Shown one piece after another: positions 1-64,000 of a DNA stretch of 64,000 bases. Position 1 is the stretch's first letter. Every line of letters begins with the position of its first letter. Under the pieces are notes generated by a model. The model worked only from the letters and a program-made list of their open reading frames with translations, was not told where the DNA came from and did no database searches. The translations under genes and the position numbers were made by a program. The stretch is taken from positions 125,632-189,631 of the forward strand of contig JBAZFG010000002.1 of NCBI GenBank assembly GCA_041653515.1. The letters run 5' to 3'. The DNA comes from Candidatus Nanoarchaeia archaeon. Lineage in GTDB: Archaea; Nanobdellota; Nanobdellia; WJKC01.

Positions 1-180
1 AAATATAACTGCGGCAAGCTAATCAGACCATTCATAAAAAAACACAAAAAGGAAGGGGTTAAAAGATTATTGTATAAAAAGTCATTTATAAGTTTTGAAT
101 CATTAAAAAAAGAACCAATTACTTATATGGGCTTTTTATTTATGAAATCTCTGGAGTTTACTGCGTGGTGCTTTGGTATC

Positions 181-1704
181 CTAAGAAGCTTTTTCTGATT
201 TATTACCAGCAATTTTTAACTGCCTTGGTTTAAGTAAATCACTTGTTAGATAAGTTTTTAGTTTTTCAATGCTAAACTTCAAGTTATTGAAACTCATAAG
301 TTTGGGCAATATGTTACTGCAAAAGAAGATTGGATTTAATATATGTTTGATTCTTGTTTTATAAAATCTTTGTCTTGCTTCACCAACCAATTTGTTTAAT
401 TCACTTTCACTGAACTTTTTAGTTGGATAATAAGCATAAGATGTTTCTGCATCAGGAATTTCACTATTTAGCAATCCTTCTTTTTTGTATATATCATACA
501 ACTCAGTTCCTGTATAAGGTTGTGCGATATAAAATATTGCGTGGTCTATTCCAGATTCACAAGCATACTTAATCGTTTTTTCTATATCATCACGTGTTTC
601 ATAGGGGAATCCAATTATAAAATTAGCAGTAGTCCAAATACCTTTTTTGTTCATATATCTAATTAATCTTTTTGTTTTTTCAAGGTCAACAGGTTTTCCA
701 ATGAACTTTAATGTATTCTCAGAGCCGGATTCAATAGGCATACACATTCTATAAAACCCTGCTTTCTTCATTATATCTATTGTTTCTTCATCAAGAATCC
801 ATACACTTAATCCTGCAGGTGCGTTTAAAGTAATCTTCAAATTAGCTTTAATTATCAAATTGCATACTTCTTTAACTCTTTTTTTGTTAAGTATAAATGA
901 GTCGTCATAGATTACTATCTCTTTAGCGCCATATTTGTTATGTAATTCCATTATTTCTTTGAATACTCTTTTTGCAGAGTGAGGCCTCCATCTTCTTCTC
1001 CACATAGTTTTAGTGCTGCAGAAGATGCAGTTGTACGGGCAGCCTCTGCTTGTGACCATGGTACAAATCGGCTGGTTTAAAGCATAATAAAAAGTTTCTT
1101 TACCGTTTTTCATGTAAAAATCCATGTCAAGTGCATCTCTGTCCGGCAATGGAAGTGTATCAATATTATTAATTAGTGGTCTATCTTTGTTTATTATTAC
1201 TCTTCCATTACTTTTGTATGTTAATCCTAACACATTCTTTAAACTTTTCTTGTTACTAATAGCATTGAGTAGCTCTAGAGTTGTTATTTCACCTTCACCT
1301 CTTATTATGTAATCTATATAATTTAGTTTTATCAGGTTCTCATGTTCCATTGTTGGGTGAACCCCGCCGAGGATTATCTTTATAGACTTAAAATTGTCTT
1401 TCAGTACTTTGGCCAAATTAAGAGCATCATCTTTATGTATTGTAAAATTGCTTGATATGCCAATAATATCCGGTTTTATTTTATTTATTTCATTAAAAAT
1501 GTTTTTGTTGTTTATACCCACCCTGTATAAATCTTTCTTTATTCTTGTAACCTTGTTTTGATTTAAGGCTATACAGTCAATTATCTTAACTTTATGTCCG
1601 TTCTTTTTTAAAACTGCAGATATGTATGCTAAACCAAGAGGTTCAGTTATGGTTAATTTTGGGTATTTGCTTATTATTGAGGGTTGTATTAATGCTATTT
1701 TCAT
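181..1704 (-). CDS. B12-binding-domain radical SAM protein (class B rSAM)
   Basis: CxxxCxxC motif 'SRGCPYNCIFCS'; N-terminal 'LGLAYISAVLKKNGHKVKIID' Rossmann-like B12-binding segment; paralogous to 36946..38328. Confidence 0.7.
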   Translation of the reverse strand: MKIALIQPSIISKYPKLTITEPLGLAYISAVLKKNGHKVKIIDCIALNQNKVTRIKKDLYRVGINNKNIFNEINKIKPDIIGISSNFTIHKDDALNLAKVLKDNFKSIKIILGGVHPTMEHENLIKLNYIDYIIRGEGEITTLELLNAISNKKSLKNVLGLTYKSNGRVIINKDRPLINNIDTLPLPDRDALDMDFYMKNGKETFYYALNQPICTMVTSRGCPYNCIFCSTKTMWRRRWRPHSAKRVFKEIMELHNKYGAKEIVIYDDSFILNKKRVKEVCNLIIKANLKITLNAPAGLSVWILDEETIDIMKKAGFYRMCMPIESGSENTLKFIGKPVDLEKTKRLIRYMNKKGIWTTANFIIGFPYETRDDIEKTIKYACESGIDHAIFYIAQPYTGTELYDIYKKEGLLNSEIPDAETSYAYYPTKKFSESELNKLVGEARQRFYKTRIKHILNPIFFCSNILPKLMSFNNLKFSIEKLKTYLTSDLLKPRQLKIAGNKSEKAS

Positions 1705-4430
1705 TTTTTCTCCTTAATAATAAGTTTTCTTATAAACTTAACCAATTGTAAAATCATTAGATAGATTACTATAATTATAAGTGATATGTTTGTAATTAAT
1801 CTTCCTAATCCTATATTATCCTGGTTCTTATGATAAATCCTGATGCTTAATTCTCCTGTTTTATTTATGTAAAAGCTATTCATGAAATAATTAGTTTTTA
1901 TTGAGTTGAATGATTCATTGCCAATAGTGGCAACCCAGTTCTTATCGAAAGTTTCTGTTAAAGTCAAGTAAAAAGGTGAATCTATTGTAATATTCAAAAT
2001 CATTTCTGACGGATTGATTCTTATGAAATTAGTGATGTCAACATTGTTATCTTTGTTTTCATAAGTAGCATTTTCATCAAACATTATTATTGTCTTATTG
2101 CTTAACTCTGAAATCATTTCTTCATAAGTTAATTCATATTCATTATAATCAACTAATTTAATATCATTAATAATATTGTTCTTACCTTGTGAATCAATAG
2201 AAATACAATTATTATTACTGCTTAAATTAATAGTGTAATTAACAATTTTAAATTCATCCTTAATACTAGAAGTTTTGACTTCTTTTATTGTGTTATTAAT
2301 GGAAATAGAAAATCCATCATAATTTGGTCCATCAACATACCTGATTAATAATTCGTATAATCCTTCTTCATTAAGACAGATGTCAAACTTGCTGTTATTT
2401 ATTGTGTAATAACCTTTTGAGTATGTTAATAAAGTAACTATATCCAAGTCATTTAGCATAAAGCGGTATATGCTATCGAAAGACATGTCTTGTATGAACT
2501 GCGGTTTATTTTCTTGAACAATTCTTAATAGATATAAAGCATCATTATTGATTATCCTGTTAATTTCATCACTAAAAGATACTCTGCTGTTTAGCAAACC
2601 GAATAGTAAGTCATTATAACTTTTATTGCAGAATATTATCTTATCCCCGTCTGAATAATTATCAAGAAATTGATTGATAACTCCGTCTTCTTGTTCTCCA
2701 AAGAATATCAAATCATTCTTATCTAAAAAATTGTGATTTAATAATTCTTGATAAGAATCCAATGAACCAATCACTAAATTTTTATGTTCATTTATCTTAA
2801 TTTGTGATACATTATCATTTATGTAAAGAGTGACATCATCACTAAAGCTTTTGTTTTCATATGATTTAAATATTGATTTGTTTATGTACTCTTTATCATC
2901 AAAGAAGTCACCAACTAACATGAAATCATTATGTAATAAAATATATTTTATTCCTAATGCACTAAATAATTTTTTTAATTCTGAAGCATCATTTGAGTTT
3001 AATATATCAAAGTATAGTGACATTATAAACTTGAAATTTAAGTCATTGTAATTATCCTGATAGATAGTATTAAAATACATTGGGAATATTGGTATTGTAT
3101 TATTAGCCCAATCAAATACTAATTGTCCATAACTGAAAGGAAGCCACAAGGCTTTTTGAGTGTCATTTTTGAAGTAATCATTAATATCATAATAACTATT
3201 GGGTATGCTAACTGCTTTAACTTCTCCTTGATTTAATTTAAAATAACCTGATAATAATGGGCAGTTTACTACAATAATTGATACTAATACTATTGATATG
3301 ATAATTTTTTTATACTTTCTTAATTTGTTATTAATCTCCAATAGTCCACTAATAAACTGTGAAAAAAGGAAGGCATAACAAAAGCTTAATACAAAGTTTA
3401 TCTTGTCTGGCTCTCGTATCAACCAAGCCCATGAACCTAATATTGGTATTTTGTTAAGATTTGAATAAATTAATCTTAAAGGCCCAAAAGTTCCTTGGGA
3501 TAATAATAATACTAAAAGTGCTAGTAAAGTGAATGATTTGATTGATTTATCCTTTTTAATTGCTATCGCGCAGAAACTTGCAAATGGCACTATAAATGAC
3601 AATAAATAAGTTATCGGATTACTGTCAGTAGCACCCTTTAAGTAGGATCCTACAAAAAAACCATACAATCTTATTGAATTAGCAATGTTTGAGTTGCTGC
3701 TTAAGAATTCTGATTGACTAAACGGCAGGTGATATATTGTTGTATTTAATCCAGGGAGTACAAAATAACTTATTAATGGAACAAAACAAACAAGAATGAT
3801 GATCATTGTTAAAATTTTGTCTTTGAATTTATGTTTATCAATTAAAATTATGGGTAGCATACACAATGAAGTGTATATTAAATTCCTTGGGTCAAATGAC
3901 ACTATTAGTAACAATAATGACACAACTGGCGAGTATCTTTTATTTTCAAAAGATTTTATCAATGTAAGACAAATTAATGGGGCAATAGAATAACCTAATA
4001 ATATTGCAAAATAACCTAATGATGTTGTATAAACCCAATGATTTAATGTGTAAACCAGGCTTCCTGATAACGCAACTATTATCTTTTGGTTTTGTTTTAA
4101 CTTACCACTTAACTTAATTAGAAGTAAATAAGAACTAAAACTTATCAAGAAATAAACAGAGATGTACAAACATTTTGTTAAGAATTCAAGTGGCAACGGA
4201 ATTGCAGCAATTACCCTCCAAATTAAACTTTGAGGCAAGTCACCACCGCTAGGATAATTGCTTATTGGGTTCCAAGAATAAAAATAATAATTGTTTATGA
4301 TATCCTTATCAAACTGGAATACTAAGTCATTGTACAATGGTAGTCCGGGGTTAAATAATACATTGTGAGTTATTAGAACTGTAAGTAATAGTGAGTAAAC
4401 TAATCCTGTGATTAATATATTATTTTTCAT
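1701..4430 (-). CDS. large polytopic membrane protein, GT-C/YfhO-like putative glycosyltransferase with C-terminal extracytoplasmic domain
   Basis: 909 aa with many N-terminal hydrophobic helices; C-terminal motif 'FDKNWVA...NSFYINKTGELSIRIY' shared with the adjacent 950-aa ORF; 4-nt overlap with the next gene. Confidence 0.45.
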   Translation of the reverse strand: MKNNILITGLVYSLLLTVLITHNVLFNPGLPLYNDLVFQFDKDIINNYYFYSWNPISNYPSGGDLPQSLIWRVIAAIPLPLEFLTKCLYISVYFLISFSSYLLLIKLSGKLKQNQKIIVALSGSLVYTLNHWVYTTSLGYFAILLGYSIAPLICLTLIKSFENKRYSPVVSLLLLIVSFDPRNLIYTSLCMLPIILIDKHKFKDKILTMIIILVCFVPLISYFVLPGLNTTIYHLPFSQSEFLSSNSNIANSIRLYGFFVGSYLKGATDSNPITYLLSFIVPFASFCAIAIKKDKSIKSFTLLALLVLLLSQGTFGPLRLIYSNLNKIPILGSWAWLIREPDKINFVLSFCYAFLFSQFISGLLEINNKLRKYKKIIISIVLVSIIVVNCPLLSGYFKLNQGEVKAVSIPNSYYDINDYFKNDTQKALWLPFSYGQLVFDWANNTIPIFPMYFNTIYQDNYNDLNFKFIMSLYFDILNSNDASELKKLFSALGIKYILLHNDFMLVGDFFDDKEYINKSIFKSYENKSFSDDVTLYINDNVSQIKINEHKNLVIGSLDSYQELLNHNFLDKNDLIFFGEQEDGVINQFLDNYSDGDKIIFCNKSYNDLLFGLLNSRVSFSDEINRIINNDALYLLRIVQENKPQFIQDMSFDSIYRFMLNDLDIVTLLTYSKGYYTINNSKFDICLNEEGLYELLIRYVDGPNYDGFSISINNTIKEVKTSSIKDEFKIVNYTINLSSNNNCISIDSQGKNNIINDIKLVDYNEYELTYEEMISELSNKTIIMFDENATYENKDNNVDITNFIRINPSEMILNITIDSPFYLTLTETFDKNWVATIGNESFNSIKTNYFMNSFYINKTGELSIRIYHKNQDNIGLGRLITNISLIIIVIYLMILQLVKFIRKLIIKEKK

Positions 4431-7279
4431 TTATTATTACCTTTAATTTTTAGTATTACAAATAAGCATAGGGCAAAGTACCCAATAATACCAATTATGC
4501 CACCAATCAATCTGTTAAGTCTTACAATAAAACCTGAAATTATGATTATAAAAAATGATAATGCAAGTAAATTATTATCAGGTTCTTTTAAAAATAAATA
4601 AATTAAATCATTTTTGATTAATTTATTACTAAATTTTTTGAGATTAGTTTTATACACTTTGATTTTTTTTGGATAATCTTTTGCATTTTTGCCATGTTTG
4701 AATGTTAATAATATGTTAAAGCAAATTATTTTGAGAGTTGATATTGTATACACAAAAAATAATTTTATATACTTATACAAGTTTTTAGTGTGATTACTTG
4801 ACAGTATTTTTGGTAATAGGGTAATAATCAATAATATTAAAGTAACTAATGAGATACTTATCCCTGCACTGTAAGTTAATTGTTCAGACTGATACAATCT
4901 AACAGTATAACTACCCGTTTCATTAATATAAAACGCATTAGCGAACCCGTTAACTACAAAATGATTAAATTTAGTGTTATTTGATTCTGCAATCCAGTCC
5001 TCATCATAACTCTCTGAAAAGACTAAGAAGAATGGTTCACTATTGTTTACGTTGATATTGTATTCGGCAGGATTGGTTTTTATGAATGAAATGTCTGCTT
5101 CATGTACTGCATTGTTGTTTTTTTGTTCTATTGTTTCTAGATCATTACTTATTGCAATACTTGCAAGAAGGGCTTCTCCATTGCTTGTAATGTTTATCCT
5201 ATCAGTTGCGCTGCCAAAATAATGCCATGCAATATCAGTTGAATTGCTTGCTATACTATTAGCAATTATACTGCCTGTAAACTTAATGTACAACCCGCCA
5301 GAAGTGTTAATTGGTATTGTAACTATTGAATTTGGCATTAATGTGATTATTGAACTGTCAATGCCGCTGGTGTAAACAACGTTGTACCACCACCAGCCAA
5401 ATGAATAATCAAATAATCTTGCCCAGCCGTTTGAAGCATTGCTTGTTGTTATGAATTCAGAAGGCTTTAATTTAGTTGAATTGATTAACTCAGAATCAAA
5501 GGTGTTGTCATTGATTTCATCAACCAGATTGACAAGCGCGCTGTCATCTTGTTGTATTGCAAAGAAAATCGCGGGTTTTGAACAATTGTAATCAAGCAGG
5601 TTGTTAATATTAGAGTCAACTAATGAGCTGTGCTCTGCAGCGTATATTACTGGAAGACTATTATTAACCTCAAAGACTTTGATATTGTTATAACTATTCA
5701 TTGTTATTTTTGTCTCGTTTAACTGGCTCTTCAAGTAATCAGTTTTAGATAAACCAAATGATGATACAACTTCAGGGTAATTCCTCGCGTATATTGAATA
5801 ATTGCCAAATTCGGAAATAAAATCATCCCTTGATATAACATACTTAATATTTAGTAGTCTTAACAGGCTGCTTAAATTTGAGTCTGACTCACTACGTATT
5901 AAATTTGATAAAAAAGCAGTAACTCTATTGGAATCTGATTCTACACTTATAACTTGATTAAGTGATGATTTTGGTGAGTATGTAATCATAGGGTCAATGC
6001 CTGCATAATCCAATCCTGTCATGCTTATTGGCTGGTCCAAAGGGAAGTAAAGAACCCTATAATCACTAGGGTCATTAATTAATGAATTAGTTATTTCTCC
6101 ATAACCATTACTCCATTGGTAATCTTGTAACTGCCCCATAAAATTTCCTGAAAATAATGGCAGCGCAAACAATATTATTGCAATTGGAAAAAGAATCCTT
6201 TTGCTTTTTAACAGGTTATAACTTGAGCCTAATAACAGTGCATAGCAGAATGCTGGGATAAACAATAAGTGCTGTGATTCCCTAAACAAGCCAATAAGTG
6301 GTATATTCAAGAATGCTTCCCCGAATGGTGGGTTTGGGCCTTTTGATAAGAACAAACCGATTGCAGTGGTTATTATAAAAAACCATATTTGTTTATCCTT
6401 TGATTTAATGTTAGGCAACAGTAGAATTAGTATTAGTGCGCCGCCACCAATTACTGGTATTAACAGCCAGTTCCATATAGCATCAACAAAATATTTGGCA
6501 CCGATTAATAATGGCACTGCAAAAAATGGAGGGGCATTTCTTGTGATTATGTCAATGCTTGTTGAATAATTAATAGTCGAACTTGACGTGCCGAAATTTA
6601 ACAATATTGGCATTAACCAGAATGAATGGGTTAATAACAAACTTGCGGATATAACTAATGAATTAAAAAATAATTTTTTATCTCTCATGAATATAGAATA
6701 ACAAATCATCAACAAAGGCACCATTATAAAGAACTGCAATTGTGTTACAGTAAAAGTTATCAGTATTATTGAGAGAATCAAATTTGTTTTATTGTCCTTT
6801 GATTTTATGAATGACAGGAATAATAATGGTGCAAGCATGTAAGAAAACAAGTAAGTGATGTGGCCTGCGACAACCCTGTTAAAAACAATTGGGTTTAATG
6901 CATATAACAATCCAGATAATATCCCTGCTTTGTTATTCTTTAAGACATGCCTGCTTAATAAAAACATAAAATAAGCACTGCAGAATACAAATGCTACTAT
7001 TAGCATTCTAGTTAAGAAAACACCCCCCAGACCTATTGAGCTTAGTAAACCAAGGCCTGCGTAAAAAAAGAAAACGCTTTGATAGTCCCATGTTGTTCCT
7101 AAATCTCTTTCATTCCATACATAAAAAAGGTTTTCTGATCCCTTGGTTATCATCTCACCAAATTGAGGTATACTCCAGTCATGTCTGTAACCAATTGCTC
7201 CATTTGCAGCCAGAATCCTCCAGGTTACAAGAATGCTTATAATGGCGAATAAGCAGATCACTAAAAAGTTCTTTCTCAC
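4427..7279 (-). CDS. large polytopic membrane protein, tandem paralog of 1701..4430
   Basis: 950 aa, multi-TM; C-terminal 'YDEDWIAE...NAFYINETGSYTVRLY' aligns with the C-terminus of the 909-aa protein. Confidence 0.45.
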   Translation of the reverse strand: MRKNFLVICLFAIISILVTWRILAANGAIGYRHDWSIPQFGEMITKGSENLFYVWNERDLGTTWDYQSVFFFYAGLGLLSSIGLGGVFLTRMLIVAFVFCSAYFMFLLSRHVLKNNKAGILSGLLYALNPIVFNRVVAGHITYLFSYMLAPLLFLSFIKSKDNKTNLILSIILITFTVTQLQFFIMVPLLMICYSIFMRDKKLFFNSLVISASLLLTHSFWLMPILLNFGTSSSTINYSTSIDIITRNAPPFFAVPLLIGAKYFVDAIWNWLLIPVIGGGALILILLLPNIKSKDKQIWFFIITTAIGLFLSKGPNPPFGEAFLNIPLIGLFRESQHLLFIPAFCYALLLGSSYNLLKSKRILFPIAIILFALPLFSGNFMGQLQDYQWSNGYGEITNSLINDPSDYRVLYFPLDQPISMTGLDYAGIDPMITYSPKSSLNQVISVESDSNRVTAFLSNLIRSESDSNLSSLLRLLNIKYVISRDDFISEFGNYSIYARNYPEVVSSFGLSKTDYLKSQLNETKITMNSYNNIKVFEVNNSLPVIYAAEHSSLVDSNINNLLDYNCSKPAIFFAIQQDDSALVNLVDEINDNTFDSELINSTKLKPSEFITTSNASNGWARLFDYSFGWWWYNVVYTSGIDSSIITLMPNSIVTIPINTSGGLYIKFTGSIIANSIASNSTDIAWHYFGSATDRINITSNGEALLASIAISNDLETIEQKNNNAVHEADISFIKTNPAEYNINVNNSEPFFLVFSESYDEDWIAESNNTKFNHFVVNGFANAFYINETGSYTVRLYQSEQLTYSAGISISLVTLILLIITLLPKILSSNHTKNLYKYIKLFFVYTISTLKIICFNILLTFKHGKNAKDYPKKIKVYKTNLKKFSNKLIKNDLIYLFLKEPDNNLLALSFFIIIISGFIVRLNRLIGGIIGIIGYFALCLFVILKIKGNNK

Positions 7280-7287
7280 AACATTTT

Positions 7288-8443
7288 TTACCTTTTTTGT
7301 GTTATAAATGTTTTCTTAACGTTGTTCAGCATGTCAGTTAACTGCAGCATTACTTTTTTGGTTGAGTATTGCTTTGCGTAAGCTTTTAGTCCTGGTCGCG
7401 GTCGCTCTTTTAGTAATTTGATTATTGCGTTAGCCCAATTAATTGCTTTATAAGGCTCGACTAACTCACCGTTTTCCTTGTTTACTAACTCGTTAAGCGG
7501 CCTGACGTTGCTGGCCAGCACTGGCTTGCCAAGAGCCCATGACTCAAGCAATACTAGTCCAAACCCTTCAACAGTGCTTGGGTTAACAACGAATTTTGAT
7601 TCACTGATTATCTTTAATTTATCAGCATGGCTGACCCTGCCAGTAAACGTAATACTGTTATTAACTCCGAGCCTGCGCGCGAGTGCCATTCACTGCTTCT
7701 TCATTGGACCATCACCAACTATTACGAACTTGGCTTTAGGGTCACGGCCGAGCACTGAAAGCATAGCCCTAATTATTGTGTTAACGTTCTTGTAGAAAAC
7801 GTGCCGGCCAATAAAACAAAACTGATTCTTGAGTCCGGCTCGCAGGTTTTTGTAATCAGCCAAGTCAATCATACAAGGCATGACTTTGATTGGCCTCCTA
7901 ATACCAGCCTTAATTAAATTATCCCTGCTGACACTGCTGATAGTGTGAATTAATGCTGGCCTGAATTTGAGGATGATTTTCTCAAGCAATGGACCCATAA
8001 TTCCGAGGCCTTTGCTGACACCTATCTGCCTGCTCCACTTACTTTAGAACGGGCCACTTGAGTAAAAATCAAAGATGCTCATCAAATGAGAGATTTTAAG
8101 AAAATAAGAAACTAAATGAGCACTGACTGCCGGCGTGTAAGTATTAGAGTGAATGACGTCGGAGTCCTTAGCAATTTTCAGGCCAGCCCTGAATGACTTA
8201 ATAATAAATGAAGCATTATTCAACAAGCTCATGTTAAGGTGGCCTTTGTAATCAATTGGCCTGTCAACCAGGTAAACTTGATGCTGTCAATCTTCTCAAA
8301 AGAAGTAGTGCCCCTTAATTGCTGGGTGATAACATTGACTTCATGCTGCGCTTAACTAACTCGCGCGCGTACTGAAAGAACAAGTACTCGCCACCCCCAT
8401 AGATTGCTGGCGGGTATAAGTGAATGAATTGAGTTATTTTCAT
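7288..8443 (-). pseudogene. degraded GT4-family glycosyltransferase (frameshifted copy of 10659..11789)
   Basis: Three collinear ORF fragments (133, 102, 62 aa) plus an N-terminal remnant 'MKITQFIHLYPPAIYGGGEYLFFQYAREL' each align to successive parts of the intact 376-aa GT at 10659..11789, with frame breaks; roughly 75-80% nt identity in aligned stretches. Confidence 0.6.
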
Positions 8444-8489
8444 TATGTGGAATTGATAAAGGAAACCCTAATAAAACTTACGCAAAGTA

Positions 8490-9173
8490 TTACTTTAAAT
8501 GATCCTTGAACTTGAAATAATTACTCGGGGTCCCAATGTCAATATAATAACCTTCGTATACTTCAGTCCGCATACCTTGTTTAATCAATAATGGGAATAC
8601 TTCTTTTTCAAAACTACTATTGCTAGCAGGTAATAAATCAAGCACACTTCTTTTTAGTAACAAGATGCCGGCGTTCATGAACTTATCATCCTCTGTTGGT
8701 TTCTCAGGCCGCTCTTTCAAGCCAGCAATCAGTCCAGCCTCATTAATTTTAATAATAGTCACTTGAGTAGGATTAACAGTCTTTGTTATAACCATAGTGT
8801 TCATTCCTGTTTTATTGAAGTTTTTTTTGAGTTTTTCATAGTCAAGCTCGTGATAATTATCACCATTAATGAGAATGAAGTCATCATCAATCAATTCTTC
8901 AGCATTCTTAATAGCGCCGCCAGTGCCGAGCGGCTCTGTTTCATCAGAGTACTTAATGTTCGCGCCCCACTTACTGCCGTCGCCGAAATAGTTCTTTATT
9001 ACGTCGCTTTTGTAACCTGTTAGGATTATTATTTCATCAAAGTGTTCTTTTAACTGGATTACTAAGTACTCGATTAATGGCTTGCCATTAAACTCAGCCA
9101 TTGGTTTTGGCCTGTCATTAACAATATCCTTTAGCCTCGTGCCCATGCCGCCAGCGAGGATGACTGCTTTCAT
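8490..9173 (-). CDS. sugar-1-phosphate nucleotidyltransferase
   Basis: N-terminal 'AVILAGGMGTRLKDIVNDRPKPM' G-x-G-T-R-L pyrophosphorylase signature. Confidence 0.7.
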   Translation of the reverse strand: MKAVILAGGMGTRLKDIVNDRPKPMAEFNGKPLIEYLVIQLKEHFDEIIILTGYKSDVIKNYFGDGSKWGANIKYSDETEPLGTGGAIKNAEELIDDDFILINGDNYHELDYEKLKKNFNKTGMNTMVITKTVNPTQVTIIKINEAGLIAGLKERPEKPTEDDKFMNAGILLLKRSVLDLLPASNSSFEKEVFPLLIKQGMRTEVYEGYYIDIGTPSNYFKFKDHLK

Positions 9174-9228
9174 TGTATATTCTATTTTAGTTACCTTTTT
9201 AAATATTTGATTGTAATTAGTTAATAAA

Positions 9229-10662
9229 ATGAATGATAATTACTCATCAATGTTTGGCTCTGACAATAATTTTAAGGCCTTTAGTGTGTCGCAGGACATG
9301 TTCCCCTTGACTGTAAACGAGTCAGTTATAAAAACCGCGGTTGATAAGGGTGCGAGTGAGAACAAGTGGGTTCTTGCTTTTGTTATTGGAACAAAGCCGT
9401 GCTTTTACAAGTTTTATGGCTCAATAATAGCTGCCAAGCAAATGGGTATACCTTACATTGTTATTAATGCTAATCAGCATTATGATGATAATCTTACTTA
9501 TGGTATTAAGGAGTTTGTTATTGATGTTGCCTGTAATCTTAATATTCGCGGCGGCTTGCTACAGAAATCTGTTGAGCTAATGCTGAAATTTAATTGGTTA
9601 TCAGATTATTTTAATAAAATAAACCCTAAAGCTAAAGTTGTTCCTGTTGTGCTTGGTGATACAATATTAACTAGTATTGTGCCTGCAGCCTGGATGTTTT
9701 CAAGGAATGAAAAAGCAATACAAAATGAGGCTGGTCTTAGGAGTATGGCGCCATCAGTTTTGAGAGCTAAGAATTTTGATGTTAAGGATTTTTATGAAAA
9801 ACAAGTGACTTGTGATTGGTTCCTATTGAGAAACGAGCCTTTCCCTGAGCAATGGGATACTTTTGTCTCAGCTGCTGGTTGCGAGTATCATTTTACTCCG
9901 TTGGAGCTTAACAAACAACACTTAATAAGAGAAGGTTATCCTGAGGAAAATATATTTGTTACTGGTGGCGTTGTTGTTGACGCTCTTAATTTGAAGTTAA
10001 ATGAAAAACCAACTAAAAGTGTTTTTGATATTTACCCGCAACTTAATGATGGTGACTGGATTCGTATGGATGTTCATCGCAGGGAGAATCTCACGCCATC
10101 AAGGTTTAAGGCTATTATTGGTTCAATTAAAGGTTTGTTAGATAATGGTTTTAAAGTTAATTTTGTTGAGATGAACGCGACTAAATTTGCTATTGATAAA
10201 TATAATTTTAGAAAAACAATTGATGGCCTGAAAATGAATAAGAATTTTTTAATGACTGATGTCTGGCCTGAGTACGCTAATGTTGTTGAGTTTTATAAGT
10301 CAAAGAATTGTTTGACTGCTTTTACTGATAGTGGTGGGGTTCAGGAGGAAATGAATTTATTGGGAAAGCCTTGTTTGACTTGTCGTTTTAACACTGACCG
10401 ACCTGAGACTGTTTTTGATGCCAAGACTAACTTGTTGGTGCCCCCAATTAGCAGTGATTTTATTTTTAATTCAATTAAACATCTGAATGATTCTGGCTTA
10501 TTAAGTAATCTATCAAAAGGCAAGCCAATATATGGCGCTGGTGTTGGTAATAAATTTATGAGCGTCCTTGATGATTTAATGAAGAATAATAAGCGGTTGT
10601 TTACTTGGTCTCATCAGTTCTTGGGTTTTGGTAATGATGATGATGACGCTGATTTTCTTTAA
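9229..10662 (+). CDS. UDP-N-acetylglucosamine 2-epimerase-like protein (WecB family), extended
   Basis: 'NEAGLRS' resembles the conserved H-V-E-A-G-L-R motif of non-hydrolysing UDP-GlcNAc 2-epimerases; the 477-aa length is longer than typical. Confidence 0.4.
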   Translation: MNDNYSSMFGSDNNFKAFSVSQDMFPLTVNESVIKTAVDKGASENKWVLAFVIGTKPCFYKFYGSIIAAKQMGIPYIVINANQHYDDNLTYGIKEFVIDVACNLNIRGGLLQKSVELMLKFNWLSDYFNKINPKAKVVPVVLGDTILTSIVPAAWMFSRNEKAIQNEAGLRSMAPSVLRAKNFDVKDFYEKQVTCDWFLLRNEPFPEQWDTFVSAAGCEYHFTPLELNKQHLIREGYPEENIFVTGGVVVDALNLKLNEKPTKSVFDIYPQLNDGDWIRMDVHRRENLTPSRFKAIIGSIKGLLDNGFKVNFVEMNATKFAIDKYNFRKTIDGLKMNKNFLMTDVWPEYANVVEFYKSKNCLTAFTDSGGVQEEMNLLGKPCLTCRFNTDRPETVFDAKTNLLVPPISSDFIFNSIKHLNDSGLLSNLSKGKPIYGAGVGNKFMSVLDDLMKNNKRLFTWSHQFLGFGNDDDDADFL

Positions 10663-11789
10663 ATTAAAGTTTTGAATATATTTTCTAGTAGTGGCGTGAC
10701 TTTCTTGGTTGAGTATTGTTTGGCGTATTTTTTTATTCCTTGTTTATTTTCTTTTAGCATCTTGTTGATTTTATTTGCCCAGTCGATTGATTTGTAAGGT
10801 TCGGCCAGGTCGCCGTTTTCTTTGTTGATTAATTCATTCATTGGCCTGACATTGCTGGCTATTACTGGTTTGCCTAATGCCCATGACTCGAGTATTATTA
10901 TGCCAAATCCTTCGACTGTGCTTGGGTTGACTACGAATTTTGATTCATTTATTATCCTTAATTTATGCTCGTGACTAACTCGGCCAGTGAATAATACGCT
11001 GCTGCTAACCCCTAATCGTCTGGCTAGTGCCATCCATTGTTTTTTCATTGGTCCGTCACCAACTATTATGAATTTGGTTTTCGGGTTCTTGCCAAGCACT
11101 GATGGCATTGCTTTGATGATTGTGTCAACGTTCTTGTAAAAGACATGCCTACCAACATAACAAAATTGGTTCTTCTCTTCAGTTCTTGGCGTCTTGTAAT
11201 CAGTTAAGTCTATCATGCAGGGCACAACTCTTATTGGTCGCTTAACGCCTGCTTTTATCAAGTCCTCTTTACTGGCGTTGCTGATAGTGTGAATCATTGC
11301 TGGCCTGATTTTTAGTATTATTTTTTCCATTAATGGCCCGATTATACTGAGCCCTTTGCTGACTCCGCGCTGACCACTCCAATTATTCCAGAAACTGCCT
11401 TGAGAGTAAACATCAAAGATGCTGATAACATGGGGTATTTTTAAGCAATAGGATACTGCGTGACCACTTAATGCTGGCGCGTAAGTGTTGGAGTGAATGA
11501 TATCAGAATCCTTAGCTATCTTTAATCCTTTTTTGAATGATTTAATGATGAATGAAGCATTGTTCATTAAACTCATATTCAAGTGGCCTTTGTAATCAAT
11601 TGGTTTGCCGACCCGATGGATTTTAACCCCGTTTAATTCTTCATAGCATTTAGTGCCTTTAAGTCGCTGAGTAATAACATTAACTTCATGGCCTCGTTTG
11701 GCTAATTCTTTAGCGTACTGGAAGAACAAGTACTCGCCGCCGCCGTAGATTGCTGGCGGGTATAATTGACAGAACTGGGTTATTTTCAT
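10659..11789 (-). CDS. GT4-family (GT-B) glycosyltransferase
   Basis: C-terminal 'NPSTVEGFGIIILESWALGKPVIAS' E-x7-E-type motif; N-terminal 'LYPPAIYGGGEY'. Confidence 0.75.
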   Translation of the reverse strand: MKITQFCQLYPPAIYGGGEYLFFQYAKELAKRGHEVNVITQRLKGTKCYEELNGVKIHRVGKPIDYKGHLNMSLMNNASFIIKSFKKGLKIAKDSDIIHSNTYAPALSGHAVSYCLKIPHVISIFDVYSQGSFWNNWSGQRGVSKGLSIIGPLMEKIILKIRPAMIHTISNASKEDLIKAGVKRPIRVVPCMIDLTDYKTPRTEEKNQFCYVGRHVFYKNVDTIIKAMPSVLGKNPKTKFIIVGDGPMKKQWMALARRLGVSSSVLFTGRVSHEHKLRIINESKFVVNPSTVEGFGIIILESWALGKPVIASNVRPMNELINKENGDLAEPYKSIDWANKINKMLKENKQGIKKYAKQYSTKKVTPLLENIFKTLI

Positions 11790-11825
11790 AAGAGGAATGA
11801 AACTAAGATGGTTTAATAAAATTAA

Positions 11826-12827
11826 CTAAATATTAATTATTTCATAGCCTTTGTCATTGAATTCGAATTCAATTTCATTAGCACCTTCTTTTTTTAGCGC
11901 GTTGCTGATATTGTTTTTAGTGTCTTCTTTGCAGGCCCATATCATGCAGCCCCCTCCGCCTGCGCCGCAGAAACGAGCACCAATTGCACCGTTGTCACGC
12001 GCTATTTTGTCTAGTAATTGCATTCTTTTTGTTGTAACACTTGGATTAAGTTTAGTTTTGAACTCCCAGTCCTTGGTGATTAATTCAGCGAATTGGTTAA
12101 TATCTTCATTTATTAGTGCATCCCTTAGTTCAATAGCAATTGCTTTGGTGTCATCAAGGTTCTTGACAGCGAATTCATTATCTTGCTCATACTTGTCTGT
12201 GTGACCTTGAAGCACTTGGCTTACATGCGGCTTGCCTGTGTACGCTAGTATCATGTTGTCATTAAGGTATTTTTTGAATGATGAGCTAATATTTAGTTTA
12301 CTTACTTTAACATTAGCTCCACCAAGGAATTCTATTTGATTAAACCCACCAAAAACACTTGTGTACTGGTCTTGCCTGCCACCAATATTCTTTAAGTCTT
12401 CTCGTTCAATAAGGAAGCCCATTTCAGCTATTTCATGGTCACTTAATGTTATATTCATTAATCCTTTTAGTGCTCCTATCACGCTGGTGCTTAGTGAGGC
12501 GCTTGCGCCTAAGCCTGATTTTGGTGGTATGTCGCTTCTGACAAAAACGTCAATACCATGGTTTGGTTTTAATCGTTTGATTATTGCTTTAATTAAATCA
12601 AGCTCAGTATCATATGTTAAGTCTTCAATTGAGTTTCTTTCGACAATTGTGTTGTAATCGTTTGAGATGATTTTAATTATACTATCATTGCGCTTGCAAG
12701 CGACTGTTCTAACAAATTGGTTTATTGCTGTATTAATAACAAAACCACCATGTTCGGTTGAGTAAGGTTCAATGTCACTTCCACCCCCACCAAAATCAAT
12801 TCGTACTGGTGCTTTGCAAACAATCAT
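11826..12827 (-). CDS. GHMP-family sugar kinase (HddA/galactokinase-like)
   Basis: 'PPKSGLGASASLSTSVIGAL' GHMP ATP-binding motif; N-terminal 'APVRIDFGGGGSD'; C-terminal 'GAGGGGCM'. Confidence 0.7.
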   Translation of the reverse strand: MIVCKAPVRIDFGGGGSDIEPYSTEHGGFVINTAINQFVRTVACKRNDSIIKIISNDYNTIVERNSIEDLTYDTELDLIKAIIKRLKPNHGIDVFVRSDIPPKSGLGASASLSTSVIGALKGLMNITLSDHEIAEMGFLIEREDLKNIGGRQDQYTSVFGGFNQIEFLGGANVKVSKLNISSSFKKYLNDNMILAYTGKPHVSQVLQGHTDKYEQDNEFAVKNLDDTKAIAIELRDALINEDINQFAELITKDWEFKTKLNPSVTTKRMQLLDKIARDNGAIGARFCGAGGGGCMIWACKEDTKNNISNALKKEGANEIEFEFNDKGYEIINI

Positions 12828-12862
12828 TATTATAATATTTTAAATATAAACCTTAATAAAAC

Positions 12863-14770
12863 TTGTGTAGTTTAAGTTGTTTAATGAGGCGGGAGCATTT
12901 ATTATTATTGCTAATTTTGTTGCTTGGCGCTGGCTTGCGTTTGTATTCGTTGCGCAATGAATACTTCACTGGTAATGACGCGTTCATTCATTATAGTGTT
13001 ATCAGGCAGGCCTTGGTTGATGGCAACTTAGTTACTTATGAGCTTAGTTATGGTAATCCTGTTATTCTTGAGCCGTTGGGCTTTTATTTAGTGACACTTA
13101 TCCCATCATTTGTTCTTGGGCTTGACATAGCTTTCCTGTTAATGCCTGTGTTGTCTGGCGTGCTGTGCCTGCTGGTTGCTTATTACTTGTTAAGGGATTT
13201 GTTTGGCGAGCGAGCGGCTTTGATTGCAGTGCTGTTATTATCCTTGTCAATGGCTCATATTTACCGCACGAGCGCTAACACTTATCGGGGTGATGGTTTC
13301 TTCCTGACTGCTTTCTTGTTAACGCTTTATTATTTCAATAAGTCACTTAAGGCATCAGTTAAGTATTCAGTAGTTACTGGCTTGTTAATGACTCTTTGCG
13401 CTTCCTTGTGGAATGGTTATCCATTAGGCGTGATTGTTATTATCAGTGGTTTGATAATTAATTCAACTCTTAAGTTCTTGAAGAATGATTTTGCTAAAAA
13501 GGATTTGACTAATATTTTTGCTTTATTAGTGACTTATTATTTCACTGAGTTAATTCTTATTTTGACTGGCGTTACTAAGCGTTTGTTTTTCACGAGCAAT
13601 AACGCTGTTCACGCGGTCATTACTTTTGCGCCTTTGTTTATTGGGGTGATTTATTATTTCACTAAGCGCGTTAAGAAGTCAAGTGTTCTTGGCGTGCTGG
13701 CGGTTGTTGGGGTAGTCTTGTTGTTGTTGAATATTAATACAGTTTCATCGTTAGTGGCTCAGTCATTGTTTGAGAATACTTTGTTCTATGAAGTTGGTGT
13801 TAGTGAATTATTGCCGCCAACTTTTGATTTGTTGAGCGCGATGCTATCATGGTCTCTTTTCCTGATGTGGCCTGGCTTGTTGTTATTAGTGTTGCTAATC
13901 CTGAAGAAGCGTGACGCGCGCCATATTACTTTTCTTGTTTGGTCAGTTATAACAATTTACTTGATGCTTAATTACTCGCGTTATAATTTCATTGTATCAG
14001 TCAGCGCCGCTGCCTTGTCCGCACTGTTCATTAATTATCTTTATTTAAAGGCAGAGCAGTATCGTAAGAACGCTGGTCTTGTGCTGGTCTTAGTTCTTGT
14101 CCTGCTTTATGTGTTTGTTATTCCTTTAACAGGGTCTGTCACTAATTTGTTTAATAATCTTAACAGTGTTAGTCCGCGCGTGAATGCAGAGTGGGCTGAT
14201 GCCTTGACTTGGATGAGAGATAATCTTGAGCCTGACTTAACTGTTACTTGGTGGGACCATGGCTCTTGGGTTCAGTATTTTGCTGGTTTTCCCACAATTG
14301 CTGATAGTGTTACTGGTCAGGATATTGGCCGGATTACTCGAGTGGCTCAATTCTTGATGACTGCTAAGAATGATACTTTTAGTGACCTTGGCGCTAAGTA
14401 CTTAGTCTTGGGGGCTGATGACGTTCTTTATTCTAATGCAATTGTTAGTATTGCTGATGTTAGGGGTTTTGAGATGTATGGGCTTGACAGTGGTTATTTC
14501 CAATCAAATGATGATGAGTTGTATTTTATTAGCGGCGACCTTGTGCTCGCGCCTCGTTTCGTGTTCTTTGCTAATCAGTCAATTCCGTTGATAGAGTCTA
14601 ATGGCACTGGTTGTTTGATGATTAATTATCTTGAGCCAAGGCCTTATTTATTATTCCTTAATGATTATGCTTGCAATACTAATTATGCTCAATTAATGTT
14701 TGGTCTGGGCTTGCCTGGTTTTGAATTATTGTATCAGAATGATTATGTAGTTGTTTATAGGATTGAATGA
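12863..14770 (+). CDS. short AglB/STT3-superfamily oligosaccharyltransferase-like membrane protein
   Basis: Multi-TM N-terminus with 'GNDAFIHY' first-loop acidic motif and 'WWDHGSWVQY' variant of the STT3 WWDYG motif; start is probably the internal 'MRREH'. Confidence 0.5.
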   Translation: MCSLSCLMRREHLLLLLILLLGAGLRLYSLRNEYFTGNDAFIHYSVIRQALVDGNLVTYELSYGNPVILEPLGFYLVTLIPSFVLGLDIAFLLMPVLSGVLCLLVAYYLLRDLFGERAALIAVLLLSLSMAHIYRTSANTYRGDGFFLTAFLLTLYYFNKSLKASVKYSVVTGLLMTLCASLWNGYPLGVIVIISGLIINSTLKFLKNDFAKKDLTNIFALLVTYYFTELILILTGVTKRLFFTSNNAVHAVITFAPLFIGVIYYFTKRVKKSSVLGVLAVVGVVLLLLNINTVSSLVAQSLFENTLFYEVGVSELLPPTFDLLSAMLSWSLFLMWPGLLLLVLLILKKRDARHITFLVWSVITIYLMLNYSRYNFIVSVSAAALSALFINYLYLKAEQYRKNAGLVLVLVLVLLYVFVIPLTGSVTNLFNNLNSVSPRVNAEWADALTWMRDNLEPDLTVTWWDHGSWVQYFAGFPTIADSVTGQDIGRITRVAQFLMTAKNDTFSDLGAKYLVLGADDVLYSNAIVSIADVRGFEMYGLDSGYFQSNDDELYFISGDLVLAPRFVFFANQSIPLIESNGTGCLMINYLEPRPYLLFLNDYACNTNYAQLMFGLGLPGFELLYQNDYVVVYRIE

Positions 14771-16055
14771 GCTGGACGTATTCTTCTAATGCTTTGTCTG
14801 CTATTAGTCTTTCTTCTGCTTCAATGAATACTTTAACTGTGTGCCTAGTCTGGCTTGGTCTTAATAATACGCTTACTTCATCTGGCCTTGTGAATTTGAT
14901 GCCGTCCATTGTTAGTGCTTGAGTGTTTTCTTGCATTAACCGGTTGATTATTTTGGCCGCGACTTCTTCTTTCTCTTGATGAGTGCTAAACTCAACTTCT
15001 TCTTTGATGACAACTACTTTTGGTAGTTCATCTATTAACTCGCTTAGTTTTTTGCCTGTTTCTTTTATTATTCGCGCCATCATGAGAACGCTTAACGCGC
15101 CATCGCTGAAGGGGTAGTATTCATTCCAGTAGAAATGACTGCTTTCCTCGCCGCCGAATAACCCTTTTTGTTTGACTAATTCTTTTTCAATGAAAGTGTG
15201 ACCAACCTTGCACCAAACCATTGTTCCGCCCATTGGCTTGACTATTTTTGTTTCAATAACGCTTGAAACGCTTGGCGGAGCCACTATTACTCCTTTCTTT
15301 TTTTTGAGTATTTCTTTTGTGAATAACATTGTCATCATGTTACCGTCTATTACTCGGCCTTTATCATCAACGAACACGCTGCGGTCTCCATCCCCATCAA
15401 GTCCTGCGCCAAAGCTGGCGTTTTCACTCAATACTCTTTCCTGTAATTCATGTAAGTTCTTTTCTGATGGCTCTGGACTTTTCCCACCAAAGTCTGATTT
15501 TGGCTCATTGTTTAGGACTGTTGCGTCTAATAATTTATTGAACACACTATTAGTTAATGCGCCAGTACTGCCATTAAGGCAGTCAATAACGCATTTAACT
15601 TCTATTCGGCCAAACTCTTTTTCGAGGAATCGGGCGTAATCATTAGTGGCAGTAATATCTTGTTTTACTGAAGCGCTCTCTACTTTGTTGAAGTTATAAT
15701 TATTGAATAATTCCCTGACTTCTTTTAGTTCTTCTGGCGCAATGCCTGAGCCATCCCTCATTATTATTTTAAAGCCGTTATACTCTTTTGGTAAGTGTGA
15801 GGCTGTGATGAACACGCCAAAATCATAAGTATTTAGTATTTTATAATAGCACACTGGTCCAGGCATAAAACCGCCTTTTGTTACGTTAATGCCTGATGAG
15901 CGTAATCCTTCAATTAAGTGCTCGCCTAGTGCTGGGCTTGATTCCCTGCAATCCCACCCAATAAAACAAGTGCCTTTTAGTTTGGTGCCGAGCGCTCGGC
16001 CAAGAATGAACGACTGGTGCGTCGTGATGCCCCTCCCCCTGACGTCGTACGCCAT
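14679..16055 (-). CDS. phosphoglucomutase/phosphomannomutase (phosphohexomutase)
   Basis: 'TASHLP' active-site serine loop; 'GLDGDGDRSVFVD' metal-binding loop; ATG at 16055 preceded by GGAGGAG Shine-Dalgarno-like sequence; 92-nt convergent overlap with 12863..14770. Confidence 0.75.
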   Translation of the reverse strand: MAYDVRGRGITTHQSFILGRALGTKLKGTCFIGWDCRESSPALGEHLIEGLRSSGINVTKGGFMPGPVCYYKILNTYDFGVFITASHLPKEYNGFKIIMRDGSGIAPEELKEVRELFNNYNFNKVESASVKQDITATNDYARFLEKEFGRIEVKCVIDCLNGSTGALTNSVFNKLLDATVLNNEPKSDFGGKSPEPSEKNLHELQERVLSENASFGAGLDGDGDRSVFVDDKGRVIDGNMMTMLFTKEILKKKKGVIVAPPSVSSVIETKIVKPMGGTMVWCKVGHTFIEKELVKQKGLFGGEESSHFYWNEYYPFSDGALSVLMMARIIKETGKKLSELIDELPKVVVIKEEVEFSTHQEKEEVAAKIINRLMQENTQALTMDGIKFTRPDEVSVLLRPSQTRHTVKVFIEAEERLIADKALEEYVQLIQSYKQLHNHSDTIIQNQASPDQTLIEHN

Positions 16056-16078
16056 AAAAATCTCCTCCTTCAATTAGT

Positions 16079-17236
16079 TCACACCCAGTACTTACTGTTT
16101 TCCAGTTCCTCCTTGTCTTCATTGTATACAATGTTGCCGTCAATAATGCCGCTTGCTTTTAGGAATGGCCAGACTGTTGAGCCTTTAATTAAGTTTGAGT
16201 TCTCTTCTATAACGCTTTTATAACCAATCACGCAGAAGTCATTGATCTTCACGTTGTTTTTAATTACTGTTGTGCCGTCAATGATGCTGTTGTTAATTAT
16301 TGATTTCTGGCCTATGTGAGCGTTATCAAATATCACGCTTCCTTTGATGATTGAGCCCTCGCCTACTGTGACATCATGCATTAAGTGAGTGTTTGGGCCA
16401 ATAACGCAGTTCTTGCCAATAATGCACCCTTCTTCTATGATGACTTTGCCTTTGATTTCAGTGCCTTCTTTTATTACTGTGTTCTCGTGAATTATTGAGT
16501 TTTTTAGTTCGCTCATAACTTTATTGTTTAATTCAATGTAACCTCTTGGTGTTCCAATATCTGCCCAGTCACCTTTAAATTTGAAGCCGTGTAATGTGTC
16601 TTTTTCACAGAAGTACTGCCACATACTGCCAATAGTGTCAATGTTTTGGTTTTCATTAATGTATTCTGGTAATTTTTTATCAACCCATCCTTTGCTAAGA
16701 CCATATATTAGTGTGCTACCCAGTTGTGAGCGCGCTTCATCTGCTCTTGGTTTCTCTTGGAATGATGTTATAATATTGTTTTTTAGTTCTGCGACGCCAA
16801 ATAATTCAACCATGTATTTGTGGGGTAATTCGTATAATGCTATTGTTGCGCTGCTTGGTTTTATTGATTTACTAAACTCTTTTAAGTCAAGTCCATTAAT
16901 GTAATTATCCGCGCCTAGTATTATGAAATCATCACTGCCAACTTTTCCTACAGCATAATTAAGTCCTCCAACACTGCCTAGTTTGCCTTCTTCTTGGTTC
17001 TCAATTATTATGTTAACTTTCTTGTTAATTAGGAAGTCATTAATTTTTAGTTGTTTGTTATTAATGCTGACATAAATTTCATTAATTCCTGCTTCGTTTA
17101 GTTTGTTGATTAAGTGAATGATATTTGGCACGCCTGCTATTGGTAGTAAGCATTTAGGTGTTCTTAGTGTTAGTGGGTGTAATCTTGTTCCGCCGCCGCC
17201 TGCTAGTATTAGTGCTTTCACTGAACGCCACCCCAT
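16079..17236 (-). CDS. bifunctional sugar-1-P nucleotidyltransferase / left-handed beta-helix acyltransferase (archaeal GlmU-like)
   Basis: N-terminal 'LILAGGGGTRLHPLT'; C-terminal hexapeptide repeats 'IKGKVIIEEGCIIGKNCVIGPNTHLMHDVTVGEGSIIKGSVI'. Confidence 0.65.
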   Translation of the reverse strand: MGWRSVKALILAGGGGTRLHPLTLRTPKCLLPIAGVPNIIHLINKLNEAGINEIYVSINNKQLKINDFLINKKVNIIIENQEEGKLGSVGGLNYAVGKVGSDDFIILGADNYINGLDLKEFSKSIKPSSATIALYELPHKYMVELFGVAELKNNIITSFQEKPRADEARSQLGSTLIYGLSKGWVDKKLPEYINENQNIDTIGSMWQYFCEKDTLHGFKFKGDWADIGTPRGYIELNNKVMSELKNSIIHENTVIKEGTEIKGKVIIEEGCIIGKNCVIGPNTHLMHDVTVGEGSIIKGSVIFDNAHIGQKSIINNSIIDGTTVIKNNVKINDFCVIGYKSVIEENSNLIKGSTVWPFLKASGIIDGNIVYNEDKEELENSKYWV

Positions 17237-18051
17237 TCCCTGATAGCCCTCTCGTAACGCTCTGTGTTATCGGTTGGGAGCCATTGGCCTTCGAATGGGT
17301 AACCGTTTAGTTTGCCTTTTTCCTGTATTTTTGGGAAGATGTCATATTCCATTGAGGTAGGGCCTGTTTCATTAATCATGCTGATTATTGATGGGTCAAG
17401 CACGTACACGCCTGCGTTGATTAGTTTACTTACTGGTTCAGTTGGTTTCTCAATGAAATTAGTTATTACTGGGCCTTTTAGTAATGCGACGCCAAAGCTT
17501 GATGGGTCATCAACAGTTGTTAGTGCGATTGTTGCTTGACCTCCATTCTTTCGGTGGAAGTCAAATAAGCTTTCAATATCAATGTTAACTAAGTTGTCGC
17601 CGTTAAGCATTATGAATGGTTCGTTTAGCCATTCTTTGGCTAACCTGAGACAACCTGCTGTTCCTAATGGTTCATCTTCCATTATATATCTTAGTTTGAC
17701 TCCGAACTTGCTGCCGTCTCCAAAGTAATCTTTTACTTTTTCGCCAAGGTACCCGACAGATAGTGTTATGTCGCGAACTTCGTGCTTCCGGAGGAGGCTT
17801 ATTGTGTGTTCGATTAATGGTCTTCCTTGAACAGGTACCATTGGCTTGGGTATTTCGTAAGTTATTGGTCTGAGGCGTGTTCCTTTGCCGCCTGCTAGTA
17901 TTAGTGCTTTTTTAGGGCTTTTTCTGTCAAGGGCTTTTCTTAGTAAAAATTCAATAGCGTGACTGCGGTTCCTAATGCGGACGCCGTCAACAAAAGCATC
18001 AATATCATTTGTAAGTGATTGGTCGACTGTTATAGTGATTCTATCACGCAT
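17218..18051 (-). CDS. sugar-1-phosphate nucleotidyltransferase with N-terminal ribbon-helix-helix (CopG/MetJ-like) domain
   Basis: Residues 1-45 'RITITVDQSLTNDIDAFVDG...NRSHAIEFLLRKAL' fit a beta-strand/helix/helix RHH pattern; then 'ALILAGGKGTRLRPITYEIPKPMV' nucleotidyltransferase core; 19-nt overlap with the downstream gene. Confidence 0.6.
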   Translation of the reverse strand: MRDRITITVDQSLTNDIDAFVDGVRIRNRSHAIEFLLRKALDRKSPKKALILAGGKGTRLRPITYEIPKPMVPVQGRPLIEHTISLLRKHEVRDITLSVGYLGEKVKDYFGDGSKFGVKLRYIMEDEPLGTAGCLRLAKEWLNEPFIMLNGDNLVNIDIESLFDFHRKNGGQATIALTTVDDPSSFGVALLKGPVITNFIEKPTEPVSKLINAGVYVLDPSIISMINETGPTSMEYDIFPKIQEKGKLNGYPFEGQWLPTDNTERYERAIREWGGVQ

Positions 18052-18074
18052 AAAGAGTATGAAAAAGTATTACT

Positions 18075-19508
18075 TTATATACATTTTGTCTTTTTGGCAT
18101 ACAATAAGCTAATTATTTTTTTAATTAACTTAGTGATAAAACCCCTATCCTGCTTGTCAAGCACTTTATAGTAAACCATGAGCGCGTAAAAGACTGCTGC
18201 TAGGCTAAATAAAAGTATTTTCATTATTGGTCCAGTATAAACATTAACCACTATTATTAGTGGCAATGCGCTGATTAATGACTTAACATAACTAACCCAA
18301 TTATGTTTGACATACTTACGCTGTGTTACACTCATTATTATCAGTGCGCTAACCATTAAACCAGTAAATATTATTGATGCGTTAAAAGCATTAATTAAAT
18401 AACTGCTTAGTGCTATGGTGATAATTACTTTTATTATTGAAATCCATAAAACTATTCTCGGCTTGCCTGTGCCATAAGTAATTGATTCATATATCTGATA
18501 AAAAGCCATTGCTGATAAGCCAATAGCCATTACTCTAAAAACACTTATCATCCCCAAGTACTCGCTGCCTAATAATAATGTTATGATAAAATTAGATGCT
18601 GAGAAAAAAATAGTTGCTATTGGCAAAGCGTAAATGAAAACATACTTCATGAACCGGCCGGTTAATTCTTTTATTTCCTCTTTTTTCTTATTAATAATGC
18701 TTGGCAGTAACGCGCTACTGATTGCGCCTGAGATTAATAAAATAAACAATCCTGCTTTGTTTGATAAGTCAAAGAAACTAAGCTCACTTGAATTAAAACC
18801 CAAGTATAAGTTCATCAAATAATTTGATAATGTCATAAAAATTGATGTGAAAAACATTGTTGTTGAGTACTTTAATAATTCTTTTCTCTCAGTAAACTCA
18901 CTGCCTTTGCTTAACTTATTGTAAATGACTGCATAAGCAAATAATACTGTTATTAAGTAACTAATGCCATAACCAATCACTGCGCCAGTGATTCCAAGAC
19001 CAATTATTATTAAGAGTAATGACGCAAACTTTGTGGCACTAAACAATAAGTCAACGTTCATGTAATGCTTCAAATTATTAAACCCTTGAAATATGTAGTA
19101 AGAAATATTCATTAATATGAAGAATGGGATAAACAACGCTGTTAATCTTAAATAACTGCCTAGTTCAGTATTGTTGTAAAAAACACCAATATAATCTGCT
19201 GCTACAAACACTGCTATAGCTGTTATTACACCAATTATTAACCTAACACTTATAATTTTCTTAACTAAACTAGCCATTTGCTCCTTATACTTCTGCATGA
19301 AATAAGGGAGCCCATGCTCTAAACCAAGAGTTGTTAGTTGGTGTGATAATGTTAGTATTGTAATTACTAAAGCGAAAGTTCCGTAATCAGTTGGGCCAAG
19401 TAATCTGGCAAGAAAGAATATTAATACCATTGATAGCACTGTGCTAACTGACTTACCTATTAAGTGCCAAGTAGCGTTCTTACCTACTTTCTTGATTACT
19501 TCTTCCAT
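18075..19508 (-). CDS. Wzx/AglR-like oligosaccharide flippase (polysaccharide biosynthesis protein)
   Basis: 477 aa, ~12-14 hydrophobic helices, sits inside the glycosylation gene context. Confidence 0.55.
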   Translation of the reverse strand: MEEVIKKVGKNATWHLIGKSVSTVLSMVLIFFLARLLGPTDYGTFALVITILTLSHQLTTLGLEHGLPYFMQKYKEQMASLVKKIISVRLIIGVITAIAVFVAADYIGVFYNNTELGSYLRLTALFIPFFILMNISYYIFQGFNNLKHYMNVDLLFSATKFASLLLIIIGLGITGAVIGYGISYLITVLFAYAVIYNKLSKGSEFTERKELLKYSTTMFFTSIFMTLSNYLMNLYLGFNSSELSFFDLSNKAGLFILLISGAISSALLPSIINKKKEEIKELTGRFMKYVFIYALPIATIFFSASNFIITLLLGSEYLGMISVFRVMAIGLSAMAFYQIYESITYGTGKPRIVLWISIIKVIITIALSSYLINAFNASIIFTGLMVSALIIMSVTQRKYVKHNWVSYVKSLISALPLIIVVNVYTGPIMKILLFSLAAVFYALMVYYKVLDKQDRGFITKLIKKIISLLYAKKTKCI

Positions 19509-19511
19509 TAT

Positions 19512-20279
19512 CTACTTAGGATTATTGTGTGACTTATAAATTCTTATGAAATCAATCAAGTACCTGATAGTGCTAAACCATAATTTGGCGTTGCCTTTCC
19601 AGTAGCGTGGGTGGTAATCAAATATTAATATGTATTTGATTAATTGTTTTAAGTAAACCATTATCTCTTTGTTAAACGCTTTATCCTTCTTGACACGCTC
19701 AATGTGCATCATCATGTACTTACCACCTTTATCATACTTGCCTTGCTTTGGGTAATGGAGTGTGTCGCCTTTTAGTTCCTTAATTGTTGCTTGTTTTATG
19801 ATAACTGCCCGCTCGTGGAACTTATTCACAAATTTTATCAAACCTTGTTTTGATAATTTTGGCTCACCCCGAATGAATCGTGTAGTCAGGCAGGCCTGAC
19901 TGTTATCAAATTTGAAGTAGTTCCTTCGCTTGATTAAGTAAACGTCAGCTAATTCCTCTTCTTTTATTCCTTTAATGTTCTTTATTAGTTCTTTTGACAA
20001 AAACTCATCAGTATCAAGATAAAGCACATACCAGCCTTTTTTAACTGATTTTAAACCCTTATTTCTTATTTCTGAGAAGTCCTGAGCCTTACAATTAATT
20101 ACCCTGACTTTCTTTGATGCATTCTTAGCTATTTGTATTGTGTCATCACTTGAATTATCTATCAATACTATCTCATCAGCGATTGATTCAACGTTCCTAA
20201 CCCAGTCTTTAATGTTTTCCCCTTCATTCATTGTTGGCGCCTGGACACTTATCTTCATGTTACTTTCTAATAATAGCAA
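19512..20279 (-). CDS. GT2-family glycosyltransferase
   Basis: 'VLIDNSSDDT' and 'YLDTDEF' DxD motif. Confidence 0.6.
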   Translation of the reverse strand: MLLLESNMKISVQAPTMNEGENIKDWVRNVESIADEIVLIDNSSDDTIQIAKNASKKVRVINCKAQDFSEIRNKGLKSVKKGWYVLYLDTDEFLSKELIKNIKGIKEEELADVYLIKRRNYFKFDNSQACLTTRFIRGEPKLSKQGLIKFVNKFHERAVIIKQATIKELKGDTLHYPKQGKYDKGGKYMMMHIERVKKDKAFNKEIMVYLKQLIKYILIFDYHPRYWKGNAKLWFSTIRYLIDFIRIYKSHNNPK

Positions 20280-20312
20280 CTTTTAAAAAATGATGTCCTC
20301 TATCGTGATTTA

Positions 20313-21041
20313 ATGATTAATAAAGCTGTTATTCTTGCCGGCGGTAAGGGAACCCGCATCGCTAACCCTGACATGCCTAAAGCCATGATTAAACTTAACG
20401 GAACCCCGATACTCGAAAACACCCTGCAATTGCTCGGCGGCTGCGGCATTAACGAGGTATTCATGTTAGTCCATTACCTTAAAGAGCAGATTATTGGTTA
20501 CTTTGGCAGTGATTTTAATGGAATGAAAATTAATTATGTCAACGTTCATGAAATCTTGAAATATGACCAGCCTATTGGTATCGCTGACGTGCTCGGCGTA
20601 ATGGATGGCCGCATTAACGAGCCATTCTTAATGATTCTTGGCGATGAAGTTTACGCTGGCACTAAGCACCCTGATATGCTTAAATCATTTAATCCTGTTT
20701 ATGACGCGATGATTGGTGTCATGCGCACTACTGATGAGCGCGCAATAAAGAAGAATTATACTCTGCGGGTTGATGATGCCTTTAATGTCACTGACCTTGA
20801 AGAGAAGCCTGATGCGCCTTGGAATGACTTGCTTGGCTGCGGCACTTACATCTTTACCCCTAAGGTCTTTGATTATATCAGGCAGACACCGTTGTCTGCT
20901 AAGAGCGGCCGCCGAGAGATTACTGACACGCTTAAGGTGATTGCGGCTAATGGCTTGCTCGCTGCCTTTGACCTTGGCGGCAGTTACGTCAATATTAATT
21001 ATAAAGAAGACATTGCCCTTGCTGAAAAACTTTTTAAGTAG
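20313..21041 (+). CDS. sugar-1-phosphate nucleotidyltransferase
   Basis: 'AVILAGGKGTRIANPDMPKAMIKL'; clearly higher GC than upstream genes. Confidence 0.7.
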   Translation: MINKAVILAGGKGTRIANPDMPKAMIKLNGTPILENTLQLLGGCGINEVFMLVHYLKEQIIGYFGSDFNGMKINYVNVHEILKYDQPIGIADVLGVMDGRINEPFLMILGDEVYAGTKHPDMLKSFNPVYDAMIGVMRTTDERAIKKNYTLRVDDAFNVTDLEEKPDAPWNDLLGCGTYIFTPKVFDYIRQTPLSAKSGRREITDTLKVIAANGLLAAFDLGGSYVNINYKEDIALAEKLFK

Positions 21042-21050
21042 CCCACCCGA

Positions 21051-22289
21051 TTGTTTTACTTAATGAAGGTATGCATTGTTTGTGATTACTTGCCTGAATA
21101 CCATGATACTTGGGGTGGGGGTGAGAAAGCCTCAATCAGCATTGCCCGTTTACTGGCAAGTAAAGGCGAGGCTGTGTCAGTGGTAACTAAGAAACCAAAT
21201 AAGCCTGTTAAAGAGTTGTTTAAGCATTATTCTTTAAGGACTACTGAGGACTTCCTTGGCAGTAAGGCTGGTCTTTATTTCTCGCGCTTCAAGTCAATCT
21301 GGGTTCCGTTTGATTTAATCACTTATTTCTCCGCGCTAAAACTATTCAGGCGTATCAAGCCTGACATTATTAGTCTTGGCAATTTCCGCGAGTTATCACT
21401 TTCTGTTGTCCTTGCCGCGCACAAGCTTAACATACCAGTTGTTTATTCGGTTTATGATTACTGGTTATTCTGCCCTAAGATTGATTTAGTTGATAATAAT
21501 GGTTCTTGCAGTGCCAATTGCAATAAGTGTATTTCAGGCGAGCGCTTTGGCTCATTCAAGCGCTTGTTGGTGCCTTTAAGGAATTTTATTTTTAACCGGA
21601 TTAGTTTTGACCGCGTGATTGCATTGTCAGATAACTCGCGTCAGTTAATAGCCCGGCACGGCGTTAATAAGAATAAGTTAAGGGTTGTCCCGTTGCCGTT
21701 TGGTGACTTAAAGACTGACTTGAAGTCAAGGGTTGACCCTAATCTGATATTATTCATGGGCTGGGTTCATCACCGGAAGGGCCTTAAAATCCTTGTTCAG
21801 GCGATGAACTTGCTTGCCAAGTCAAACCCTAAGGCAAGGCTCGTTGCGCTTGGAATGCCAGCTGATAAGTCTTACGAAACTGCTGTCAGGTCAATCATGG
21901 GTGGTAACGTTGAGTTAGTTATTGGCCGTAAACCGCTTGATGAGGTTAAAAAGTTAGTTGCCCGCGCAGGTATTATTGTTATCCCGGAACAATGGGCTAA
22001 CATGTCGCCGGTGCTGCTTATCGAGTCTATGTTTAATGCCAAGCCAATCATTGCGAGCAGGGTTGGGGGCATCCCGTCATTTATCAAGCATGGTGAGAGC
22101 GGCTTGCTCGCCTGCCATGACAAGCCTGATGACTTCGCGCGACAAATTAAGTTATTGCTTGACAGCCCATCACTGGCCAAGCGCTTTGGGCTTAAAGCCC
22201 GGGAGCAGGCGCTTGATAAATTTAATAAGAACAAGGTTTATTTCAAGCTAATGAGTGTTTATGGCGGTTTACTCAAGCAAAAAGCCTGA
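21051..22289 (+). CDS. GT4-family glycosyltransferase
   Basis: 'MKVCIVCDYLPEYHDTWGGGEKA' N-terminus; C-terminal 'PEQWANMSPVLLIESMFNAKPIIASRVGGIP'; GC-rich codon usage. Confidence 0.7.
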   Translation: MFYLMKVCIVCDYLPEYHDTWGGGEKASISIARLLASKGEAVSVVTKKPNKPVKELFKHYSLRTTEDFLGSKAGLYFSRFKSIWVPFDLITYFSALKLFRRIKPDIISLGNFRELSLSVVLAAHKLNIPVVYSVYDYWLFCPKIDLVDNNGSCSANCNKCISGERFGSFKRLLVPLRNFIFNRISFDRVIALSDNSRQLIARHGVNKNKLRVVPLPFGDLKTDLKSRVDPNLILFMGWVHHRKGLKILVQAMNLLAKSNPKARLVALGMPADKSYETAVRSIMGGNVELVIGRKPLDEVKKLVARAGIIVIPEQWANMSPVLLIESMFNAKPIIASRVGGIPSFIKHGESGLLACHDKPDDFARQIKLLLDSPSLAKRFGLKAREQALDKFNKNKVYFKLMSVYGGLLKQKA

Positions 22290-23286
22290 AGAAGTTTATG
22301 GCAAGTTATTCTCCGATGTTAAGGGCAAGCGGGTAATAATTAAGCCTAACTTAGTTACTGACTTGCCGGCTAATAGCGGCGTCACCACTGACCTGCGCTT
22401 AGTGTCAAAACTAATTAAGTTCCTTAAGGGTCGTGGCGCCAAAGTAATTGTGGCTGAATCAGGTCTTGCTCACACTGATAGTATCATTAAGAAACTTAAA
22501 CCATCATTTAAAGTGGTTAACCTTGACAACTGTGATCGCGTGCCTGTCAAGTCACTGACTGGCTTGATATTAAAGGAGTTCCGCCTGCCAAAAATCGTTG
22601 TTGAAGCGGACTTAATCATTAGTTTTGCTAAGATGAAGACTCACGCTCTCACTACTGTCACGCTGTCAATCAAGAACTTATTTGGCTTGTTATGTCAGGG
22701 CGAGCGGAAGAAATCTCACGTGCAGGGATTAAATGAGTCAATTGTTGATTTATTCTCAGCCCTGCCAAAAGTAGTTGGTTTGGTTGATGGCCTGATCGCT
22801 CTTGACGGCAAGTTCGGGCCAGTCAGCGGTTCGCCCCGCAAAGTAGGGCTGGTCATTGGCTCAACCGACCCGCTTGCTTGTGATTCTTATTGCGCTAAAT
22901 TAATGGGTGCTAACCCTAATAAAATCACTCACATGCGCTTGTGCGCTAAAAATTGTCTTGGCAGTTTTGATGATACTGATGTTAAGGGCTTGTCATTTGA
23001 CTTGCCGCCTTTCTTCATGCCATTAGCCAGCAAGTTATTGGAGCGTTATCGCCGGCGCAAGCCTTATTTGATGAGCCCTGATAATTGCGTTAAGTGCCTT
23101 GAGTGCGTTAATAATTGTCCTGTTAAGGCTATCTCAAAGTCAATTGAGTTTGATTACAATAAGTGTATTGGCTGCATGGTCTGCGTTGAGTCATGCAAGC
23201 ATAAAGCGCTTGGGTATAAACTTAGCCTGCCAACGAGGGTGATTCATTACTTGTTTAAGACTTTCTTTAAGAGACGGCGCAAGTAA
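22255..23286 (+). CDS. DUF362 domain protein fused to 2x[4Fe-4S] ferredoxin domain
   Basis: N-terminal region similar to 32819..33880 (DUF362-like); C-terminal 'CVKCLECVNNCP' and 'CIGCMVCVESCK' CxxCxxCxxxCP clusters. Confidence 0.55.
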   Translation: MFMAVYSSKKPEEVYGKLFSDVKGKRVIIKPNLVTDLPANSGVTTDLRLVSKLIKFLKGRGAKVIVAESGLAHTDSIIKKLKPSFKVVNLDNCDRVPVKSLTGLILKEFRLPKIVVEADLIISFAKMKTHALTTVTLSIKNLFGLLCQGERKKSHVQGLNESIVDLFSALPKVVGLVDGLIALDGKFGPVSGSPRKVGLVIGSTDPLACDSYCAKLMGANPNKITHMRLCAKNCLGSFDDTDVKGLSFDLPPFFMPLASKLLERYRRRKPYLMSPDNCVKCLECVNNCPVKAISKSIEFDYNKCIGCMVCVESCKHKALGYKLSLPTRVIHYLFKTFFKRRRK

Positions 23287-24356
23287 TACTTTATTGTGTA
23301 AGGCCTCATTGACTGGGTCATCTTGTAGATTGCTTCCTGCTGTTCTTTTGGGTAAGCATCTGATTGTGGTTTGGCGTGCTCGCCATAAAAAGTCATGTCT
23401 GCCCGGCTATCATCAGTTGGCGGGATAAAATAAGAGAAGTGGCCGTTGACGCCTTCATTTTTAACCCACTCAACGTTCGCTAGGTCACTCTTGTATGTTG
23501 AGCCCGGCAAGCCAATGATGAAATAACAATTAACACTCCTGAAGTATTTTTTCGCAATCCTGACCGCTTTCTTCACTTGTTCTGGTTTCAAGCCTTTCTT
23601 AATGTTCTTTAATACAACCAGACTTAGGCTCTCCACCCCGAAACTAACGTGATTGCAGCCGGAGCCTGAGATTGCCTTGGCTTGCTCCTTGTTGAATAAG
23701 TCAGCGCGCAAGCCGTTGGTGCAAAACCACTTTAAGTTTAATGGTTTTATCAATTCGCAAAACTCAATAACCCTCTTGTTGACTGCGTTAAAGCAGTCAT
23801 CAATTATCTGAAATGACTTAATGTCATACTCCTTTTTTGCTTTCTTTATTTCTTCATAACAATTCTTGGCGCTTCTCATCCTTAAACGCCTGTTCCTTGA
23901 CGCGCAGTAAATGCACTGGAACGGGCAGCCAAGGCTCGTCAGCACTGGGTAAGCCCACTTGCCGCTTGACCAGTTATCCCTGAACGTCTCGTATGAGTCA
24001 AATAGGGAGTAATCAGGGAATGGCAGTTTGTCATTAAAATCATTGTTAATGTTAACATTGCTCTTGAATTGGTTGAATGGGTAGCAGCACTGGACGTCAA
24101 CAACCCCTGTCACTGACTTGACTCTTGATTTTGGGTGAGCCCGCTTGTACTCAGCCTTTATCCTTTTACTTTCATTGTAAGCGGCTGAGCGGATTGAGAT
24201 TAGTGCTGTGTCATCATTAACTTTTAAGTACCTTTTTTTTGGTTTTTGCTTAGTATTAAGGTCAATTACCCGGCTTTTCTTGAGCGTGGCAATGTAAGCA
24301 AGGCTCATGTTTGGCAGGTCCCTGTTAATCCCAGAATTAGGGTTTATCAGTATCAT
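23247..24356 (-). CDS. radical SAM protein (B12-binding-like N-terminus)
   Basis: 'SLGCPFQCIYCAS' CxxxCxxC; N-terminal 'LINPNSG...MSLAYIATLKK' resembles the B12-binding segment of the two flanking class-B rSAMs. Confidence 0.65.
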   Translation of the reverse strand: MILINPNSGINRDLPNMSLAYIATLKKSRVIDLNTKQKPKKRYLKVNDDTALISIRSAAYNESKRIKAEYKRAHPKSRVKSVTGVVDVQCCYPFNQFKSNVNINNDFNDKLPFPDYSLFDSYETFRDNWSSGKWAYPVLTSLGCPFQCIYCASRNRRLRMRSAKNCYEEIKKAKKEYDIKSFQIIDDCFNAVNKRVIEFCELIKPLNLKWFCTNGLRADLFNKEQAKAISGSGCNHVSFGVESLSLVVLKNIKKGLKPEQVKKAVRIAKKYFRSVNCYFIIGLPGSTYKSDLANVEWVKNEGVNGHFSYFIPPTDDSRADMTFYGEHAKPQSDAYPKEQQEAIYKMTQSMRPYTIKYYLRRLLKKVLNK

Positions 24357-25465
24357 TTTTTCCTGACCGTTTTTTTGTAGATTGAGCAGTTAGCGCATGG
24401 GGCTGGCACTTTGCCTTTCCTTAAGCCTTCCCTTAATTCTTTGTAGTCCTTCCCAAACCAAATCTCTTTTAGTGAAAGTTCCTTAATGTTGCCAAGCGAT
24501 GTTTTCTTCTGGAAATCCCTTTGATTGGCCTCGTTTCCGACGCAGCAGGGAATAACATGTCCTGTTACGAATACGAAAGGCATTATCCATTCAATGCACT
24601 TATCCATTGGTTCCTTGTCATCTGGTACGTTGGCCCCATAGTGCATTCTTATACCATAAGAATTGGCCTTAGCCTTGACTTGCCTAAAATAAGTGTTAGG
24701 CACTTTAGTTACGAGGTTCTTTATCTCCTTGAATGGGTGTAATAATAATGTGTATATGACTTTAACGTCATCATTCATCTTAATGCTGTTAACGTAGTCC
24801 ATGAATAACGGCACTTCCTTGACGTTTATTTTGTTGACAATGAAGTGAAAGTTGACTTCCGGGAATGGTTTTTTCATTTCCTTTTTTAGTTCTATTAGCT
24901 TCTTGATGTTCTTTGTTACTACGTCAAAATTTGAGCCAACCCTTATTTTCTCGTAAGTCTCCTTTGTGGCTCCGTCAATCGAAGCCAGTATCCTATCAAC
25001 TCCTAATTCAATCAGTTTTCTTGCAATCTTTTCATTGAGGAAGATAAATGAGTCATATATCTCGACGTATATCTTCTTTTTCTTGACGTACTCTATCATC
25101 TTAAGGTAATCTTTATTTAGGAACGCTTCCCCTATCCCTGTCAGACCTATCCATTTCAAGTGTGGGAACTGGTCAATTATTCTCTTAAATTCCTCAAAGT
25201 TCATGTCCCTTGCGGGTTCACTCCAGTACGTGTGCTCGCATATTTTGCATTTGAGGTTGCACTTGGTTGTGACTTCTATTTCCATGAAAGGGGGGGTTAT
25301 ATTAAAGAACCTGCCAAGTTTTATTAGTAGCAGGTTGCTCCAGAATTTTGATTGCCATAATAAGTAGAACCATGTGTAATTATATGTTGCTTTTAGTCCT
25401 TGATGCCTTAACATGTTGTAAATAAATTTTGAGTACCTCTTGACTTTCATTATTACCTGTTTCAT
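24353..25465 (-). CDS. radical SAM / SPASM-like domain protein
   Basis: 'TTKCNLKCKICEH' CxxxCxxC; C-terminal Cys-rich 'CCVGNEAN...CANCS' auxiliary-cluster-like region. Confidence 0.6.
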   Translation of the reverse strand: MKQVIMKVKRYSKFIYNMLRHQGLKATYNYTWFYLLWQSKFWSNLLLIKLGRFFNITPPFMEIEVTTKCNLKCKICEHTYWSEPARDMNFEEFKRIIDQFPHLKWIGLTGIGEAFLNKDYLKMIEYVKKKKIYVEIYDSFIFLNEKIARKLIELGVDRILASIDGATKETYEKIRVGSNFDVVTKNIKKLIELKKEMKKPFPEVNFHFIVNKINVKEVPLFMDYVNSIKMNDDVKVIYTLLLHPFKEIKNLVTKVPNTYFRQVKAKANSYGIRMHYGANVPDDKEPMDKCIEWIMPFVFVTGHVIPCCVGNEANQRDFQKKTSLGNIKELSLKEIWFGKDYKELREGLRKGKVPAPCANCSIYKKTVRKK

Positions 25466-25490
25466 TATGATCTTTTATGATTATTTTCTT

Positions 25491-26573
25491 TTAAATCTTT
25501 TTATTGGCTTTGAATTCCTTTGAGTACTTTCTGGTTAGTTTAATGTATTCATTTCCGTACTCGTGGCTTGGCTCTATCTCGGTTCCCTCGTGCCACTCGT
25601 TGAAGCTAGTGATTGACACTACTTGAGGGTTCTTCTTTATAGCTGCTTCCCAGCAGCGTTTGTAAACACTGCCTTTTTCCCTTGACACGACTGCGTAATG
25701 CTTGATGCCGAGTGTTATTAATATCCACTTGAAGTCGCCCCTGGCTAATCGCTTGAGTAATTTGACAAATAAAGTCCACACCCGTTTGATTGAGAAATTG
25801 CTTTTTAACCCTTCAGCTAACTCGCCGATGAATTCTTTTGGTATCTCTTTGACCCCTGAGTCATCATAGCCTGGCATGACTGTCAGCACGCAAATCTTCT
25901 TGTGCTTGTCGCACATGCCTTTTATTTTTGAGTACTCAGTGAACATGTTTTTCTTGTTGAATAAAGCGTCAAGGTAAGTGTACCTGAAAGCGCCGTCAAA
26001 ATTACTAACCCATTCTTCATACTTGGAGTCAACTATTAAGTAAGCGCCGGTCGCTTTCTTAACTAAATCCCTGACTACCAGCCACTTGTTGAGTCCTAAT
26101 TGCATTAGCACTCTTGCGTATAATATGATGAACGGCTTGCCGTTAACCCTGAAAAATGATTTGTGCTTGCCATACTTGTTAATCAGTCCAATTAAGTGTT
26201 TGGCCACTTTCTCCGGCTCAAAACTATTGGGCAGGTCCTCGTAATAGAATGTTAGTTTAACGCCGGGCGTCTTGTCAGCGATGCTTAGCATTTTTTCGAA
26301 GTTTTTGTGCGTGTGAGTCATCTTCTGCTCCCAGATTGAGACGAGTAACGCGTTAATGCCTGCTTCTTTTGCCATCCTTAAGTGCTCTTTTATCACTGCT
26401 GGGTCGCTTGAGTCATAAGCGCCGAGTAACGGGTGGTCGGCTGACGCAATATCAGGCAAGCCCTTTATTTTCCTGTCAGGGTCATGGCCGCCTTGTTTCC
26501 ATTTAAGCCATTGCTTTGAGTGTTTTGGGCTGCCAAACCATGGGTAATAAAAAGCGAGCACTTTCTTGTTCAT
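25491..26573 (-). CDS. glycoside-hydrolase-like TIM-barrel protein (GH99/GH71-like)
   Basis: N-terminal 'AFYYPWFG...W.KW' motif reminiscent of the GH99 endo-alpha-mannosidase family; weak. Confidence 0.3.
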   Translation of the reverse strand: MNKKVLAFYYPWFGSPKHSKQWLKWKQGGHDPDRKIKGLPDIASADHPLLGAYDSSDPAVIKEHLRMAKEAGINALLVSIWEQKMTHTHKNFEKMLSIADKTPGVKLTFYYEDLPNSFEPEKVAKHLIGLINKYGKHKSFFRVNGKPFIILYARVLMQLGLNKWLVVRDLVKKATGAYLIVDSKYEEWVSNFDGAFRYTYLDALFNKKNMFTEYSKIKGMCDKHKKICVLTVMPGYDDSGVKEIPKEFIGELAEGLKSNFSIKRVWTLFVKLLKRLARGDFKWILITLGIKHYAVVSREKGSVYKRCWEAAIKKNPQVVSITSFNEWHEGTEIEPSHEYGNEYIKLTRKYSKEFKANKKI

Positions 26574-27634
26574 AGAACTTTTTTGAAATTGCTTCCATTT
26601 ATAATTATTCTGTTTAATCCTTTCATGTGCGCTTTGACCCCAAATCTTTCTGCGTTTTTTTTGCAGTCGCTTGCCTTGAATTTATTATGCCAGTTCTGCA
26701 ATACCCTGATTAAGTTCTCCTCGTATGGCTCGTTTATTAGCACGCCTGTTTTGTTAGTGATTGTTTCCTTGAACCCTCCGTCATTGACTGCGATGACTGG
26801 TTTGCCTGACGCATTAGCTTCAACTGGCACTAAGCCAAAGTCCTCGCCTTTGTTTAATTGGATGACTGCCTTGCACTCTGAGTAATATTTTCTTAATTCA
26901 GTCTCACTTAACCGGCCGAGTAACTTAATGTTTTTGTTAGCCATTGCTTTTAGTTCTTCCATCATCATGCCAGTGCCTGCTATCATTAATTCTTGTCCTG
27001 TCTTATTGAACACTTTGATTAGTGTGTCAATGCGCTTGACTGGCTCGAGTCTTGATACGCAAAAGAAGTAATCTTTTGACTTGGCTTGTTTGTAGTCTTT
27101 TAGTTCGGTTGGCGGGTAAATCACTATTATTTTTTTGTCTGGGTAAATCTTTTGCATAATATTTTTCATGTAATAACTGTTAGCGATTACAACATCAATT
27201 TTCTTGACTGCTTTTTGGTCTGCTCTTATTGTTAATTTACTTACTAAGTTGACTAACCAATTCTTTTTTTCCAATCCATAACTGACTTTGTTTGGGTGTT
27301 CTGAGTACCAGATTGTTTTTTTACCTGACTTGCTTGCAACAACGTGACTGTTAGGTGTTTCAGCAAGCACTAAATCATATTGCTTTAGGAACGAGCCTTT
27401 TTTCAGGCACCAGAATAAGTTTACTATTGTCCTAAACATTGGCAGTTTTCGTGCCCAAGGCATTAATTCTATTATTCTTGCTTCCTTGAAGTATTCTGGA
27501 TAAACTTTTGAGTCATAGACGCTGGTATAAATTGTCACGTCATGTTTTTTTGATAATTCCTGATAGTGAATACCTGTTACTTTTTCTGCCCCGCCAATAT
27601 TTGTTAGGAATGGCACGATTATTGCTATTTTCAC
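26570..27634 (-). CDS. GT4-family glycosyltransferase
   Basis: 'EDFGLVPVEANASGKPVIAVNDGG' E-x7-E motif. Confidence 0.7.
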   Translation of the reverse strand: MKIAIIVPFLTNIGGAEKVTGIHYQELSKKHDVTIYTSVYDSKVYPEYFKEARIIELMPWARKLPMFRTIVNLFWCLKKGSFLKQYDLVLAETPNSHVVASKSGKKTIWYSEHPNKVSYGLEKKNWLVNLVSKLTIRADQKAVKKIDVVIANSYYMKNIMQKIYPDKKIIVIYPPTELKDYKQAKSKDYFFCVSRLEPVKRIDTLIKVFNKTGQELMIAGTGMMMEELKAMANKNIKLLGRLSETELRKYYSECKAVIQLNKGEDFGLVPVEANASGKPVIAVNDGGFKETITNKTGVLINEPYEENLIRVLQNWHNKFKASDCKKNAERFGVKAHMKGLNRIIINGSNFKKVL

Positions 27635-27683
27635 GTTATTTATAATTAATGCAAACTTTTTAAATACTTTTTATTCATTAATA

Positions 27684-28736
27684 ATGAGTATGCGTATTGC
27701 TTTCGTTATTATTGGTTACCACCCAACTATTGGAGGTTATGGCAGGCATGTTAAACTGGTTTCTGATGAGCTTCGCAGGCGGGGCCACGAAGTCACTATT
27801 TTGACTACTAATTTTAGCCCTGGGCTTGTTGAAGCTGAGTCAGGCGTTATTAGGTTTAAACATGACCCTTTGTTTAAGATTACGCCGTCGCTTTTCTCGC
27901 ACTTGCTTCATAATGATTATGACCTTGTTCACGTTTTTGGTTATCAGAGTTTCCAGCCGTCAATTACTGCTTTGGCTAAGTGTTTTAAGAAATTCCCGTT
28001 AGTGTTTACTCCTCATTATCACCCATTCGGCCATAAGCCAATGTCATTGAGGAAATTGTTTGATGTCACGTTTGGTAATTACTCGCTTAGTCATGCTGAT
28101 TACGTTGTTACTACTACAGATTATGAGATGCGATTGCTTCGCCATCGCGCTAATCATATTAAAGTGATTCCTAATCCTTTAGAGGTTGATAAGCTCAAGA
28201 AGTTGAAAGGTTTTAAGCGCAAGTATGGCCTGAAGGGTGATTTTGTCTTGTTTGTTGGCCGGATTGAGCAGGATAAGGGTTTGCAGTACTTGATTCCGGC
28301 TGTTAAGGGCCTTGATACTACTTTGGTCGTGATTGGCAATGACGCTGGCTTTAAAGCTGAGTTACCAGTTCAGGGTAATGTCTTGTTTACTGGGCCTTTA
28401 TCGCAGGATGATTTGATGCGGGCTTATAATGAGTGCGCGTTTTTAGTGTTGCCGAGCCGTTATGAATCATTTGGGTTAGTGTTAATTGAAGCTATGCATT
28501 ATTCTAAGCCAGTGATTGCTTCGCGTGTTGGTCCTGTTCCATCGATTGTTAAGGATACTGGTTTAGTCGTGCCTTATGGCGATGTTAATGGGTTGCGTTT
28601 AGCTGTTACTAAATTATTGTCTGATAAGAAGTTGCGCCAATCAATGGGCCGTTATGCTTACCGTAACTCACTTGTTTATGGGGTTGATAATGTTGTTGAT
28701 AAATTATTAATGATTTATAATAAGGTGATTGAGTGA
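27684..28736 (+). CDS. GT4-family glycosyltransferase
   Basis: 'ESFGLVLIEAMHYSKPVIASRVGPVP'; N-terminal 'GGYGRHV'. Confidence 0.7.
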   Translation: MSMRIAFVIIGYHPTIGGYGRHVKLVSDELRRRGHEVTILTTNFSPGLVEAESGVIRFKHDPLFKITPSLFSHLLHNDYDLVHVFGYQSFQPSITALAKCFKKFPLVFTPHYHPFGHKPMSLRKLFDVTFGNYSLSHADYVVTTTDYEMRLLRHRANHIKVIPNPLEVDKLKKLKGFKRKYGLKGDFVLFVGRIEQDKGLQYLIPAVKGLDTTLVVIGNDAGFKAELPVQGNVLFTGPLSQDDLMRAYNECAFLVLPSRYESFGLVLIEAMHYSKPVIASRVGPVPSIVKDTGLVVPYGDVNGLRLAVTKLLSDKKLRQSMGRYAYRNSLVYGVDNVVDKLLMIYNKVIE

Positions 28737-29581
28737 AATACACTATTGGTGTCCCTGCCTATAAGGAGATTAGTATTACTAAGTGCTTGCAATCACTCTT
28801 AGCTGAGCAGTTGCCGTCGTCTGAGATAATTGTTGTCTGCCCTGATGATGAGACTGCTTTGCTTGTTAAGTCATTTAAGGGTGTTAAATTAATTAAAGAG
28901 AAGAGTAAGCAGGGCAAGCCCGCGGCTGTTAATAAGATTCTGAAGGCAGCTAAGGGTGATGTTATTATCCTGACTGACGCTGACATGTTCATTAATAATG
29001 GTAGTCTGCGCAAGTTAGTTTCTCATTTTAAGGATAAGAGTGTTGGTGTTGTCTGCGGTCACCCGGTCGTTATTCCGCAGAAGGGCATGCTTGGTTATTG
29101 GGGCAGTGTGTTGTATGACTTGGCTCATCAGTCGCGTTTGGCTGGCGCTAATCACTTATCAACTAATTTGTGTGCTTTTCGCAGGGGTTTAGTTAAGTCT
29201 ATTCCGCTTGAGTCATTGGTTGATGATTATGTTATTGGGCTTGAAGCATCAAAGAAGCATTCTTTTATTTATGAGCCAAGAGCAATTGTTAATGTTAGGT
29301 TCCCGTCCACTACTCGTGATTTTCTTAAGCAGCGGGTTAGGACTTTTGCTGGTTACATGCAAGTCAAGGATTGGTATGGTAGTAGTGAGCGCTCGTTTGG
29401 CAGTGAGGCGCGCGCAGCTAACAGTGTTTTATCCTATGTTAAATCGCCTAAAAACTTGTTTTGGGTTGTTTGTTTGGCTTTTTATCGCTTGCGCGCTTGG
29501 CTGGGCGCTTACTGGGTTTATCGTGTGAAGAAGAAAAGCCTGAAGGATGTTTGGGTTCCTGCTTTGAGCACTAAAAAGTAA
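28733..29581 (+). CDS. GT2-family glycosyltransferase
   Basis: 'IIVVCPDDE...VIILTDADM' DxD motif; 4-nt overlap with the upstream GT4. Confidence 0.6.
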   Translation: MKYTIGVPAYKEISITKCLQSLLAEQLPSSEIIVVCPDDETALLVKSFKGVKLIKEKSKQGKPAAVNKILKAAKGDVIILTDADMFINNGSLRKLVSHFKDKSVGVVCGHPVVIPQKGMLGYWGSVLYDLAHQSRLAGANHLSTNLCAFRRGLVKSIPLESLVDDYVIGLEASKKHSFIYEPRAIVNVRFPSTTRDFLKQRVRTFAGYMQVKDWYGSSERSFGSEARAANSVLSYVKSPKNLFWVVCLAFYRLRAWLGAYWVYRVKKKSLKDVWVPALSTKK

Positions 29582-29614
29582 TCTTTTTAAGTTATTAATT
29601 GTGAGTAATATCTT

Positions 29615-31162
29615 ATGTATTTTAAGGAGCATCAATTGTTTTACTTGTTTCTCGCTGTGTTCACTCTTTTTTCTTTGTTTAATATTGATTTTACTCACTT
29701 GAATTCTGATGAGGGTTCTTATGCTTTGACTGCTGTGTTCTTTAATCGGTTGGTTGGTGATTGGCTGGCTAATCCTACAATTGACCCGTCTGCGTTGTTC
29801 TCTTACGCTAAAGCTTACTACGTGTTCTACCCTAAGTTCATGTTCCTTAATGGCCCGTTGCTTAATTTGATTAACGCGCCAATCTCTTTCTCGCCGCTAC
29901 TGATGAAGTTGGTCACGCTTGCGTTCTCTATTGGCACTATCATTGTTTTGTATCATTTTGTGTTATTATTCTTTAAGAAGGAGCCTGACGCACCACAACT
30001 TGCTTTATTGTCTGCTGTCCTGACTGCTACTTCCAGCGTCTTTTTTTATTCATCTATCACTATCATGCTTGACGTGCCGAGTATTTTCTTTTTTGTGCTC
30101 GCTTTGTTCTTGTTTTTTAAGAATAAGCCTTTGTTGACTGGTTTGTGTCTTGGCTTGAGTGTTTTGATGAAGGATGTTGCCCTGCCTTACGTGGCTATTT
30201 TCTGCTTGCTTATTATTAGGGATTTCCGCAAGCAGTGGAAGTTATTCCTCATGCTTGGCTTGTCATTGTTGCCTTATATTATTTTGATTGCTGCTTCTGG
30301 CGGGCTTGACATTTTTGCCCAATACCCTGCAAAACAATTATGGTATGTTGAGCGTCAGGGCGACCCTCAGTGGTATGATTTGTCCGGCTGGCTTTATTAC
30401 TGGCAGACTATTGTGGCTAATTATTCATTAGTGGTCCTGCCGTTCCTGTTCTTTGGTATGTATTACGCTTACAAGAGTGGCCATGGTTTCATAGTCTTAT
30501 TCATCTTATTATCATTCTTAGTTGTTACTCTTATGAGTGATAAGGCTGAGCGCCGAGTGCTTAACTCAGTGATGTTCTTGTCGCCGTTGATTGCTTTGGG
30601 CGCGGCCCGTTTTTATAATCATATTAAGTCACCTAATAGTCGTTTCTTATTATTGTTCATAATCACTTTGATGTTAGTGGTTCAACTGCCGTTGTTTAAT
30701 CAGCATCTTAGCGTGCCAATGGCTGAGGTGGCTATTGATTTGGTTAATGATTGTCCTGACTGCACTGTGTTAATTGCAAGCGAGACTGGTAATGCTTACT
30801 CTAGTTTCTTAATGTATGAGTCATTAATCCGTGATGAGAACGTGTCTTTGCGTTTCATCAGGCCGGCTGTGTTTGAGTCAATGAGCGCGCTTGAAGTGAT
30901 TAATTCTGAGCGCGTTAATCGCGTTGTAGTGATTGGTGATTTTGATTACTTATGGGCTAATTATGATTACCCTGTTTACTTGCCTCAGATTAATTTCATT
31001 GTTAACCGCTATCAGTTAATCAAGGCTTATGAGTCTGATGTTGTGGGCCACATCTTTGTTTTTGATACTGGTATCACTGACCATAAGGCTTTGCCGTTGT
31101 GCGTCTCGTCGCCGTCACTGGGTTCATCGTTTTGCACTGATGCTAAGCCTTCTTTTGCATAA
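29615..31162 (+). CDS. GT-C fold membrane glycosyltransferase (ArnT/PMT, GT39/83-like)
   Basis: Multi-TM; first-loop 'NSDEGSYALTAVFF' acidic DE motif typical of the ArnT/PMT family. Confidence 0.5.
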   Translation: MYFKEHQLFYLFLAVFTLFSLFNIDFTHLNSDEGSYALTAVFFNRLVGDWLANPTIDPSALFSYAKAYYVFYPKFMFLNGPLLNLINAPISFSPLLMKLVTLAFSIGTIIVLYHFVLLFFKKEPDAPQLALLSAVLTATSSVFFYSSITIMLDVPSIFFFVLALFLFFKNKPLLTGLCLGLSVLMKDVALPYVAIFCLLIIRDFRKQWKLFLMLGLSLLPYIILIAASGGLDIFAQYPAKQLWYVERQGDPQWYDLSGWLYYWQTIVANYSLVVLPFLFFGMYYAYKSGHGFIVLFILLSFLVVTLMSDKAERRVLNSVMFLSPLIALGAARFYNHIKSPNSRFLLLFIITLMLVVQLPLFNQHLSVPMAEVAIDLVNDCPDCTVLIASETGNAYSSFLMYESLIRDENVSLRFIRPAVFESMSALEVINSERVNRVVVIGDFDYLWANYDYPVYLPQINFIVNRYQLIKAYESDVVGHIFVFDTGITDHKALPLCVSSPSLGSSFCTDAKPSFA

Positions 31163-31183
31163 TATTTAAAAGATAGTTATTAT

Positions 31184-32422
31184 TTGAATTTTTTCGTGAA
31201 GATTGTTATTCTGGGCGCTGGGTTGACTGGCTTAGCTGCTAGTCAGTTATTATCTCATGAGCATGACGTGCTCGTTCTTGAGAAGGGTGACCAGCCCGGT
31301 GGGTTAGCTGCTAGTTTTCGCCAGGATGGTTTTGACATCCCGTTCTTTTATCATCACGTGTTCAAGCAGGAGCTTGTTACGCAGGATTACTTAGCTAAGG
31401 CAGGTATTATTATTAATAATTGGTCTAAGGTTCGGATGGGCATTAATGTTGGTGAGGGCACTGTTAATTTCTCTAACCCGCTTGAATTAATTAAATGGCC
31501 TTATTTATCATTTGGTGGCCGCATTCGTTTTGGCTTGTTTGGCGCTCAATTCTTCATGCCGCAGAACTGGTCTCGGTTGAGGGGTGTTAATGCTGAGGCT
31601 TGGCTTTTAAAAGCAGCTGGTAATGAAGTGACTAGTAAGATTTTTGCGCCGTTAATGTTTAACAAGTTTGGCATGCCTCTTAGTAAGATTAGTGCTGAGT
31701 GGTTAGCAACTCGGTTGGCTGCTCGTGAGGCTCAGAGTTTCTTTGGTTACCCTAAGGGTGGTGTGGCTCGTTTGGTTGATTACTTGGTTAAGGATAATAA
31801 CTCGCAGATTATCCTGAAGGCGCGTTTATCTGGTGTTGACTTGAAAGCTAAGACTGTATCCTATAATGGTAAGAAAGTCAAGTATGATGTGTTAATTAAT
31901 ACTATTCCGATGCCTGTGTTCTTGCCGTTAGTTAGTGGTTTGCCTGATAAGTTGCGCAAGCAGTGGTCGCGCGTTAAGTTCATTAAGCATTTGAGTTTGG
32001 TCGTGGCTCATGATAAGTTGTTGGAGGATTTTTATTGGATTAATGTTTTTGGCAAGGATTTTGGTGGCATTATCCAGCATTCTTATTTGAATGATGCTTA
32101 CCCGTTCAAGTTATCGTTCGTGTTTAGTTACGCGCCTAGTGACGCTATTTGGGGTTTGTCTGATAAAGCGGTTCAGTCTTTGTTCCTGAAGCGACTTAAG
32201 GAGTTATACCCTCACGTCAAGCCTAAGTGGTCTAGGGTTACTCGCGCAATCTATGCTGACCCTTTCTGTGATGAAGCGTATAAGTCTTATCGGCCTGATT
32301 ACGAGACTGGCGTTAAGGGTTTTTATAATGCTGGCATCCAAGTCACTAGTCCTGATTACATGCGAAGCATGAATAATTCACTGCTAAGCGGTCAGACGAT
32401 TGCAAAGAAAGTGTTAGGGTAG
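31184..32422 (+). CDS. FAD-dependent oxidoreductase, UDP-galactopyranose-mutase/amine-oxidase-like
   Basis: N-terminal 'IVILGAGLTGLAASQLL...VLVLEKGDQPGGLAAS' dinucleotide-binding fold. Confidence 0.5.
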   Translation: MNFFVKIVILGAGLTGLAASQLLSHEHDVLVLEKGDQPGGLAASFRQDGFDIPFFYHHVFKQELVTQDYLAKAGIIINNWSKVRMGINVGEGTVNFSNPLELIKWPYLSFGGRIRFGLFGAQFFMPQNWSRLRGVNAEAWLLKAAGNEVTSKIFAPLMFNKFGMPLSKISAEWLATRLAAREAQSFFGYPKGGVARLVDYLVKDNNSQIILKARLSGVDLKAKTVSYNGKKVKYDVLINTIPMPVFLPLVSGLPDKLRKQWSRVKFIKHLSLVVAHDKLLEDFYWINVFGKDFGGIIQHSYLNDAYPFKLSFVFSYAPSDAIWGLSDKAVQSLFLKRLKELYPHVKPKWSRVTRAIYADPFCDEAYKSYRPDYETGVKGFYNAGIQVTSPDYMRSMNNSLLSGQTIAKKVLG

Positions 32423-32457
32423 TAAATCTTTTATTAGCTTGCTTCCTTTATTCTATT

Positions 32458-32775
32458 ATGCGTTACTTGCCCTTGCTTGGTTTGTTGTTGATTCTTGGTT
32501 GCACTAGTGTTGATGAGTGTAACTCAGGCGATGCTTGCACTGATTTTGAGTGTCAGGTGACTAATTGTTGGTGCGCTCATGAAGGGGTTTTATATGAGTC
32601 AGGGGTTATGGTGGTTAGTAATGTTACTGCGGCGAGCGTTGTTAGTGATTACCTTGGCGTTAGTGTTGACCGCGCGGTCAGTATTAGTGATGACTTCTAT
32701 AACGTGTTCGTTGAAGATGAAGCTTATACAGTGTATAAGGATGGAACAATAATAATGACTCAATGCGGCGTTTAA
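32458..32775 (+). CDS. small secreted Cys-rich protein (possible lipoprotein)
   Basis: Signal peptide 'MRYLPLLGLLLILGC' with a lipobox-like LGC; seven Cys. Confidence 0.3.
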   Translation: MRYLPLLGLLLILGCTSVDECNSGDACTDFECQVTNCWCAHEGVLYESGVMVVSNVTAASVVSDYLGVSVDRAVSISDDFYNVFVEDEAYTVYKDGTIIMTQCGV

Positions 32776-32818
32776 ACTTTAAGACCGCCTCTTCTGTTGC
32801 TTTAGCGAAGGCGTGGTC

Positions 32819-33880
32819 TTATACTTTTAACCCACCACGTCTGCATAATGGCCTGTATAGTGTTTTTAGCCAGCTGTTCTGGCAGACGTTCTTGGCGTAT
32901 TTCTTGCCGTGCAGGTTGTACCAGATGATTGTGTTATAGATCGTGGCGCCCCAGGCTGGTATCTTGAATATTGGTGTGTCAAAGATTAACCATTTGAGGC
33001 CTGGCACTTTCCTCAAGCTCATCTCTAGTAAAAATATTGGTTGTGAGTTGGCTTTAGGAGGCTTGAATGGGTCAGTGTAGAATTTATCCCCGATAATCTC
33101 GTATTTCATCTCACCCACACCCATCTCTTGAGCATTAATGAGCATTTTATTATCATCTGTTGGTAAGCCCATGAAATTACTGCCTGCAGTGTCAATTGAT
33201 ACTCGGTCGTGGCTAGCCATTATTAAGTCGCATTGTTTTGGCACGCCTGTGCGTGGCGCGTTGCCTTCCATGACCATTGTAACATCCATGACTGCGAACT
33301 GGATTTTCTTTAAGTAAGCGTTAATGTCAGCAATACACTGATTAGCCCTAGTGTGGTATTGGTGTCTGACTCGTGGCACAATGCCCCACTGGTTCTTTAA
33401 GCCGCCGGTTAATCGGGTTAAGCAGTGAGTTTTTAGTATTGGCAGTGTGATTATGACATCAGCGTCAACAACTGTTTTAGGTAAGTCCAGTTCCTTGAAT
33501 ACTTTGCCACCAACCTTGACTTTAACCATCTTATCCTTGCTAAGGTTGATGAATGGCGCGTTGTATTTCTCGCCTAATTGTTTGAAACCCCATGCTTGGA
33601 TTGCTTCATCCAAGTGCTCTGATGCTGCTAGGTCAGCGTCGCCCATAGTGATTTGGGCTTTAGGCAATTCTTTTCTTATCTTCATTAAGACTGCCTCAAC
33701 CACCCAAGGACTGGTGCACTGGCCAGGCACTACTTGGTTGCTCATAGCATTAACTTTAAGGAATATCTTATTGCCTTTAACGTATTTTTTCCAGTCAGCT
33801 AATTCCATTGCGCGCCAAACTGTCTCGAACACGCCTGTACGGCTTCTCTTCTTGATTTTACAGAAAGCTACTTTACTCAT
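32819..33880 (-). CDS. DUF362 domain protein
   Basis: Aligns with the N-terminal two-thirds of 22255..23286, e.g. 'VKGNKIFLKVN'/'VKGKRVIIKPN' and 'LPILKTHCLT'/'FAKMKTHALT'. Confidence 0.5.
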   Translation of the reverse strand: MSKVAFCKIKKRSRTGVFETVWRAMELADWKKYVKGNKIFLKVNAMSNQVVPGQCTSPWVVEAVLMKIRKELPKAQITMGDADLAASEHLDEAIQAWGFKQLGEKYNAPFINLSKDKMVKVKVGGKVFKELDLPKTVVDADVIITLPILKTHCLTRLTGGLKNQWGIVPRVRHQYHTRANQCIADINAYLKKIQFAVMDVTMVMEGNAPRTGVPKQCDLIMASHDRVSIDTAGSNFMGLPTDDNKMLINAQEMGVGEMKYEIIGDKFYTDPFKPPKANSQPIFLLEMSLRKVPGLKWLIFDTPIFKIPAWGATIYNTIIWYNLHGKKYAKNVCQNSWLKTLYRPLCRRGGLKV

Positions 33881-33958
33881 TATTAAGAAACCTTCACTGG
33901 CGAACTGTTTATTAATTTTTCTATACTATACGCTTTTAAATTAATCTTTCATTAGTTT

Positions 33959-35506
33959 TTGTTAATGCTAGATAAGTTATGGCAGTACGTAGTTGATAAT
34001 AAAGCGTTCTTCATAGTTATTCCATTAATATTGTTATGGACTCGTTTTGATTACGAGTCTTTTGCGATGAGCGTGACCCCGTTTGGCGTGCCGTTAGATG
34101 ATGCTTATATTGGTTATCAGTTCGCGCGCAACTTTGCTCAGGGCAGAGTATTAGAATATAATGTTGGCGAGCAGACTACTGGCGCGTCAACCTTGTTATG
34201 GCCTTTGGTGATGGCATTGATTTACTTATTGACTGGTTACTTATACCCTAATTACGTGATTGCTTTTCTAGTCATATCAAAAGTCACTGCCACAATCCTT
34301 TACTTCTTGTCAATCACTGGCATTTATTATTTGAGCCAGAAGTATTATTTCAAGAATAAGTTTGCTAGCGTGATGCTCTGCTCGTTCCTTGCTTTAGAGT
34401 TGCACATGCTTTGGGGCACGCTGAGTGGGATGGAGATGTCATTGTTTGCTTTCCTAATAACGTTCATGCTGATTGCTTTGCGTGAGAATAAGATTAAGCT
34501 TGGCGCAGTGCTTGGTGGTTTGATTGGTTTAACAAGACCTGAGGGCATGGTTTTGTACCCTGGGTTAATTCTCTTATTATTCTTCTTTAAGTTAGTTAAG
34601 ACTAAGAAAATAGTTTTTAGGGAAGTTAAAGAATTATTATTGCAATTAATTATTTTTGTTGTGATAATGATCCCTTGGCCAATCCTTAATTACATGATTT
34701 CAGGCAAGCCTTTGCCAGCGACTTTTTACATGAAAGGCGGCGTGGTTAGTCTTGCTAATTTGTTGGGTGGTTTCACGTTCGTGTTTGACGTGCTTAATTT
34801 GTTTGGCAGTGATTACGCTTTGTCATTATTATTCGTGGCTGGCGTGATTATTTATTTTGCGCTGAAGAAAGAGTTCAGTCCTGAGGCCTTACTTGCTATA
34901 ATCTTCATGGTTCTTTACGGCACAGCAATCCCTAACCTGACTGGTTTTGGTCGTTATTACATGCCTGTTTTCCCAATAATCGCTTTGGTTGCTTTCTACT
35001 CATTCAAGTTAATTGAGGGTGTTTTACCTTCTAAGTTTAAGAAGTTTGGTTCAGCGTTATTAATGCTCGTGCCAATGATAATAATCACTGTTGTGGCTTC
35101 ACCAATGGCTAATTATCAATTAAGTAATTATGATGTTTGGAAACAAGTTTATGGACATAACGTTTATAGTATTAATCATTTTGAGGTGGCAATGGCTTAC
35201 TGGTTGATTGATAATTCACAAATAACTGATGTTGTTGGCACTTGTGATATTGGTGCGCCTAGTTTTATTGCTAACCGCTACTTGGTTGATGTGTTTGGTT
35301 TGATTGGGCCTGAGGTCAGGTCTTGGAATGGAACTTATGATAGTTACTTGCGTTATCGCAACGTTACTTATTATATTGATTACCCTGCTAACGCTAATGA
35401 TAAAGTTAAGGCTAATTGCACTATTGTTTACAATACTACTTACTTGTCAATGATTACTATTACTGCCGGTTACCAGATGGCTATCTATAAATGCGAGTGG
35501 CTTTAA
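33959..35506 (+). CDS. polytopic membrane protein, GT-C-like
   Basis: About 12 TM helices; 'PLDDAYIGYQFARN' acidic loop motif near the N-terminus. Confidence 0.4.
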   Translation: MLMLDKLWQYVVDNKAFFIVIPLILLWTRFDYESFAMSVTPFGVPLDDAYIGYQFARNFAQGRVLEYNVGEQTTGASTLLWPLVMALIYLLTGYLYPNYVIAFLVISKVTATILYFLSITGIYYLSQKYYFKNKFASVMLCSFLALELHMLWGTLSGMEMSLFAFLITFMLIALRENKIKLGAVLGGLIGLTRPEGMVLYPGLILLLFFFKLVKTKKIVFREVKELLLQLIIFVVIMIPWPILNYMISGKPLPATFYMKGGVVSLANLLGGFTFVFDVLNLFGSDYALSLLFVAGVIIYFALKKEFSPEALLAIIFMVLYGTAIPNLTGFGRYYMPVFPIIALVAFYSFKLIEGVLPSKFKKFGSALLMLVPMIIITVVASPMANYQLSNYDVWKQVYGHNVYSINHFEVAMAYWLIDNSQITDVVGTCDIGAPSFIANRYLVDVFGLIGPEVRSWNGTYDSYLRYRNVTYYIDYPANANDKVKANCTIVYNTTYLSMITITAGYQMAIYKCEWL

Positions 35507-36897
35507 GCAGAGTTATTAATGTAGAATACTATTAGTTGCGCTTGAGCTGCTGATGGGTATGCTTTGATTGGCATGATGAACGAGTAGTTAAGAGTGTAAG
35601 CATAAGCAGGGTATTGTTCGTAAGCGCTGATAACTAGGAATGAGTAATTACTTACTTGTTGGAGGAATAATTCTTCAGTGGCTGGGAACGCGTCAACTGT
35701 TTTCTCGCTGTAATAAGTTAGTTGTGGCACGCTGTTAGCCATGACGTTGCCTTCGTAAGGCAGTAAGAACTCGCCTGCTTGCTTGACATATAAGTATGAA
35801 TCCTTAGCATTATTAATGCTTGTTAACCCTGTTGGCAGGTTCTCAATAATAATGATTATTGTTATTATCGCTAACGCGTAATTAATGATTTGCTTGTTTT
35901 TACTCACGTAACTAATAATGAAGCTTGCGCCAAGAATAGCTGATAAGCAAGCAAAAGGCAGTAAGTGTATTAGGAACCTAACTTCTTTGACGCTGGTTAA
36001 CAATGAGTAGAACGCTAAGTAAATGAATAAATTAAGTGCTATGAACTGCACTTTCTTATTCTTTAATTTGAAGATGATTGGTATGATGCCAATGAACACT
36101 AGTAAACCCATTAATATACCATAATTAAACAGCATGCTAGTTATGTAATAGAACATGTCACCTGCTTGCGCTCCACCAGTCGCGTTAACATTAAATGATA
36201 GGAATGATAGTGGCGTGTATACTGGGTTGTTGAATACTATGATGTCATAAATCATTAGTGGCGCGTAACCGATTAACGCGCCAAACAACCAATAATAATC
36301 CTTTAATTTTTTCTCTTTATTAATTAATGAGTAAGCAAGGTATACTACGCTCCCAATTATTGCCGTGAACTTAATACTAGCTGCTAAACCCAATAATAAA
36401 CCACTAGGCAACCGCTTGCCTTTAATGAATAATAACGCGCTTAGCACTAATAGGAACGCGCTTGGCACATCAATAGTGAACCGTAGTGACCAGTAAAGGA
36501 AGACCCATTGAAAACACATTATTAACCCTGTAATAATCCCATACTTCTCGCCTAATAATTCCTTACCTAAGTAATAAGACGCGATTGTTAAGCCCAACCC
36601 GAATAAGATGTTAATGAACCTGATTACTAATTCATTATAACCAAAAGGCAATGATAACCCATATAATATTGCTGGGTAAACGATTGACCTGCCATCCCAC
36701 CAACCAGTTGTTGGCGTGCCAATAAACAAGCTTTTAGTCATCACTAAGTATTGAGCCTCATCCCACCAGACAGTGCTATAAGCACTAATTAATGGCAGTC
36801 TTGTTATCAGGAAGACCGCACTGATTAAACCAACCCAGAAGTACTTATTATTCACTAAATCCTTTAAGTTAATCTCGTCATTATCATTCATATTCAA
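35503..36897 (-). CDS. GT-C fold membrane glycosyltransferase (ArnT/PMT-like)
   Basis: 'WWDEAQYLVMTKS' DE motif in the first loop; multi-TM. Confidence 0.5.
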   Translation of the reverse strand: MNMNDNDEINLKDLVNNKYFWVGLISAVFLITRLPLISAYSTVWWDEAQYLVMTKSLFIGTPTTGWWDGRSIVYPAILYGLSLPFGYNELVIRFINILFGLGLTIASYYLGKELLGEKYGIITGLIMCFQWVFLYWSLRFTIDVPSAFLLVLSALLFIKGKRLPSGLLLGLAASIKFTAIIGSVVYLAYSLINKEKKLKDYYWLFGALIGYAPLMIYDIIVFNNPVYTPLSFLSFNVNATGGAQAGDMFYYITSMLFNYGILMGLLVFIGIIPIIFKLKNKKVQFIALNLFIYLAFYSLLTSVKEVRFLIHLLPFACLSAILGASFIISYVSKNKQIINYALAIITIIIIIENLPTGLTSINNAKDSYLYVKQAGEFLLPYEGNVMANSVPQLTYYSEKTVDAFPATEELFLQQVSNYSFLVISAYEQYPAYAYTLNYSFIMPIKAYPSAAQAQLIVFYINNSA

Positions 36898-36945
36898 TCA
36901 CTTCTTTATTATTAATAGTCATTCTTAGTTAATAGTTTTAACCTT

Positions 36946-38328
36946 TTAGTTTAAGAGAATCTTTGAAGGTTTAAAGAAATTATTCAGAATGTTCCTAATA
37001 GGTGCTTCCCTGTGTGAGATATTATTGAATATATAAGCTAGTTTGGTAAAGTCTATTAACTCATCGAATGGAATCTTTTCTTTCAGCAGGTAAGTGCCTT
37101 TCCTAATCATGTTGTCATAATCAAGCCATTCCATTGGTTTGATAACACCTTTCTTCTTGAGTAATTCATAATAATCTGCGCCAGGGTCAGGGGTAAATAC
37201 GTAGAAATGAGCAAAGTTAGTTTTATTCTTAATGGCAAAATTAATTGTTTTAATTATAGAATCCCTTGTTTCACCTGGTGCCCCAATGATGTGGCTTGCA
37301 CTAATTTCTATACCAAAAGCCTTTAATTTTTCAATACCTTGGCTTATCTGCCTGATTGTTAAGCATTTGTTCATTGACTTAAGTATTTCATCATCCCCTG
37401 ATTCAACCCCAACAAAAGCTCTCTTGTAACCTGTTTTATGCATTATATTGAGCAAGTCATTATTTATTGTGTCAAGCCGAGTGTTACTGCCCCATGTGAT
37501 GTCAAGTTTTTCTTTTTTAATTAGACTTGTGAATTCAGTGATAAACTTATGATTAGCTGTCATTGTATCATCATAAAACATAATCTTATTGGATTTAGTG
37601 ACGTCAATAACCTGTTTTATTTCATTGATAACACTTGATGGGCTTCTAAAATTAACCTTTTTTCCAAACATTTTTTTAGAAGCACAAAACTTGCAACCAA
37701 AAGGGCATCCTCTTGAAGCTATTAATACATTATAAGTATCTTCTGCCCCAAGTTTTCTATGATTACTTGGTTTGTATTTATCTAATGGGAATAAATCTCT
37801 GGCTGGGAAAGGCAGGTCATTCAGGTCAGTACTGGTTGGTTTTGTGGGGTTTAGGATGATCTTCTTGCCTTTTTTGAATACAATACCATTAACCTCTTCT
37901 AACCTTTGGTTAGCCAGTATCTTAACAATGGTTTCTTCTCCTTCACCTAGCACGCCTATATCAAAACAGTTTAATGAAATGGTTTCTAAAGGTTCTGATG
38001 TGATGTGAATGCCGCCTAGAATTATCTTTGCATTAGTTTTTGATTTTATTTCACTGGCTATCTTAATCGTATTCTTCATAAGAGGGGTTGTTGATGTAAG
38101 ACCTATAAACTTAATGTCCTTTGAGTTAATCCTTTTTATTACATCCTCAATAGTGAATTCTTCAACATTTAAGTCAAGGCATTCAACCCTATAACCTGCT
38201 TTTCTTACGCTTGCGGCAATGTATGCTAGTCCAAGGGGTAAGCTTACTGTTTGGTTTTCCTGTCTTGAGATGTTGAAATGTTTTTTTTCAAAAAAATCTT
38301 TTTGCGGGGGATTAATGAGCAATAACAT
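36946..38328 (-). CDS. B12-binding-domain radical SAM protein (class B rSAM)
   Basis: 'SRGCPFGCKFCAS'; N-terminal 'LPLGLAYIAASVRKAGYRVECLD'; paralog of 181..1704. Confidence 0.7.
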   Translation of the reverse strand: MLLLINPPQKDFFEKKHFNISRQENQTVSLPLGLAYIAASVRKAGYRVECLDLNVEEFTIEDVIKRINSKDIKFIGLTSTTPLMKNTIKIASEIKSKTNAKIILGGIHITSEPLETISLNCFDIGVLGEGEETIVKILANQRLEEVNGIVFKKGKKIILNPTKPTSTDLNDLPFPARDLFPLDKYKPSNHRKLGAEDTYNVLIASRGCPFGCKFCASKKMFGKKVNFRSPSSVINEIKQVIDVTKSNKIMFYDDTMTANHKFITEFTSLIKKEKLDITWGSNTRLDTINNDLLNIMHKTGYKRAFVGVESGDDEILKSMNKCLTIRQISQGIEKLKAFGIEISASHIIGAPGETRDSIIKTINFAIKNKTNFAHFYVFTPDPGADYYELLKKKGVIKPMEWLDYDNMIRKGTYLLKEKIPFDELIDFTKLAYIFNNISHREAPIRNILNNFFKPSKILLN

Positions 38329-38417
38329 ACTAGAAATTAGTTTAATTAGTATTATAAGACTTTTTTAAAATTTTTTTAGAATCATAAAATTTATTTTATA
38401 AAAACTCTAAAGATGAA

Positions 38418-38573
38418 ATGCGTAAGTACAAGCCAAAGTATTTGTACTTAATTAAACAATTAAAAGATAGAGGTGTTGTGCATACTAAAATAAGGAGTGA
38501 TAAACAGTTATGCATTAAGTTAACACCTACTGGTCATTTTCTGTTAAAAATTTTGAACAAAGCGGGTAATTAA
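38418..38573 (+). CDS. small (51 aa) putative winged-helix DNA-binding protein
   Basis: Below the 60-aa ORF cut-off; 'MRKYKPKYLYLIKQLKDRGVVHTKIRSDKQLCIKLTPTGHFLLKILNKAGN'; TATA-like 'TTTATAAAA' ~25 nt upstream. Confidence 0.25.
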   Translation: MRKYKPKYLYLIKQLKDRGVVHTKIRSDKQLCIKLTPTGHFLLKILNKAGN

Positions 38574-38986
38574 TTCCGTATTAAATTGATGAAATCAATT
38601 ATACCTGGTAATAACTCGTCTTCCTTTAATTTATTAATTTCAATCCATTTTAGGTCCTTTGTTTTATGGTCATCAAGGTTTGGTTGCCCGCTGATTAATT
38701 GTGATTCATAGCATAGTACAATAACGTGTTTTCTATGGTCAGGGTAATCCCATATATTTGTATGAACATATGGAATCATTTGTTTTGGTTTAACAATATA
38801 ACCTGTTTCTTCTAATACTTCTCTGGCCACAGCATCTTCAGGTTTCTCGCCAAAATCAATTTTTCCACCTGGTAATTCCCATTTTAAATGCGCGCCCGGC
38901 ATAATTTCTTCATCCCTTAGTAAAAGTAGTATTTCATTACCTCTTTTAATTAGGGCTGTCGCGACAATAATTATTTGGTCATTCAT
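38570..38986 (-). CDS. NUDIX hydrolase
   Basis: Nudix box 'GGKIDFGEKPEDAVAREVLEETGY'. Confidence 0.7.
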   Translation of the reverse strand: MNDQIIIVATALIKRGNEILLLLRDEEIMPGAHLKWELPGGKIDFGEKPEDAVAREVLEETGYIVKPKQMIPYVHTNIWDYPDHRKHVIVLCYESQLISGQPNLDDHKTKDLKWIEINKLKEDELLPGIIDFINLIRN

Positions 38987-39121
38987 GAATTAAAAATTAC
39001 CAGATAATCCATTAAGTATTTTGTGATTACCTTTTTTAAATTTGATGTTGGTCAGTGATGATTAAACCAACCCAGAAGTACTTATTATTCATTAGGTCTT
39101 TTAGGTTTATTTCATCTTCAT

Positions 39122-40141
39122 TCATATTGTCATCCTCGCTATGATGAATGCTGCCACGCAGAATAATGATTCAATCATCATTAAGAATGGAGTGATGTAT
39201 TCTTCTCGTTTTACTAATCTCATAGCTAAGTGTGTTAGTGAGTAAGTCTTCTTGTACTTAGGTTTTAGTGTGCCATCTTTCTGTAGTTCACCAAGACTGC
39301 TGGCCTTGAATTTCTTACGAGCTTTTAATGCAAACTCAATGAACCAAGGCGCGAACGCTATTAGCGCGAACTTCTCAATATTACCAATAATGATTGACGC
39401 GCCAAACACTGTGCCAACTAAGTATGGCAGTGTGTCGCCTGGCAGGAAACTCGCTGGGTACTTGTTGAATTTAAGGAAGCCTGCAAGACAAGCAGCTGTT
39501 GTTAAAGCAAGTATTGCGCCTTCAATCGTGCCGTAAAAATATGAGTATAAGCCAGTGCCAGTGAGTAATACTAAGCCTAAGCCTGTTTCTAAACCATTCA
39601 TGCCCGCGAGCATATTAGTCGCGTTGCCGCTGAAAATAATGATTAATGGCACAATGATTAGTGGGTAAATAATACCAATATTAACTGGCCCAACAAATGG
39701 AATGCTCACTAAGCTTTGGCCAGCGTTAATAGCCATTAATGGCACAGCAGCTATTAGTGAGATAATCACTTTATGCCATTGTTTTAATCCGATCCGCGTG
39801 TCAATCTCATCCTTATTAGTTCGTTGTTCTGGTTGAATGTTAATATCATCAAGGGTTATTAGTAAGGTTATTGTTAACACGCTTGTTAGGCCGGCGAATA
39901 ATAATGTTAAATTAGTTCCTGCGTTAGTGACAAAGACTGTGATGAAAATATAAGCCATTAAAGCTGTTAGTAAACCAATTGCTATTGGTATGCCACCACT
40001 GGTCGCCATCTTAGGCTTATTTTTCTTCTGGATATCCATTGCCTTCATACCTATTTTCTCAAGGAATCGCTTCAAGTAAGGGGCTATTATTATTGTGGCC
40101 ACAAAACCAGTTATTATTGTTATGATTAATGATTCATCCAT
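39122..40141 (-). CDS. MraY/WecA-family UDP-GlcNAc:dolichyl-P GlcNAc-1-P transferase (AglH-like)
   Basis: 339-aa polytopic protein; 'KPKMATSGGIPIA' P-x-GG loop; 'TLDDIN' DDxxD-like motif; adjacent to aglB. Confidence 0.5.
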   Translation of the reverse strand: MDESLIITIITGFVATIIIAPYLKRFLEKIGMKAMDIQKKNKPKMATSGGIPIAIGLLTALMAYIFITVFVTNAGTNLTLLFAGLTSVLTITLLITLDDINIQPEQRTNKDEIDTRIGLKQWHKVIISLIAAVPLMAINAGQSLVSIPFVGPVNIGIIYPLIIVPLIIIFSGNATNMLAGMNGLETGLGLVLLTGTGLYSYFYGTIEGAILALTTAACLAGFLKFNKYPASFLPGDTLPYLVGTVFGASIIIGNIEKFALIAFAPWFIEFALKARKKFKASSLGELQKDGTLKPKYKKTYSLTHLAMRLVKREEYITPFLMMIESLFCVAAFIIARMTI

Positions 40142-40178
40142 TAAGGAAATGTTAGGGTGATTAGTTTTTTAATTGTTT

Positions 40179-40339
40179 GCCCCCGCAGTTTGGAATAAAC
40201 TTTTTTCAATAAGCAGGGGGATCAGGAAATGCCTAAAACTGAGGGGGATGTGCCCCCGCGGTTTGGAATAAACTTTTTTCAATAAGCAGGGGGATCAGGA
40301 AATGCCTAAAACTGAGGGGGATGTGCCCCCGCGGTTTGG
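40179..40339. repeat. tandem direct repeat, 73-bp unit x 2.2, GC-rich hairpin element
   Basis: Units 40179-40251 and 40252-40324 differ at one position (a/g); a third partial unit 40325-40339 ends at the aglB stop codon; the reverse complement matches the elements at 57371 and 62941. Confidence 0.85.
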
Positions 40340-42958
40340 TTACCAGGCAGGACTGCCGTTATCAACCCATGGCATCATTGCAGTATAATTAATGTGATAA
40401 ATATTAATGTTGGTTGGGTCGTATTGTGATATTAATCCTCTTATGTTTAGTGAGTTACTTGAGTAGACTAATTCAAAACCAGGTATTGTTTCGTTCAATA
40501 AGTATAAGTGAGTCATGAAACGATCATTTAAGTCTGATGGGATGTGAATTAAGCCTCCTTCAATGAATTCAATACAAGAGTCAATGCCGTTAGTCTCATT
40601 AAAGTAAGTGCAGCCATTACCATAATCACAAACGCAATTGTATGGGTGAAGCGTGTTACTGCCCGTAGCTAAGTTATAAACTACTGCTTGTGGCTGACCA
40701 AAAGATTGGTCTTCAGCCATTGGTATTAAAACGTTTACTATGTAACTCTCGCCTTTAGGGAATAATACACCATCAATGATTGTGTCAGCGCCAACATAAC
40801 CTGGTGAGGCTAAGTAATTGAAAACTAGTAGTGTGCTGAATTGTTCAGGATTATACAAGTTATTATCCACTTGCTGGCTGTAAGTGTAAGGTGCGTAATA
40901 ACCTGGCCTGCCACCAATATTAGCCATCTGAACATATTTTAGTATATCATCATCCATGACTAATAAATAATTAGGCCTATTGCCTGTTTCATTATTCTTG
41001 AAGTAATCAAGTGAGTCATAAACCTCTGTCATGTTAAAGCCGCTAAACATTTGGCCGCCAATAACTTCATCCCATACTACTTGGAAGTTACCCCCATCAA
41101 CTGTTGTTGCCCGCTCGCCCATGGTTTGAACCCAGTAACCATAATCCCACCAATGAGTGAATACAGCGTTAGTGTCAGTGTTATTCCTAACCCAACTCAT
41201 TGATTCGCCCCAATCATTAGTGAAGCTTGGAATCATTGTTGAAGCATCTTCAACAATAACATAGTAACTCCATATTACTAATAGTATTGCGACTGCGTAA
41301 ATAGCTGTTGAGTAAACTTTATCACTTGTTATTTTGCTGATTAAATTATTTATCCGCTCAATAGCGTAAGCAGCTAATAACACGAATATTGGGGTGCTAG
41401 CAAAGACAATTCTTATTGCGCCCCTAGTTGCAATAACACTTAAAGCAAACCATAAGATGATTATTAGTTTACTTGGCGTTAACTCACCCCACTTACTGCT
41501 CTTATGGAATTTAATGTAAAATAATATTACTGTTAAAGCCAATAATGGCAGTGTTAGTAAGTAAGTGTTCTCAAAGAATAAATTAATTGCTTCATAACCG
41601 TTTAAGTTAACGAATTTGCTAAACATGAAGAATAAGATGAACACAGTAAACATTATCACTACTGATGTGGCTTTCTTGCCAAACTTACCTAATACTTCTT
41701 GAACTAATAATGCTCCACCAATAACAAATAATGGCACAAACCATTGAAGCCTATGCCACCAGTCAACCCCGTTAGGGTCATAGAACCATGGGGCTTGGTT
41801 TTCAGTAACTGAGACGCAGAAAGCACAAGTGCCAAAAGGGTTTAGTATTGTATCAAGAGCGCCTTGTAGTTTGGCGCCAACATCAAATAATCCAGTTAAT
41901 TGCATTACTGGCAGACCAACCATTATTAATACTGCCATCATTATTACGAAATAAAAATTATCAGGCCACTTCTTGTTCTTGATTAAGTTACTGATGAATA
42001 AATCATAAACAATTTTTAATCCAAGCACTAACGCTGTGATAGTTGGTATTAAGAACATATCAATCATGATTAAACCAAAACCATTATAGCGCAGGGTCAT
42101 TGTAGCGTTCATTAATATTATTGGGATGAACCACGCAAAGTAAGTGATTACGTTTTTATTGCTTAATTTACCCATTAAAGCAAGGAATAGGAATGCTAAG
42201 CCAATGCTGAAGAATAAGAAGTTAGCCCCACCCCAAGTCAGGCTTGATAAGCCAGCTAATACGCCTGATATTAACCCGTAAATTAATGCTTGTTTAGTCT
42301 TATTTGCCCTAATTGATTTGACTAATGCATAAATCATGCTAAACCAAAAGACTGTTGCAAGCGCTTCCTTATCACTAAACCCTGCCATGGTCCTGAATAA
42401 ATATGATGGGATTAATGATAAAAACGCTGTGGCAATTAACGCTGTTTTCTTGTTGAATATTTCTTTAGTCATTAAGAAAAAGAATATCATGCTTATTACA
42501 AACGCAACAACTGGGTAAATCATTGAATAACTCATTAGTTCGCCGCCAAATAATGGGTGAAATATTGTGTATAATCCTGCAACAAAGTAAGACACTAATT
42601 GGTGCTCCTTGAAAGTGCTAAAACCTTCTGGAAAATAACGAAATGAATCCATTTCAGGCAGGGTGCCCTGCTCCACTAGTGTTTCAGTGTAGCGGTAAAA
42701 AACATACGGGTCAAGACCAAGCAATAAACCATTGTATAATGGTATGCTTAGCATCCTAACCCAAGCCCCAACTAATATAATACTAATTAATGCTGCGTAT
42801 AATATTATCTTCTTATTTTCTTTGAGGAATTTTACTGCTTCGCCAAAATTAAGTTCATCCTCATCAGTGGTTGCTGGTTTTTTCTCTTTCTTATCACTGC
42901 TAAACCAGCCTTTAATCTTTCGCCCTATCTCCCCGAAATCAATTTCTTCATCACTCAA
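40340..42958 (-). CDS. aglB: archaeal oligosaccharyltransferase AglB (STT3 family)
   Basis: 'FTHWWDYGYWVQTMG' canonical WWDYG motif; N-terminal 'GLDPYVFYRY' first-loop DxD-type motif; ~13 TM helices plus a C-terminal soluble domain. Confidence 0.85.
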   Translation of the reverse strand: MSDEEIDFGEIGRKIKGWFSSDKKEKKPATTDEDELNFGEAVKFLKENKKIILYAALISIILVGAWVRMLSIPLYNGLLLGLDPYVFYRYTETLVEQGTLPEMDSFRYFPEGFSTFKEHQLVSYFVAGLYTIFHPLFGGELMSYSMIYPVVAFVISMIFFFLMTKEIFNKKTALIATAFLSLIPSYLFRTMAGFSDKEALATVFWFSMIYALVKSIRANKTKQALIYGLISGVLAGLSSLTWGGANFLFFSIGLAFLFLALMGKLSNKNVITYFAWFIPIILMNATMTLRYNGFGLIMIDMFLIPTITALVLGLKIVYDLFISNLIKNKKWPDNFYFVIMMAVLIMVGLPVMQLTGLFDVGAKLQGALDTILNPFGTCAFCVSVTENQAPWFYDPNGVDWWHRLQWFVPLFVIGGALLVQEVLGKFGKKATSVVIMFTVFILFFMFSKFVNLNGYEAINLFFENTYLLTLPLLALTVILFYIKFHKSSKWGELTPSKLIIILWFALSVIATRGAIRIVFASTPIFVLLAAYAIERINNLISKITSDKVYSTAIYAVAILLVIWSYYVIVEDASTMIPSFTNDWGESMSWVRNNTDTNAVFTHWWDYGYWVQTMGERATTVDGGNFQVVWDEVIGGQMFSGFNMTEVYDSLDYFKNNETGNRPNYLLVMDDDILKYVQMANIGGRPGYYAPYTYSQQVDNNLYNPEQFSTLLVFNYLASPGYVGADTIIDGVLFPKGESYIVNVLIPMAEDQSFGQPQAVVYNLATGSNTLHPYNCVCDYGNGCTYFNETNGIDSCIEFIEGGLIHIPSDLNDRFMTHLYLLNETIPGFELVYSSNSLNIRGLISQYDPTNINIYHINYTAMMPWVDNGSPAW

Positions 42959-42965
42959 TTTAACA

Positions 42966-43784
42966 TCATACTCCTAATGAAATGTAAACCTCTAATAATC
43001 CCCCGATTATTAATACAATGCTTGCAAGCACTATTAAATCAATGGAATCAAGTAATACCTCTTTAAATTTATTACTCTTAGGGTCATGCCTTATTACTGC
43101 TGCACTAATAATGCCTCCTGCAATGCCTGCGAGGAAGTAAGCAATTAATTCTGGCAGACCATGAACTAAGTAACGACCAAACCCTAGTGGCACTGCCTGA
43201 AAATAAGAAGACCAATTACTAATATTGGTTTTAATTGCGTTGCCAATAGCGACGCCGAGCACGCTTGAGTTCCACGTGATAATAAATATTGCGCCCGCCC
43301 CGTATAATAAGCTAAATATTAAGCAGAAGAGTAATACTTTGAAGTTATTGGCTAATATTATTTTTAATAAATCTGTTTGCACTGCATTGCCTTGAATGGC
43401 TGATGAGTTAATGCTTCTGATAGTGTTTATTTGCTCTGAGAATATTTTTGCGTTAAGGCTGTCAGGCATTATGACATACCATGTGGTGAATGTTATTAAT
43501 AATCCCATTGACATGAAGAATATTACGCCGAGCACATCTTTATGATTGCCAATTAAGGGGTATTGTTTTTTGGTGAAATCCTCTGATTCCTCTCGTTTTA
43601 GCACGTTAACTAGTAATGGCACGCCAGCCATTGTTGTAAGAAAAACCATACTTAATGACGGGTCTGATGGGAATAACCACATGCTGACTACTAAGCCAAG
43701 GCTCGCGTATATCACGCCTAATATTGTCATTTTCCAAGGCTTGGCTCTAACTTCTTTACTGCTTAATATTGACTCAAAAACCAT
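42966..43784 (-). CDS. integral membrane protein (SpoIIM/DUF95-like)
   Basis: 272 aa, about six hydrophobic helices; no catalytic motif recognised. Confidence 0.35.
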   Translation of the reverse strand: MVFESILSSKEVRAKPWKMTILGVIYASLGLVVSMWLFPSDPSLSMVFLTTMAGVPLLVNVLKREESEDFTKKQYPLIGNHKDVLGVIFFMSMGLLITFTTWYVIMPDSLNAKIFSEQINTIRSINSSAIQGNAVQTDLLKIILANNFKVLLFCLIFSLLYGAGAIFIITWNSSVLGVAIGNAIKTNISNWSSYFQAVPLGFGRYLVHGLPELIAYFLAGIAGGIISAAVIRHDPKSNKFKEVLLDSIDLIVLASIVLIIGGLLEVYISLGV

Positions 43785-44838
43785 TAATCACCTCTAATTT
43801 TCGGCTCCTGCCTTGGAATCCTTCGCCAGTATCAGTTGCTTTGATTAGTCCTTGTTTTCTTAATCGGTTAATGTAGCGCCTAAAACTCCTAATGCTTAAT
43901 TCGCCATGTATCTCGCGGTAATTCTTGTAAGCATCGCCGCTAATAATATTAGGGTTCTCTTTTATGATGTTAATTATTTTTTCTTCATGGTCGCTTAATT
44001 CCTGAGGTAAGTTAATAGTTATTGTCTTAATTGCTTCTTCAACGTGCTTGACTGTTATTTTCCTGCTAGCATCCCGCTCAGCCCTGCGTCCAGCTTCTAA
44101 TAATAAGTTGATTGCTTTCCTAACATCTGTGCCTGAATTAATACTTACTTCATGGACTACTCCTTCGCTTACAACACTTGGGTGGAACGCTTGTTTGGCC
44201 CTGCGTTCAATAATGTTTTTCATCTCGCGCGTAGTGTATGGCTTGAACTCCATGTTATTAAGGTTTAATCGCGACATTAATCGTGGTTCAATATAATTCT
44301 TGTACTTAGGGTTGTTAGTGACCATTAAGATGCATACCCGTTCTAAGTTTAGTAATGAGTATATTATGTCAAGGTCTTTTATTTTATCCACTTCATCAAG
44401 GCAGACTACTGCTCCTTTTTCCCTTAGTTTTCTCATCGCGTTATTAAGTATTTCTTCGGTCGGCACACCTTTAGGGGGATAGAGCATGCCTAATCGTCGC
44501 GCTATCTCTAAAGCTATTGTGTGAGTGGTCTGGCTTTCCCAGCAATTAATGAATACTGGTACAATATCGCTGGTCTCTTTTAATTCGTTAAAAATATATT
44601 TGATGCTCGCTGTCTTGCCAAGCCCAGGCATGCCGTGGATGAATACATTACTCCCTAAGCGATTTTGTAATAATGGTTTGATGAAACTAGCTATTTCTTT
44701 AATCTCATTGTCCCGTTCAGGCATTTCTTCTGGTTGGAATTTATAATCGAGAATAGTTTCATCCTTGAACAAAGTCTCGTTGTCCATCAGGATATCTTTG
44801 AATAAGCCCCCCATAATAGTAAGGGACACGCTAATCAT
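43774..44838 (-). CDS. orc1: Orc1/Cdc6 replication initiator (AAA+)
   Basis: Walker A 'GMPGLGKTAS'; 'VCLDEVD' Walker B; C-terminal winged-helix region. Confidence 0.85.
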   Translation of the reverse strand: MISVSLTIMGGLFKDILMDNETLFKDETILDYKFQPEEMPERDNEIKEIASFIKPLLQNRLGSNVFIHGMPGLGKTASIKYIFNELKETSDIVPVFINCWESQTTHTIALEIARRLGMLYPPKGVPTEEILNNAMRKLREKGAVVCLDEVDKIKDLDIIYSLLNLERVCILMVTNNPKYKNYIEPRLMSRLNLNNMEFKPYTTREMKNIIERRAKQAFHPSVVSEGVVHEVSINSGTDVRKAINLLLEAGRRAERDASRKITVKHVEEAIKTITINLPQELSDHEEKIINIIKENPNIISGDAYKNYREIHGELSIRSFRRYINRLRKQGLIKATDTGEGFQGRSRKLEVINGF

Positions 44839-44892
44839 TATTAAAGGTTCCGATAATAAGTCTTAAATAATTGTTAAGCACAATAATTAATC

Positions 44893-45384
44893 ATGGCAAA
44901 GGAGTTTTCAGATAATTTAGGTGATAAAGCTAATGAGGATTATCAGCAAACACTTGAGATTATTTTTAGCTCAATTCTTGACCCATTGTTTGAGTTACAA
45001 AACGATGTTTTTGAGTTAAAGGGTTATGTGACTAATGTGCTGCCTGATTATATTAAAAAGTTAGTTACAACTGGTGTTGAAGAATTATACGTTAAAATAA
45101 TTGCATTCTTTAATGAGCGTGACCGAAAAATAAATGATTATTTTGACCAACAAAGAGGTCAGATTAATCAGCCAACTAATATTCCTGTTAATAGTTATGT
45201 TGTAGGTAACACTGCTATTGGTTTTAAGACGCTTGATGATTTAACCCCGCCACCGCCGCCTAAGAAGCTTGATCAATCATTTGAGAGTTCTATGTGTGAA
45301 GTAAAAAATAAACAGGATACTGTTCGTAAAAATATTATTGATGAATTAAAAGAATTGTTTACTAAGCGCGGCCCAATTGATTAA
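44893..45384 (+). CDS. hypothetical protein
   Basis: 163-aa ORF, acidic, 'PPPPPKK' linker; AT-rich. Confidence 0.4.
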   Translation: MAKEFSDNLGDKANEDYQQTLEIIFSSILDPLFELQNDVFELKGYVTNVLPDYIKKLVTTGVEELYVKIIAFFNERDRKINDYFDQQRGQINQPTNIPVNSYVVGNTAIGFKTLDDLTPPPPPKKLDQSFESSMCEVKNKQDTVRKNIIDELKELFTKRGPID

Positions 45385-45848
45385 TTTCTTAGTATATTAA
45401 CTGCTTTGATTGCTTTAATGAGCATTTTCTTGTTGACTGGTTTATTGCTTTTTAATGCGTTTTGTTGTTGTTTCCTATGCAATTCATTTATTGAGTAGCT
45501 TAGTATTACTTCAACACTTTTATCATAGTAACCGCTGGTTTTTAAGTAATAAGTGCCGTTTCCGAAATAAGTTATTCTAATATTATACTCATCGGTTTTA
45601 CTAAGCCCTACTGCTGTGAATGAATTCTTTGCTGGTGTCTTAATTGATTGATTAATCATCTGTTCTAACTGGCTGATTGATAACTCTTTTTGGTTAAGTG
45701 TTTTAAGGCTTTTTTCTTTAGCACTGATTAATTCAAGTGTTAACCCGCTTAGCCAGCCAATTGCAACGTATGTTTTTCCTGTTATTGCTTTGCTCATTTC
45801 TTGAGCAACGAATAACTCATCATCAAATTTTAGTGATGTGTACATCAT
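45381..45848 (-). CDS. hypothetical protein
   Basis: 155-aa ORF with no recognisable motif. Confidence 0.4.
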   Translation of the reverse strand: MMYTSLKFDDELFVAQEMSKAITGKTYVAIGWLSGLTLELISAKEKSLKTLNQKELSISQLEQMINQSIKTPAKNSFTAVGLSKTDEYNIRITYFGNGTYYLKTSGYYDKSVEVILSYSINELHRKQQQNALKSNKPVNKKMLIKAIKAVNILRN

Positions 45849-45877
45849 TAATTGTTTCTTTTTATTATCTTATATAC

Positions 45878-46393
45878 TTAATTGGTTGATTCAAATAAGT
45901 TGTTGAGTGTTTTGTAATCAATTATTAGGCTTTTTTTTAGCTGAAATTTTGTTGTGTTAATTAATTGTTCTTGGTTTAAGTCTTTGATTTTGTTTACTTT
46001 GATGATTACATCATCCTCGTTCTTGATTATTACTGAGTCAATAGTATTGTATTGGGTAAACGTATTAGTTCTTAACTCAAATTGTTTGTTCTTCTTAACT
46101 ATTTTAAGGAAACTAAAATAACCTTCATCAAATAAAGGTTCTTTCATTGAATCATTAATTATGTTGTTAAACTCATTTTTGTTAATAAATTTATATGGGT
46201 TAATTATTATTAATCTAACCTCATCTAATCTTAACATACCTATTAATTGCTCTCTTCTTCTTCCCATTAATGCTGCTAAATTGATTGGTCCATGGTTGAA
46301 ATCATACCAGTAGTTAGTAATTAATTTATGGTCATTGCTCTCTCTAATCTTATGATTAACATCTGGTTTTGGTTTGTATTGGCCATTATTCAT
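45878..46393 (-). CDS. hypothetical protein
   Basis: 171-aa ORF with no recognisable motif. Confidence 0.4.
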   Translation of the reverse strand: MNNGQYKPKPDVNHKIRESNDHKLITNYWYDFNHGPINLAALMGRRREQLIGMLRLDEVRLIIINPYKFINKNEFNNIINDSMKEPLFDEGYFSFLKIVKKNKQFELRTNTFTQYNTIDSVIIKNEDDVIIKVNKIKDLNQEQLINTTKFQLKKSLIIDYKTLNNLFESTN

Positions 46394-46444
46394 ATTCTTT
46401 ATTACCCATAATCTTTTTTATAACAATTACTGTCCTACAATCCC

Positions 46445-47440
46445 ATGGGTGTTAATATTCGCGATTTAGTTACGCCAGTTAGGACAGACCTTAAGTCTTT
46501 ATCTGGCTGTAAGATTGGGGTTGACGCTTTTAACTGGTTATACCAGTTTATCTCAACTATCCGCCAGCCTGACGGCACGCCGTTAATGGATTCTAAAGGC
46601 AGGGTGACTAGTCATTTAACTGGCTTATTTTATCGGGTGTTTAAGTTGCTTGAGTATGGGATTAAGCCTTGTTTTGTTTTTGACGGCAAAGCGCCTGATT
46701 TTAAGTTAGTGACTGCTGAGCGTGTTAAGCGTAAGGTTGAGGCTAAGCGTAAGTATGCGCAAGCGTTGGCTGAGGAGGATTTTGTTCGCGCCCGCAGTCT
46801 GGCAGGTCAGACGAGCCGATTAACTGGTGAAATGGTATCTCAGGCTAAGGAGTTAATCATTGCTATGGGCTTGCCTGTTATTCAGGCGCCAAGCGAGGGC
46901 GAGGCCCAGATTGCTTATATGACTAGTCAGGGTGATTTTTGGGCTAGTGCTAGTCAGGATTATGATACTTTGTTGTTTGGTAGTCCGCGGTTGGTTAAGA
47001 ATATTAATATTGTTGGCAAGAAGCGCTTGCCTCGTGGTGGTTTTGTTGAGGTTGTGCCTGAAGTGATTGAATTAAAATCATTACTTGAATCACTTGGCTT
47101 GTCCCGAGAGCAATTAATTCAGCTTGGCGTATTAGTTGGTACTGATTTTAATCCTGGCGGGGTTAAGGGTGTTGGGCCTAAGACTGCGCTTAAATTAGTC
47201 CGCGCTCATACTAATCCTTTTACGCAAGTTGATTGGGTATCCAGTATTAAACCTGAGTTTATTATTGATTTTTTCCTTCATCCACCAGTGATTAAGGATT
47301 ACAAACTGGTTTGGTCTGCGCCTGATTTTGATAAAGTTAAGTCAATCTTAACTTCATTTGAGTTTAGTGAGACAAGGATTGAGAATGTTTTTAAGAAATT
47401 CCGTGAGTCAGGTCAATCACAATTAAATAAGTGGTTTTAG
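46445..47440 (+). CDS. fen1: flap endonuclease FEN-1
   Basis: 'MGVNIRDLV...CKIGVDAFNWLYQF...KPCFVFDGKAP' N-domain; 'GTDFNPGGVKGVGPKTALKL' H3TH motif. Confidence 0.85.
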   Translation: MGVNIRDLVTPVRTDLKSLSGCKIGVDAFNWLYQFISTIRQPDGTPLMDSKGRVTSHLTGLFYRVFKLLEYGIKPCFVFDGKAPDFKLVTAERVKRKVEAKRKYAQALAEEDFVRARSLAGQTSRLTGEMVSQAKELIIAMGLPVIQAPSEGEAQIAYMTSQGDFWASASQDYDTLLFGSPRLVKNINIVGKKRLPRGGFVEVVPEVIELKSLLESLGLSREQLIQLGVLVGTDFNPGGVKGVGPKTALKLVRAHTNPFTQVDWVSSIKPEFIIDFFLHPPVIKDYKLVWSAPDFDKVKSILTSFEFSETRIENVFKKFRESGQSQLNKWF

Positions 47441-48112
47441 TTATTTTCTTTTTTTCTTGAAAAAACTCTTAGCAGGTCCTTCCTTGATCGCCCAGCCAAA
47501 ACCAATGCCAATAGCAAGGCTAATACCAAGACTAACCCCTAATACAATATACTTAAAAGTGTCTTCGAGTAAGCTTGTGTTAGTTAGGCCGAATTTTGGT
47601 AAAGCCATTACCACTGCAAAGAATAATATAATGCCATAAACAATTTCTGCTATTGTCTCGTTGAATGGTATTGCGTTGCTCTTGATTTTCTTGCGCACGA
47701 AGTCAGCAAATACCATTGCAATAATTATTATTCCTGCCCCAACGCTTACTTCTGGTATTGCTCTTATTATGCCGTCAAATAATTCTGCCAAGAAAGTTAG
47801 GCTGGTCCTGACAGCTGCTTCTTTGAGGAATATAATGATAATGTAATACTTAACTATTAAGCTGACCGCATTAGTTACTGATATATTATAGAGTGATTCT
47901 TTTAGTTTCATTTTTTTTAGCCATTCATCAATTTGTGAGGCAGTCATTAATTTCTTGATTATTACTTCACTTATTTTTGCCACAACCCAACCGAGTAGTA
48001 ATATTAGTAATGCAGTGATTATTTTTGGCAAAGCTAGTATTAATGCTGTGGCTGATTCTTGTAATGCTTGAGCTGGTAATTCAACAATATTTAGTAAAGT
48101 ATCATTAACCAT
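47441..48112 (-). CDS. integral membrane protein
   Basis: Multi-TM; the likely start is the internal 'MVNDTLLNIV' rather than the upstream extension that overlaps the next gene. Confidence 0.4.
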   Translation of the reverse strand: MVNDTLLNIVELPAQALQESATALILALPKIITALLILLLGWVVAKISEVIIKKLMTASQIDEWLKKMKLKESLYNISVTNAVSLIVKYYIIIIFLKEAAVRTSLTFLAELFDGIIRAIPEVSVGAGIIIIAMVFADFVRKKIKSNAIPFNETIAEIVYGIILFFAVVMALPKFGLTNTSLLEDTFKYIVLGVSLGISLAIGIGFGWAIKEGPAKSFFKKKRK

Positions 48113-48170
48113 TATTCTTGTCTTAATGACCGTTAATTTTAAAACGTTTACTAATACTATTATTATTTGT

Positions 48171-48443
48171 ATGGAGCTTGATTCACAGTTAGAAAAAGAG
48201 TACGCGCGCACTGTTTTCGCGTTTAAAGAGTTATCAGTGACTGACTCACAGCAAGCGCGTGAATTATATGAGCTGGTTAAATCTTATTATGATGACGCGC
48301 TTCACTTTTACAATAAGGGCTTGAAATTAGAATCTTTTGAGTTATTCGCTTATGTTTGGGGTTTGCTTGACGCTGGCGCCAGGCTTGGTTTGTTTGACCC
48401 TGGTGCTGCGCGCCAGCACTATAAGATAGAGCAACATATTTAA
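48171..48443 (+). CDS. conserved hypothetical protein
   Basis: ORF from 'MELDSQLEKEY...'. Confidence 0.3.
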   Translation: MELDSQLEKEYARTVFAFKELSVTDSQQARELYELVKSYYDDALHFYNKGLKLESFELFAYVWGLLDAGARLGLFDPGAARQHYKIEQHI

Positions 48444-48469
48444 ACCATTAATCTTTCTTTTTTCTTTTA

Positions 48470-48634
48470 ATGGTAAAGCATTGTGTTTCTTGTGGTAAGG
48501 ATGTTAGCACTATCAATAATAGTGTTGTTTTTGATTGCCCTAAGTGCGGTAAGGGTAAGATTGTTCGTTGTGGTAAGTGTCGCAGGTTAGGGATTAGTTA
48601 CTCGTGTGTTGAATGCGGGTTTAAGGGGTTGTGA
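48470..48634 (+). CDS. Zn-ribbon protein (COG2888-like) upstream of aEF-1beta
   Basis: 54 aa, 'CVSCG..18..CPKCG..7..CGKCRR..9..CVECG' (four CxxC pairs); the stop overlaps the start of the next gene. Confidence 0.45.
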   Translation: MVKHCVSCGKDVSTINNSVVFDCPKCGKGKIVRCGKCRRLGISYSCVECGFKGL

Positions 48635-48910
48635 TTGTTTATGCCAAATAAAGTTATTATGACTGTTAGAGTAATGCCTGAGGGGCTTGAAGTTAATCTT
48701 GATGAATTAAAACAAGCTATTACTAATGCTTTAAAGGGCGTGGCTGAACCTGGTATTACAATTAAGAAGGAGCCGATTGCTTTTGGTCTTAATGCGCTTG
48801 ATGTTACGTTCGTGACTGATGAGGTTACTGGTTCTAGTATTATTGATGATAAATTAGCTGTTTTGTCAGGGGTTCAAACTGCTAGTTTATCCAGTGTTAG
48901 TTTGTTTTAG
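48635..48910 (+). CDS. translation elongation factor aEF-1 beta
   Basis: 'VIMTVRVMPEGLEVNLDELK...EPIAFGLNALDVTFV' matches the archaeal EF-1beta pattern. Confidence 0.75.
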   Translation: MFMPNKVIMTVRVMPEGLEVNLDELKQAITNALKGVAEPGITIKKEPIAFGLNALDVTFVTDEVTGSSIIDDKLAVLSGVQTASLSSVSLF

Positions 48911-49274
48911 TTAGCATTACTGCTCGCGCGTCATTAAATACTCCGTCAATAATTGATTGTTTTTTGAAGCCAGCTGACTCAAGTATTTTTATTCGCCCTT
49001 CATTGCTTTCTTGTTCTGCTGCTGCTATTGGGCCATTAATTTTTCTAGTTATTGCTTTTAGTAATAATGAGTGCTCTGGGTTCAAGTGCCAAGCGCTTAA
49101 CTCGTTTAGTGCGCCTAGTTTTTTTATTAACGCAAACCCTTTGATGCCATCATCTTCTATTACTATTTTGTTGATTGCATTATTGAATAAATTAGTTATT
49201 ATGTCTGTGTTAGTGTTGGTTAAATCTTTAATATATTTAATATCATCTCGTGTCATTTCCCGTAATCTTATCAT
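48897..49274 (-). CDS. GNAT-like acetyltransferase (tentative)
   Basis: C-terminal 'ILESAGFKKQ' resembles a GNAT motif-B ending; weak. Confidence 0.3.
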   Translation of the reverse strand: MIRLREMTRDDIKYIKDLTNTNTDIITNLFNNAINKIVIEDDGIKGFALIKKLGALNELSAWHLNPEHSLLLKAITRKINGPIAAAEQESNEGRIKILESAGFKKQSIIDGVFNDARAVMLTKTN

Positions 49275-49294
49275 AATCCTTATATGCGCATCCT

Positions 49295-50197
49295 GTGTAT
49301 AAAAGACTTATGTTGTCGCGGGTCGCATCTGATATTAAGGCGTTGCGCATTCAGGGTGCGACTAATATTGCTTATGCCAGTCTTAGTGCTTTGCGCTACG
49401 TGATGAGTAAATCTGTTAAGTCATCCAAATCTTTATTCGTTAAAGAATTATTGTCTGCGCGTAAATTATTGTTTAATGCCCGGCCTAATGAGCCAATGAT
49501 GTTTAACGCGCTTAATCACGTTATTAATAGTATTAATGATTATAGTGGTCTTGACTTCAAGGTTTATGGCTTGAGTGTTCTTGACTCGTTGAAGTCAAGG
49601 GTTGATTTAGCTAAAACTGCGATGACTAAGGTTGGGGCTGGTTTGTTAAAGAAGAATAGTGTGTTATTCACTCATTGCCACTCGAGCAGTGTGATGAGTA
49701 TTATTAAGTCAGCTAAGCCAAGAGAAGTGTATTGCACTGAGAGCAGGCCTCGTTATCAGGGTCGCATTACTGCCACTGAATTAATTAAGGCAGGGCTGAA
49801 GGTTAATATGATTGTTGATTCAGCGGTTGCTGATTATGTTAAGAAAGCTGATTGCTTCCTGATTGGTTGTGATGTTATCACGTCAACTAATATTATTAAT
49901 AAGGTTGGCTCGCGAATGATTTCTATTCTCTGCGATAAGTATGATATCCCATTGTACGTCTGCTCGTTGAGTTATAAGTTCGAGCCTGGCTCGATTGATG
50001 GTTTTATTAGCGCTGTTGAGGAGCGTAACACTAAGGAGGTCTGGGATAAACCACCGCGTGGACTGCAGATTCATAACCCTGCATTTGACGTGGTTGACTT
50101 TGAGGCTATATCTGGTTTCATCACTGACTTAGGGGTTTTGCCGCCTAATTCTTTTATTAATGCGATGCGACAAAAGAAAGGTAAGTTGTTTGATTAA
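49295..50197 (+). CDS. ribose-1,5-bisphosphate isomerase (eIF-2B alpha/beta/delta family)
   Basis: 'VLFTHCHSSSVMSII', 'FLIGCDVITSTNIINKVGSRMISILCDKYDIPLYVC' e2b2-family motifs; adjacent to AMP phosphorylase. Confidence 0.75.
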   Translation: MYKRLMLSRVASDIKALRIQGATNIAYASLSALRYVMSKSVKSSKSLFVKELLSARKLLFNARPNEPMMFNALNHVINSINDYSGLDFKVYGLSVLDSLKSRVDLAKTAMTKVGAGLLKKNSVLFTHCHSSSVMSIIKSAKPREVYCTESRPRYQGRITATELIKAGLKVNMIVDSAVADYVKKADCFLIGCDVITSTNIINKVGSRMISILCDKYDIPLYVCSLSYKFEPGSIDGFISAVEERNTKEVWDKPPRGLQIHNPAFDVVDFEAISGFITDLGVLPPNSFINAMRQKKGKLFD

Positions 50198-50204
50198 TAA
50201 TTCA

Positions 50205-50217
50205 TTTTTTTTTTTTT
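50205..50217 (+). terminator. 13-nt oligo-T tract (archaeal-type terminator), followed by a TATA-like 'TTTATAAGG'
   Basis: T13 run just 3' of the R15P isomerase stop; ~45 nt upstream of the AMP phosphorylase start. Confidence 0.4.
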
Positions 50218-50260
50218 ATAAGGGTAATATCTTTAAATCCTGATATGTTAAGAAACATTA

Positions 50261-51748
50261 ATGAGGTTTAAGGTTAAGGATTTGAATATTTCTGGTGGCA
50301 GTCATTATGTTGTGGTGATGAGTGAGGAGACTGCTGCGCTTGAAGGAGTTCATGTTAGTAGTCGTGTTAGGTTAGCTGACCATACTAAGAATATTATTGC
50401 AGTGGTTGATATTGCTGAGAAGGGCGTGCTCGACCGTTATGAATTAGGCTTGTTTAATGAGGTTGCTGAAGTCTTGCGTGTTAAGAATGGTGATTATGTT
50501 GAGGCTGTGCCTGTATCCCAGCCTAAGAGCATTGAGTATATTAAGAAGAAATTAGATGGCTTGGAGTTAACTGCGCTTGAGATTGAAGCAATTGTTAGTG
50601 ATATAATTAAGAATCGCTTGAGTCAGGTTGAGATGAGTGCTTTCGTGACTGCTTGTTATACACGTGAGTTAACAATGAATGAGACTTATTATTTGACTCG
50701 GAGCGTGGTTGATACTGGTTGTGTTATTAATTTTGGCAAAGGGGTTATTGCTGATAAGCATTGTGTTGGTGGCATTAGTGGTAATCGGACTACGATGGTG
50801 TTAGTGCCTATTATTGCCAGTCTTGGTCTTACTATTCCTAAGACTAGTAGTCGGAGTATTACTAGCCCGTCAGGTACAGCTGATACAATGGAAGTGTTTG
50901 CGCCTGTTGAATTAACTTTAAAGCGGATTAAGAGTGTTGTTAAGAAAGCAGGTGGTTGTATTGTCTGGGGTGGCAACATGAACTTGGCTGCGGCTGATGA
51001 TAAATTAATTAGTATTCGCCATCCATTATCGCTTGACCCGTTGGGTTTGATGCTGGCTAGTATTATGGCTAAGAAGAAAGCGGTTGGTAGCACTCATGTG
51101 ATTATTGATATTCCTTTGGGTGTTGGGGCTAAAACTAAGAGTATTGGTGAAGCCAAGTACCTTGGCGGTCAGTTTGAGGAGTTAGGTAAGCGTTTGGGTA
51201 TTAATGTTAAAGTGTTAATTACTGAGGGCAATAAGCCTATTGGTCGTGGTATCGGGCCCTCGCTTGAGGCCCGTGACGTTGCTTGGGTGTTAGAAGGTGA
51301 CCCTCAGGGTCCAATTGATTTGCGGGATAAGAGTCTTTATTTAGCAGGGGAATTACTTGAGTTGTGCGGTAAAGCTAGTCCTGGCGAGGGCTTATTAATG
51401 GCTCGTGAAGCGTTGGATAGTGGTCGTGCATTAGCTAAGTTTAAGGAGATTGTTAAGTTGCAGGGCGGTAAGTACAAGTCTGGGGCATCATTAAAGCCTG
51501 GTAAGTTTTCTCAGGAAGTTAAGTCAACCCGTAAGGGTATGATTATGTCAATTAATGATGACTTAATCTCTATTGTCGCGCGAATGGCAGGCGCGCCGTT
51601 GGATAAAGGGGCAGGAGTTTACTTGCATAAGACTGTTGATGAGTACGTGCTTAAGGGTCAGTTATTAATGACTGTTTACGCTGATAACGAGCGATTACTC
51701 AAGGAAGCGGTTAATAAGGTTAGTAAGGGCTTGTTTGTGATTAAGTAA
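50261..51748 (+). CDS. AMP phosphorylase (thymidine phosphorylase family)
   Basis: 'DKHCVGGISGNRTTMVLVPIIASLG' and 'SPSGTADTMEV' TP-family motifs; N-terminal extension typical of archaeal AMPpase. Confidence 0.8.
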   Translation: MRFKVKDLNISGGSHYVVVMSEETAALEGVHVSSRVRLADHTKNIIAVVDIAEKGVLDRYELGLFNEVAEVLRVKNGDYVEAVPVSQPKSIEYIKKKLDGLELTALEIEAIVSDIIKNRLSQVEMSAFVTACYTRELTMNETYYLTRSVVDTGCVINFGKGVIADKHCVGGISGNRTTMVLVPIIASLGLTIPKTSSRSITSPSGTADTMEVFAPVELTLKRIKSVVKKAGGCIVWGGNMNLAAADDKLISIRHPLSLDPLGLMLASIMAKKKAVGSTHVIIDIPLGVGAKTKSIGEAKYLGGQFEELGKRLGINVKVLITEGNKPIGRGIGPSLEARDVAWVLEGDPQGPIDLRDKSLYLAGELLELCGKASPGEGLLMAREALDSGRALAKFKEIVKLQGGKYKSGASLKPGKFSQEVKSTRKGMIMSINDDLISIVARMAGAPLDKGAGVYLHKTVDEYVLKGQLLMTVYADNERLLKEAVNKVSKGLFVIK

Positions 51749-51782
51749 AGTTTTTAAACCAATCATTGTTTTCTTTTCTTTC

Positions 51783-52025
51783 ATGGGTCGAATAAGAACT
51801 AATGAGATAAAGACAATAACTAAACTTGTTGTTGATAAATATGGATTAGATTCATTCTCTGATGATTTTGATAAGAATAAAGAATCCTTGAAGTCATTGG
51901 CAGAGGAGTTCCCGAGCCATCAAGTATTGAATAAAGTGGCTGGTTGCATAGTTAATTTAGTTAAGGATGCTAGGATTGAAGCCAAAGCCCTTGCAGCGCC
52001 CTCAGTGGTTAATGAGGATGAGTGA
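51783..52025 (+). CDS. 30S ribosomal protein S17e
   Basis: 'MGRIRTNEIKTITKLVVDKYG...FDKNKE' matches the S17e N-terminus. Confidence 0.7.
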   Translation: MGRIRTNEIKTITKLVVDKYGLDSFSDDFDKNKESLKSLAEEFPSHQVLNKVAGCIVNLVKDARIEAKALAAPSVVNEDE

Positions 52026-52132
52026 TTACTAAAATTTATAAATAATAAAGTCTATTATTATTTTTTATGAAAACTAAATGTGATTGTCTCTGGCAATGAT
52101 TTAGTTAGTCTTACTCTTAGTGGTGTTTTCTT

Positions 52133-52462
52133 ATGATTGACTTGCGCGAGTTTTATGGTGTTTTTAGCGAGCAAGTAGTGCGCGCGTATGATTGTGCTCC
52201 TGATAAGTATGTGACTAAGTCAATTAATGATGGTTTGATTGTTTATGACTTTGTTAGTTTTGATTCAATTGACTTAAAAATATTGGCTGGTACTAAGCGC
52301 TCAATGAAGGAGTTAATTAACCCAATTAGTTGTTGTAATTTATTCATTAAAGTTCCTGCAAGTCTTGATGGTTATATTAGTGATTTGGAGTCAATTGGTT
52401 TTAAGGTTCAAGCTGGCAAAGACTTATTATTACTCAGGCGCTTAGGTGATAGTAATGGCTGA
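52133..52462 (+). CDS. hypothetical protein
   Basis: 109-aa ORF; 17-nt overlap with TrpRS. Confidence 0.3.
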   Translation: MIDLREFYGVFSEQVVRAYDCAPDKYVTKSINDGLIVYDFVSFDSIDLKILAGTKRSMKELINPISCCNLFIKVPASLDGYISDLESIGFKVQAGKDLLLLRRLGDSNG

Positions 52463-53534
52463 TAATGTTGTTAGTGCTTTTGGTACTAGTGAGATAAGAG
52501 ATTATGATAAATTGTTGCGCGAGTTCGGGGTTGAATCATTTAGTAAAGTTAAGTTGTCTGAGCCATTAATTATTATGCGCCGAGCCAAGGTCTTTGGTCA
52601 GCGCGACTTAAAGTCAGTTATTAATGCAATGAAGAATGGCAAGCGCTTCGCAGTTGTTAGTGGTATTAAGCCAAGCAGTCAATTGCATATTGGTTCTAAA
52701 TTAATTGTTGACCAGATTGTTTACTTTCAGAATCATGGCGGACTGGTTTATTACCCGATTGCTGATTTAGAATCATTGGTTGATAATGGTCTTGAATTAG
52801 ACAAAGCGCGTTTGCTGGCTCGTGATAATTTATTGGACTTAGCTGCATTAGGTATTGATTTTAAGAAAGCGCGGATTTACTTCCAGTCAGAGGAAGTGAA
52901 GGTTCAGCGATTAGCTTATGTTTACTCGCGTAACGTGACTAATAATATGCTTAAAGCAATTTATGGCGAGCATCCAATTGGGATGTATATGGCTGCTTTA
53001 ATTCAAGTGGCTGATATTTTATTGCCACAAATCGAGCATGGGCCAATGCCTGTGGTCGTGCCAGTTGGTTTTGACCAGGACCCTCATATTCGTTTGACGC
53101 GTGATATAGCAGTTAAGCATGGCTTGGTGCCTCCGTCATCAACTTATGTTAAGTTCATTAGTTCTTTATTGGGTGTTGAGCGTAAGATGAGTAAGCGCGA
53201 GCCTCAGGGCATGATTATGCTTAGTGAGTCACCTAAGGATGCTCGTAAGAAAATAATGAAGTACGCTTTTAGTGGCGGTCAGGCAACGGTTGAGGCTCAC
53301 CGCAAGAAGGGTGGTGACCCTGATGTTGACGTTGCTTATCAGTACTTAACTTATTTTGAGTCTGATGATAAGAAGTTAAAGAAAGTTTTTGATGATTATA
53401 AGGCAGGCCGATTATTGAGCGGTGAATTAAAAGTTATTCTTGCTGATAAAATAGAGTCTTTCTTAATTGAGCATCAAGCTAAGCGTAAGAAAGCTGAAGT
53501 AATGGTTGATAAATTCTTGAAGAAAACTTTATAA
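52446..53534 (+). CDS. tryptophanyl-tRNA synthetase (class Ic; TyrRS not excluded)
   Basis: HIGH-like 'PSSQLHIGS'; 'KMSKREP' KMSKS motif; length and 'P-S-S-x-LHIG' pattern favour archaeal TrpRS. Confidence 0.6.
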   Translation: MIVMADNVVSAFGTSEIRDYDKLLREFGVESFSKVKLSEPLIIMRRAKVFGQRDLKSVINAMKNGKRFAVVSGIKPSSQLHIGSKLIVDQIVYFQNHGGLVYYPIADLESLVDNGLELDKARLLARDNLLDLAALGIDFKKARIYFQSEEVKVQRLAYVYSRNVTNNMLKAIYGEHPIGMYMAALIQVADILLPQIEHGPMPVVVPVGFDQDPHIRLTRDIAVKHGLVPPSSTYVKFISSLLGVERKMSKREPQGMIMLSESPKDARKKIMKYAFSGGQATVEAHRKKGGDPDVDVAYQYLTYFESDDKKLKKVFDDYKAGRLLSGELKVILADKIESFLIEHQAKRKKAEVMVDKFLKKTL

Positions 53535-53556
53535 ACTCCTTAAATAAATTCTTATT

Positions 53557-54126
53557 TTGATGAAAAAAGTTGCTTTGGTTGACTGGGGTAAGGGTGTTAC
53601 TGGTTTAGATGGGTTGCCTGCGTTCCTGGCTGATATTTTTCCAGTTAAAGCTTGCGATGACGTTCTTAAAGTCAGGCAATTATTAACAAAGCCTTTTAAT
53701 CACTGGCTTAAATCGCTTGACTCTAAGATTTGCCGTGAGTACAGCGACGTTATTGGTGTGGCGTTAATGCCTTACGTACCTAGCACAAAGGCGTTGTATG
53801 GCAATAATTTTGATAACGCTTCATTAATCCTTAATATTGCTGTTAATTCACATAATTATAATGGTTCGTTAATCTCAATTGACGTTAATACTATTGGGCC
53901 TGACCGCGCCAAAACGATTAGTATTCATGAGTTATTTGAGGTCTTTCATGGCCGGCATGAGACTCATGATGGCCGGGGCCAGCCTTGCGCTAATAATGGT
54001 GACTTGAGTAAATTAAGTTTTTGCTGCAGTCTTGAGAACACGCTTAATTATATTGATTCATTAAGCCCTTTCTTGTGCGGTCATTGTGATTATAAAGTTA
54101 AAAAGTCACGATTAATTGATTATTAA
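53557..54126 (+). CDS. hypothetical protein (His/Cys-rich C-terminus)
   Basis: 'HELFEVFHGRHETHDGRG' and 'CGHCDY'. Confidence 0.4.
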   Translation: MMKKVALVDWGKGVTGLDGLPAFLADIFPVKACDDVLKVRQLLTKPFNHWLKSLDSKICREYSDVIGVALMPYVPSTKALYGNNFDNASLILNIAVNSHNYNGSLISIDVNTIGPDRAKTISIHELFEVFHGRHETHDGRGQPCANNGDLSKLSFCCSLENTLNYIDSLSPFLCGHCDYKVKKSRLIDY

Positions 54127-55597
54127 TCACTGCGTATAATTCTTTAGCATTATTATGTAATTGTTTTATTATTGCTGATACGTAATCAATACTGCTTATT
54201 ACTTCTTTTTTGTTTATTTCAAGTACTCGCATTTCCTCTGCGTTCCTGAAACCAAATCCCCTTCCTTCGCGGAATATTGGTGCAATGAATACTTCGTTTT
54301 CATTAAGGCCTGGGAGTACTTTGTTTGTTATTCCAATTGTTGTTCCAAGGTATTTTCTTGCAAATTCTTCGTTAATTAATACTGATGTTGTTTGATTAAT
54401 TCTCTCGCTTATTTCATTTAGGCTTTTGTTTCTAAGAACCATTTCACTTTTGAATTTTTGAGGCAGGCCAATCACAAAAGTACCTTTTGTTGCGATTGGT
54501 ATTTTTTCAATTCCAGTGCATTTATTATTCTTGAAAAATAGTCGTAGTAATCCCTTGCTGCTATTGAATGCAAGGACGTTTTTATCTGACCTTTTTTTTA
54601 TGTAATTGGGTTTACTGCTTAAGTAATCCTTGAATAATTCATTTATTTTTTTATCTGTCATTGGGTAAAAATTTATTCTTTCATATTCATCCGGATTAAT
54701 GCCACTTTCATTAATAGTTATTCTTTTATAATCACTTATGATTATTTTTTTTGCTTTCATTATTTCTTTGATGAATTCTACTTTCAATAAGTTCTCATCT
54801 AATTTGTTTGTGTAAGCTTCAAGCCATGCCGGCCTGAAGTCAATACTTAATGGTTTGCTGTCAGTGACTTGTATTACTATGTCCTGGCTTTTGTAATTGA
54901 ACATGAACAAGTTTTTCCATTCGCGCCAGCCAGTCTTGATTAGTAATTCGCTGATAGATTGGCCTGGGCTGAGTTCGTAAGAATAAGGGTTTATTCGCCT
55001 GACTGTTGCTGGTTTAGTGGTTGATTCTGTCATCACTGTTTTAGTTTCTTGTTTTGGCAGTTTCTGCGGGTATAATCCTACTTGCGCTACTGCCGCGCCC
55101 GCTTCATTATCCTGGTTTAATAATTTGTTAAGCACTAATTTTAGGAAACCATAAGCTTTTGTTTCTGTTATTTTTTCTTTGAATAATTGTTTCACTTCAT
55201 TGTTAATGCCTGTTTTCTTGAATGTGTTTTTTAATTCATTAATAAGTGTTTTTGAGTAATGCTCAAACATGAATTCATTGTAGTATTTGCTGAAGAAAAT
55301 ATTATCCTGGTTTAAGTCCTTAAGTGAGTTAATTGCTTTTAGTGTTTTGAAGTCATTGGTGTTAAAAATCTTCTTGCGTCTCATTGAGTGAAGTATTTTT
55401 TCTTCAACAATTTTTTGCTTAGCAGGGTTCATAACAGTGTTGGCTATCCTGATAAGCCATTTGAATAAGTTGTAATTAATTGAGTTGTTTGAAAGGTTTT
55501 TTAATTGCTCGGCTGACGCATTAATGATGGTGATTAATTCTTCATTACTTAAATTAAGACTGCTCTTCCTGCTGTTAAACCTGAAGTTAACTATCAT
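54098..55597 (-). CDS. hypothetical protein, 499 aa
   Basis: Long ORF with no recognised motif; C-terminal 'IFREGRGFGFRNAEEMRVLEI'. Confidence 0.45.
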   Translation of the reverse strand: MIVNFRFNSRKSSLNLSNEELITIINASAEQLKNLSNNSINYNLFKWLIRIANTVMNPAKQKIVEEKILHSMRRKKIFNTNDFKTLKAINSLKDLNQDNIFFSKYYNEFMFEHYSKTLINELKNTFKKTGINNEVKQLFKEKITETKAYGFLKLVLNKLLNQDNEAGAAVAQVGLYPQKLPKQETKTVMTESTTKPATVRRINPYSYELSPGQSISELLIKTGWREWKNLFMFNYKSQDIVIQVTDSKPLSIDFRPAWLEAYTNKLDENLLKVEFIKEIMKAKKIIISDYKRITINESGINPDEYERINFYPMTDKKINELFKDYLSSKPNYIKKRSDKNVLAFNSSKGLLRLFFKNNKCTGIEKIPIATKGTFVIGLPQKFKSEMVLRNKSLNEISERINQTTSVLINEEFARKYLGTTIGITNKVLPGLNENEVFIAPIFREGRGFGFRNAEEMRVLEINKKEVISSIDYVSAIIKQLHNNAKELYAVINNQLIVTF

Positions 55598-55621
55598 ATA
55601 ATTGATTTAGCATTTTTTTGT

Positions 55622-56797
55622 TTAAGTAATTAGTCTTTCCCTGATTTTAGTGACTTCGTTTCTTAGTTTTTCTTCATTAATGCCCAATAAGTTCTTGCCA
55701 TCACGAACAATTTCTTTTCCTTTTAAGTAAACGCTTTTGATTGCGTTCTTATTCATTATTTTAGCTACAAATTCACTAACTGTCTTAAATGGTTTTAATT
55801 GGCTCATATCAATTAGTGAGAAACTAGCTTCGCTTTCTGGCCCGAATGGCTCATGAGTCATAGTGTATGCTTGATTAATTGTTACGCCAGTGAGCTCGTA
55901 GGACTCCCATGCTTCATTTAATATTGATGATGATGGGTTCCAAGCGTAACTGTCAGTGCCTAGTAACATTTTAACATTATTATTAAGCATTACTTTGTTT
56001 GGCGGCGCGTTATCACTAATCGCTTTATTGCTCGTCGGGCAGTGCATTACTTGAACGTTATTTTCAGCTAACATTAATATGTCCTTGCTGTCAGCGTAAG
56101 TGCAATGAGCTAACCTTAAGTCATGCTCAAGCATTCCAAGACTATTCAAGTAATCAATTGTTCTCATGCCAGTTAATTTCTTTATATGCTTAACATCCTC
56201 AAGTGTCTCGCATGCGTGCATGTGAATTGGCAGGTCATTTTCCTGTGCAAACAATAATCCTTCTTTTATTAATTGTGGTGTGCATTCATACTCGTTAGCT
56301 AAGCCTAACATTATTTTATTGCCGTACTTCTTTTTTAATTCAAGCGTTTGGTTGAATTGTTTGCTAATACTGCTTTTCTCTTTATGAGCATCCTTGACTG
56401 CAAGGCAAGCAGTGTAACCTAACTTGCATTTATTAATTGCTTTAATTACTGGCTCAGGGTTCATGTCCATGGTGTCAACATGAGTCACGCCTTCCTTGAT
56501 TGATTCAAGGCAGGCTAACAGTGATGCTTTGTAAACATCAATTGTTTTGCGCCTGTCATGAACCTTAAAACCAATATTATCAAAATACTCATATTTTTTC
56601 AAGCCAAGCGCAGCCCCACTCACTGCTCGACTACCAAGGTGAACGTGAGCGTTAGTTAATCCTGGCAGTAAGAATAAGCCAGTGCAATCAACGCCTTTAC
56701 TCAGGTTGTTCTTAATGTAATGAACTGATTGGTCAAAGAATATGTCTGTCTTGATTAACCGACCACCTTTCAGAATAGTGATATTATTGAGTATCAT
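55622..56797 (-). CDS. amidohydrolase (MTA/SAH-deaminase or cytosine/guanine-deaminase-like)
   Basis: 'LPGLTNAHVHL' HxH metal site; 'HMHACE' and 'GTDSYAWN' later motifs. Confidence 0.65.
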   Translation of the reverse strand: MILNNITILKGGRLIKTDIFFDQSVHYIKNNLSKGVDCTGLFLLPGLTNAHVHLGSRAVSGAALGLKKYEYFDNIGFKVHDRRKTIDVYKASLLACLESIKEGVTHVDTMDMNPEPVIKAINKCKLGYTACLAVKDAHKEKSSISKQFNQTLELKKKYGNKIMLGLANEYECTPQLIKEGLLFAQENDLPIHMHACETLEDVKHIKKLTGMRTIDYLNSLGMLEHDLRLAHCTYADSKDILMLAENNVQVMHCPTSNKAISDNAPPNKVMLNNNVKMLLGTDSYAWNPSSSILNEAWESYELTGVTINQAYTMTHEPFGPESEASFSLIDMSQLKPFKTVSEFVAKIMNKNAIKSVYLKGKEIVRDGKNLLGINEEKLRNEVTKIRERLIT

Positions 56798-56823
56798 TGA
56801 TTAATCTTTAAGTATTTTAATGC

Positions 56824-57300
56824 TTAAATAATATATTTCTCAAACAAGTTGCCTGGTCCTTTACTTGTTTTATAAAGCGTGTGTTTTTTTAGCCAATTAA
56901 TTAAGTTCATAGTTTTCTTATTATTAGTTAAGTGCAAGCCCCATGTTGATGGGTCACAAATGTATTCTTCTTCTTGATAAGTAAATTTATTCCAAACGTG
57001 ACTTAATGGTTCATTAAAGAACTCATTTGTAAGTAAGTAATTTCTGCCTTCAATGATTTTATTGTAAGCTTTACCCATTATCATAATTGTTTTAAATTGT
57101 TTATTCTCTGATAAGACGTTGTTTAGGAATTGTGCGAAGTGATTGCATAAACCTCCTTTATTTATGAATTCATTAGTGGTGGTTTCCCAATTATTTGGCG
57201 CGCAATAAGGGATATTAGCAATCGTTTCTTCAAGAAATAATTCTAATTCCTTTATGTTATTTATTTTTTTATGATAAGTGTTGTCAATTATATCATTCAT
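56824..57300 (-). CDS. transglutaminase-like cysteine peptidase domain protein
   Basis: Putative Cys-His-Asp triad in order: 'GGLCNHFAQF', 'SHVWNKF', 'ICDPSTW'. Confidence 0.4.
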   Translation of the reverse strand: MNDIIDNTYHKKINNIKELELFLEETIANIPYCAPNNWETTTNEFINKGGLCNHFAQFLNNVLSENKQFKTIMIMGKAYNKIIEGRNYLLTNEFFNEPLSHVWNKFTYQEEEYICDPSTWGLHLTNNKKTMNLINWLKKHTLYKTSKGPGNLFEKYII

Positions 57301-57336
57301 GTTAAATTAACTTTTTTTTAGTATTTTTAAAGTTTT

Positions 57337-57488
57337 TTAGAAATCACTGAGTTTTTTCTGCTTAGTCCCTAACCGCAGGGAGGGGTGACCCCTCCCTTCA
57401 GTTTTAGGGTAATCCTGATTCCCACCCCCCTACGATTGTAATTATGCCAGAGACATGTTAGAAATCACTGAGTTTTTTCTGCTTAGTC
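57337..57488. repeat. GC-rich hairpin element (57371-57430) bracketed by a perfect 31-bp direct repeat (57337-57367 / 57458-57488)
   Basis: 'ttagaaatcactgagttttttctgcttagtc' occurs twice; the second copy is the last 10 codons plus stop of nucS; between them lies 'aaccgcagggaggggtgacccctcccttcagttttagggtaatcctgattcccacc'. Confidence 0.8.
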
Positions 57489-58210
57489 TTATCAACTATG
57501 TTCCTGTTTGGTGGTTCTACTTGGCAGAACTTAAAGCTCCAGTCATGGAGCATTTGTTCAGCGTTCTTAGTGATGCCTGGCGCTGCGATGTAACCAATGA
57601 CTTTGTCAATTCCTTTAGCTGCCTTGATTCTCTCAACGTAGCGCCTTAGTTGTTGGACCGCGCTAAGCCCGGCAGTCACTCGCTTACACTCAATAATTAT
57701 TAATGCTCCTTCACCATCATGGCCCATCACGTCAATAAAACCATATTTTGTTTGTTCTTCAAGGCTGACTGGCCTAAAGTCAATGCTAATAATATGTGGG
57801 TGCTCATAAATCATGCGCGCCATGTCAGCTTCACTGCCCATAATCATTACTTCTTCATCATCGCTTAGTTGGCCTGAGATTAGTAAGTCAATGCTGGTTA
57901 TTTTAATGACCATTTGTTCTCTTGGGTTGATTGATTCAGCAGTGATGAATAATGAGTCGCCAGCTTCAACCCTGATGCTCGCGCCTTCTTTTATCCAGTT
58001 AACTGGGTTCCTGCCTGTTGGTTTGTGAACTAATAGTGTTTTGTCTGTTTTGATGGTGACTGCCCTGCCGCCCCGCTCGAGCTTTGAGTAAGCCCTGCCT
58101 TCATACTTAACCTCGCACTCGCAGTAAAGTGTGATTAACTCGTTTCGCTTGAGTGCTTGGTCTAATACGTTCTTGGTTGTATCAAAATCAGGTTTAACAT
58201 AATTGCTCAT
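57458..58210 (-). CDS. nucS: endonuclease NucS/EndoMS
   Basis: C-terminal RecB-like nuclease motif 'GFIDVMGHDGEGALIIIECKR'; N-terminal dimerisation/ssDNA-binding-like region. Confidence 0.7.
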   Translation of the reverse strand: MSNYVKPDFDTTKNVLDQALKRNELITLYCECEVKYEGRAYSKLERGGRAVTIKTDKTLLVHKPTGRNPVNWIKEGASIRVEAGDSLFITAESINPREQMVIKITSIDLLISGQLSDDEEVMIMGSEADMARMIYEHPHIISIDFRPVSLEEQTKYGFIDVMGHDGEGALIIIECKRVTAGLSAVQQLRRYVERIKAAKGIDKVIGYIAAPGITKNAEQMLHDWSFKFCQVEPPNRNIVDKTKQKKLSDF

Positions 58211-58263
58211 CTAATTCTTTATCTCGATACACATATAAATTGATTTTGTTATCTTTATTATTC

Positions 58264-58647
58264 ATGGAAGTTATTGTTGACATTTTTGATCCTAGCAAAC
58301 AGGAGTTCATTATTGGTGACCGTAGATTACCAAGCTACTTTGTTGGTAATGTAATTGGTCATTTAAAGGGTTATAAATTGTTAGGGGATGATAGTGTCCA
58401 GCAGATGCTTCCGTTACTTAATGAAATTGAATTAAATATGTATAAAACGCTTGATGATAAAACTACTCAATTAAGATTCTTGGCTTCTAAGCTGGTTGAG
58501 AAATTAACTTTTTTTGGCTCATATGACGAGCGAGTTATTATCTTAGAGGATTTCATTAACTCTGAATGTGATATGTATGTTAAGAAATTAAGGATTGATG
58601 ACCAGACTAAGAAAGAGTTAAAGCGCTTAATGGCTCTTACTCGATAA
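58264..58647 (+). CDS. hypothetical protein
   Basis: ORF taken from 'MEVIVDIF'; no motif recognised. Confidence 0.3.
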   Translation: MEVIVDIFDPSKQEFIIGDRRLPSYFVGNVIGHLKGYKLLGDDSVQQMLPLLNEIELNMYKTLDDKTTQLRFLASKLVEKLTFFGSYDERVIILEDFINSECDMYVKKLRIDDQTKKELKRLMALTR

Positions 58648-61456
58648 GTATTCCTGGTTTGCATGGCATTGCTTTCGGGTTATCTGCTTTGACTACATCA
58701 ACTTCTGTGTTATACTCTTGTTCAAGGAATTTGATTGCTTCGTTTAGTGATTGGTACTCACCATTCCTGTCTGGCGCGCTTAATGGCACGCGGCTTGGGT
58801 TCCTGATTAATGACTGGATGATGCCTGTCGCGTCCTTGGCGTGAGCTTTGACTGAAGCGTTCTTTAAGGCATTAGTAATTAATTCTTTTAAGTCATGCTT
58901 GTTCTTTGACTTAACCACTGATTTGTATAAGTCATACTTCCATTGGTCAGCGATGAATAATGTTATCTTTTTTGGTTTTGTTTTTATTATGCTTAATAAA
59001 CCATTAATGTCCTTGATTGTGTTCATTATTATTGATTCGTTCTGCTCAATTGATTGGTTAATCATTGATTCATTGATTTTTGGGAATCGGGCTAGTGAGA
59101 CAAACCCTTTGTTAATTTTGCTCCAAGCCTCCTCGCAGATGTGGGGTATTAATGGCTCGAGTGCTATCAGCCAGTCAGCTAGGAAAGTCCTGATTACACT
59201 ATTAAATTGTTGCGCGCTCACTCTTTTCTTGTAGTAGTTAAGCTCGTTCATGAACTCAAAGAAAATGTTAATTGCGTAAGGCCTAATCATGATATTACAT
59301 CCCTGCTCGTAAGCTTCTTTTATTCTTGAGTAAAAACGGCTGGTAATCCACTTGTCGATGCTGGTTAATTTCTTGGCTGGCAGCGCTTTACTTGCTGTCA
59401 GCACTAGATTAGCAAAATTAGTTATTTTTGTTTTGACGCTGGCAACCTCGTTCTCGCGCCAGTCAACTACTGAGTCAATGTCGCTTGAGCTTAATAAGAA
59501 CATTCTTAGTAAGTCAGCGCTGTACTTTTCAGCTACTTCAGCTAATGGTATAACGTTGCCTTTGCTCTTACTCATCTTAACCCCTTCGCGGATGACCATT
59601 TCGTTGAAACTTATTTCTTTTGGCCAGTACTTTTTGGGGAATATCTTGGTGTGGTGGAATAAGAAGAATGTTAGGTGGTTGCTGATGTGTGCTGGCGCAG
59701 TGTGGCGGTGGTCAAGTGGGTACCAATAAGTGAAATCTTCACGCATCTCACGCGCCCATTTAACTTTAAACTCACCTTTACCTAGGAATACATAATCAAA
59801 TAATTCAGGGGTTAATTGTTCTGGTTTTATTTTCTCGCGGTGAATAATGTTAATGATTGTGTAAAATGCCATGTAAATCGTTGAGTCGCTTAAGCTTTCA
59901 ATAACCCACTTGTCATCATAAGGCAGTTTTGTGCCTAAGCCTCTTTTGCGCGCGCAAGGTCTTTTCTCAAGCCAGTCAACCGTGTCAATGAATGACTTGC
60001 GGTACTTGTCAGGTATTATTGTCATATCATTAATTAATCTTCTAGTCTTGTCTTTCCATTCTTTGCTTGTGTAATCAAGGAACCATTGATCGTTAAGCAC
60101 TGCCACTATTACCTTGCCAGTGCAACGGCACTCAGCTTTGCGGCTGGTCTCGTAGAATGTGAAAGCGTCGCCTTGGCTTATTAGTTTGTTCCTGACACGG
60201 TCTTTAATTTCATTTATCTTGAGTCCTTTGAATTCAGCGCACTTTTCATTAAGCACTCCTTTGTAGAATTCATCTTTGTAAACCCTCTTGGTTGCTTGTT
60301 CTATTAGTTCCTTGTTGCGTTGGTTTTTAACGCCTAATTTGTTAATCATTTCAACTGCAGGTTCATTGCTGTAACCCTCAATGTTAATGATTGTTATTGG
60401 CTTAATTGACTTGATTTCCTTACTGTCAAGCCCGTAATCAGTTATGCCCTTGCTATCATTTTGCAAGTCTCTTAATGCTGCGTAATCAAACGGTGCGTGG
60501 GCTGGCACTGAGTAAACAATGCCTGTGGCCACGTCTGGGTCAACGAACTGACCTGGAAGTATTGGTACTTCAGTTCCTAATGGGGTGGTGACGTGTTTGC
60601 CTATTAGCTCTGTGCCAGCTAGTTCCCTTGTTTTCTTTAATCCTGTTTGCTGGTATTTTAATTTGTTGAATGCTTCAACGCTTATGATTAAGTTATTATT
60701 AGTCTCAACGTACAATGATTCAGGGTTAACCCATAAGTTAGTAATGCCATAAATTGTTTCAGGCCTTAGTGTACCTGCTACTAATTGTTTGCTGCCTAAA
60801 TCGAATTTGATTGCAGTGAACTCATTAATGCTTACTTTATCAGCGTCACCATCCTTAATATCATCCTCGCCAACAGCGTTGTCACAGTTAACACAGAAAT
60901 TAATTGGGTAACTACCCTGGGTTAATGCTTTGCCTTGTTTTAGTTTTTTAAACTGCCATTCAATAAATTTATTGTACTCTTTGTCGCCAGTGGTGAATTG
61001 TCTTGTCCAATCAACGCTGACCCCAATACTCTCAAAGTCTTGTCTGATAACGCTGGCGAAGTGCTTGGCAACGTTCATTGGTTCCTTGAATGACTCAATT
61101 ATCTTCTTGACTTTACTTTCATCTTTTTCTCTTAAGCGGACGTAATTAGTGAATAACTCGATGTAATTCTTATCACCTTTCCTTATGCGGTCGCTGATAG
61201 CTAATATTGGCGTGCCTGAGATGTGATAAGCCATGGGCCATAAGACATTATAACCTTGCTTTCGCTTGAAGCGCGCAATGAAGTCGCCGATACTGTAAGT
61301 CCTGCCGTGGCCAATATGGTAAGGGCCACTGGTATATGGGTATGGTACTGTGAAGAAATACTTCTTGCCTGTTTTTTTGGGCTCAAAGATTTTATCCTTA
61401 ACCCATTGCTTCTGCCACTTACGCTCTATTTTAGATAAATCCATCTTGTTAATCAC
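58637..61456 (-). CDS. leuS: leucyl-tRNA synthetase (archaeal type)
   Basis: 'PYPYTSGPYHIGHGRTY' HIGH; 'KMSKSKGNV' KMSKS; 939 aa with a CP1 editing-domain insertion. Confidence 0.9.
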   Translation of the reverse strand: MINKMDLSKIERKWQKQWVKDKIFEPKKTGKKYFFTVPYPYTSGPYHIGHGRTYSIGDFIARFKRKQGYNVLWPMAYHISGTPILAISDRIRKGDKNYIELFTNYVRLREKDESKVKKIIESFKEPMNVAKHFASVIRQDFESIGVSVDWTRQFTTGDKEYNKFIEWQFKKLKQGKALTQGSYPINFCVNCDNAVGEDDIKDGDADKVSINEFTAIKFDLGSKQLVAGTLRPETIYGITNLWVNPESLYVETNNNLIISVEAFNKLKYQQTGLKKTRELAGTELIGKHVTTPLGTEVPILPGQFVDPDVATGIVYSVPAHAPFDYAALRDLQNDSKGITDYGLDSKEIKSIKPITIINIEGYSNEPAVEMINKLGVKNQRNKELIEQATKRVYKDEFYKGVLNEKCAEFKGLKINEIKDRVRNKLISQGDAFTFYETSRKAECRCTGKVIVAVLNDQWFLDYTSKEWKDKTRRLINDMTIIPDKYRKSFIDTVDWLEKRPCARKRGLGTKLPYDDKWVIESLSDSTIYMAFYTIINIIHREKIKPEQLTPELFDYVFLGKGEFKVKWAREMREDFTYWYPLDHRHTAPAHISNHLTFFLFHHTKIFPKKYWPKEISFNEMVIREGVKMSKSKGNVIPLAEVAEKYSADLLRMFLLSSSDIDSVVDWRENEVASVKTKITNFANLVLTASKALPAKKLTSIDKWITSRFYSRIKEAYEQGCNIMIRPYAINIFFEFMNELNYYKKRVSAQQFNSVIRTFLADWLIALEPLIPHICEEAWSKINKGFVSLARFPKINESMINQSIEQNESIIMNTIKDINGLLSIIKTKPKKITLFIADQWKYDLYKSVVKSKNKHDLKELITNALKNASVKAHAKDATGIIQSLIRNPSRVPLSAPDRNGEYQSLNEAIKFLEQEYNTEVDVVKADNPKAMPCKPGILIE

Positions 61457-61545
61457 TTATTAACTCCTCTTTTTTTAACGTTGCGTAATTATTATCGCAT
61501 TATTTTTTTAAGATTTTTCCCAAGAAGACTTTAAATAATCCTAAT

Positions 61546-62748
61546 GTGTGTTCATTATTCATGCGCAATAATCTTAATAATTTCTTTGTTGAGCGCGTGA
61601 AGCACTTTAAGCACATGGCTTCATTATCCAATACTTTTTTCTTTTACTTGTTCGCCTGGGGTCTAGTCACGCCAATATTTAATATTCATATTAATGAAGT
61701 GACTAATTCACTTTTCTTGTCCGGCATTATCTTTTCTGTGTTTGGTTTTGCTAGAATATTTTTTGACCCGTCAATCGGTTTGTTATGCGACCGCGTTAAC
61801 CCTAAGAGATTATTGCAGGGTAGTCTATTGTCTTATACATTAATATTTTTCTTATACACGATTGCTAATAATTTTTATTTATTATTAATCGTGCGAGTAT
61901 TGCACGCAATTGCTTGTGCCATGCTCTGGATTTCTGGTTGGACTTTAGTTAGATTAAAGAGTAAAGGTAATTCTGCTCAGGAAGAGATTAGTGTTTGGTA
62001 CTCAGTTCAGTACATTGCTTATGTTATTGCTCCTTTAATTGGTGGCTCGTTGATAACAATGTTTTCGTGGCAACCTGTTTATTACTTAGCGTCAATAACT
62101 GCTTTTATTGCTTTTGTTTACGCTTCAATTAATGTTAAGAGTGTTCATACAAGTAATAATAGTAAGAAGCGGTTTAGGGATTTATGGCACCAGTTCTTCA
62201 TAAATAAATCATCATCAATTAGGCTAGTATTATTAACATTCCTTGAAATATTAATCGTGATTGGTTTCTATGAGTTCATGCCATTATTATTAGATCAGGC
62301 TGGGCTTAATATTGAGGAGATTAGCGTTGTGTTTGCTTTGGCTTATACTACCCCATTTATTTTATTCCCAGTAATTATTGGAGTTATTAGTGATAAGTAT
62401 GGTCGCAAAATACCAACTGCTATTGGTTTGATAATCATTAGCTTTGGGTTATTATTGTTCTGCAACGCCAGTACTTTTACTCAATTCCTGTTTTATACTT
62501 TCATTATTGTTACTGGTGATGCGTTTGTTAACTTAAGTTTTAACGCAGAGCTTAATGATATGACACCAAAAAACAGTGCTGGTGGTTTTACTGGTATTTT
62601 TGAGATGATTAAGGATTTGGCTGTGGCCATCGGCCCGTTGTTAGTTGGTGTTTTAAGTGCTGTAACTAATATTTCATTTGCTTTTATAATAATGAGTGTG
62701 ATGTCATTAGGCACTATATTAGTGCTTAAAGGGTTTAAGAATTTCTAA
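61546..62748 (+). CDS. MFS transporter
   Basis: About 12 TM helices; 'DRVNPKR' loop 2-3 motif region. Confidence 0.6.
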   Translation: MCSLFMRNNLNNFFVERVKHFKHMASLSNTFFFYLFAWGLVTPIFNIHINEVTNSLFLSGIIFSVFGFARIFFDPSIGLLCDRVNPKRLLQGSLLSYTLIFFLYTIANNFYLLLIVRVLHAIACAMLWISGWTLVRLKSKGNSAQEEISVWYSVQYIAYVIAPLIGGSLITMFSWQPVYYLASITAFIAFVYASINVKSVHTSNNSKKRFRDLWHQFFINKSSSIRLVLLTFLEILIVIGFYEFMPLLLDQAGLNIEEISVVFALAYTTPFILFPVIIGVISDKYGRKIPTAIGLIIISFGLLLFCNASTFTQFLFYTFIIVTGDAFVNLSFNAELNDMTPKNSAGGFTGIFEMIKDLAVAIGPLLVGVLSAVTNISFAFIIMSVMSLGTILVLKGFKNF

Positions 62749-62791
62749 AAGCAAGCCTTAAAAAGTAATTAATTCTTTTCTAAATATTAGT

Positions 62792-62935
62792 GGGCCCGTA
62801 GCGCAGTTTGGATAGCGCGACAGGCTTCTACACTCGACGCTTCGCGTCTCGTTCCGTCCTTCGGACGGCCGCTCGCTTAAAACGAGCGGGGGTGAGGATA
62901 CCTGTAGGTCGTGGGTTCAAATCCCTCCGGGCTCG
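62792..62935 (+). tRNA. tRNA-Arg(TCT) with 69-nt intron at canonical position 37/38
   Basis: Acceptor GGGCCCG/CGGGCTC, D-stem GCGC/GCGC, anticodon stem ACAGG/CCTGT separated by 'CTTCTA'+intron+'A'; T-loop TTCAAAT; one T-stem mismatch; the intron carries two hairpins (ccgtcc-ttc-ggacgg; gctcg-cttaaaa-cgagc). Confidence 0.7.
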
Positions 62936-62940
62936 CACGA

Positions 62941-62995
62941 AAACCGCAGGGAGGGGAGACCCCTCCCTTCAGTTCATCTCCTGATTCCCACCTCC
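62941..62995 (+). repeat. GC-rich hairpin element, copy immediately 3' of tRNA-Arg
   Basis: 'aaccgcagggaggggagacccctcccttcagtt...cctgattcccacc' is nearly identical to 57371-57430; 9-bp stem agggagggg/cccctccct. Confidence 0.8.
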
Positions 62996-63179
62996 TTGAC
63001 AATTTGCGCCAGGGGTGCTGAAATATTAATCTGCACGAAGTTTTGGATGATTAGTCCAATTTACTCCGGGCTCACACTCAAACTCGGCTACGCCTCGTTT
63101 TCGTTCTGTTTCGCTAGAAGGCTTGTTGTTTTTTAGAGCTACAAACTTATAATTATTAATTGCATTGTTTTTTAACTGG

Positions 63180-64000
63180 ATGAAAGTTGTTGAGCAGTTT
63201 CTTGGTAGTAAGAAAGGTGACTTATCTGTTTGTGAGGATAATTTAATATTATCTAATCGTTATATTGGCGTTGTTGATGGTGGGACTGATAAGTCTGGGC
63301 TTGATTGGGGTGGTCAGCTTGGCGGTAAATTATTATCTGATTTAGTGAAGCGCGTTTTTGAGACTAATGACTTGCCTGTTGATAAGATTGAAGCTTTAAT
63401 TAGAACTGAGTTCGGGCGCTTGGCTCGTGGGTTTGGCATTGATTTGGGCAATAAGTTTAACTTACCTGATGCTGCGTTGGTTGTTTATGATAGTGTTAAG
63501 CAGTTGGTTTATTATGTTGGTGATTGCAAGCTGCGTTTTGTTTATGATGATGGTTCATTAAGCGAGCAATTAATCCCTGAGTTAAAGATTGATTTGATTA
63601 ATGCTTCCTTGCGCAAAGCAGTTATTGACTCATTTAAGCAGTTAGGCTTTGACCCGTTTAAGGGTGGTTTTGATTATGGTCGCGAGTTCATTAAGCCATT
63701 ATTATTAAAGCAGTCATTGCTAGCTAACTCTAAGCAGGTTGGTGAGTGGTTTATGGGTATTCCTTACGAGTTAGTTAAGTTTAGTATTATCAATGGTGTT
63801 GATAAGATAGTTTTTAATGAGTTAAGAGTGCCTAAGAATGTTAGTCAGTTAATAATGGGTTCTGATGGTTTTATTGAATTGAAGCGGACGTTAAAGCAGA
63901 GTCTTAATCATTTGAAAAAGACAATAAGTATTGACCCTCATCGGTGCGGCAAGTACCCGTCAACCAAAGGGGTTAGTCAGGGGATGGCTTATCCTGATGA
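63180..64000 (+). CDS. hypothetical protein, 3'-truncated by window end (possible PPM/PP2C-like phosphatase)
   Basis: Open frame from ATG 63180 to the window end; 'VVDGGTDKSG' and 'LIMGSDGF' loosely resemble PPM metal-binding motifs. Confidence 0.35.
   Translation, partial: MKVVEQFLGSKKGDLSVCEDNLILSNRYIGVVDGGTDKSGLDWGGQLGGKLLSDLVKRVFETNDLPVDKIEALIRTEFGRLARGFGIDLGNKFNLPDAALVVYDSVKQLVYYVGDCKLRFVYDDGSLSEQLIPELKIDLINASLRKAVIDSFKQLGFDPFKGGFDYGREFIKPLLLKQSLLANSKQVGEWFMGIPYELVKFSIINGVDKIVFNELRVPKNVSQLIMGSDGFIELKRTLKQSLNHLKKTISIDPHRCGKYPSTKGVSQGMAYPD

What the first reader, a model, noticed from the sequence alone, without database searches (positions are those of the whole stretch)
20313..26573. 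GC-rich six-gene cassette (NT, GT4, DUF362-ferredoxin, two radical SAM, GH-like) inside the glycosylation island
GC content jumps from ~30% in the flanking genes to ~45-55% here (for example 20401-20460 vs 19501-19560), and codon usage shifts to GCC/CCG/GGC. The cassette combines conventional glycan genes with a DUF362-2x[4Fe-4S] protein, a B12-like radical SAM and a SPASM-type radical SAM. This points to a horizontally acquired module for an oxygen-sensitive radical modification of a sugar or glycan (C-methylation, epimerisation, dehydration or deoxygenation), which has not been described for archaeal N-glycosylation. The small ORFs overlapping on both strands at 21872-22251 are artefacts of the high GC.
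Basis: partly seen in the sequence, partly recalled or inferred. Interest (0 to 1): 0.72.

Follow-up and report, generated by a model that had tools for sequence, protein, structure and literature searches.

The report
Radical-SAM sugar-tailoring module in archaeal glycan island
A DPANN archaeon's surface-glycan gene island carries an uncharacterised gene module (two radical-SAM enzymes, a cysteine-rich glycosyltransferase and a sugar-activating enzyme) that recurs in uncultured bacteria and archaea of more than 15 lineages and probably makes an unusual sugar without oxygen.

Summary
The six genes and their domains are real. The composition shift is real but overstated. The cassette has 42.8% GC against a 37.8% window mean, and GC3 of 0.48-0.55 against 0.39. 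It is not 45-55% GC.

The source is a Candidatus Nanoarchaeia MAG. Its core is a four-gene module:
- a twitch-type radical SAM enzyme, closest solved relative BtrN;
- a short class-B-like radical SAM enzyme, closest AprD4, a sugar diol-dehydratase that does not bind cobalamin;
- a GT4 with four invariant cysteines;
- a sugar-1-phosphate nucleotidyltransferase.

The module keeps its gene order in most of 24 surveyed loci; all four genes are present in 16. These loci come from more than 15 bacterial and archaeal lineages and sit in glycan clusters. In one lineage the AprD4-like enzyme is fused to a Wzx flippase.

DUF362-ferredoxin and the GH99-like gene are accessories seen only in Nanoarchaeia. 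The DUF362 domain has a LarA racemase fold and keeps LarA's His/Lys/His cofactor triad.

The whole island is syntenic in related archaea, so acquisition was not recent. The best reading is anaerobic radical oxidation or deoxygenation of a lipid-linked sugar. The exact chemistry is unknown. No paper describing the module was found.

The parts
20313..21041 (+). Sugar-1-phosphate nucleotidyltransferase (NT), a core module gene
   Evidence: PF00483 scores 69 bits. The best NCBIfam hit is AglF at 130 bits, below its cut-off of 400. PDB relatives are Glc-1-P thymidylyl/uridylyl and Man-1-P guanylyl transferases at E about 1e-12. The gene follows the Cys4-GT4 in most of the 24 surveyed loci.
21063..22289 (+). 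GT4 glycosyltransferase of a Cys4-bearing subfamily, a core module gene. The ORF opens at TTG 21051; the database homologue starts at ATG 21063.
   Evidence: Pfam Glycos_transf_1 and Glyco_transf_4 both hit. P0241 is 100% identical and 408 aa long.
21471..21530 (+). Invariant four-cysteine motif in the GT4 N-domain: C141-x11-C153-x3-C157-x2-C160. It is presumed to be a metal or Fe-S site.
   Evidence: All four cysteines are present in 23 of 23 orthologues. The motif occurs in 25 of the 28 top homologues and in 2 of 92 weaker GT4 hits. The N-domain has no sequence match among solved GT4 structures.
22261..23286 (+). DUF362 (LarA-like fold) fused to a 2x[4Fe-4S] ferredoxin domain. This is an accessory gene seen only in Nanoarchaeia relatives. 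It is the proposed electron donor or redox partner.
22642..22719 (+). Invariant H128...K138...H153 of the DUF362 domain
   Evidence: The three residues are invariant in 35 and in 13 aligned DUF362 proteins. A profile alignment places them on the H/K/H of malate racemase Mar2. The corresponding LarA residues are catalytic His174, the NPN-tethering Lys184 and the Ni-ligand His200 (PMC11770544).
23247..24356 (-). Short class-B-like radical SAM enzyme ('rSAM-B'), AprD4-like, a core module gene. The CxxxCxxC motif is at C144/C148/C151 (nt 23904-23927).
   Evidence: PF04055 scores 70 bits and there is no PF02310 hit. NCBIfam hits are all sub-threshold: HpnJ 93 of 578, AprD4 44 of 500. The AF2 model has pLDDT 92, and the top Foldseek hit is AprD4 (6fd2) at E 9e-16 with TM 0.72. 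C90/C91 (QCCYP) and C234 are invariant.
24353..25465 (-). Twitch/SPASM-type radical SAM enzyme, BtrN-like, a core module gene. The CxxxCxxC motif is at C69/C73/C76 (nt 25238-25261). Auxiliary-cluster cysteines are C290, C307, C308, C357 and C360 (nt 24386-24598).
   Evidence: PF04055 and PF13186 both hit. A family profile against the PDB puts BtrN first at E 3.8e-15, matching both the core and the C-terminal domain including BtrN's CxxC. Cysteine conservation is 22-23 of 23.
25491..26573 (-). GH99/WbsX-like protein with no N-terminal signal or transmembrane segment evident by eye. This is an accessory gene seen only in Nanoarchaeia relatives.
   Evidence: PF16317 scores 141 bits. BtGH99 endo-alpha-mannosidase (4acy) matches at E 4e-31, and the SITSFNEWHEGTxIEP segment is identical apart from one residue.
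26570..27634 (-). GT4, first gene of the minus-strand operon, overlapping the GH99-like gene by 4 nt.
   Evidence: It is conserved next to DUF362-Fd in L002 and L088 at 59-60% identity.
18075..19508 (-). Wzx-type (Polysacc_synt) flippase of the island, given as context
   Evidence: In another lineage the rSAM-B enzyme is fused to this kind of flippase.
12863..14770 (+). AglB/STT3 oligosaccharyltransferase paralogue 1, given as context
40340..42958 (-). AglB/STT3 oligosaccharyltransferase paralogue 2, given as context
32819..33880 (-). Second DUF362 protein, without a ferredoxin domain, 28% identical to the first. GC3 is 0.50.
36946..38328 (-). Radical SAM enzyme with a full B12-binding domain
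   Evidence: PF02310 scores 77 bits and PF04055 94 bits.
181..1704 (-). Second radical SAM enzyme with a full B12-binding domain
   Evidence: PF02310 scores 75 bits and PF04055 106 bits.

Best explanation
The region is two convergent operons inside the surface-glycan/N-glycosylation island of a DPANN (Nanoarchaeia) archaeon. Its core is a four-gene module that is widespread but uncharacterised.

Proposed mechanism:
1. The nucleotidyltransferase activates a hexose-1-phosphate to an NDP-sugar.
2. The Cys4-bearing GT4 transfers that sugar to a polyprenyl-phosphate-linked glycan at the cytoplasmic face of the membrane.
3. The two translationally coupled radical SAM enzymes abstract hydrogen atoms from that sugar. 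One is a BtrN-like twitch enzyme and the other is an AprD4-like, probably cobalamin-independent, enzyme. Together they oxidise and/or dehydrate the sugar, giving a keto, deoxy or rearranged sugar, without O2 or NAD(P).
4. In this archaeon the DUF362-2x[4Fe-4S] protein supplies the low-potential electrons, and the GH99/WbsX-like protein and neighbouring GTs process the glycan further.
5. The product is flipped by Wzx and can be used by AglB.

What is shown: gene content, conserved synteny, conserved cysteines, fold relationships and the flippase fusion.
What is inferred: the substrate, the order of steps, the chemistry and the electron-donor role.
For: Domains are confirmed.

Synteny: the order twitch radical SAM, rSAM-B, GT4, NT is conserved. 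All four genes are present in 16 of 24 surveyed loci, and most of the remainder are cut by contig ends. The loci come from Nanoarchaeia, Micrarchaeia, Omnitrophota, Patescibacteria, Nitrospirota, Planctomycetota, Margulisiibacteriota, Elusimicrobiota, Gemmatimonadota, Desulfobacterota, Actinomycetes, Gammaproteobacteria and others. They sit among GTs, flippases, NDP-sugar enzymes or STT3.

Nearest solved relatives are carbohydrate radical SAM enzymes. AprD4, in complex with paromamine, matches the full-length AF2 model at E 9e-16 and TM 0.72. BtrN matches the family profile at E 3.8e-15 in both domains.

Fusion: an 868-aa protein joins rSAM-B to a Wzx flippase in one continuous ORF with about 12 hydrophobic segments. 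It appears on two independent assemblies inside the same module. This ties the enzyme to lipid-linked glycan export.

The Cys4 motif is specific to the module's GT4 subfamily.

DUF362 homologues recur in other NDP-sugar and glycan loci alongside radical SAM genes.

The window holds two AglB genes, a flippase, a GPT and many GTs and NTs.
Against: No member of either radical SAM family has been characterised.

All curated family scores are far below their cut-offs.

The similarity to AprD4 and BtrN is at superfamily level (12-18% identity) and does not fix the reaction.

The substrate could be the NDP-sugar rather than the lipid-linked sugar.

The best NCBIfam hits of the twitch enzyme are putative metalloenzyme maturases (155 and 115 bits).

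Bacterial versions lack DUF362-Fd, so its electron-donor role is inferred only from adjacency and its ferredoxin domain.

Whether the glycan ends on proteins through AglB, or in another polymer, is not shown.
Confidence: 0.6

Rival explanations
1. The class-B-like radical SAM enzyme is a cobalamin-dependent C-methyltransferase that methylates the sugar.
For: The N-domain is homologous to B12-binding domains: family member P0365 hits PF02310 at 37 bits. Sub-threshold NCBIfam hits include the PhpK, Sden_1168 and MgmA-type methylases. Structural neighbours 3 to 23 are Cbl-dependent enzymes such as TsrM, MgmA, OxsB, CysS and TokK.
Against: The window protein has no PF02310 hit at E <= 0.01, whereas two other radical SAM enzymes in the same window hit at 1e-21. 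Its N-domain is about 50 residues shorter than in ordinary class B enzymes: their cores align from their residue ~160 onto its residue ~109. The top structural match is AprD4, which does not bind cobalamin (PMC12931638). Full B12-radical SAM genes frequently sit beside the module as separate genes.
Confidence: 0.15
2. The radical SAM enzymes are protein maturases. They would post-translationally modify the cysteine-rich loop of the GT4, or another metalloprotein, rather than a sugar.
For: SPASM/twitch enzymes often act on peptides or proteins. The best NCBIfam hits of the twitch enzyme are the tungsten-cofactor oxidoreductase maturase (155 bits) and a 'metalloenzyme maturase' family (115 bits). 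The Cys4 loop is invariant, and the GT4 is nearly always adjacent.
Against: Both NCBIfam hits are far below their cut-offs of 380 and 400. BtrN is the best solved relative in both domains. In L090 the same twitch subtype is paired with GT4s that lack the Cys4 motif, and no rSAM-B is present. A fusion of rSAM-B to a flippase points to a lipid-linked substrate.
Confidence: 0.1
3. The module makes a soluble small molecule and only happens to neighbour glycan genes. Candidates are a pseudo-saccharide or cyclitol glycoside, or a thiol or compatible solute of the MshA/BshA kind.
For: AprD4 and BtrN are aminoglycoside-pathway enzymes that act on free pseudo-saccharides. The GT4 profile matches BshA and MshA among others. 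HpnJ, which contracts a glucosamine ring to a cyclitol, is the best NCBIfam hit of rSAM-B (PMC9204698).
Against: In every locus examined the module sits among multiple GTs, Wzx flippases, GT-C enzymes or STT3. It is physically fused to a flippase in one lineage. No cyclitol synthase or thiol-pathway genes were seen nearby.
Confidence: 0.1
4. The compositional step marks a very recent horizontal insertion of the six genes as a block, or a chimeric assembly.
For: The cassette is the highest-GC segment of the window, and its GC3 run is significant.
Against: An independent assembly, L001 (SRR18595300), spans the 20.3-kb junction with the same genes. Two other Nanoarchaeia lineages (L002/L003 and L088) carry the same cassette in the same island, with flanks 55-77% identical and cassette genes 54-70% identical. 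Their cassettes show no GC3 elevation. Only the twitch gene looks replaced: 40% identity to relatives against 49-50% to bacterial copies.
Confidence: 0.05

Closest known systems
AprD4 (radical SAM 1,2-diol dehydratase, apramycin pathway; PDB 6fd2)
   Same: Both have a two-domain architecture: a Rossmann-like domain derived from the B12-binding domain, followed by a radical SAM barrel. AprD4 is the best full-length structural match (E 9e-16, TM 0.72) and the best sequence match in the PDB. Both sit in a carbohydrate-pathway context.
   Different: Identity is 17%. The NF033070 score is 44 against a cut-off of 500. The window protein is about 85 residues shorter. It carries invariant extra cysteines (QCCYP, C234) of unknown role. 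No AprD3-like reductase partner is present. The context is a surface-glycan locus, not an antibiotic cluster.
BtrN (twitch radical SAM 2-deoxy-scyllo-inosamine dehydrogenase, butirosin pathway; PDB 4m7t)
   Same: BtrN is the best solved relative of the family profile, in both the core and the C-terminal auxiliary-cluster domain. The CxxC that aligns with BtrN C232/C235 is conserved. The number of conserved cysteines fits one auxiliary cluster.
   Different: The window protein is about 100 residues longer, with a roughly 55-residue N-terminal extension. It has a conserved CEHTYW motif. The family splits into two subtypes. The substrate is unknown.
HpnJ, and from my own knowledge calditol synthase Cds (radical SAM enzymes that remodel a sugar head group on a membrane lipid)
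   Same: HpnJ is the highest-scoring curated NCBIfam family for rSAM-B (93.5 bits). It acts on a glycosylated, membrane-anchored substrate made by a GT (PMC9204698). That logic matches the flippase fusion seen here.
   Different: The score is far below the HpnJ cut-off of 577.6. No hopanoid or GDGT genes are present. The Cds comparison rests on my own knowledge and was not tested.
LarA / DUF2088 nickel-pincer-nucleotide racemases (compared with the DUF362 domain)
   Different: DUF362 is about 170 residues shorter than LarA and is fused to a 2x[4Fe-4S] ferredoxin. Sequence similarity is not significant on its own (E 0.23). No larB, larC or larE genes are in the window. Cofactor content is unknown.
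Archaeal Agl N-glycosylation clusters (Haloferax and Methanococcus type)
   Same: AglB/STT3 (two copies), a Wzx-like flippase, an AglH-like GPT, an AglF-like NT and many GTs are clustered together.
   Different: From my own knowledge, the characterised Agl pathways include no radical SAM enzymes. No paper in the searched library links radical SAM enzymes to AglB-dependent glycans.

Membership tests
Radical SAM superfamily (both enzymes) | CxxxCxxC cluster motif and a PF04055 score above the gathering cut-off | tested here: met
   C144/148/151 and C69/73/76 are invariant in 23 of 23 sequences. PF04055 scores 70 and 60 bits against a cut-off of 29.5.
SPASM subfamily (two auxiliary clusters) | Seven- or eight-cysteine C-terminal motif able to ligate two auxiliary [4Fe-4S] clusters | tested here: not met
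   PF13186 hits at 49 bits, but only five conserved C-terminal cysteines are present (C290, C307, C308, C357, C360). This fits a single-cluster twitch domain, as in BtrN.
BtrN family | Close sequence relationship and DOIA dehydrogenase activity | tested here: inconclusive
   BtrN is the best PDB hit for the family profile at E 3.8e-15, matched in two stretches. Single-sequence E is 1e-8 over the core only. Activity cannot be tested here.
Class B (cobalamin-dependent) radical SAM | N-terminal B12-binding domain (PF02310) and bound cobalamin | tested here: inconclusive
   The window protein has no PF02310 hit at E <= 0.01. Family member P0365 hits weakly at 37 bits. The N-domain is about 50 residues shorter than in ordinary class B enzymes. 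The nearest structure, AprD4, does not bind cobalamin. Cobalamin binding cannot be tested here.
AprD4 family (NF033070) | NCBIfam score at or above 500 | tested here: not met
   43.9 bits. The fold similarity is nevertheless the best in the PDB.
HpnJ (TIGR03471) | NCBIfam score at or above 577.6, in a hopanoid gene context | tested here: not met
   93.5 bits, core region only. There are no hpn genes in the window.
Tungsten-cofactor oxidoreductase radical SAM maturase (TIGR04317) | NCBIfam score at or above 380, adjacent to an AOR-type oxidoreductase | tested here: not met
   155 bits. No AOR gene was seen in the window or in related loci.
GT4 glycosyltransferases | GT-B fold with Glyco_transf_4 N-domain and Glycos_transf_1 C-domain | tested here: met
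   PF00534 scores 91 bits and PF13439 55 bits. The C-domain aligns to solved GT4 enzymes.
TIGR04157 (glyco_rSAM_CFB, a GT family linked to radical SAM enzymes) | NCBIfam score at or above 400 | tested here: not met
   39.6 bits for the cassette GT4, and 40-67 bits for the neighbouring GT4s.
GH99 endo-alpha-mannosidase | PF16317 above cut-off, the conserved NEWHEG catalytic segment, and secretion or luminal location | tested here: inconclusive
   PF16317 scores 141 bits against a cut-off of 33. The SITSFNEWHEGTEIEP segment matches BtGH99. The protein shows no N-terminal signal or transmembrane segment by eye and also matches WbsX. Whether it acts as a hydrolase or a transferase is unresolved. 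The catalytic role of the EWHE glutamates is from my own knowledge.
LarA superfamily (NPN-dependent racemases) | LarA fold, Lys tether, His Ni-ligand, catalytic His, NPN cofactor and larBCE genes | tested here: inconclusive
AglF UDP-glucose pyrophosphorylase (NF041313) | NCBIfam score at or above 400 | tested here: not met
   130 bits. The protein is a generic sugar-1-P NT.
AglB-dependent archaeal N-glycosylation pathway | AglB, a lipid-carrier GPT, a flippase and GTs in one locus, with the product transferred to Asn | tested here: inconclusive
   The locus composition is met: two STT3, PF00953 GPT and Polysacc_synt. Transfer of the modified glycan to protein cannot be tested here.

The most novel reading that the evidence does not exclude
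The four-gene module is a previously unrecognised, pan-prokaryotic route to a radical-generated sugar. The sugar would be keto-deoxy, ring-contracted or carbocyclic, and it would be built on the lipid-linked glycan at the membrane and coupled directly to Wzx flipping. The module's GT4 would be the first Fe-S- or Zn-dependent GT4. In Nanoarchaeia the system would be powered by a DUF362 enzyme that uses a LarA-type (nickel-pincer-like) cofactor wired to two [4Fe-4S] clusters. That would assign a function to DUF362 and reveal a new redox use of the LarA fold.
Probability: 0.15. Interest if true: 0.85.

Novelty: new variant of a known kind. Interest (0 to 1): 0.62.

Why it matters
Radical SAM tailoring of sugars is known mainly from antibiotic pathways (AprD4, BtrN, DesII, GenK) and from lipid head groups (HpnJ). 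It is not known from cell-surface or N-glycan assembly.

This work defines a compact four-gene module that is tightly conserved and spans both domains. rSAM-B is about 50% identical between archaea and more than a dozen bacterial phyla. The module carries clear, testable signatures: a Cys4-GT4, a twitch radical SAM enzyme, a truncated class-B radical SAM enzyme and a fusion to a flippase.

It points to an unknown sugar in the envelopes of many uncultured anaerobes, including the reduced-genome DPANN and CPR organisms. It offers new radical SAM chemistry. It also gives a first functional handle on DUF362 as a LarA-like domain. If the module proves to be only a variant deoxy- or keto-sugar pathway, it is still a useful annotation for thousands of metagenomic loci.

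Tried and rejected
- Exact-sequence look-ups of the DUF362-Fd and twitch proteins found nothing. Their annotated starts differ from my ORF calls. The source was instead identified through the 100%-identical rSAM-B hit P0001.
- Six literature searches found no paper on the module. A 'DUF362' search gave only the Pfam-clan link to LarA.
- The idea that the two 515-aa ORFs (29615-31162 and 33959-35506) are paralogues was rejected: BLASTP E is 1.3.
- The first Cys4 regular expression was too strict, because bacterial orthologues carry a 4-6 residue insertion between the second and third cysteines. It was redone.
- The BtrN structure paper (PMC3791736) is not held. BtrN C232/C235 numbering was instead derived from the HMMER alignment to 4m7s/4m7t. 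The C169/C187 ligands are from my own knowledge.
- Model coordinates are not exposed, so I could not test whether the extra cysteines of rSAM-B cluster in space.
- No lar genes are in the window. The remaining ~128 kb of the source contig could not be read.

Full report
**Observation**

The six ORFs exist at the stated coordinates. Pfam and NCBIfam confirm the domain calls:
- NTP_transferase, 20313-21041
- GT4, 21051-22289. The database homologue starts at ATG 21063.
- DUF362 plus two 4Fe-4S ferredoxin motifs, 22255-23286. The homologue starts at 22261.
- Radical_SAM only, 23247-24356, minus strand
- Radical_SAM plus SPASM, 24353-25465, minus strand
- GH99/WbsX/GH71-like, 25491-26573, minus strand

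The composition claim is right in direction and wrong in size.
- The cassette is 42.8% GC against a window mean of 37.8% (sd 2.5 for 6.26-kb windows). It is the highest-GC stretch of that length. Only 5 of the 116 windows deviate more from the window's overall tetranucleotide usage, and those all lie in the low-GC 1-8 kb block.
- Only 5% of its 60-bp bins reach 55% GC.
- The 'about 30%' flank is a local low-GC patch holding a flippase and a GT2 at 18-20.3 kb.
- The signal sits mostly at third codon positions. GC3 is 0.48-0.55 in all six genes against 0.389 ± 0.075 for 51 window genes. A run of six genes that GC3-rich arose in 7 of 100,000 permutations.
- GCC, CCG and GGC are enriched, but moderately.

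The small ORFs at 21872-22251 lie inside the GT4 gene under its conserved C-terminal domain. I accept that they are spurious.

**Source and setting**

The class-B-like radical SAM protein is 100% identical to a protein from a 'Candidatus Nanoarchaeia archaeon' MAG on a 191.8-kb contig. Archaeal markers lie downstream: Cdc6/Orc1, FEN1 and NucS.

Positions 1 to about 43,000 form a glycan island. It contains:
- two AglB/STT3 genes, a Wzx-type flippase, an AglH-like GPT and GT-C-like membrane proteins;
- many GT4 and GT2 genes, four nucleotidyltransferases, PGM, a GHMP kinase, a 2-epimerase and a NUDIX protein;
- two further radical SAM enzymes with true B12-binding domains (181-1704 and 36946-38328);
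- a second DUF362 protein (32819-33880).

One runs NT, GT4, DUF362-Fd on the plus strand. The other runs GT4 (26570-27634), GH99-like, twitch radical SAM, rSAM-B on the minus strand. The boundary at 26573 therefore cuts an operon.

**The conserved unit**

Homologues of rSAM-B are unusually conserved, at about 50% identity between this archaeon and Omnitrophota, Patescibacteria, Margulisiibacteriota, Nitrospirota and others. I used gene tables from exact-match contigs and a scan of GTDB species genomes, then ran BLASTP of all ORFs in 24 orthologous loci against the window proteins.

The order twitch radical SAM, rSAM-B, GT4 (about 410 aa), NT (about 245 aa) recurs. All four genes are present in 16 of 24 loci, and most of the other loci are truncated by contig ends. 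These loci come from more than 15 lineages, all uncultured. They sit among other GTs, Wzx flippases, NDP-sugar epimerases, GT9 or STT3.

DUF362-Fd and the GH99-like gene accompany the core only in Nanoarchaeia relatives (L002/L003 and L088). Extra B12-radical SAM genes are frequent neighbours.

**Signatures of the four proteins**

*GT4.* The module's GT4 has four invariant cysteines in its N-domain, C141-x11-C153-x3-C157-x2-C160 in the window (23 of 23 orthologues).
- The motif tracks the subfamily: 25 of the 28 best homologues have it, against 2 of 92 weaker GT4 hits.
- The N-domain has no sequence match among solved GT4 structures.

*Twitch enzyme.* It has CxxxCxxC followed by EHTYW, and only five further conserved cysteines.
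- Its family profile hits BtrN first in the PDB (E 3.8e-15) in both the core and the C-terminal domain. The family's CxxC lies on BtrN's C232/C235.
- This fits one auxiliary cluster (a twitch domain) rather than a full SPASM domain.

*rSAM-B.* It has CxxxCxxC plus an invariant QCCYP motif and C234.
- Its AF2 model (pLDDT 92) matches AprD4 best over the full length (E 9e-16, TM 0.72), ahead of TsrM, MgmA, OxsB, MiaB, CysS and TokK. AprD4 is also the best hit by sequence.
- AprD4 is the radical SAM 1,2-diol dehydratase that deoxygenates the sugar of paromamine. It does not bind cobalamin (PMC12931638).
- In a library clustered at 50% identity, only about 20-25 representatives match over the full length. 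Ordinary class B enzymes match only from residue ~109 and have N-domains about 50 residues longer.
- One family member still hits PF02310 weakly, so the N-domain is a shortened B12-type domain.

All NCBIfam scores are far below their cut-offs: HpnJ 93 of 578, AprD4 44 of 500, W-cofactor maturase 155 of 380, AglF 130 of 400. None of the four proteins belongs to a curated family.

**Link to lipid-linked glycan**

Two cluster representatives of rSAM-B are 868-aa fusions to a Polysacc_synt/MatE (Wzx-type) flippase. One of them was found on two independently assembled contigs.
- It is an uninterrupted ORF with about 12 hydrophobic segments.
- It is followed by a B12-radical SAM gene, the twitch radical SAM gene, a Cys4-GT4 and an NT.

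This is the strongest evidence that the enzyme works at the membrane on the substrate of the flippase, or at least in the same pathway.

**DUF362-ferredoxin**

Close homologues occur only in Nanoarchaeia. Homologues at 37-42% identity also sit in sugar loci. One lies next to an SDR epimerase, an NT and UDP-glucose dehydrogenase. Another lies in a large cluster with a flippase, a GT15, two B12-radical SAM genes and two twitch radical SAM genes.

DUF362's invariant H128, K138 and H153 align with the H/K/H of Mar2. In LarA these are a catalytic His, the Lys that tethers the nickel-pincer nucleotide and the His that ligates Ni. The sequence alignment alone is not significant (E 0.23), and no lar genes are in the window.

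I treat the LarA-cofactor idea as a lead. The conservative reading is a dedicated redox partner that feeds electrons through its two clusters to the radical SAM enzymes.

**Horizontal transfer**

The inter-domain distribution at about 50% identity implies transfer at some time. However, L002/L003 and L088 carry the same cassette within the same island.
- Flanking genes are 55-77% identical and cassette genes 54-70% identical.
- Their cassettes show no GC3 elevation.
- An independent assembly spans the 20.3-kb junction (L001).

The six genes are therefore neither a recent block insertion nor a chimera.

Two genes do look replaced.
- The twitch gene is subtype A here. It is 49-50% identical to bacterial copies but only 40% identical to the subtype B of its closest relatives.
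- The low-GC flippase is 28% identical to the relatives' flippase.

The cause of the local GC3 rise remains open. It may be gene conversion from a richer relative, or expression-linked codon bias.

**Mechanism and rivals**

The best-supported model has these steps:
1. The NT makes an NDP-hexose.
2. The Cys4-GT4 adds the hexose to a lipid-linked glycan.
3. The BtrN-like and AprD4-like radical SAM enzymes perform O2- and NAD-independent oxidation and/or dehydration, or a rearrangement, of that sugar.
4. DUF362-Fd supplies electrons in Nanoarchaeia.
5. Wzx flips the product, and AglB or another polymerase uses it.

The general statement has a confidence of about 0.6. The specific chemistry has a confidence of about 0.25.

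Rivals:
- Cobalamin-dependent C-methylation (0.15).
- Protein maturation of the Cys-rich GT4 (0.1). This is weakened by L090, where the same twitch subtype pairs with GT4s that lack the motif.
- A soluble pseudo-saccharide or cyclitol product (0.1).
- Recent insertion or assembly artefact (0.05).

**Novelty**

No paper in the searched library describes the module or links radical SAM enzymes to AglB-type glycosylation. Radical SAM sugar tailoring as such is known from AprD4, BtrN and HpnJ. I therefore rate this a new variant of a known kind, with several features that are individually new: the Cys4-GT4, the radical SAM-flippase fusion and the LarA-like DUF362-ferredoxin.

Noticed in passing
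L091:2853-5459 and L092:2599-5205 (relatives; none in the window): An 868-aa fusion joins the AprD4-like radical SAM enzyme to a Wzx-type flippase. It is followed by a B12-radical SAM gene, a twitch radical SAM gene, a Cys4-GT4 and an NT. It was seen on two independent assemblies.
   Followed up: yes
window 22642-22719 and 32819-33880: Both DUF362 proteins keep an invariant His...Lys...His triad. It aligns with the catalytic His, NPN-tethering Lys and Ni-ligand His of LarA-family racemases. DUF362 may bind a LarA-type cofactor.
   Followed up: partly
window 24353-25465 compared with L002:4795-5994 and L088:6714-7913: The twitch radical SAM enzyme comes in two subtypes. The window copy is subtype A, 49-50% identical to bacterial copies. 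The nearest Nanoarchaeia relatives carry subtype B at 40% identity, although the adjacent rSAM-B is 68-70% identical. This suggests a gene swap inside the module.
   Followed up: partly
window 18075-19508: The Wzx-like flippase is low in GC (0.32). It is only 28% identical to the flippase at the same position in related islands, whose neighbouring genes are 55-77% identical. This looks like serotype-style replacement.
   Followed up: partly
window 1-7300: This is the most compositionally deviant block of the window (GC 0.27-0.32). It encodes a B12-radical SAM enzyme (181-1704) and two very large proteins of 909 and 950 aa. One of them has a faint AftD-like GT-C hit.
   Followed up: no
window 7288-7998: A GT4 C-terminal domain is split across two adjacent same-strand ORFs of 133 and 102 aa. 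It is probably a frameshifted or decaying GT4 gene.
   Followed up: no
window 12863-14770 and 40340-42958: Two divergent AglB/STT3 oligosaccharyltransferase paralogues (635 and 872 aa) bracket the island.
   Followed up: no
window 36946-38328 and 181-1704: Two radical SAM enzymes with full B12-binding domains sit in a DPANN glycan island. This raises the question of where this reduced-genome archaeon gets cobalamin. Similar enzymes flank the module in many bacterial loci.
   Followed up: partly
window 29615-31162, 31184-32422 and 33959-35506: Two unrelated 515-aa multi-pass membrane proteins have no Pfam hit. One of them is 38% identical to a PMT/GT-C-like protein in L088. Between them is an amine-oxidase/NAD_binding_8 flavoprotein. 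GC3 is also raised here (0.42-0.47).
   Followed up: partly
window 49295-51748: Ribose-1,5-bisphosphate isomerase (IF-2B family) lies next to an AMP or pyrimidine-nucleoside phosphorylase. These are two genes of the archaeal AMP salvage pathway.
   Followed up: no
L090:4541-11495 (relative): Two subtype-A twitch radical SAM genes are each followed by a GT4 that lacks the Cys4 motif. A DUF362 gene sits between them, and there is no AprD4-like enzyme. The twitch enzyme can therefore work without rSAM-B.
   Followed up: partly

What the first reader, a model, noticed from the sequence alone, without database searches (positions are those of the whole stretch)
22255..33880. Two DUF362 proteins (one fused to a di-cluster ferredoxin) co-located with radical SAM enzymes
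DUF362 has no assigned function. Here one copy carries a C-terminal 2x[4Fe-4S] ferredoxin and sits head-to-tail against the rSAM pair. A second, stand-alone copy lies 10 kb away next to GT-C transferases. This context suggests DUF362 acts as a redox or electron-delivery partner, or a substrate-handling subunit, for the radical SAM chemistry in this pathway.
Basis: inference. Interest (0 to 1): 0.55.

Follow-up and report, generated by a model that had tools for sequence, protein, structure and literature searches.

The report
Two LarA-fold DUF362 enzymes in glycan island
A DPANN archaeon's surface-sugar gene island holds two different DUF362 proteins shaped like lactate racemase: the ferredoxin-fused one keeps company with a sugar-type radical SAM enzyme only within its own small clade, and the other always pairs with a flavin oxidoreductase, so both are probably sugar-tailoring redox enzymes, not general radical SAM helpers.

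Summary
Both ORFs are solid PF04015 (DUF362) hits. One carries an intact 2x[4Fe-4S] ferredoxin domain, and two radical SAM (rSAM) genes abut it. However, that gene is convergent with the rSAM pair (40-nt 3' overlap), not head-to-tail, and it ends a separate NTP-transferase>GT4 operon.

The two copies belong to different orthogroups.
- **Ferredoxin-fused copy:** 8 of 10 distinct proteins in its clade sit beside an ortholog of the SPASM rSAM and/or the second rSAM, in varying arrangements. In 148 loci of the wider family, rSAM neighbours are at background (2.0% vs 1.8%). The rSAM pair also occurs elsewhere without DUF362.
- **Stand-alone copy:** in 5 of 5 loci it pairs with a FAD amine-oxidase-type oxidoreductase. 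GT2 and polytopic membrane proteins lie nearby.

DUF362 is more likely a catalytic redox or epimerase-like tailoring module than a plain electron carrier. The mechanism remains inferred.

The parts
20313..21041 (+). Sugar-1-phosphate nucleotidyltransferase (AglF/GalU-like); first gene of the + strand unit that ends in DUF362-Fd
   Evidence: NCBIfam hits to AglF-like and Arch_glmU, all below cutoff. Orthologs sit in the same position in L001-L006.
21051..22289 (+). GT4 glycosyltransferase; its stop codon overlaps the DUF362-Fd start
   Evidence: GT4-type NCBIfam hits. Orthologs are 61-65% identical in L001-L003 and L092, and 27-30% in L004, L006 and L096.
22261..23286 (+). DUF362 (LarA-fold) domain fused to a C-terminal 2x[4Fe-4S] ferredoxin domain ('copy A'; an alternative GTG start lies at 22255)
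23247..24356 (-). Radical SAM enzyme 'rSAM_B' (369 aa), convergent with DUF362-Fd with overlapping 3' ends; closest solved relative is AprD4
   Evidence: PF04055 E=2.9e-19. CPFQCIYC motif. Best NCBIfam hit is HpnJ at 93 bits, far below the 577 cutoff. PDB: AprD4 6fd2 E=2.4e-9. Orthologs are 68-74% identical in L001-L003 and L092 and 52% in L174, which has no DUF362.
24353..25465 (-). Radical SAM/SPASM enzyme (370 aa), overlapping the rSAM_B start by 4 nt; closest solved relative is BtrN
   Evidence: PF04055 plus PF13186. CNLKCKIC motif and 5 C-terminal Cys. TIGR04317 scores 155 bits, below the 380 cutoff. PDB: BtrN E=1e-8. Orthologs lie next to DUF362-Fd in L002/3, L004/5, L006, L093 and L096.
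25491..26573 (-). GH99-like / WbsX-like protein in the rSAM operon
   Evidence: PF16317 E=5e-41 and PF14307. One or two copies are conserved in L001-L003 and L093.
26570..27634 (-). GT4 glycosyltransferase; first gene of the - strand rSAM operon
   Evidence: PF00534 and PF13439.
27684..29581 (+). GT4 (27684..28736) followed by GT2 (28733..29581); the start of the + strand unit leading to the FAD oxidoreductase
   Evidence: Pfam. A GT2 accompanies the copy-B module in L008-L011 and L175.
29615..31162 (+). Polytopic GT-C-like membrane protein (weak PMT hit)
   Evidence: PF02366 E=1.4e-3, below cutoff. The L001 counterpart hits PMT/PMT_2.
31184..32422 (+). FAD-dependent amine-oxidase/phytoene-desaturase-type oxidoreductase; the conserved partner of stand-alone DUF362
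   Evidence: PF01593 and PF13450. NCBIfam PRK07233 scores 273 bits, above the 252 cutoff. Orthologs are adjacent to copy-B orthologs in L008, L009/10, L011 and L175, and are found in no DUF362-Fd locus.
32458..32775 (+). Small Cys-rich ORF with a lipobox-like signal (MRYLPLLGLLLILGC); whether it belongs to the module is uncertain
   Evidence: No Pfam hit. Sequence shown. No similarity to the DUF2304 protein of L175.
32819..33880 (-). Stand-alone DUF362 ('copy B', 353 aa): LarA-fold domain plus a conserved ~80-aa helical C-terminal extension
33959..36897 (.). Polytopic membrane protein without a Pfam hit (33959..35506, +) and an Alg9/PMT_2-type GT-C (35503..36897, -)
   Evidence: Pfam; at least 9 hydrophobic segments.
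36946..38328 (-). B12-binding radical SAM enzyme; the third rSAM of the region
   Evidence: PF02310 plus PF04055. In L175 a B12-rSAM lies directly downstream of the FAD oxidoreductase, but it is only 28% identical to this one.

Best explanation
The region is the core of a ~43-kb surface-glycan/N-glycosylation island of a Ca. Nanoarchaeia (DPANN) archaeon. It holds two paralogous DUF362 proteins that belong to different orthogroups. Both have the lactate-racemase (LarA) fold and a pocket of invariant Lys/Asn/His/Asp residues at the C-terminal ends of the beta-strands. This includes the counterparts of LarA His174 and Lys184, and in copy A His200 as well.

I read DUF362 as the catalytic, substrate- or cofactor-binding module of a redox or epimerase-like sugar-tailoring enzyme. 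Its electrons would travel through a dedicated partner.

- **Copy A.** The partner is its own 2x[4Fe-4S] domain. Copy A would work in the same sugar branch as the BtrN-like SPASM rSAM, and in this clade also the AprD4-like rSAM. The proposed sequence is: NTP-transferase makes the activated sugar; the rSAM(s) oxidise or dehydrate a C-OH; DUF362-Fd handles the resulting keto/hydroxy redox step or recycles the electron; GT4 and WbsX-like enzymes then install the sugar.
- **Copy B.** The partner is the adjacent FAD oxidoreductase. Together with the GT2 and the polytopic GT-C or PF03706 membrane proteins, copy B would modify a lipid-linked sugar or its carrier.

Shown here: domain identities, fold, motif conservation, and the two subfamily-specific gene linkages. 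Inferred: the substrates, the direction of electron flow, and any cofactor.
For: - **Identity and context.** P0001 and P0241 are 100% identical proteins from a Ca. Nanoarchaeia MAG. The island holds two AglB/STT3 genes, an AglH-like gene, a Wzx-type flippase, many GT2/GT4/GT-C genes, NTP-transferases, PGM and four rSAMs.
- **Pocket.** The same invariant K-x-N, K-T-H and K-N-x-[FW]-G motifs, plus conserved His and Asp positions, occur in both subfamilies. Two independent DUF362 profiles align H128/K138 (copy A) and H152/K162 (copy B) with LarA H174/K184. For copy A, H153 also aligns with H200. The LarA sequence was verified against 5huq, and the residue roles come from PMC11770544.
- **Copy A linkage.**: 8 of 10 clade proteins are rSAM-linked, with varying gene order and orientation.
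- **Sugar-type rSAMs.** The closest solved structures are BtrN and AprD4. SPASM orthologs elsewhere always sit among NTP-transferase, epimerase and GT4 genes.
- **Copy B linkage.** DUF362 and the FAD oxidoreductase are adjacent in Methanotrichaceae, Bathyarchaeia, another methanogen and Nanoarchaeota loci. In the window they are near neighbours, convergent, with a 105-aa ORF between them. GT2 and PF03706/DUF2079/UbiA membrane proteins accompany them. FAD-oxidoreductase homologs are absent from all DUF362-Fd loci.
- **Not a dedicated rSAM reductase.** The mainstream DUF362-Fd family has no conserved neighbour at all, which fits a self-contained redox enzyme.
Against: - No biochemical datum exists for any DUF362 protein in the searched literature.
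- The hhalign probabilities are low (3-22%). The residue mapping therefore rests on agreement between two profiles plus the fold match, not on a 3D superposition.
- LarA Arg75 and His108, and the whole LarA C-terminal domain, are missing. PF09861 is not hit even at E<=10. LarA-like hydride chemistry is therefore not assured.
- No NPN-biosynthesis genes lie in the window.
- Similarity to BtrN and AprD4 is confined to the rSAM core (E about 1e-8 to 1e-9).
- In the window, copy A is not co-transcribed with the rSAMs.
- Two clade-I lineages (L012 and L094/95) lack an adjacent SPASM or rSAM_B ortholog.
- The rSAM pair works elsewhere without DUF362.
- The five Nanoarchaeia loci are syntenic relatives, so the number of independent linkage events is about four.
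Confidence: 0.5

Rival explanations
1. DUF362-Fd is a dedicated electron-delivery protein that reduces the [4Fe-4S] cluster of the neighbouring rSAM enzymes. Alternatively, it accepts the electron released by an rSAM dehydrogenase. The DUF362 domain serves only as a docking or electron-entry module.
For: - All 8 ferredoxin Cys are invariant.
- The fused gene is conserved next to the SPASM rSAM in its clade, including translationally coupled pairs in L004 and L006.
- BtrN-type rSAM dehydrogenases must dispose of an electron through auxiliary clusters (established knowledge; the BtrN similarity is).
- DPANN genomes are poor in general redox carriers (established knowledge).
Against: - rSAM orthologs 51-55% identical function in glycan clusters without any DUF362.
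- The wider DUF362-Fd family shows no rSAM enrichment.
- The DUF362 domain keeps an enzyme-like invariant pocket shared with the ferredoxin-less copy B.
- A plain electron carrier would not need a 230-residue LarA-fold domain.
- The source of electrons for DUF362-Fd is unspecified.
Confidence: 0.2
2. The co-location is a by-product of a crowded, mosaic glycan island. Each DUF362 protein carries out an independent tailoring or housekeeping reaction unrelated to the rSAM steps.
For: - The island carries four rSAMs and more than 15 glycan genes, so almost any gene there lies near an rSAM.
- Copy A is in a different transcription unit from the rSAMs.
- There is no family-wide enrichment.
- Copy B's true partner is a flavoprotein.
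- GC content varies across the island, from 0.27 to 0.45, which suggests a mosaic origin.
Against: - The SPASM/DUF362-Fd adjacency recurs after rearrangement. In L001 the gene sits at the other end of the rSAM operon.
- The adjacency also recurs in distant relatives with the opposite gene order: L004 versus L006, and L096.
- After collapsing relatives, the chance probability is about 3e-4.
Confidence: 0.15
3. DUF362 is a non-catalytic binding subunit for a nucleotide, a sugar or a polyprenyl phosphate. It presents substrate to the rSAM (copy A) or to the flavoprotein (copy B).
For: - LarA His108 and Arg75 and the LarA C-terminal domain are absent, so the canonical catalytic apparatus is incomplete.
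- Both copies always travel with a redox-active partner.
- PF03706 or GT-C membrane proteins lie nearby.
Against: - Invariant His/Lys/Asp residues at strand ends are typical of catalytic or cofactor sites.
- The ferredoxin fusion is the commonest architecture and often occurs with no partner gene at all. That is hard to reconcile with a mere presenting subunit.
Confidence: 0.1

Closest known systems
LarA superfamily (Pfam DUF2088/PF09861; nickel-pincer-nucleotide-dependent 2-hydroxyacid racemases and epimerases; PDB 5HUQ, 7S91, 9EIA, 9Q3J)
   Same: - Same Pfam clan, CL0471 (PMC11770544).
- The His-x9-Lys motif aligns with LarA His174/Lys184. In copy A a further His aligns with the Ni ligand His200.
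   Different: - DUF362 covers only about half of LarA: roughly 220 of 424 residues align, and no counterpart of the second LarA domain is detected.
- It lacks Arg75 and His108.
- It is not recognised by PF09861.
- It is fused or coupled to Fe-S or FAD partners, which LarA enzymes do not need.
- No larB/C/E genes were seen in the window or as recurrent neighbours.
- No evidence of NPN binding.
Mainstream DUF362-ferredoxin fusion proteins of anaerobic bacteria and archaea (annotated 'DUF362 domain-containing protein' or 'uncharacterized Fe-S protein'; 370-390 aa)
   Same: Same two-domain architecture and the same invariant residues. Function is unknown in every library consulted.
   Different: - The window protein belongs to a separate small clade. 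Within-clade BLAST scores are 180-390 bits, against 100-170 bits to the mainstream group.
- That clade is rare in public data.
- Unlike the mainstream group, it is embedded in glycan clusters beside an rSAM/SPASM enzyme.
Carbohydrate-modifying rSAM systems of aminoglycoside pathways: BtrN (DOIA dehydrogenase) and AprD4/AprD3 (rSAM diol dehydratase plus separate ketoreductase)
   Same: - BtrN and AprD4 are the closest solved structures to the two rSAMs.
- The idea of an rSAM step followed by a separate redox enzyme acting on the keto intermediate matches the AprD4/AprD3 logic (established knowledge).
   Different: - Similarity is limited to the rSAM core (E 1e-8 to 1e-9).
- NCBIfam AprD4 and other equivalog models score far below cutoff.
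- The partner here is a LarA-fold Fe-S protein, not an NAD(P)H-dependent SDR.
- The substrates are unknown glycan sugars of an archaeon.
DprE1/DprE2 decaprenylphosphoryl-ribose 2'-epimerase of mycobacteria (FAD oxidase plus reductase acting on a lipid-linked sugar used by GT-C transferases)
   Same: This is a functional analogy for copy B only. A flavoprotein and a second enzyme are encoded side by side. Next to them lie a polyprenyl-phosphate sugar synthase-type GT2 (or UbiA in L175) and several GT-C transferases.
   Different: - No homology. The flavoprotein here is amine-oxidase/phytoene-desaturase type (PF01593, PRK07233), whereas DprE1 is recalled to be a different FAD fold (VAO type); that was not tested here.
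- DprE2 is an SDR, not a LarA-fold protein.
- The substrate and the reaction are untested.

Membership tests
Pfam PF04015 (DUF362) | HMM score above the gathering threshold (24 bits) over the full 200-position model | tested here: met
   Copy A scores 135.3 bits over model positions 1-200. Copy B scores 150.2 bits over positions 1-198.
Pfam PF04015 (DUF362) | Family-wide invariant motifs: K-x-N after beta1, K-T-H, and K-N-x-[FW]-G | tested here: met
   Copy A has K28/N30, K126-T127-H128 and K138-N139..G142. Copy B has K42/N44, K150..H152 and K162..G166.
2x[4Fe-4S] bacterial-type ferredoxin domain | Two CxxCxxCxxxC(P) motifs and Fer4-family HMM hits | tested here: met
   Motifs CVKCLECVNNCP and CIGCMVCVESC. 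PF00037 scores 41 bits and PF12838 scores 40 bits, both above cutoff. All 8 Cys are invariant. The ferredoxin part of the model matches 1DUR, PorD and related structures. Copy B has no such domain.
LarA superfamily (NPN-dependent racemases/epimerases) | LarA-type fold | tested here: met
LarA superfamily (NPN-dependent racemases/epimerases) | Recognition by the family model PF09861 (DUF2088) | tested here: not met
   No PF09861 hit for 10 diverse DUF362 proteins, even at E<=10. A DUF362 profile finds no LarA chain in the PDB.
LarA superfamily (NPN-dependent racemases/epimerases) | NPN-binding residues Lys184 (tether), His200 (Ni ligand) and Arg75 (phosphate) | tested here: inconclusive
   Lys184 aligns with K138 (copy A) and K162 (copy B). 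His200 aligns with H153 in copy A only. Arg75 aligns with a non-conserved Leu. The alignment probability is only 3-22%.
LarA superfamily (NPN-dependent racemases/epimerases) | Two catalytic histidines (His108 and His174) | tested here: not met
   His174 aligns with H128 (copy A) and H152 (copy B). His108 falls in a 4-residue gap, and DUF362 has E66 (copy A) or D81 (copy B) nearby instead.
LarA superfamily (NPN-dependent racemases/epimerases) | Presence of NPN biosynthesis genes larB/larC/larE in the genome | not testable with these tools
   Only 64 kb of the genome is available, and none were seen in it. None recur near 148 homolog loci. A NadE neighbour in Methanosarcina is a true NAD synthase, not LarE.
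Radical SAM superfamily (PF04055), for the neighbours | CX3CX2C cluster motif and an HMM hit above cutoff | tested here: met
   ORF 23247..24356 scores 70 bits with motif CPFQCIYC. ORF 24353..25465 scores 60 bits with motif CNLKCKIC.
SPASM/twitch subgroup | C-terminal auxiliary-cluster domain (the 7-Cys SPASM motif for two clusters) | tested here: inconclusive
   PF13186 scores 49 bits, above the 21.5 cutoff. Only 5 Cys are present after residue 289 (C290, C307, C308, C357, C360), so a single auxiliary cluster (twitch-like) is possible.
TIGR04317 tungsten-cofactor oxidoreductase rSAM maturase; HpnJ (TIGR03471); AprD4 (NF033070) | Score above the curated equivalog cutoff | tested here: not met
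   TIGR04317 scores 155 against a cutoff of 380. HpnJ scores 93.5 against 577.6. AprD4 scores 43.9 against 500.
DprE1/DprE2-type two-enzyme epimerase (analogy for copy B) | VAO-type FAD oxidase plus SDR reductase acting on a polyprenyl-phosphate sugar | tested here: not met
   The flavoprotein here is PF01593/PF13450, PRK07233 type. The partner is a LarA-fold protein. This is a resemblance in gene logic only.

The most novel reading that the evidence does not exclude
DUF362 is a previously unrecognised class of LarA-fold redox catalyst. It keeps the His/Lys(/His) cofactor-site residues but works with Fe-S or flavin partners instead of, or in addition to, the nickel-pincer cofactor.

- **Copy A.** Its ferredoxin domain would close the redox cycle of a BtrN-like rSAM sugar dehydrogenase. 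The result would be net epimerisation or deoxygenation of a glycan sugar.
- **Copy B.** Together with the FAD oxidoreductase, it would form an archaeal two-enzyme system analogous to DprE1/DprE2. That system would remodel a dolichyl/polyprenyl-phosphate sugar, or the carrier lipid itself, for GT-C transferases.
Probability: 0.15. Interest if true: 0.75.

Novelty: new variant of a known kind. Interest (0 to 1): 0.45.

Why it matters
PF04015 is a very large family found in anaerobic bacteria and archaea, and no member has a known function. This analysis splits the two copies into separate orthogroups and gives each a specific, conserved partner: a sugar-type SPASM rSAM for one, and a PRK07233-type flavoprotein with GT2 and membrane proteins for the other. 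It also shows that the LarA His/Lys site residues are retained.

Those results turn 'domain of unknown function' into two concrete, testable enzyme pairs acting on archaeal surface glycans. If confirmed, they would extend lactate-racemase-type chemistry to carbohydrates and lipid-linked sugars. They would also help explain unusual sugars in DPANN and other archaeal glycans.

If not confirmed, the region is still a well-described but ordinary glycan island.

Tried and rejected
1. **Sequence searches of both DUF362 proteins and their profiles against the PDB.** Only ferredoxin domains or noise came back.
2. **Pfam scan at E<=10, looking for a weak PF09861 hit.** None was found.
3. **Literature searches** for DUF362/PF04015/COG2006/COG2768, for rSAM-SPASM in polysaccharide clusters, and for DPANN N-glycosylation. 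No functional study turned up. The LarA paper's supplement holds no sequences.
5. **NadE next to DUF362-Fd in Methanosarcina as a possible LarE (NPN biosynthesis).** Rejected: it is a bona fide NAD synthase, scoring 473 bits against a cutoff of 313.
6. **Recurrent neighbours of mainstream DUF362-Fd** (GGDEF regulator, presenilin-like protease, sigma-54 activator, UvrD, beta-CASP, HAD, PGM, SpoU). Rejected as lineage synteny without functional meaning.
7. **C-terminal extensions as amphipathic membrane anchors.** A Kyte-Doolittle and hydrophobic-moment scan gave no support, so the claim was dropped.
8. **The two 515-aa membrane proteins as paralogs, and the 105-aa ORF as DUF2304.** No similarity was found.
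9. **The window's B12-rSAM as an ortholog of the one next to the FAD oxidoreductase in L175.** They are only 28% identical, so this is not treated as a conserved partner.
10. **My own ORF caller merged or suppressed the SPASM gene in L001.** The public gene calls were used instead.

Full report
**1. What is there**

ORF listing and Pfam/NCBIfam scans confirm the two DUF362 proteins.
- Copy A, 22255/22261..23286 (+), matches PF04015 at E=3.6e-39 over the whole model. It continues into a ferredoxin domain with two complete motifs, CVKCLECVNNCP and CIGCMVCVESC.
- Copy B, 32819..33880 (-), matches PF04015 at E=1e-43. It has no Fe-S motif but carries a roughly 80-residue C-terminal extension.
- The two copies are only 28% identical.

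Copy A abuts two radical SAM (rSAM) genes.
- 'rSAM_B', 23247..24356 (-), contains CPFQCIYC.
- A SPASM rSAM, 24353..25465 (-), contains CNLKCKIC and hits PF13186.

Copy A is on the opposite strand, so the genes converge with a 40-nt overlap of their 3' ends. Copy A is the last gene of the unit NTP-transferase > GT4 > DUF362-Fd and overlaps the GT4 stop. The rSAMs end a separate - strand unit: GT4 > GH99/WbsX-like > SPASM rSAM > rSAM_B.

**2. Context**

Copy A and the SPASM rSAM are 100% identical to proteins of a Ca. Nanoarchaeia MAG on a 191.8-kb contig. Window positions ~0-43 kb form one glycan/N-glycosylation island. It contains:
- two AglB/STT3 genes (12863..14770 and 40340..42958) and an AglH-like GT (39122..40141);
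- a Wzx-type flippase, PGM and four NTP-transferases;
- a UDP-GlcNAc 2-epimerase-like gene and a GHMP kinase;
- many GT2 and GT4 genes and several GT-C-type or polytopic membrane proteins;
- four rSAMs, including B12-binding ones at 181..1704 and 36946..38328.

The remaining 44-64 kb is housekeeping. In such an island, mere proximity to an rSAM carries little weight. The test has to be conservation elsewhere.

**3. Fold and active-site residues**

AlphaFold2 models built on alignments of homologs are confident: pLDDT 91.4 for copy A and 92.9 for copy B.
- This agrees with Pfam placing DUF362 and DUF2088 (LarA) in clan CL0471 (PMC11770544).

The alignments show a shared set of invariant polar residues.
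- Copy A: K28, N30, K126-T127-H128, K138-N139, D176 and D208, plus near-invariant E66 and H153.
- Copy B: K42, N44, D81, K150, H152, K162, R172, H176, D199 and D225.
- In the models these sit at the C-terminal ends of beta-strands and the helices that follow.

To map them onto LarA I wrote out the L. plantarum LarA sequence from memory and checked it. It is identical to chain 5huq_A. I then ran hhalign of the DUF362 profiles against it.
- Both profiles independently align the K-T-H...K-N segment with LarA ES**H174**FFAGFSGGR**K184**.
- For copy A, H153 also aligns with the Ni ligand His200, with a one-residue gap.
- LarA Arg75 and His108 are not conserved. His108 falls in a gap.
- The second half of LarA has no counterpart. 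PF09861 does not recognise DUF362 even at E<=10.
- The hhalign probabilities are low (3-22%). I treat this mapping as consistent, not proven.
- The LarA residue roles are those given in PMC11770544.

**4. Does DUF362 go with rSAM? The family at large**

A scan of one genome per species returned 80 loci at 27-39% identity, from many bacterial and archaeal phyla. A metagenome scan returned 80 more. I called ORFs in these loci and located the DUF362 gene with HMMs.
- Within +-3 genes, CX3CX2C proteins of at least 200 aa number 8/401 (genomes) and 6/300 (metagenomes).
- Farther away in the same loci they number 4/333 and 7/275.
- Pooled, that is 2.0% against 1.8%, Fisher p=0.84.
- Seven of the eight genome hits hit the rSAM model (six above its cutoff, one just below); the eighth is a spore photoproduct lyase, also a radical SAM enzyme.
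- Clustering of 399 neighbours found no family in more than 7 of 74 loci. The recurrent ones are unrelated genes such as a GGDEF regulator, a presenilin-like protease, NadE and UvrD.

The mainstream DUF362-ferredoxin protein therefore has no conserved partner.

**5. Copy A's own clade**

The picture is different close to the window protein.
- Orthologs at 55-59% identity (L001, L002/L003, L092, L093) keep the rSAM module next door.
- In L001 and L093 the gene has moved to the other end of that operon, divergent from the GH99-like genes.
- At 41-42% identity the DUF362-Fd gene abuts or overlaps an ortholog of the SPASM rSAM on the same strand. The order is SPASM>DUF362 in L004/L005 and DUF362>SPASM in L006. 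Both sit inside polysaccharide clusters.
- L096 (32% identity) has GT4>SPASM>DUF362.
- Pairwise scores define a clade containing all of these plus two lineages with no SPASM or rSAM_B ortholog nearby. The first is L012, Ca. Syntrophoarchaeum. The second is L094/95, where an unrelated rSAM lies five genes away.
- In L012 a PF03706 membrane protein lies directly upstream instead. The same Syntrophoarchaeum genome encodes the SPASM ortholog in a GT4 cluster on another contig.
- In total, 8 of 10 distinct clade proteins are rSAM-linked, against a 6.8% per-locus background. The binomial p is 2e-8, or 3e-4 if syntenic relatives are collapsed to 4 of 6 lineages.

**6. The reverse test**

The SPASM rSAM belongs to a large, well-conserved family: more than 825 hits, at 47-58% identity among the 120 best listed, in archaea, CPR bacteria, Omnitrophota, Nitrospirae and others.
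- Three sampled neighbourhoods are all glycan clusters (GT4, NDP-sugar epimerase/dehydratase, NTP-transferase, Wzx, methyltransferases, B12-rSAMs). None contains DUF362.
- One of them, L174, keeps the overlapping SPASM>rSAM_B pair; its rSAM_B is 52% identical to the window's.
- The rSAM chemistry therefore does not require DUF362.
- The closest solved structures are BtrN for the SPASM enzyme (E=1e-8) and AprD4 for rSAM_B (E=2.4e-9). Both are carbohydrate-modifying rSAMs. Similarity is limited to the rSAM core, and all NCBIfam equivalog models score far below cutoff.

**7. Copy B**

Copy B belongs to a tight archaeal orthogroup at 43-93% identity over the full length. Members occur in DPANN lineages, Bathyarchaeia, Thermoproteota and Methanotrichaceae.
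- In every neighbourhood examined it is adjacent to an amine-oxidase/phytoene-desaturase-type FAD oxidoreductase, often with overlapping stop and start codons (L008, L009/10, L011, L175).
- A small GT2 is also nearby, along with PF03706, DUF2079 or UbiA membrane proteins.
- The window's flavoprotein (31184..32422) scores 273 bits on NCBIfam PRK07233, above the 252 cutoff. It is 41% identical to the L175 flavoprotein.
- Homologs of this flavoprotein occur in none of the 160 DUF362-Fd loci retrieved by the two scans.
- Copy B's partner is therefore a flavoprotein, not an rSAM. The B12-rSAM near it in the window is only 28% identical to the one in L175.

**8. Interpretation**

*Shown*
- There are two distinct LarA-fold DUF362 orthogroups.
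- Each has its own conserved redox partner: a fused ferredoxin domain plus, within the clade, a sugar-type SPASM rSAM for copy A, and a FAD oxidoreductase for copy B.
- Both are embedded in glycan biosynthesis.

*Inferred*
- DUF362 is the catalytic module for a hydroxy/keto redox or epimerisation step on a sugar. The arguments are LarA-type pocket residues, carbohydrate contexts, and redox partners in both paralogs.
- For copy A, the logic of AprD4/AprD3 and of BtrN suggests it reduces or re-oxidises the rSAM product, or recycles its electron.
- For copy B, the combination of GT2, flavoprotein and GT-C genes resembles the gene logic of DprE1/DprE2 acting on a lipid-linked sugar. There is no homology.

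*Alternatives*
- The simpler 'electron-delivery protein' reading remains possible but fits the reverse test and the invariant pocket less well.
- Coincidence is unlikely for copy A's clade, but it cannot be excluded for this particular, non-co-transcribed arrangement.

**9. Novelty and score**

No paper in the searched library assigns a function to DUF362. The only substantive mentions are its use as a LarA outgroup and its fusion to CBM9/dockerin modules.

The proteins themselves are ordinary members of a catalogued family. What is new is the split into two partner-specific modules and the retained LarA His/Lys site. Interest is moderate at 0.45: these are concrete, testable hypotheses for a large orphan family, but no surprising biology has been demonstrated yet.

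Noticed in passing
window 181..1704 (-) and 36946..38328 (-): Two further B12-binding radical SAM enzymes lie in the same glycan island, which brings the total to four rSAMs in 43 kb. This is an unusually rSAM-rich archaeal glycosylation locus, and the substrates are unknown.
   Followed up: partly
window 12863..14770 (+) and 40340..42958 (-): Two AglB/STT3 oligosaccharyltransferase paralogs (635 and 872 aa) bracket the island. An AglH-like Glycos_transf_4 gene lies at 39122..40141, and a SpoIIM-like gene follows the second AglB. The same SpoIIM-STT3 arrangement appears in L002.
   Followed up: no
window 32458..32775 (+): A 105-aa Cys-rich ORF with a lipobox-like signal peptide (MRYLPLLGLLLILGC) sits between the FAD oxidoreductase and stand-alone DUF362. 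It has no Pfam hit and no similarity to the DUF2304 protein at the comparable position in L175.
   Followed up: partly
window 1701..4430 (-), 4427..7279 (-), 33959..35506 (+), 54098..55597 (-): These are large ORFs with no Pfam hit or only a sub-threshold one (909, 950, 515 and 499 aa). The 950-aa protein has a faint GT-C AftD-like hit. The 515-aa protein has at least 9 hydrophobic segments.
   Followed up: no
window 23247..23286, and L002 11032..11077, L092 1335..1380: The convergent DUF362-Fd and rSAM_B genes overlap at their 3' ends by 40-46 nt in the window and in two related loci. This suggests a conserved arrangement, with possible antisense or transcriptional interference.
   Followed up: no
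L029 2863..9313 (uncultured Methanosarcinales): A same-strand run of four genes: B12-rSAM, then SPASM rSAM, then a long (528 aa) DUF362-ferredoxin protein, then an rSAM fused to a GT9 heptosyltransferase domain. This is an independent case of DUF362-Fd inside an rSAM-rich glycan operon, with a different SPASM family.
   Followed up: partly
L012 4860..7068 (Ca. Syntrophoarchaeum butanivorans): A PF03706 (LPG_synthase_TM, HpnL-like) membrane protein lies directly upstream of the clade-I DUF362-Fd. The same family follows stand-alone DUF362 in L008 and L011, so both DUF362 subfamilies are linked to this putative flippase-like protein.
   Followed up: partly
L175 5839..8062 (Nanoarchaeota): Two DUF362 genes (358 and 353 aa) are arranged divergently. 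Beside them lie UbiA, GT2, DUF2304, GT4, GT9, the FAD oxidoreductase, a B12-rSAM and an AglB fused to rotamase domains.
   Followed up: no
L025 2076..3068 and three other Methanosarcina-type loci: A genuine NAD synthase (NadE, PRK00876) recurs one or two genes upstream of mainstream DUF362-Fd. It is not LarE. The relevance to a nicotinate-derived cofactor is unknown.
   Followed up: partly
window 49295..51748 (+): An IF-2B-family protein (probably ribose-1,5-bisphosphate isomerase) is followed by an AMP-phosphorylase-like gene (Glycos_transf_3 plus PYNP_C). These are the first steps of the archaeal AMP/nucleoside salvage pathway.
   Followed up: no
window 1..6000 and 18001..20000: GC content drops to 0.27-0.33 against 0.37-0.45 in the rest of the island. 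The second low-GC block (18-20 kb) includes the Wzx flippase. This is consistent with mosaic or horizontally exchanged glycan cassettes.
   Followed up: no

What the first reader, a model, noticed from the sequence alone, without database searches (positions are those of the whole stretch)
40179..40339. 73-bp tandem repeat (2.2 copies) of a GC-rich hairpin element ending exactly at the aglB stop codon
Two near-identical 73-bp units (one a/g difference) plus a 15-nt partial unit fill the space between the aglB stop and the promoter of the GlcNAc-1-P transferase gene. Each unit holds a GGGGG/CCCCC stem ('gagggggatgtgcccccgcg'). Its reverse complement aligns with the elements at 57371 and 62941 ('aaaccgcgggggcacatccccctcagttttagg...cctgatcccc'). 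Strongly GC-rich structured repeats are conspicuous in this AT-rich genome.
Basis: seen in the sequence. Interest (0 to 1): 0.68.

Follow-up and report, generated by a model that had tools for sequence, protein, structure and literature searches.

The report
Miniature mobile hairpin-triplex repeat, tandem insertion
The 73-bp tandem repeat is a head-to-tail double insertion of a tiny (55-130 nt), protein-less mobile element found across many DPANN and Altiarchaeota archaea; it folds into a long hairpin with a third strand that covaries as in a triple helix, and it inserts with unusually long, variable duplications of its target, a combination I could not match to any described element class.

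Summary
TRF finds 40178-40339, period 73, 2.2 copies, abutting the aglB stop codon. Read on the gene (-) strand, this is two identical 73-nt units plus a 16-nt stub. Four syntenic relatives have a 34-37-nt aglB-transferase spacer. The window has 198 nt, which is the 162-nt array plus 36 nt, so the whole array is an insertion. The copies at 57368-57457 and 62939-63063 belong to the same family. The first is flanked by an exact 31-bp target duplication, and a relative with 90%-identical NucS shows the empty site. A motif scan found over 111 archaeal loci in about 60 MAGs and none in viral contigs. About 40% of copies carry 13-49-nt target duplications. There are no terminal inverted repeats, no cargo and no linked protein family. 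tRNA 3' ends are hot spots. Covariation supports one long hairpin plus a downstream pyrimidine run that tracks the purine arm in parallel (mirror) register, which is a triplex signature. Rfam and literature searches found nothing. The most likely reading is a non-autonomous mobile element copied into targets by primed synthesis from a small template. The enzyme, the template (RNA or ssDNA) and the folding strand are unresolved.

The parts
40267..40339 (-). Full unit 1 (73 nt), proximal to aglB. It comprises prefix CCA, AACCGC, purine arm GGGGG (40330-40326), loop CACAT, pyrimidine arm CCCCC (40320-40316), TCAGTT, linker TTAGGCATTT, CCTGAT (40299-40294), third-strand run CCCCC (40293-40289) and an AT-rich tail to 40267.
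   Evidence: TRF; sequence; motif positions; CM hit 40282-40340, 62.8 bits
40194..40266 (-). Full unit 2 (73 nt), identical to unit 1.
   Evidence: CM hit 40209-40267, 62.9 bits
40178..40193 (-). 16-nt stub (CCAAACTGCGGGGGCA). It is the first 16 nt of a third unit with one mismatch. It derives from the element, not from the host.
   Evidence: 16-nt repeat present three times; the spacer comparison shows it is not host sequence; matching stubs occur in L001 and L101
40340..40342 (-). Stop codon (TAA) of the STT3/AglB gene. The insertion junction lies immediately 3' of it.
40142..40177 (-). Native 36-nt aglB-to-Glycos_transf_4 spacer with an A/T box (ATTAAAAAAC). It corresponds to the 34-37-nt spacers of the relatives, which carry a TTTAAAAG-type box.
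57368..57457 (+). Family copy (90 nt) with hairpin GGGAGGGG-TGA-CCCCTCCC. It is inserted antisense just after the nucS stop codon.
   Evidence: CM 66.3 bits
57337..57367 (+). Target-site duplication copy 1 (31 nt). It is a pseudo-copy of the last 28 nt of nucS plus its stop codon.
   Evidence: 31-nt exact repeat; empty site in L118
57458..57488 (+). Target-site duplication copy 2 (31 nt). This is the genuine 3' end of nucS (57458-58210, - strand).
62939..63063 (+). Family copy (about 125 nt with its tail). It begins 2-3 nt after tRNA-Arg(TCT).
   Evidence: CM 48.3 bits
62925..62938 (+). Target duplication copy 1 (14 nt). It covers the 3' end of tRNA-Arg plus 2-3 nt of trailer.
   Evidence: 14 nt, 1 mismatch; tRNA
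63064..63077 (+). Target duplication copy 2 (14 nt, 1 mismatch). It is a pseudo-copy of the tRNA 3' end.
62792..62936 (+). tRNA-Arg(TCT) with a 69-nt intron. It is the target of the third insertion.
   Evidence: Rfam RF00005, 49.7 bits; ARAGORN in intron mode

Best explanation
The repeat is a tandem insertion (two full units plus a 16-nt stub) of a miniature, non-coding, non-autonomous mobile element. The element belongs to a family that is widespread in DPANN and Altiarchaeota archaea. Its constant module is about 55-60 nt: 5'-C-N-R-AACCGC, purine arm, loop, pyrimidine arm, TCAGTT, a roughly 10-nt linker, CCTGAT and a pyrimidine run. It forms one long imperfect hairpin, and the downstream pyrimidine run is a mirror image of the hairpin's pyrimidine arm. 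That is the sequence requirement for a three-stranded (triplex) fold. The C-N-R-AACCGC end is always a precise junction. The other end is variable (tails of 0-140 nt). Insertions are flanked by 13-49-nt duplications of the target. INFERRED mechanism: a free 3'-OH in the target, often at the 3' end of a tRNA gene or just after a stop codon, anneals by a few bases of microhomology to the end of a small single-stranded template (RNA or ssDNA) and is extended across it. Synthesis can jump to, or run round onto, another template copy, which would give head-to-tail arrays ending in a stub that keeps the start-of-synthesis end. A staggered second-strand break would give the long, variable target duplication. 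Arrays can also grow later by unequal recombination between the repeats. At this locus the insertion separates the aglB stop from the downstream promoter by 162 nt, with no evidence that the host uses it. SHOWN: insertion, family membership, fold covariation, target duplications, lack of coding capacity. INFERRED: the copying mechanism (about 0.45 within this explanation), the RNA or DNA nature of the template, and the enzyme.
For: Insertion: four syntenic relatives have 34-37-nt spacers, against 198 nt (162 + 36) in the window. The nucS locus has an exact 31-bp duplication, and the relative L118 (NucS 90% identical) shows the empty site. Family: 113 loci hit, 111 of them archaeal, in about 60 MAGs. 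The CM finds 117 copies in 685 kb of those loci, 4 in the window, and 0 in 50 kb of the relatives' orthologous loci. Target duplications: about 40 of 102 copies have repeats of 13 nt or more, against a shuffled maximum of 12. All lie within about 210 nt, with none at long range. The smallest bounded elements are 55-58 nt. No protein family recurs near the element (maximum 4 of 113 loci). There are no viral hits. Fold: 95% of cells pair against 85.9% for shuffles, 0/500; pair -2:linker is CG28/UA12/GC10. RNAalifold independently gives the same long hairpin. C3:G4 changes to A:T in three independent copies. Large insertions occur only in the loop or linker. Triplex register: 87% parallel-complement against 70.8 +/- 1.1% for permuted partners and 72% for the best antiparallel reading. 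The tool count is 79.5% against 64.3 +/- 1.8, 0/500, and is the best of 7 registers. Polarity: stubs in the window, L001 and L101 all keep the CNR-AACCGC end and sit at the tail side. Junction microhomology of 2 nt or more occurs in 8/24 against 1.5 expected. tRNA bias: 23 of 119 copies lie within 300 nt of a tRNA (background one per 18.5 kb), and 22 of the 23 are 3' of it.
Against: No mobilising enzyme (RT, transposase, integrase) was identified, and none is linked to the element. About 60% of copies have no detectable target duplication, and the aglB array itself has none. The folding strand is ambiguous. Pair 5:45 (G.U 29) favours the AACCGC strand. The invariant C.A (U.G on the other strand), the A.C closing pairs, the third strand following Y in 17/22 cases, and MFEs (reverse complement more stable in 54/55) favour the opposite strand. 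Runs of C+.G-C triples are unfavourable at neutral pH, and purine-motif triplexes are poorly documented for RNA, so the triplex is inferred from covariation only. Many copies come from the same MAGs, so the counts are not phylogenetically independent. The strict search pattern fixed several 'invariant' positions by construction.
Confidence: 0.8

Rival explanations
1. Enzyme-free spread by replication template switching (fork stalling or microhomology-mediated break-induced replication). The hairpin/triplex stalls forks. A nascent 3' end switches onto another copy of the element, copies it, and returns upstream of its departure point. This leaves a variable-length duplication and sometimes donor flank as the 'tail'.
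For: Target duplications are variable and long. Junction microhomology is enriched. Tails are variable. No enzyme is linked to the element. A separate 2.2-kb gene insertion in the same window is flanked by a roughly 66-nt target duplication, which hints at a general duplicative insertion process in this genome. Mirror-repeat (H-DNA-type) sequence is present.
Against: The CNR-AACCGC end is precisely the same in copies from different phyla and coincides with the base of the fold. Random template switching should not respect that boundary unless the template has a defined end. Conservation and covariation across phyla imply selection on a folded molecule rather than passive copying.
Confidence: 0.2
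2. A conventional DNA transposon derivative (MITE), mobilised in trans by a transposase or casposase-like integrase that makes long staggered cuts. IS1634/IS1549 elements make such cuts (from my own knowledge), and casposons target tRNA 3' ends.
For: The element is small, non-coding, multi-copy and dispersed, occurs in either orientation, and carries target duplications. It prefers tRNA 3' ends.
Against: There are no terminal inverted repeats, and one end is variable. Duplication length varies from 14 to 37+ nt within a single genome. No transposase or Cas1 gene recurs near copies. No full-length parent was found within 8 kb of any copy. Arrays with polar stubs are not expected from cut-and-paste chemistry.
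Confidence: 0.1
3. Remnants of site-specific integration. The direct repeats would be attL/attR of integrase-mobilised elements at tRNA genes and gene ends, with the conserved module being an arm or recognition site left after deletion of the cargo.
For: The target sublocations mimic classic integrase sites: tRNA anticodon loop, T-loop and 3' end. The duplicated segment restores the 3' end of the target gene.
Against: Each insertion has a different repeat, so each element would need its own attP copy of its target. The segments between repeats are only 55-190 nt. No integrase genes recur nearby and there are no long-range repeats. There are no viral or proviral hits. The aglB array has no host repeat.
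Confidence: 0.05
4. A host cis-regulatory or RNA-processing element (terminator, 3'-end stabiliser or processing signal) that happens to be repeated.
For: The array sits exactly between a stop codon and the next promoter. The structure is stable. Seven copies start 0-5 nt after a tRNA on the same strand, so they could be co-transcribed and released by tRNA 3' processing.
Against: There is no orientation bias relative to flanking genes (18/17/16/14). The element is absent from the orthologous spacers of relatives, which keep the same operon layout. Copies occur antisense to genes and inside tRNA genes.
Confidence: 0.07

Closest known systems
REP / REPIN elements (repetitive extragenic palindromes mobilised by RAYT/TnpA-REP)
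   Same: Short, GC-rich, hairpin-forming, non-coding, high-copy extragenic repeats. They often lie just after stop codons and sometimes form tandem or clustered arrangements.
   Different: REPs make no target duplications, have a conserved 5' tetranucleotide, and are linked to a RAYT gene. Here there are 13-49-nt duplications, a mirror-repeat third strand, no linked protein, and archaeal (DPANN/Altiarchaeota) hosts.
MITEs (including archaeal Sulfolobus SM elements)
   Same: Miniature, non-autonomous and dispersed, in either orientation, with target duplications.
   Different: MITEs have terminal inverted repeats and a fixed, short duplication set by the parent transposase. This family has no TIRs, one variable end, and long variable duplications.
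SINEs / target-primed reverse transcription (eukaryotic non-LTR retroposons); Mauriceville-type retroplasmid RT initiating on a structured 3' end
   Same: One precise and one variable end, variable-length target duplications, junction microhomology, truncated copies, no coding capacity, and an affinity for tRNA genes.
   Different: No A-rich tail, no pol III promoter logic, and no partner RT identified. Not known in archaea. RNA involvement is untested.
IS1634 / IS1549 insertion sequences (long, variable direct repeats) and casposons (14-15-bp duplications at tRNA 3' ends)
   Same: They are precedents for long or variable target duplications and for targeting tRNA 3' ends in prokaryotes (from my own knowledge).
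   Different: Those are kilobase-sized, encode their enzyme, and have terminal inverted repeats. Casposon duplications are of fixed length.
Intramolecular triplexes: H-DNA mirror repeats, and RNA triple helices such as ENE / MALAT1 3' ends
   Same: A purine-pyrimidine helix plus a third strand whose sequence covaries in Hoogsteen (parallel or mirror) register. In the smallest elements the third strand is at the very end of the unit, as in 3'-end-protecting triple helices.
   Different: ENE-type helices are U.A-U rich and clamp an A-tract. Here the triples would be C+.G-C (or G.G-C on the other strand). The element is a dispersed mobile repeat, and no biochemical evidence exists.

Membership tests
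MITE | Terminal inverted repeats matching a parent IS | tested here: not met
   The ends of 24 duplication-bounded elements show no TIR, and the right end is variable. No parent was found within the loci.
MITE | Target-site duplication of fixed short length | tested here: not met
   14-37 nt (up to 49) overall; 14 and 31 nt within this one window.
MITE | Small, non-coding, multi-copy, dispersed | tested here: met
   55-190 nt; the short reading frame is not conserved across hairpin-length variants; 117 CM hits in 685 kb.
REP/REPIN | Imperfect palindrome, extragenic, high copy number | tested here: met
REP/REPIN | Association with a RAYT (Y1 transposase) gene, and insertion without target duplication | tested here: not met
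   No recurrent neighbouring protein. Target duplications are present in about 40% of copies. A RAYT elsewhere in these genomes could not be checked.
SINE-like retroposon (TPRT) | Variable-length target duplications, one precise end, truncated copies | tested here: met
SINE-like retroposon (TPRT) | RNA intermediate and a partner reverse transcriptase | not testable with these tools
   No transcriptome data. No RT was seen near copies. Genome-wide co-occurrence was not computable here.
Casposon-derived element | TIRs, a 14-15-bp duplication, and Cas1 (casposase) | tested here: not met
   No TIRs, variable duplication length, and no recurrent protein.
Integrase att-site remnant | An integrase gene or cargo between the direct repeats | tested here: not met
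   All repeats lie within about 210 nt, with none at long range. There are no viral hits.
Any Rfam RNA family (including hammerhead, twister, HgcC-type GC-rich archaeal sRNAs, C/D sRNAs) | Match at or above the gathering score | tested here: not met
   Only the tRNA was found in the whole window. The best E-value hit at the locus is 0.23, far below gathering.
Archaeal BHB tRNA intron | Bulge-helix-bulge motif at both boundaries | tested here: inconclusive
   Copies lie at 37/38 (L023, L072) and in the T-loop (L069, L078). By inspection I could not draw a BHB for the T-loop cases. L072 has a 7-bp closing helix. No dedicated BHB tool was run.
Intrinsic terminator / gene-oriented 3' element | Consistent orientation downstream of genes | tested here: not met
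   The four orientation classes count 18/17/16/14.
Intramolecular triplex (H-DNA / RNA triple helix) | Homopurine-homopyrimidine helix plus a mirror-symmetric third strand that covaries with it | tested here: met
   (sequence signature only)
Intramolecular triplex (H-DNA / RNA triple helix) | Physical formation of base triples | not testable with these tools
   This needs probing, melting or structure determination.

The most novel reading that the evidence does not exclude
This is a prokaryotic counterpart of a SINE. A roughly 57-nt structured RNA, with its ends locked in a hairpin/triple helix, would be copied into tRNA-gene ends and gene ends of DPANN and Altiarchaeota genomes by target-primed reverse transcription with template jumping. 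It would be the first RNA-mediated, non-intron, non-autonomous retroposon family in archaea, and its triple helix would be the recognition or stabilising module.
Probability: 0.25. Interest if true: 0.92.

Novelty: new variant of a known kind. Interest (0 to 1): 0.78.

Why it matters
DPANN archaea have tiny, streamlined genomes and few recognised mobile elements. A protein-less element of 55-130 nt that has spread through at least five phylum-level lineages points to a mobilisation route that has not been described for prokaryotes. It inserts beside tRNA genes and stop codons with 14-49-nt target duplications. The parallel-register covariation is a rare, purely comparative signal for a natural triple helix and is directly testable in vitro. 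The element also matters for annotation. It interrupts or abuts tRNA genes, it creates pseudo 3' ends of genes, and it builds tandem arrays that can break MAG assemblies. Many copies lie at or near contig ends (for example L004, L013, L035, L052 and L074), though I did not test this against chance.

Tried and rejected
- Rfam at gathering and E-value thresholds found nothing except the tRNA.
- By inspection, the core sequences do not fit C/D-box, hammerhead, twister or group II domain V readings.
- A 19-codon ORF on the + strand of the unit is not conserved, because hairpin length differences shift the frame (inspection).
- I first proposed a TCAG:CTGA helix closing the linker and a 5'-end/linker pseudoknot. 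I dropped the helix after divergent copies showed that G of TCAGTT pairs with C3 of AACCGC. RNAalifold then gave one continuous hairpin. The TCAG/CTGA blocks are invariant and so cannot be tested.
- Antiparallel Watson-Crick pairing of the downstream C-run with the G-arm (alternative hairpin or attenuator) fits worse than the parallel register.
- Exact-protein contig look-ups for the window's own AglB failed, so the rest of the 192-kb source contig could not be read.
- A metagenome scan for the window's own subfamily gave 0 hits, so copy-number variation of this particular array could not be assessed.
- A viral-contig scan gave 0 hits.
- All-vs-all clustering of neighbouring ORFs found no shared mobility gene.
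- A search for distant direct repeats, which would indicate cargo-carrying versions, found none.
- The two Spirulina hits (L009, L033) lack the G/C hairpin and are one orthologous chance match.
- Three literature searches and a literal-sequence search found no description. One 2026 preprint that might be relevant was not held.

Full report
**1. The observation**

Tandem Repeats Finder reports one strong array in the window: 40178-40339, period 73, 2.2 copies, 98% matches. The repeat finder gives the same units.

Both flanking genes are on the - strand. An 872-aa ORF (40340-42958) is 100% identical to an NCBI 'STT3 domain-containing protein [Candidatus Nanoarchaeia archaeon]'. A 339-aa Glycos_transf_4 ORF lies at 39122-40141. 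The array ends at 40339, one base from the TAA of aglB.

Read on the - strand, the array is two identical 73-nt units (40339-40267 and 40266-40194) followed by a 16-nt stub (40193-40178) that carries the only mismatch. The similarity to 57371 and 62941 holds on alignment. A covariance model finds exactly four full copies in the window, at 48-66 bits.

**2. The array is an insertion**

AglB homologues at 59-62% identity sit in the same gene order: SpoIIM, STT3, Glycos_transf_4, Glyco_transf_22. Their STT3-to-transferase spacers are 34-37 nt and contain a TTTAAAAG-type box. The window's spacer is 198 nt, which is the 162-nt array plus 36 nt with an ATTAAAAAAC box. The model finds no copy anywhere in 50 kb of these relatives' loci.

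So the whole array, stub included, was inserted exactly between the stop codon and the downstream promoter region. No host duplication is visible at this site.

**3. The other two window copies are bracketed by target duplications**

- **nucS locus.** The copy at 57368-57457 lies between two exact 31-nt repeats (57337-57367 and 57458-57488). The second repeat is the real end of nucS, comprising its last 28 nt plus TAA (Pfam NucS_N/NucS_C). A metagenomic relative with 90%-identical NucS (L118) runs straight from '...gtgatttcTAA' into 'aaatttaaaaag' and the next gene. That is the empty site.
- **tRNA-Arg locus.** The copy at 62939-63063 begins 2-3 nt after an intron-containing tRNA-Arg(TCT). It is flanked by a 14-nt repeat (1 mismatch) of the tRNA 3' end.

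**4. A large family**

- 111 of these are in about 60 MAGs of Micrarchaeota, Aenigmatarchaeota, Iainarchaeota, Altiarchaeota and Woesearchaeota, plus some poorly labelled archaea (for example 'uncultured archaeon', 'Nanobdellati', 'Methanobacteriota' and 'Halobacteria' bins). Up to 7 loci come from one MAG.
- The two Spirulina hits lack the hairpin and are a chance match.
- Viral contigs gave no hit.
- Rfam has no matching family.
- Literature searches, including literal sequence strings, found no description.

**5. Mobile-element anatomy**

- **Target duplications.** Of 102 testable copies, about 40 have flanking direct repeats of 13-49 nt, whereas the shuffled-control maximum is 12 nt. All partner repeats lie within about 210 nt, with none at long range, so there are no cargo-carrying versions in these loci.
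- **Size and ends.** In 24 cleanly bounded elements the left repeat ends 0-6 nt before AACCGC. Element length is 55-191 nt. The three smallest (55-58 nt) end right after the pyrimidine run. No terminal inverted repeats are present.
- **No linked protein.** No protein family recurs within +/-2.5 kb (at most 4 of 113 loci). The neighbours are housekeeping genes.
- **No orientation bias.** Orientation relative to flanking ORFs is unbiased: 18/17/16/14.
- **tRNA hot spots.** 23 of 119 copies are within 300 nt of a tRNA, against a background of one tRNA per 18.5 kb. 22 of the 23 lie 3' of the tRNA or within it, in either orientation. Seven start 0-5 nt after the tRNA end. A few lie inside tRNA genes, at 37/38 or in the T-loop.
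- **Junction microhomology.** Overlap of 2 nt or more between the duplicated target and the element's own C-N-R prefix occurs in 8 of 24 junctions, against about 1.5 expected. Some of these junctions are related to each other.

**6. Tandem arrays are a family trait**

- L001 has two units plus a 51-nt stub abutting a tRNA-Phe.
- L101 has one unit plus an 11-nt stub.
- L035 and L094 have three units each.
- L059 has two units where a paralogous tRNA locus in the same MAG (L016) has one.

In the window, L001 and L101, the stub keeps the C-N-R-AACCGC end and sits at the tail side of the array.

**7. The fold**

A 55-sequence alignment (A2) supports one long imperfect hairpin running from position -3 to the fifth linker base.

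- 95% of cells pair, against 85.9% for shuffles (0/500 reach it), and this register beats all slid registers.
- The pair between -2 and linker base 4 is CG 28, UA 12, GC 10, with mutual information of 0.87 bit. Position -4 does not covary, which places the element's 5' boundary at -3.
- RNAalifold recovers the same hairpin independently.
- In three divergent copies, AACCGC to AAACGC is compensated by TCAGTT to TCATTT.
- Large insertions are tolerated only in the hairpin loop or the linker.

The run after CCTGAT is not a Watson-Crick partner of the purine arm. It is its parallel complement, that is, a mirror image of the pyrimidine arm.

- 645 of 742 positions fit (87%), against 70.8 +/- 1.1% for permuted partners and 72% for the best-offset antiparallel reading.
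- The tool count is 79.5% against 64.3 +/- 1.8% (0/500), and this is the best of seven registers.

Mirror symmetry of a homopurine-homopyrimidine helix is the classic requirement for a triplex. This would be C+.G-C and T.A-T triples on this strand, or G.G-C and A.A-T on the complement (established knowledge of H-DNA and RNA triple helices). When the hairpin pair is not Watson-Crick, the third strand follows the pyrimidine arm in 17 of 22 cases.

**8. Which strand folds is unresolved**

- Pair 5:45 (G.U 29, G-C 12, A-U 7) favours the AACCGC strand.
- Four observations favour the complement: the invariant C.A (U.G on the complement), the A.C closing pairs, the result, and MFEs (complement more stable in 54 of 55; better z-scores).

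This could mean that both strands fold (DNA-level structure), or simply that the data are too few.

**9. Mechanism (inferred)**

The observations to explain are these:
- one precise end and one variable end;
- long target duplications that vary within a single genome;
- enriched junction microhomology;
- arrays ending in stubs of constant polarity;
- no inverted repeats and no linked enzyme.

This combination fits extension of a target 3'-OH across a small single-stranded template. Jumping or rolling onto a further template copy would give the arrays, and a staggered second-strand break would give the duplication. The logic is that of target-primed reverse transcription, but the template could equally be ssDNA.

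The rivals I considered are replication template switching without a dedicated enzyme, a TIR-less DNA transposon or casposase-like system, and integrase att remnants. They are weighed in the rival-explanations section. A gene-oriented regulatory role is not supported.

**10. Verdict**

The finding is real and more interesting than a local tandem repeat. It is a member, in tandem, of an apparently undescribed family of miniature mobile elements in DPANN and Altiarchaeota. The family has a triplex-type fold signature and an unusual insertion footprint. What is missing is the enzyme, the nature of the intermediate, and any physical proof of the triplex.

Noticed in passing
window 36822-36887 and 39059-39124 (- strand genes): A roughly 66-nt duplication (84% identical) of the 5' end of the PMT/Glyco_transf_22-like gene brackets a 2.2-kb segment. 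That segment carries a NUDIX gene (38570-38986) and a B12-binding radical-SAM gene (36946-38328). Syntenic relatives have Glycos_transf_4 overlapping Glyco_transf_22 directly. The remnant start codon still overlaps the transferase stop (ATGA). So this is a second insertion with a long target duplication in the same operon, and it has no copy of the hairpin element at its borders.
   Followed up: partly
window 62792-62936: tRNA-Arg(TCT) has a 69-nt intron at 39/40. Default ARAGORN missed it. Rfam and ARAGORN in intron mode found it.
   Followed up: yes
L069 352-537; L078 3613-3832: tRNA-Lys and tRNA-Arg genes from two different Micrarchaeota MAGs are interrupted in the T-loop (about position 58/59) by the element plus a tail. 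Both insertions begin with the same GGGTTCGAACGAAATCCC. I could not draw a bulge-helix-bulge, so it is unclear whether these are pseudogenes, degenerate duplications, or spliced in some other way.
   Followed up: partly
L072 5311-5497; L023 1209-1400: tRNA-Ser genes carry the element (antisense to my working orientation) inside a 101-106-nt insert at the canonical 37/38 intron position. In L072 the insert is closed by a 7-bp helix, CGGAACC/GGTTCCG, made from the element's own terminus. The insertion may therefore have survived as a spliceable intron.
   Followed up: partly
L052 1594-1671, L071 455-530, L083 7716-7793; L001 2329-2491; L094 430-539; L024 1450-1560: Some copies carry secondary insertions of 18 to about 100 nt exactly in the hairpin loop or in the linker. 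One recurs as an 18-nt insert of similar sequence (ACACATGAATTATCCATG in L071). This suggests nested insertions or expandable peripheral loops.
   Followed up: no
window 7347-8443 vs 10694-11789: Repeat families D1, D2 and D11 (73-82% identity, spacing about 3345 nt) indicate a pair of paralogous gene segments in tandem. They are unrelated to the hairpin element.
   Followed up: no
L012, L075, L094, L111 (Altiarchaeota-type); L002, L054, L077, L091, L110 (CSMAG_931); L004, L027, L057, L103 (Aenigmatarchaeota): Lineage-specific 3' extensions of the element carry one or two extra conserved hairpins, for example GTGGGG...CCCCAC followed by ATCGCATTA in the Altiarchaeota-type copies. The mobile unit is therefore modular: a constant 5' module plus a lineage-specific 3' module.
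   Followed up: no
L009 6485-6537; L033 394-446 (Spirulina): These are the only bacterial matches to the search pattern. They are one orthologous site with no G/C hairpin, and I judge them a chance match.
   Followed up: yes
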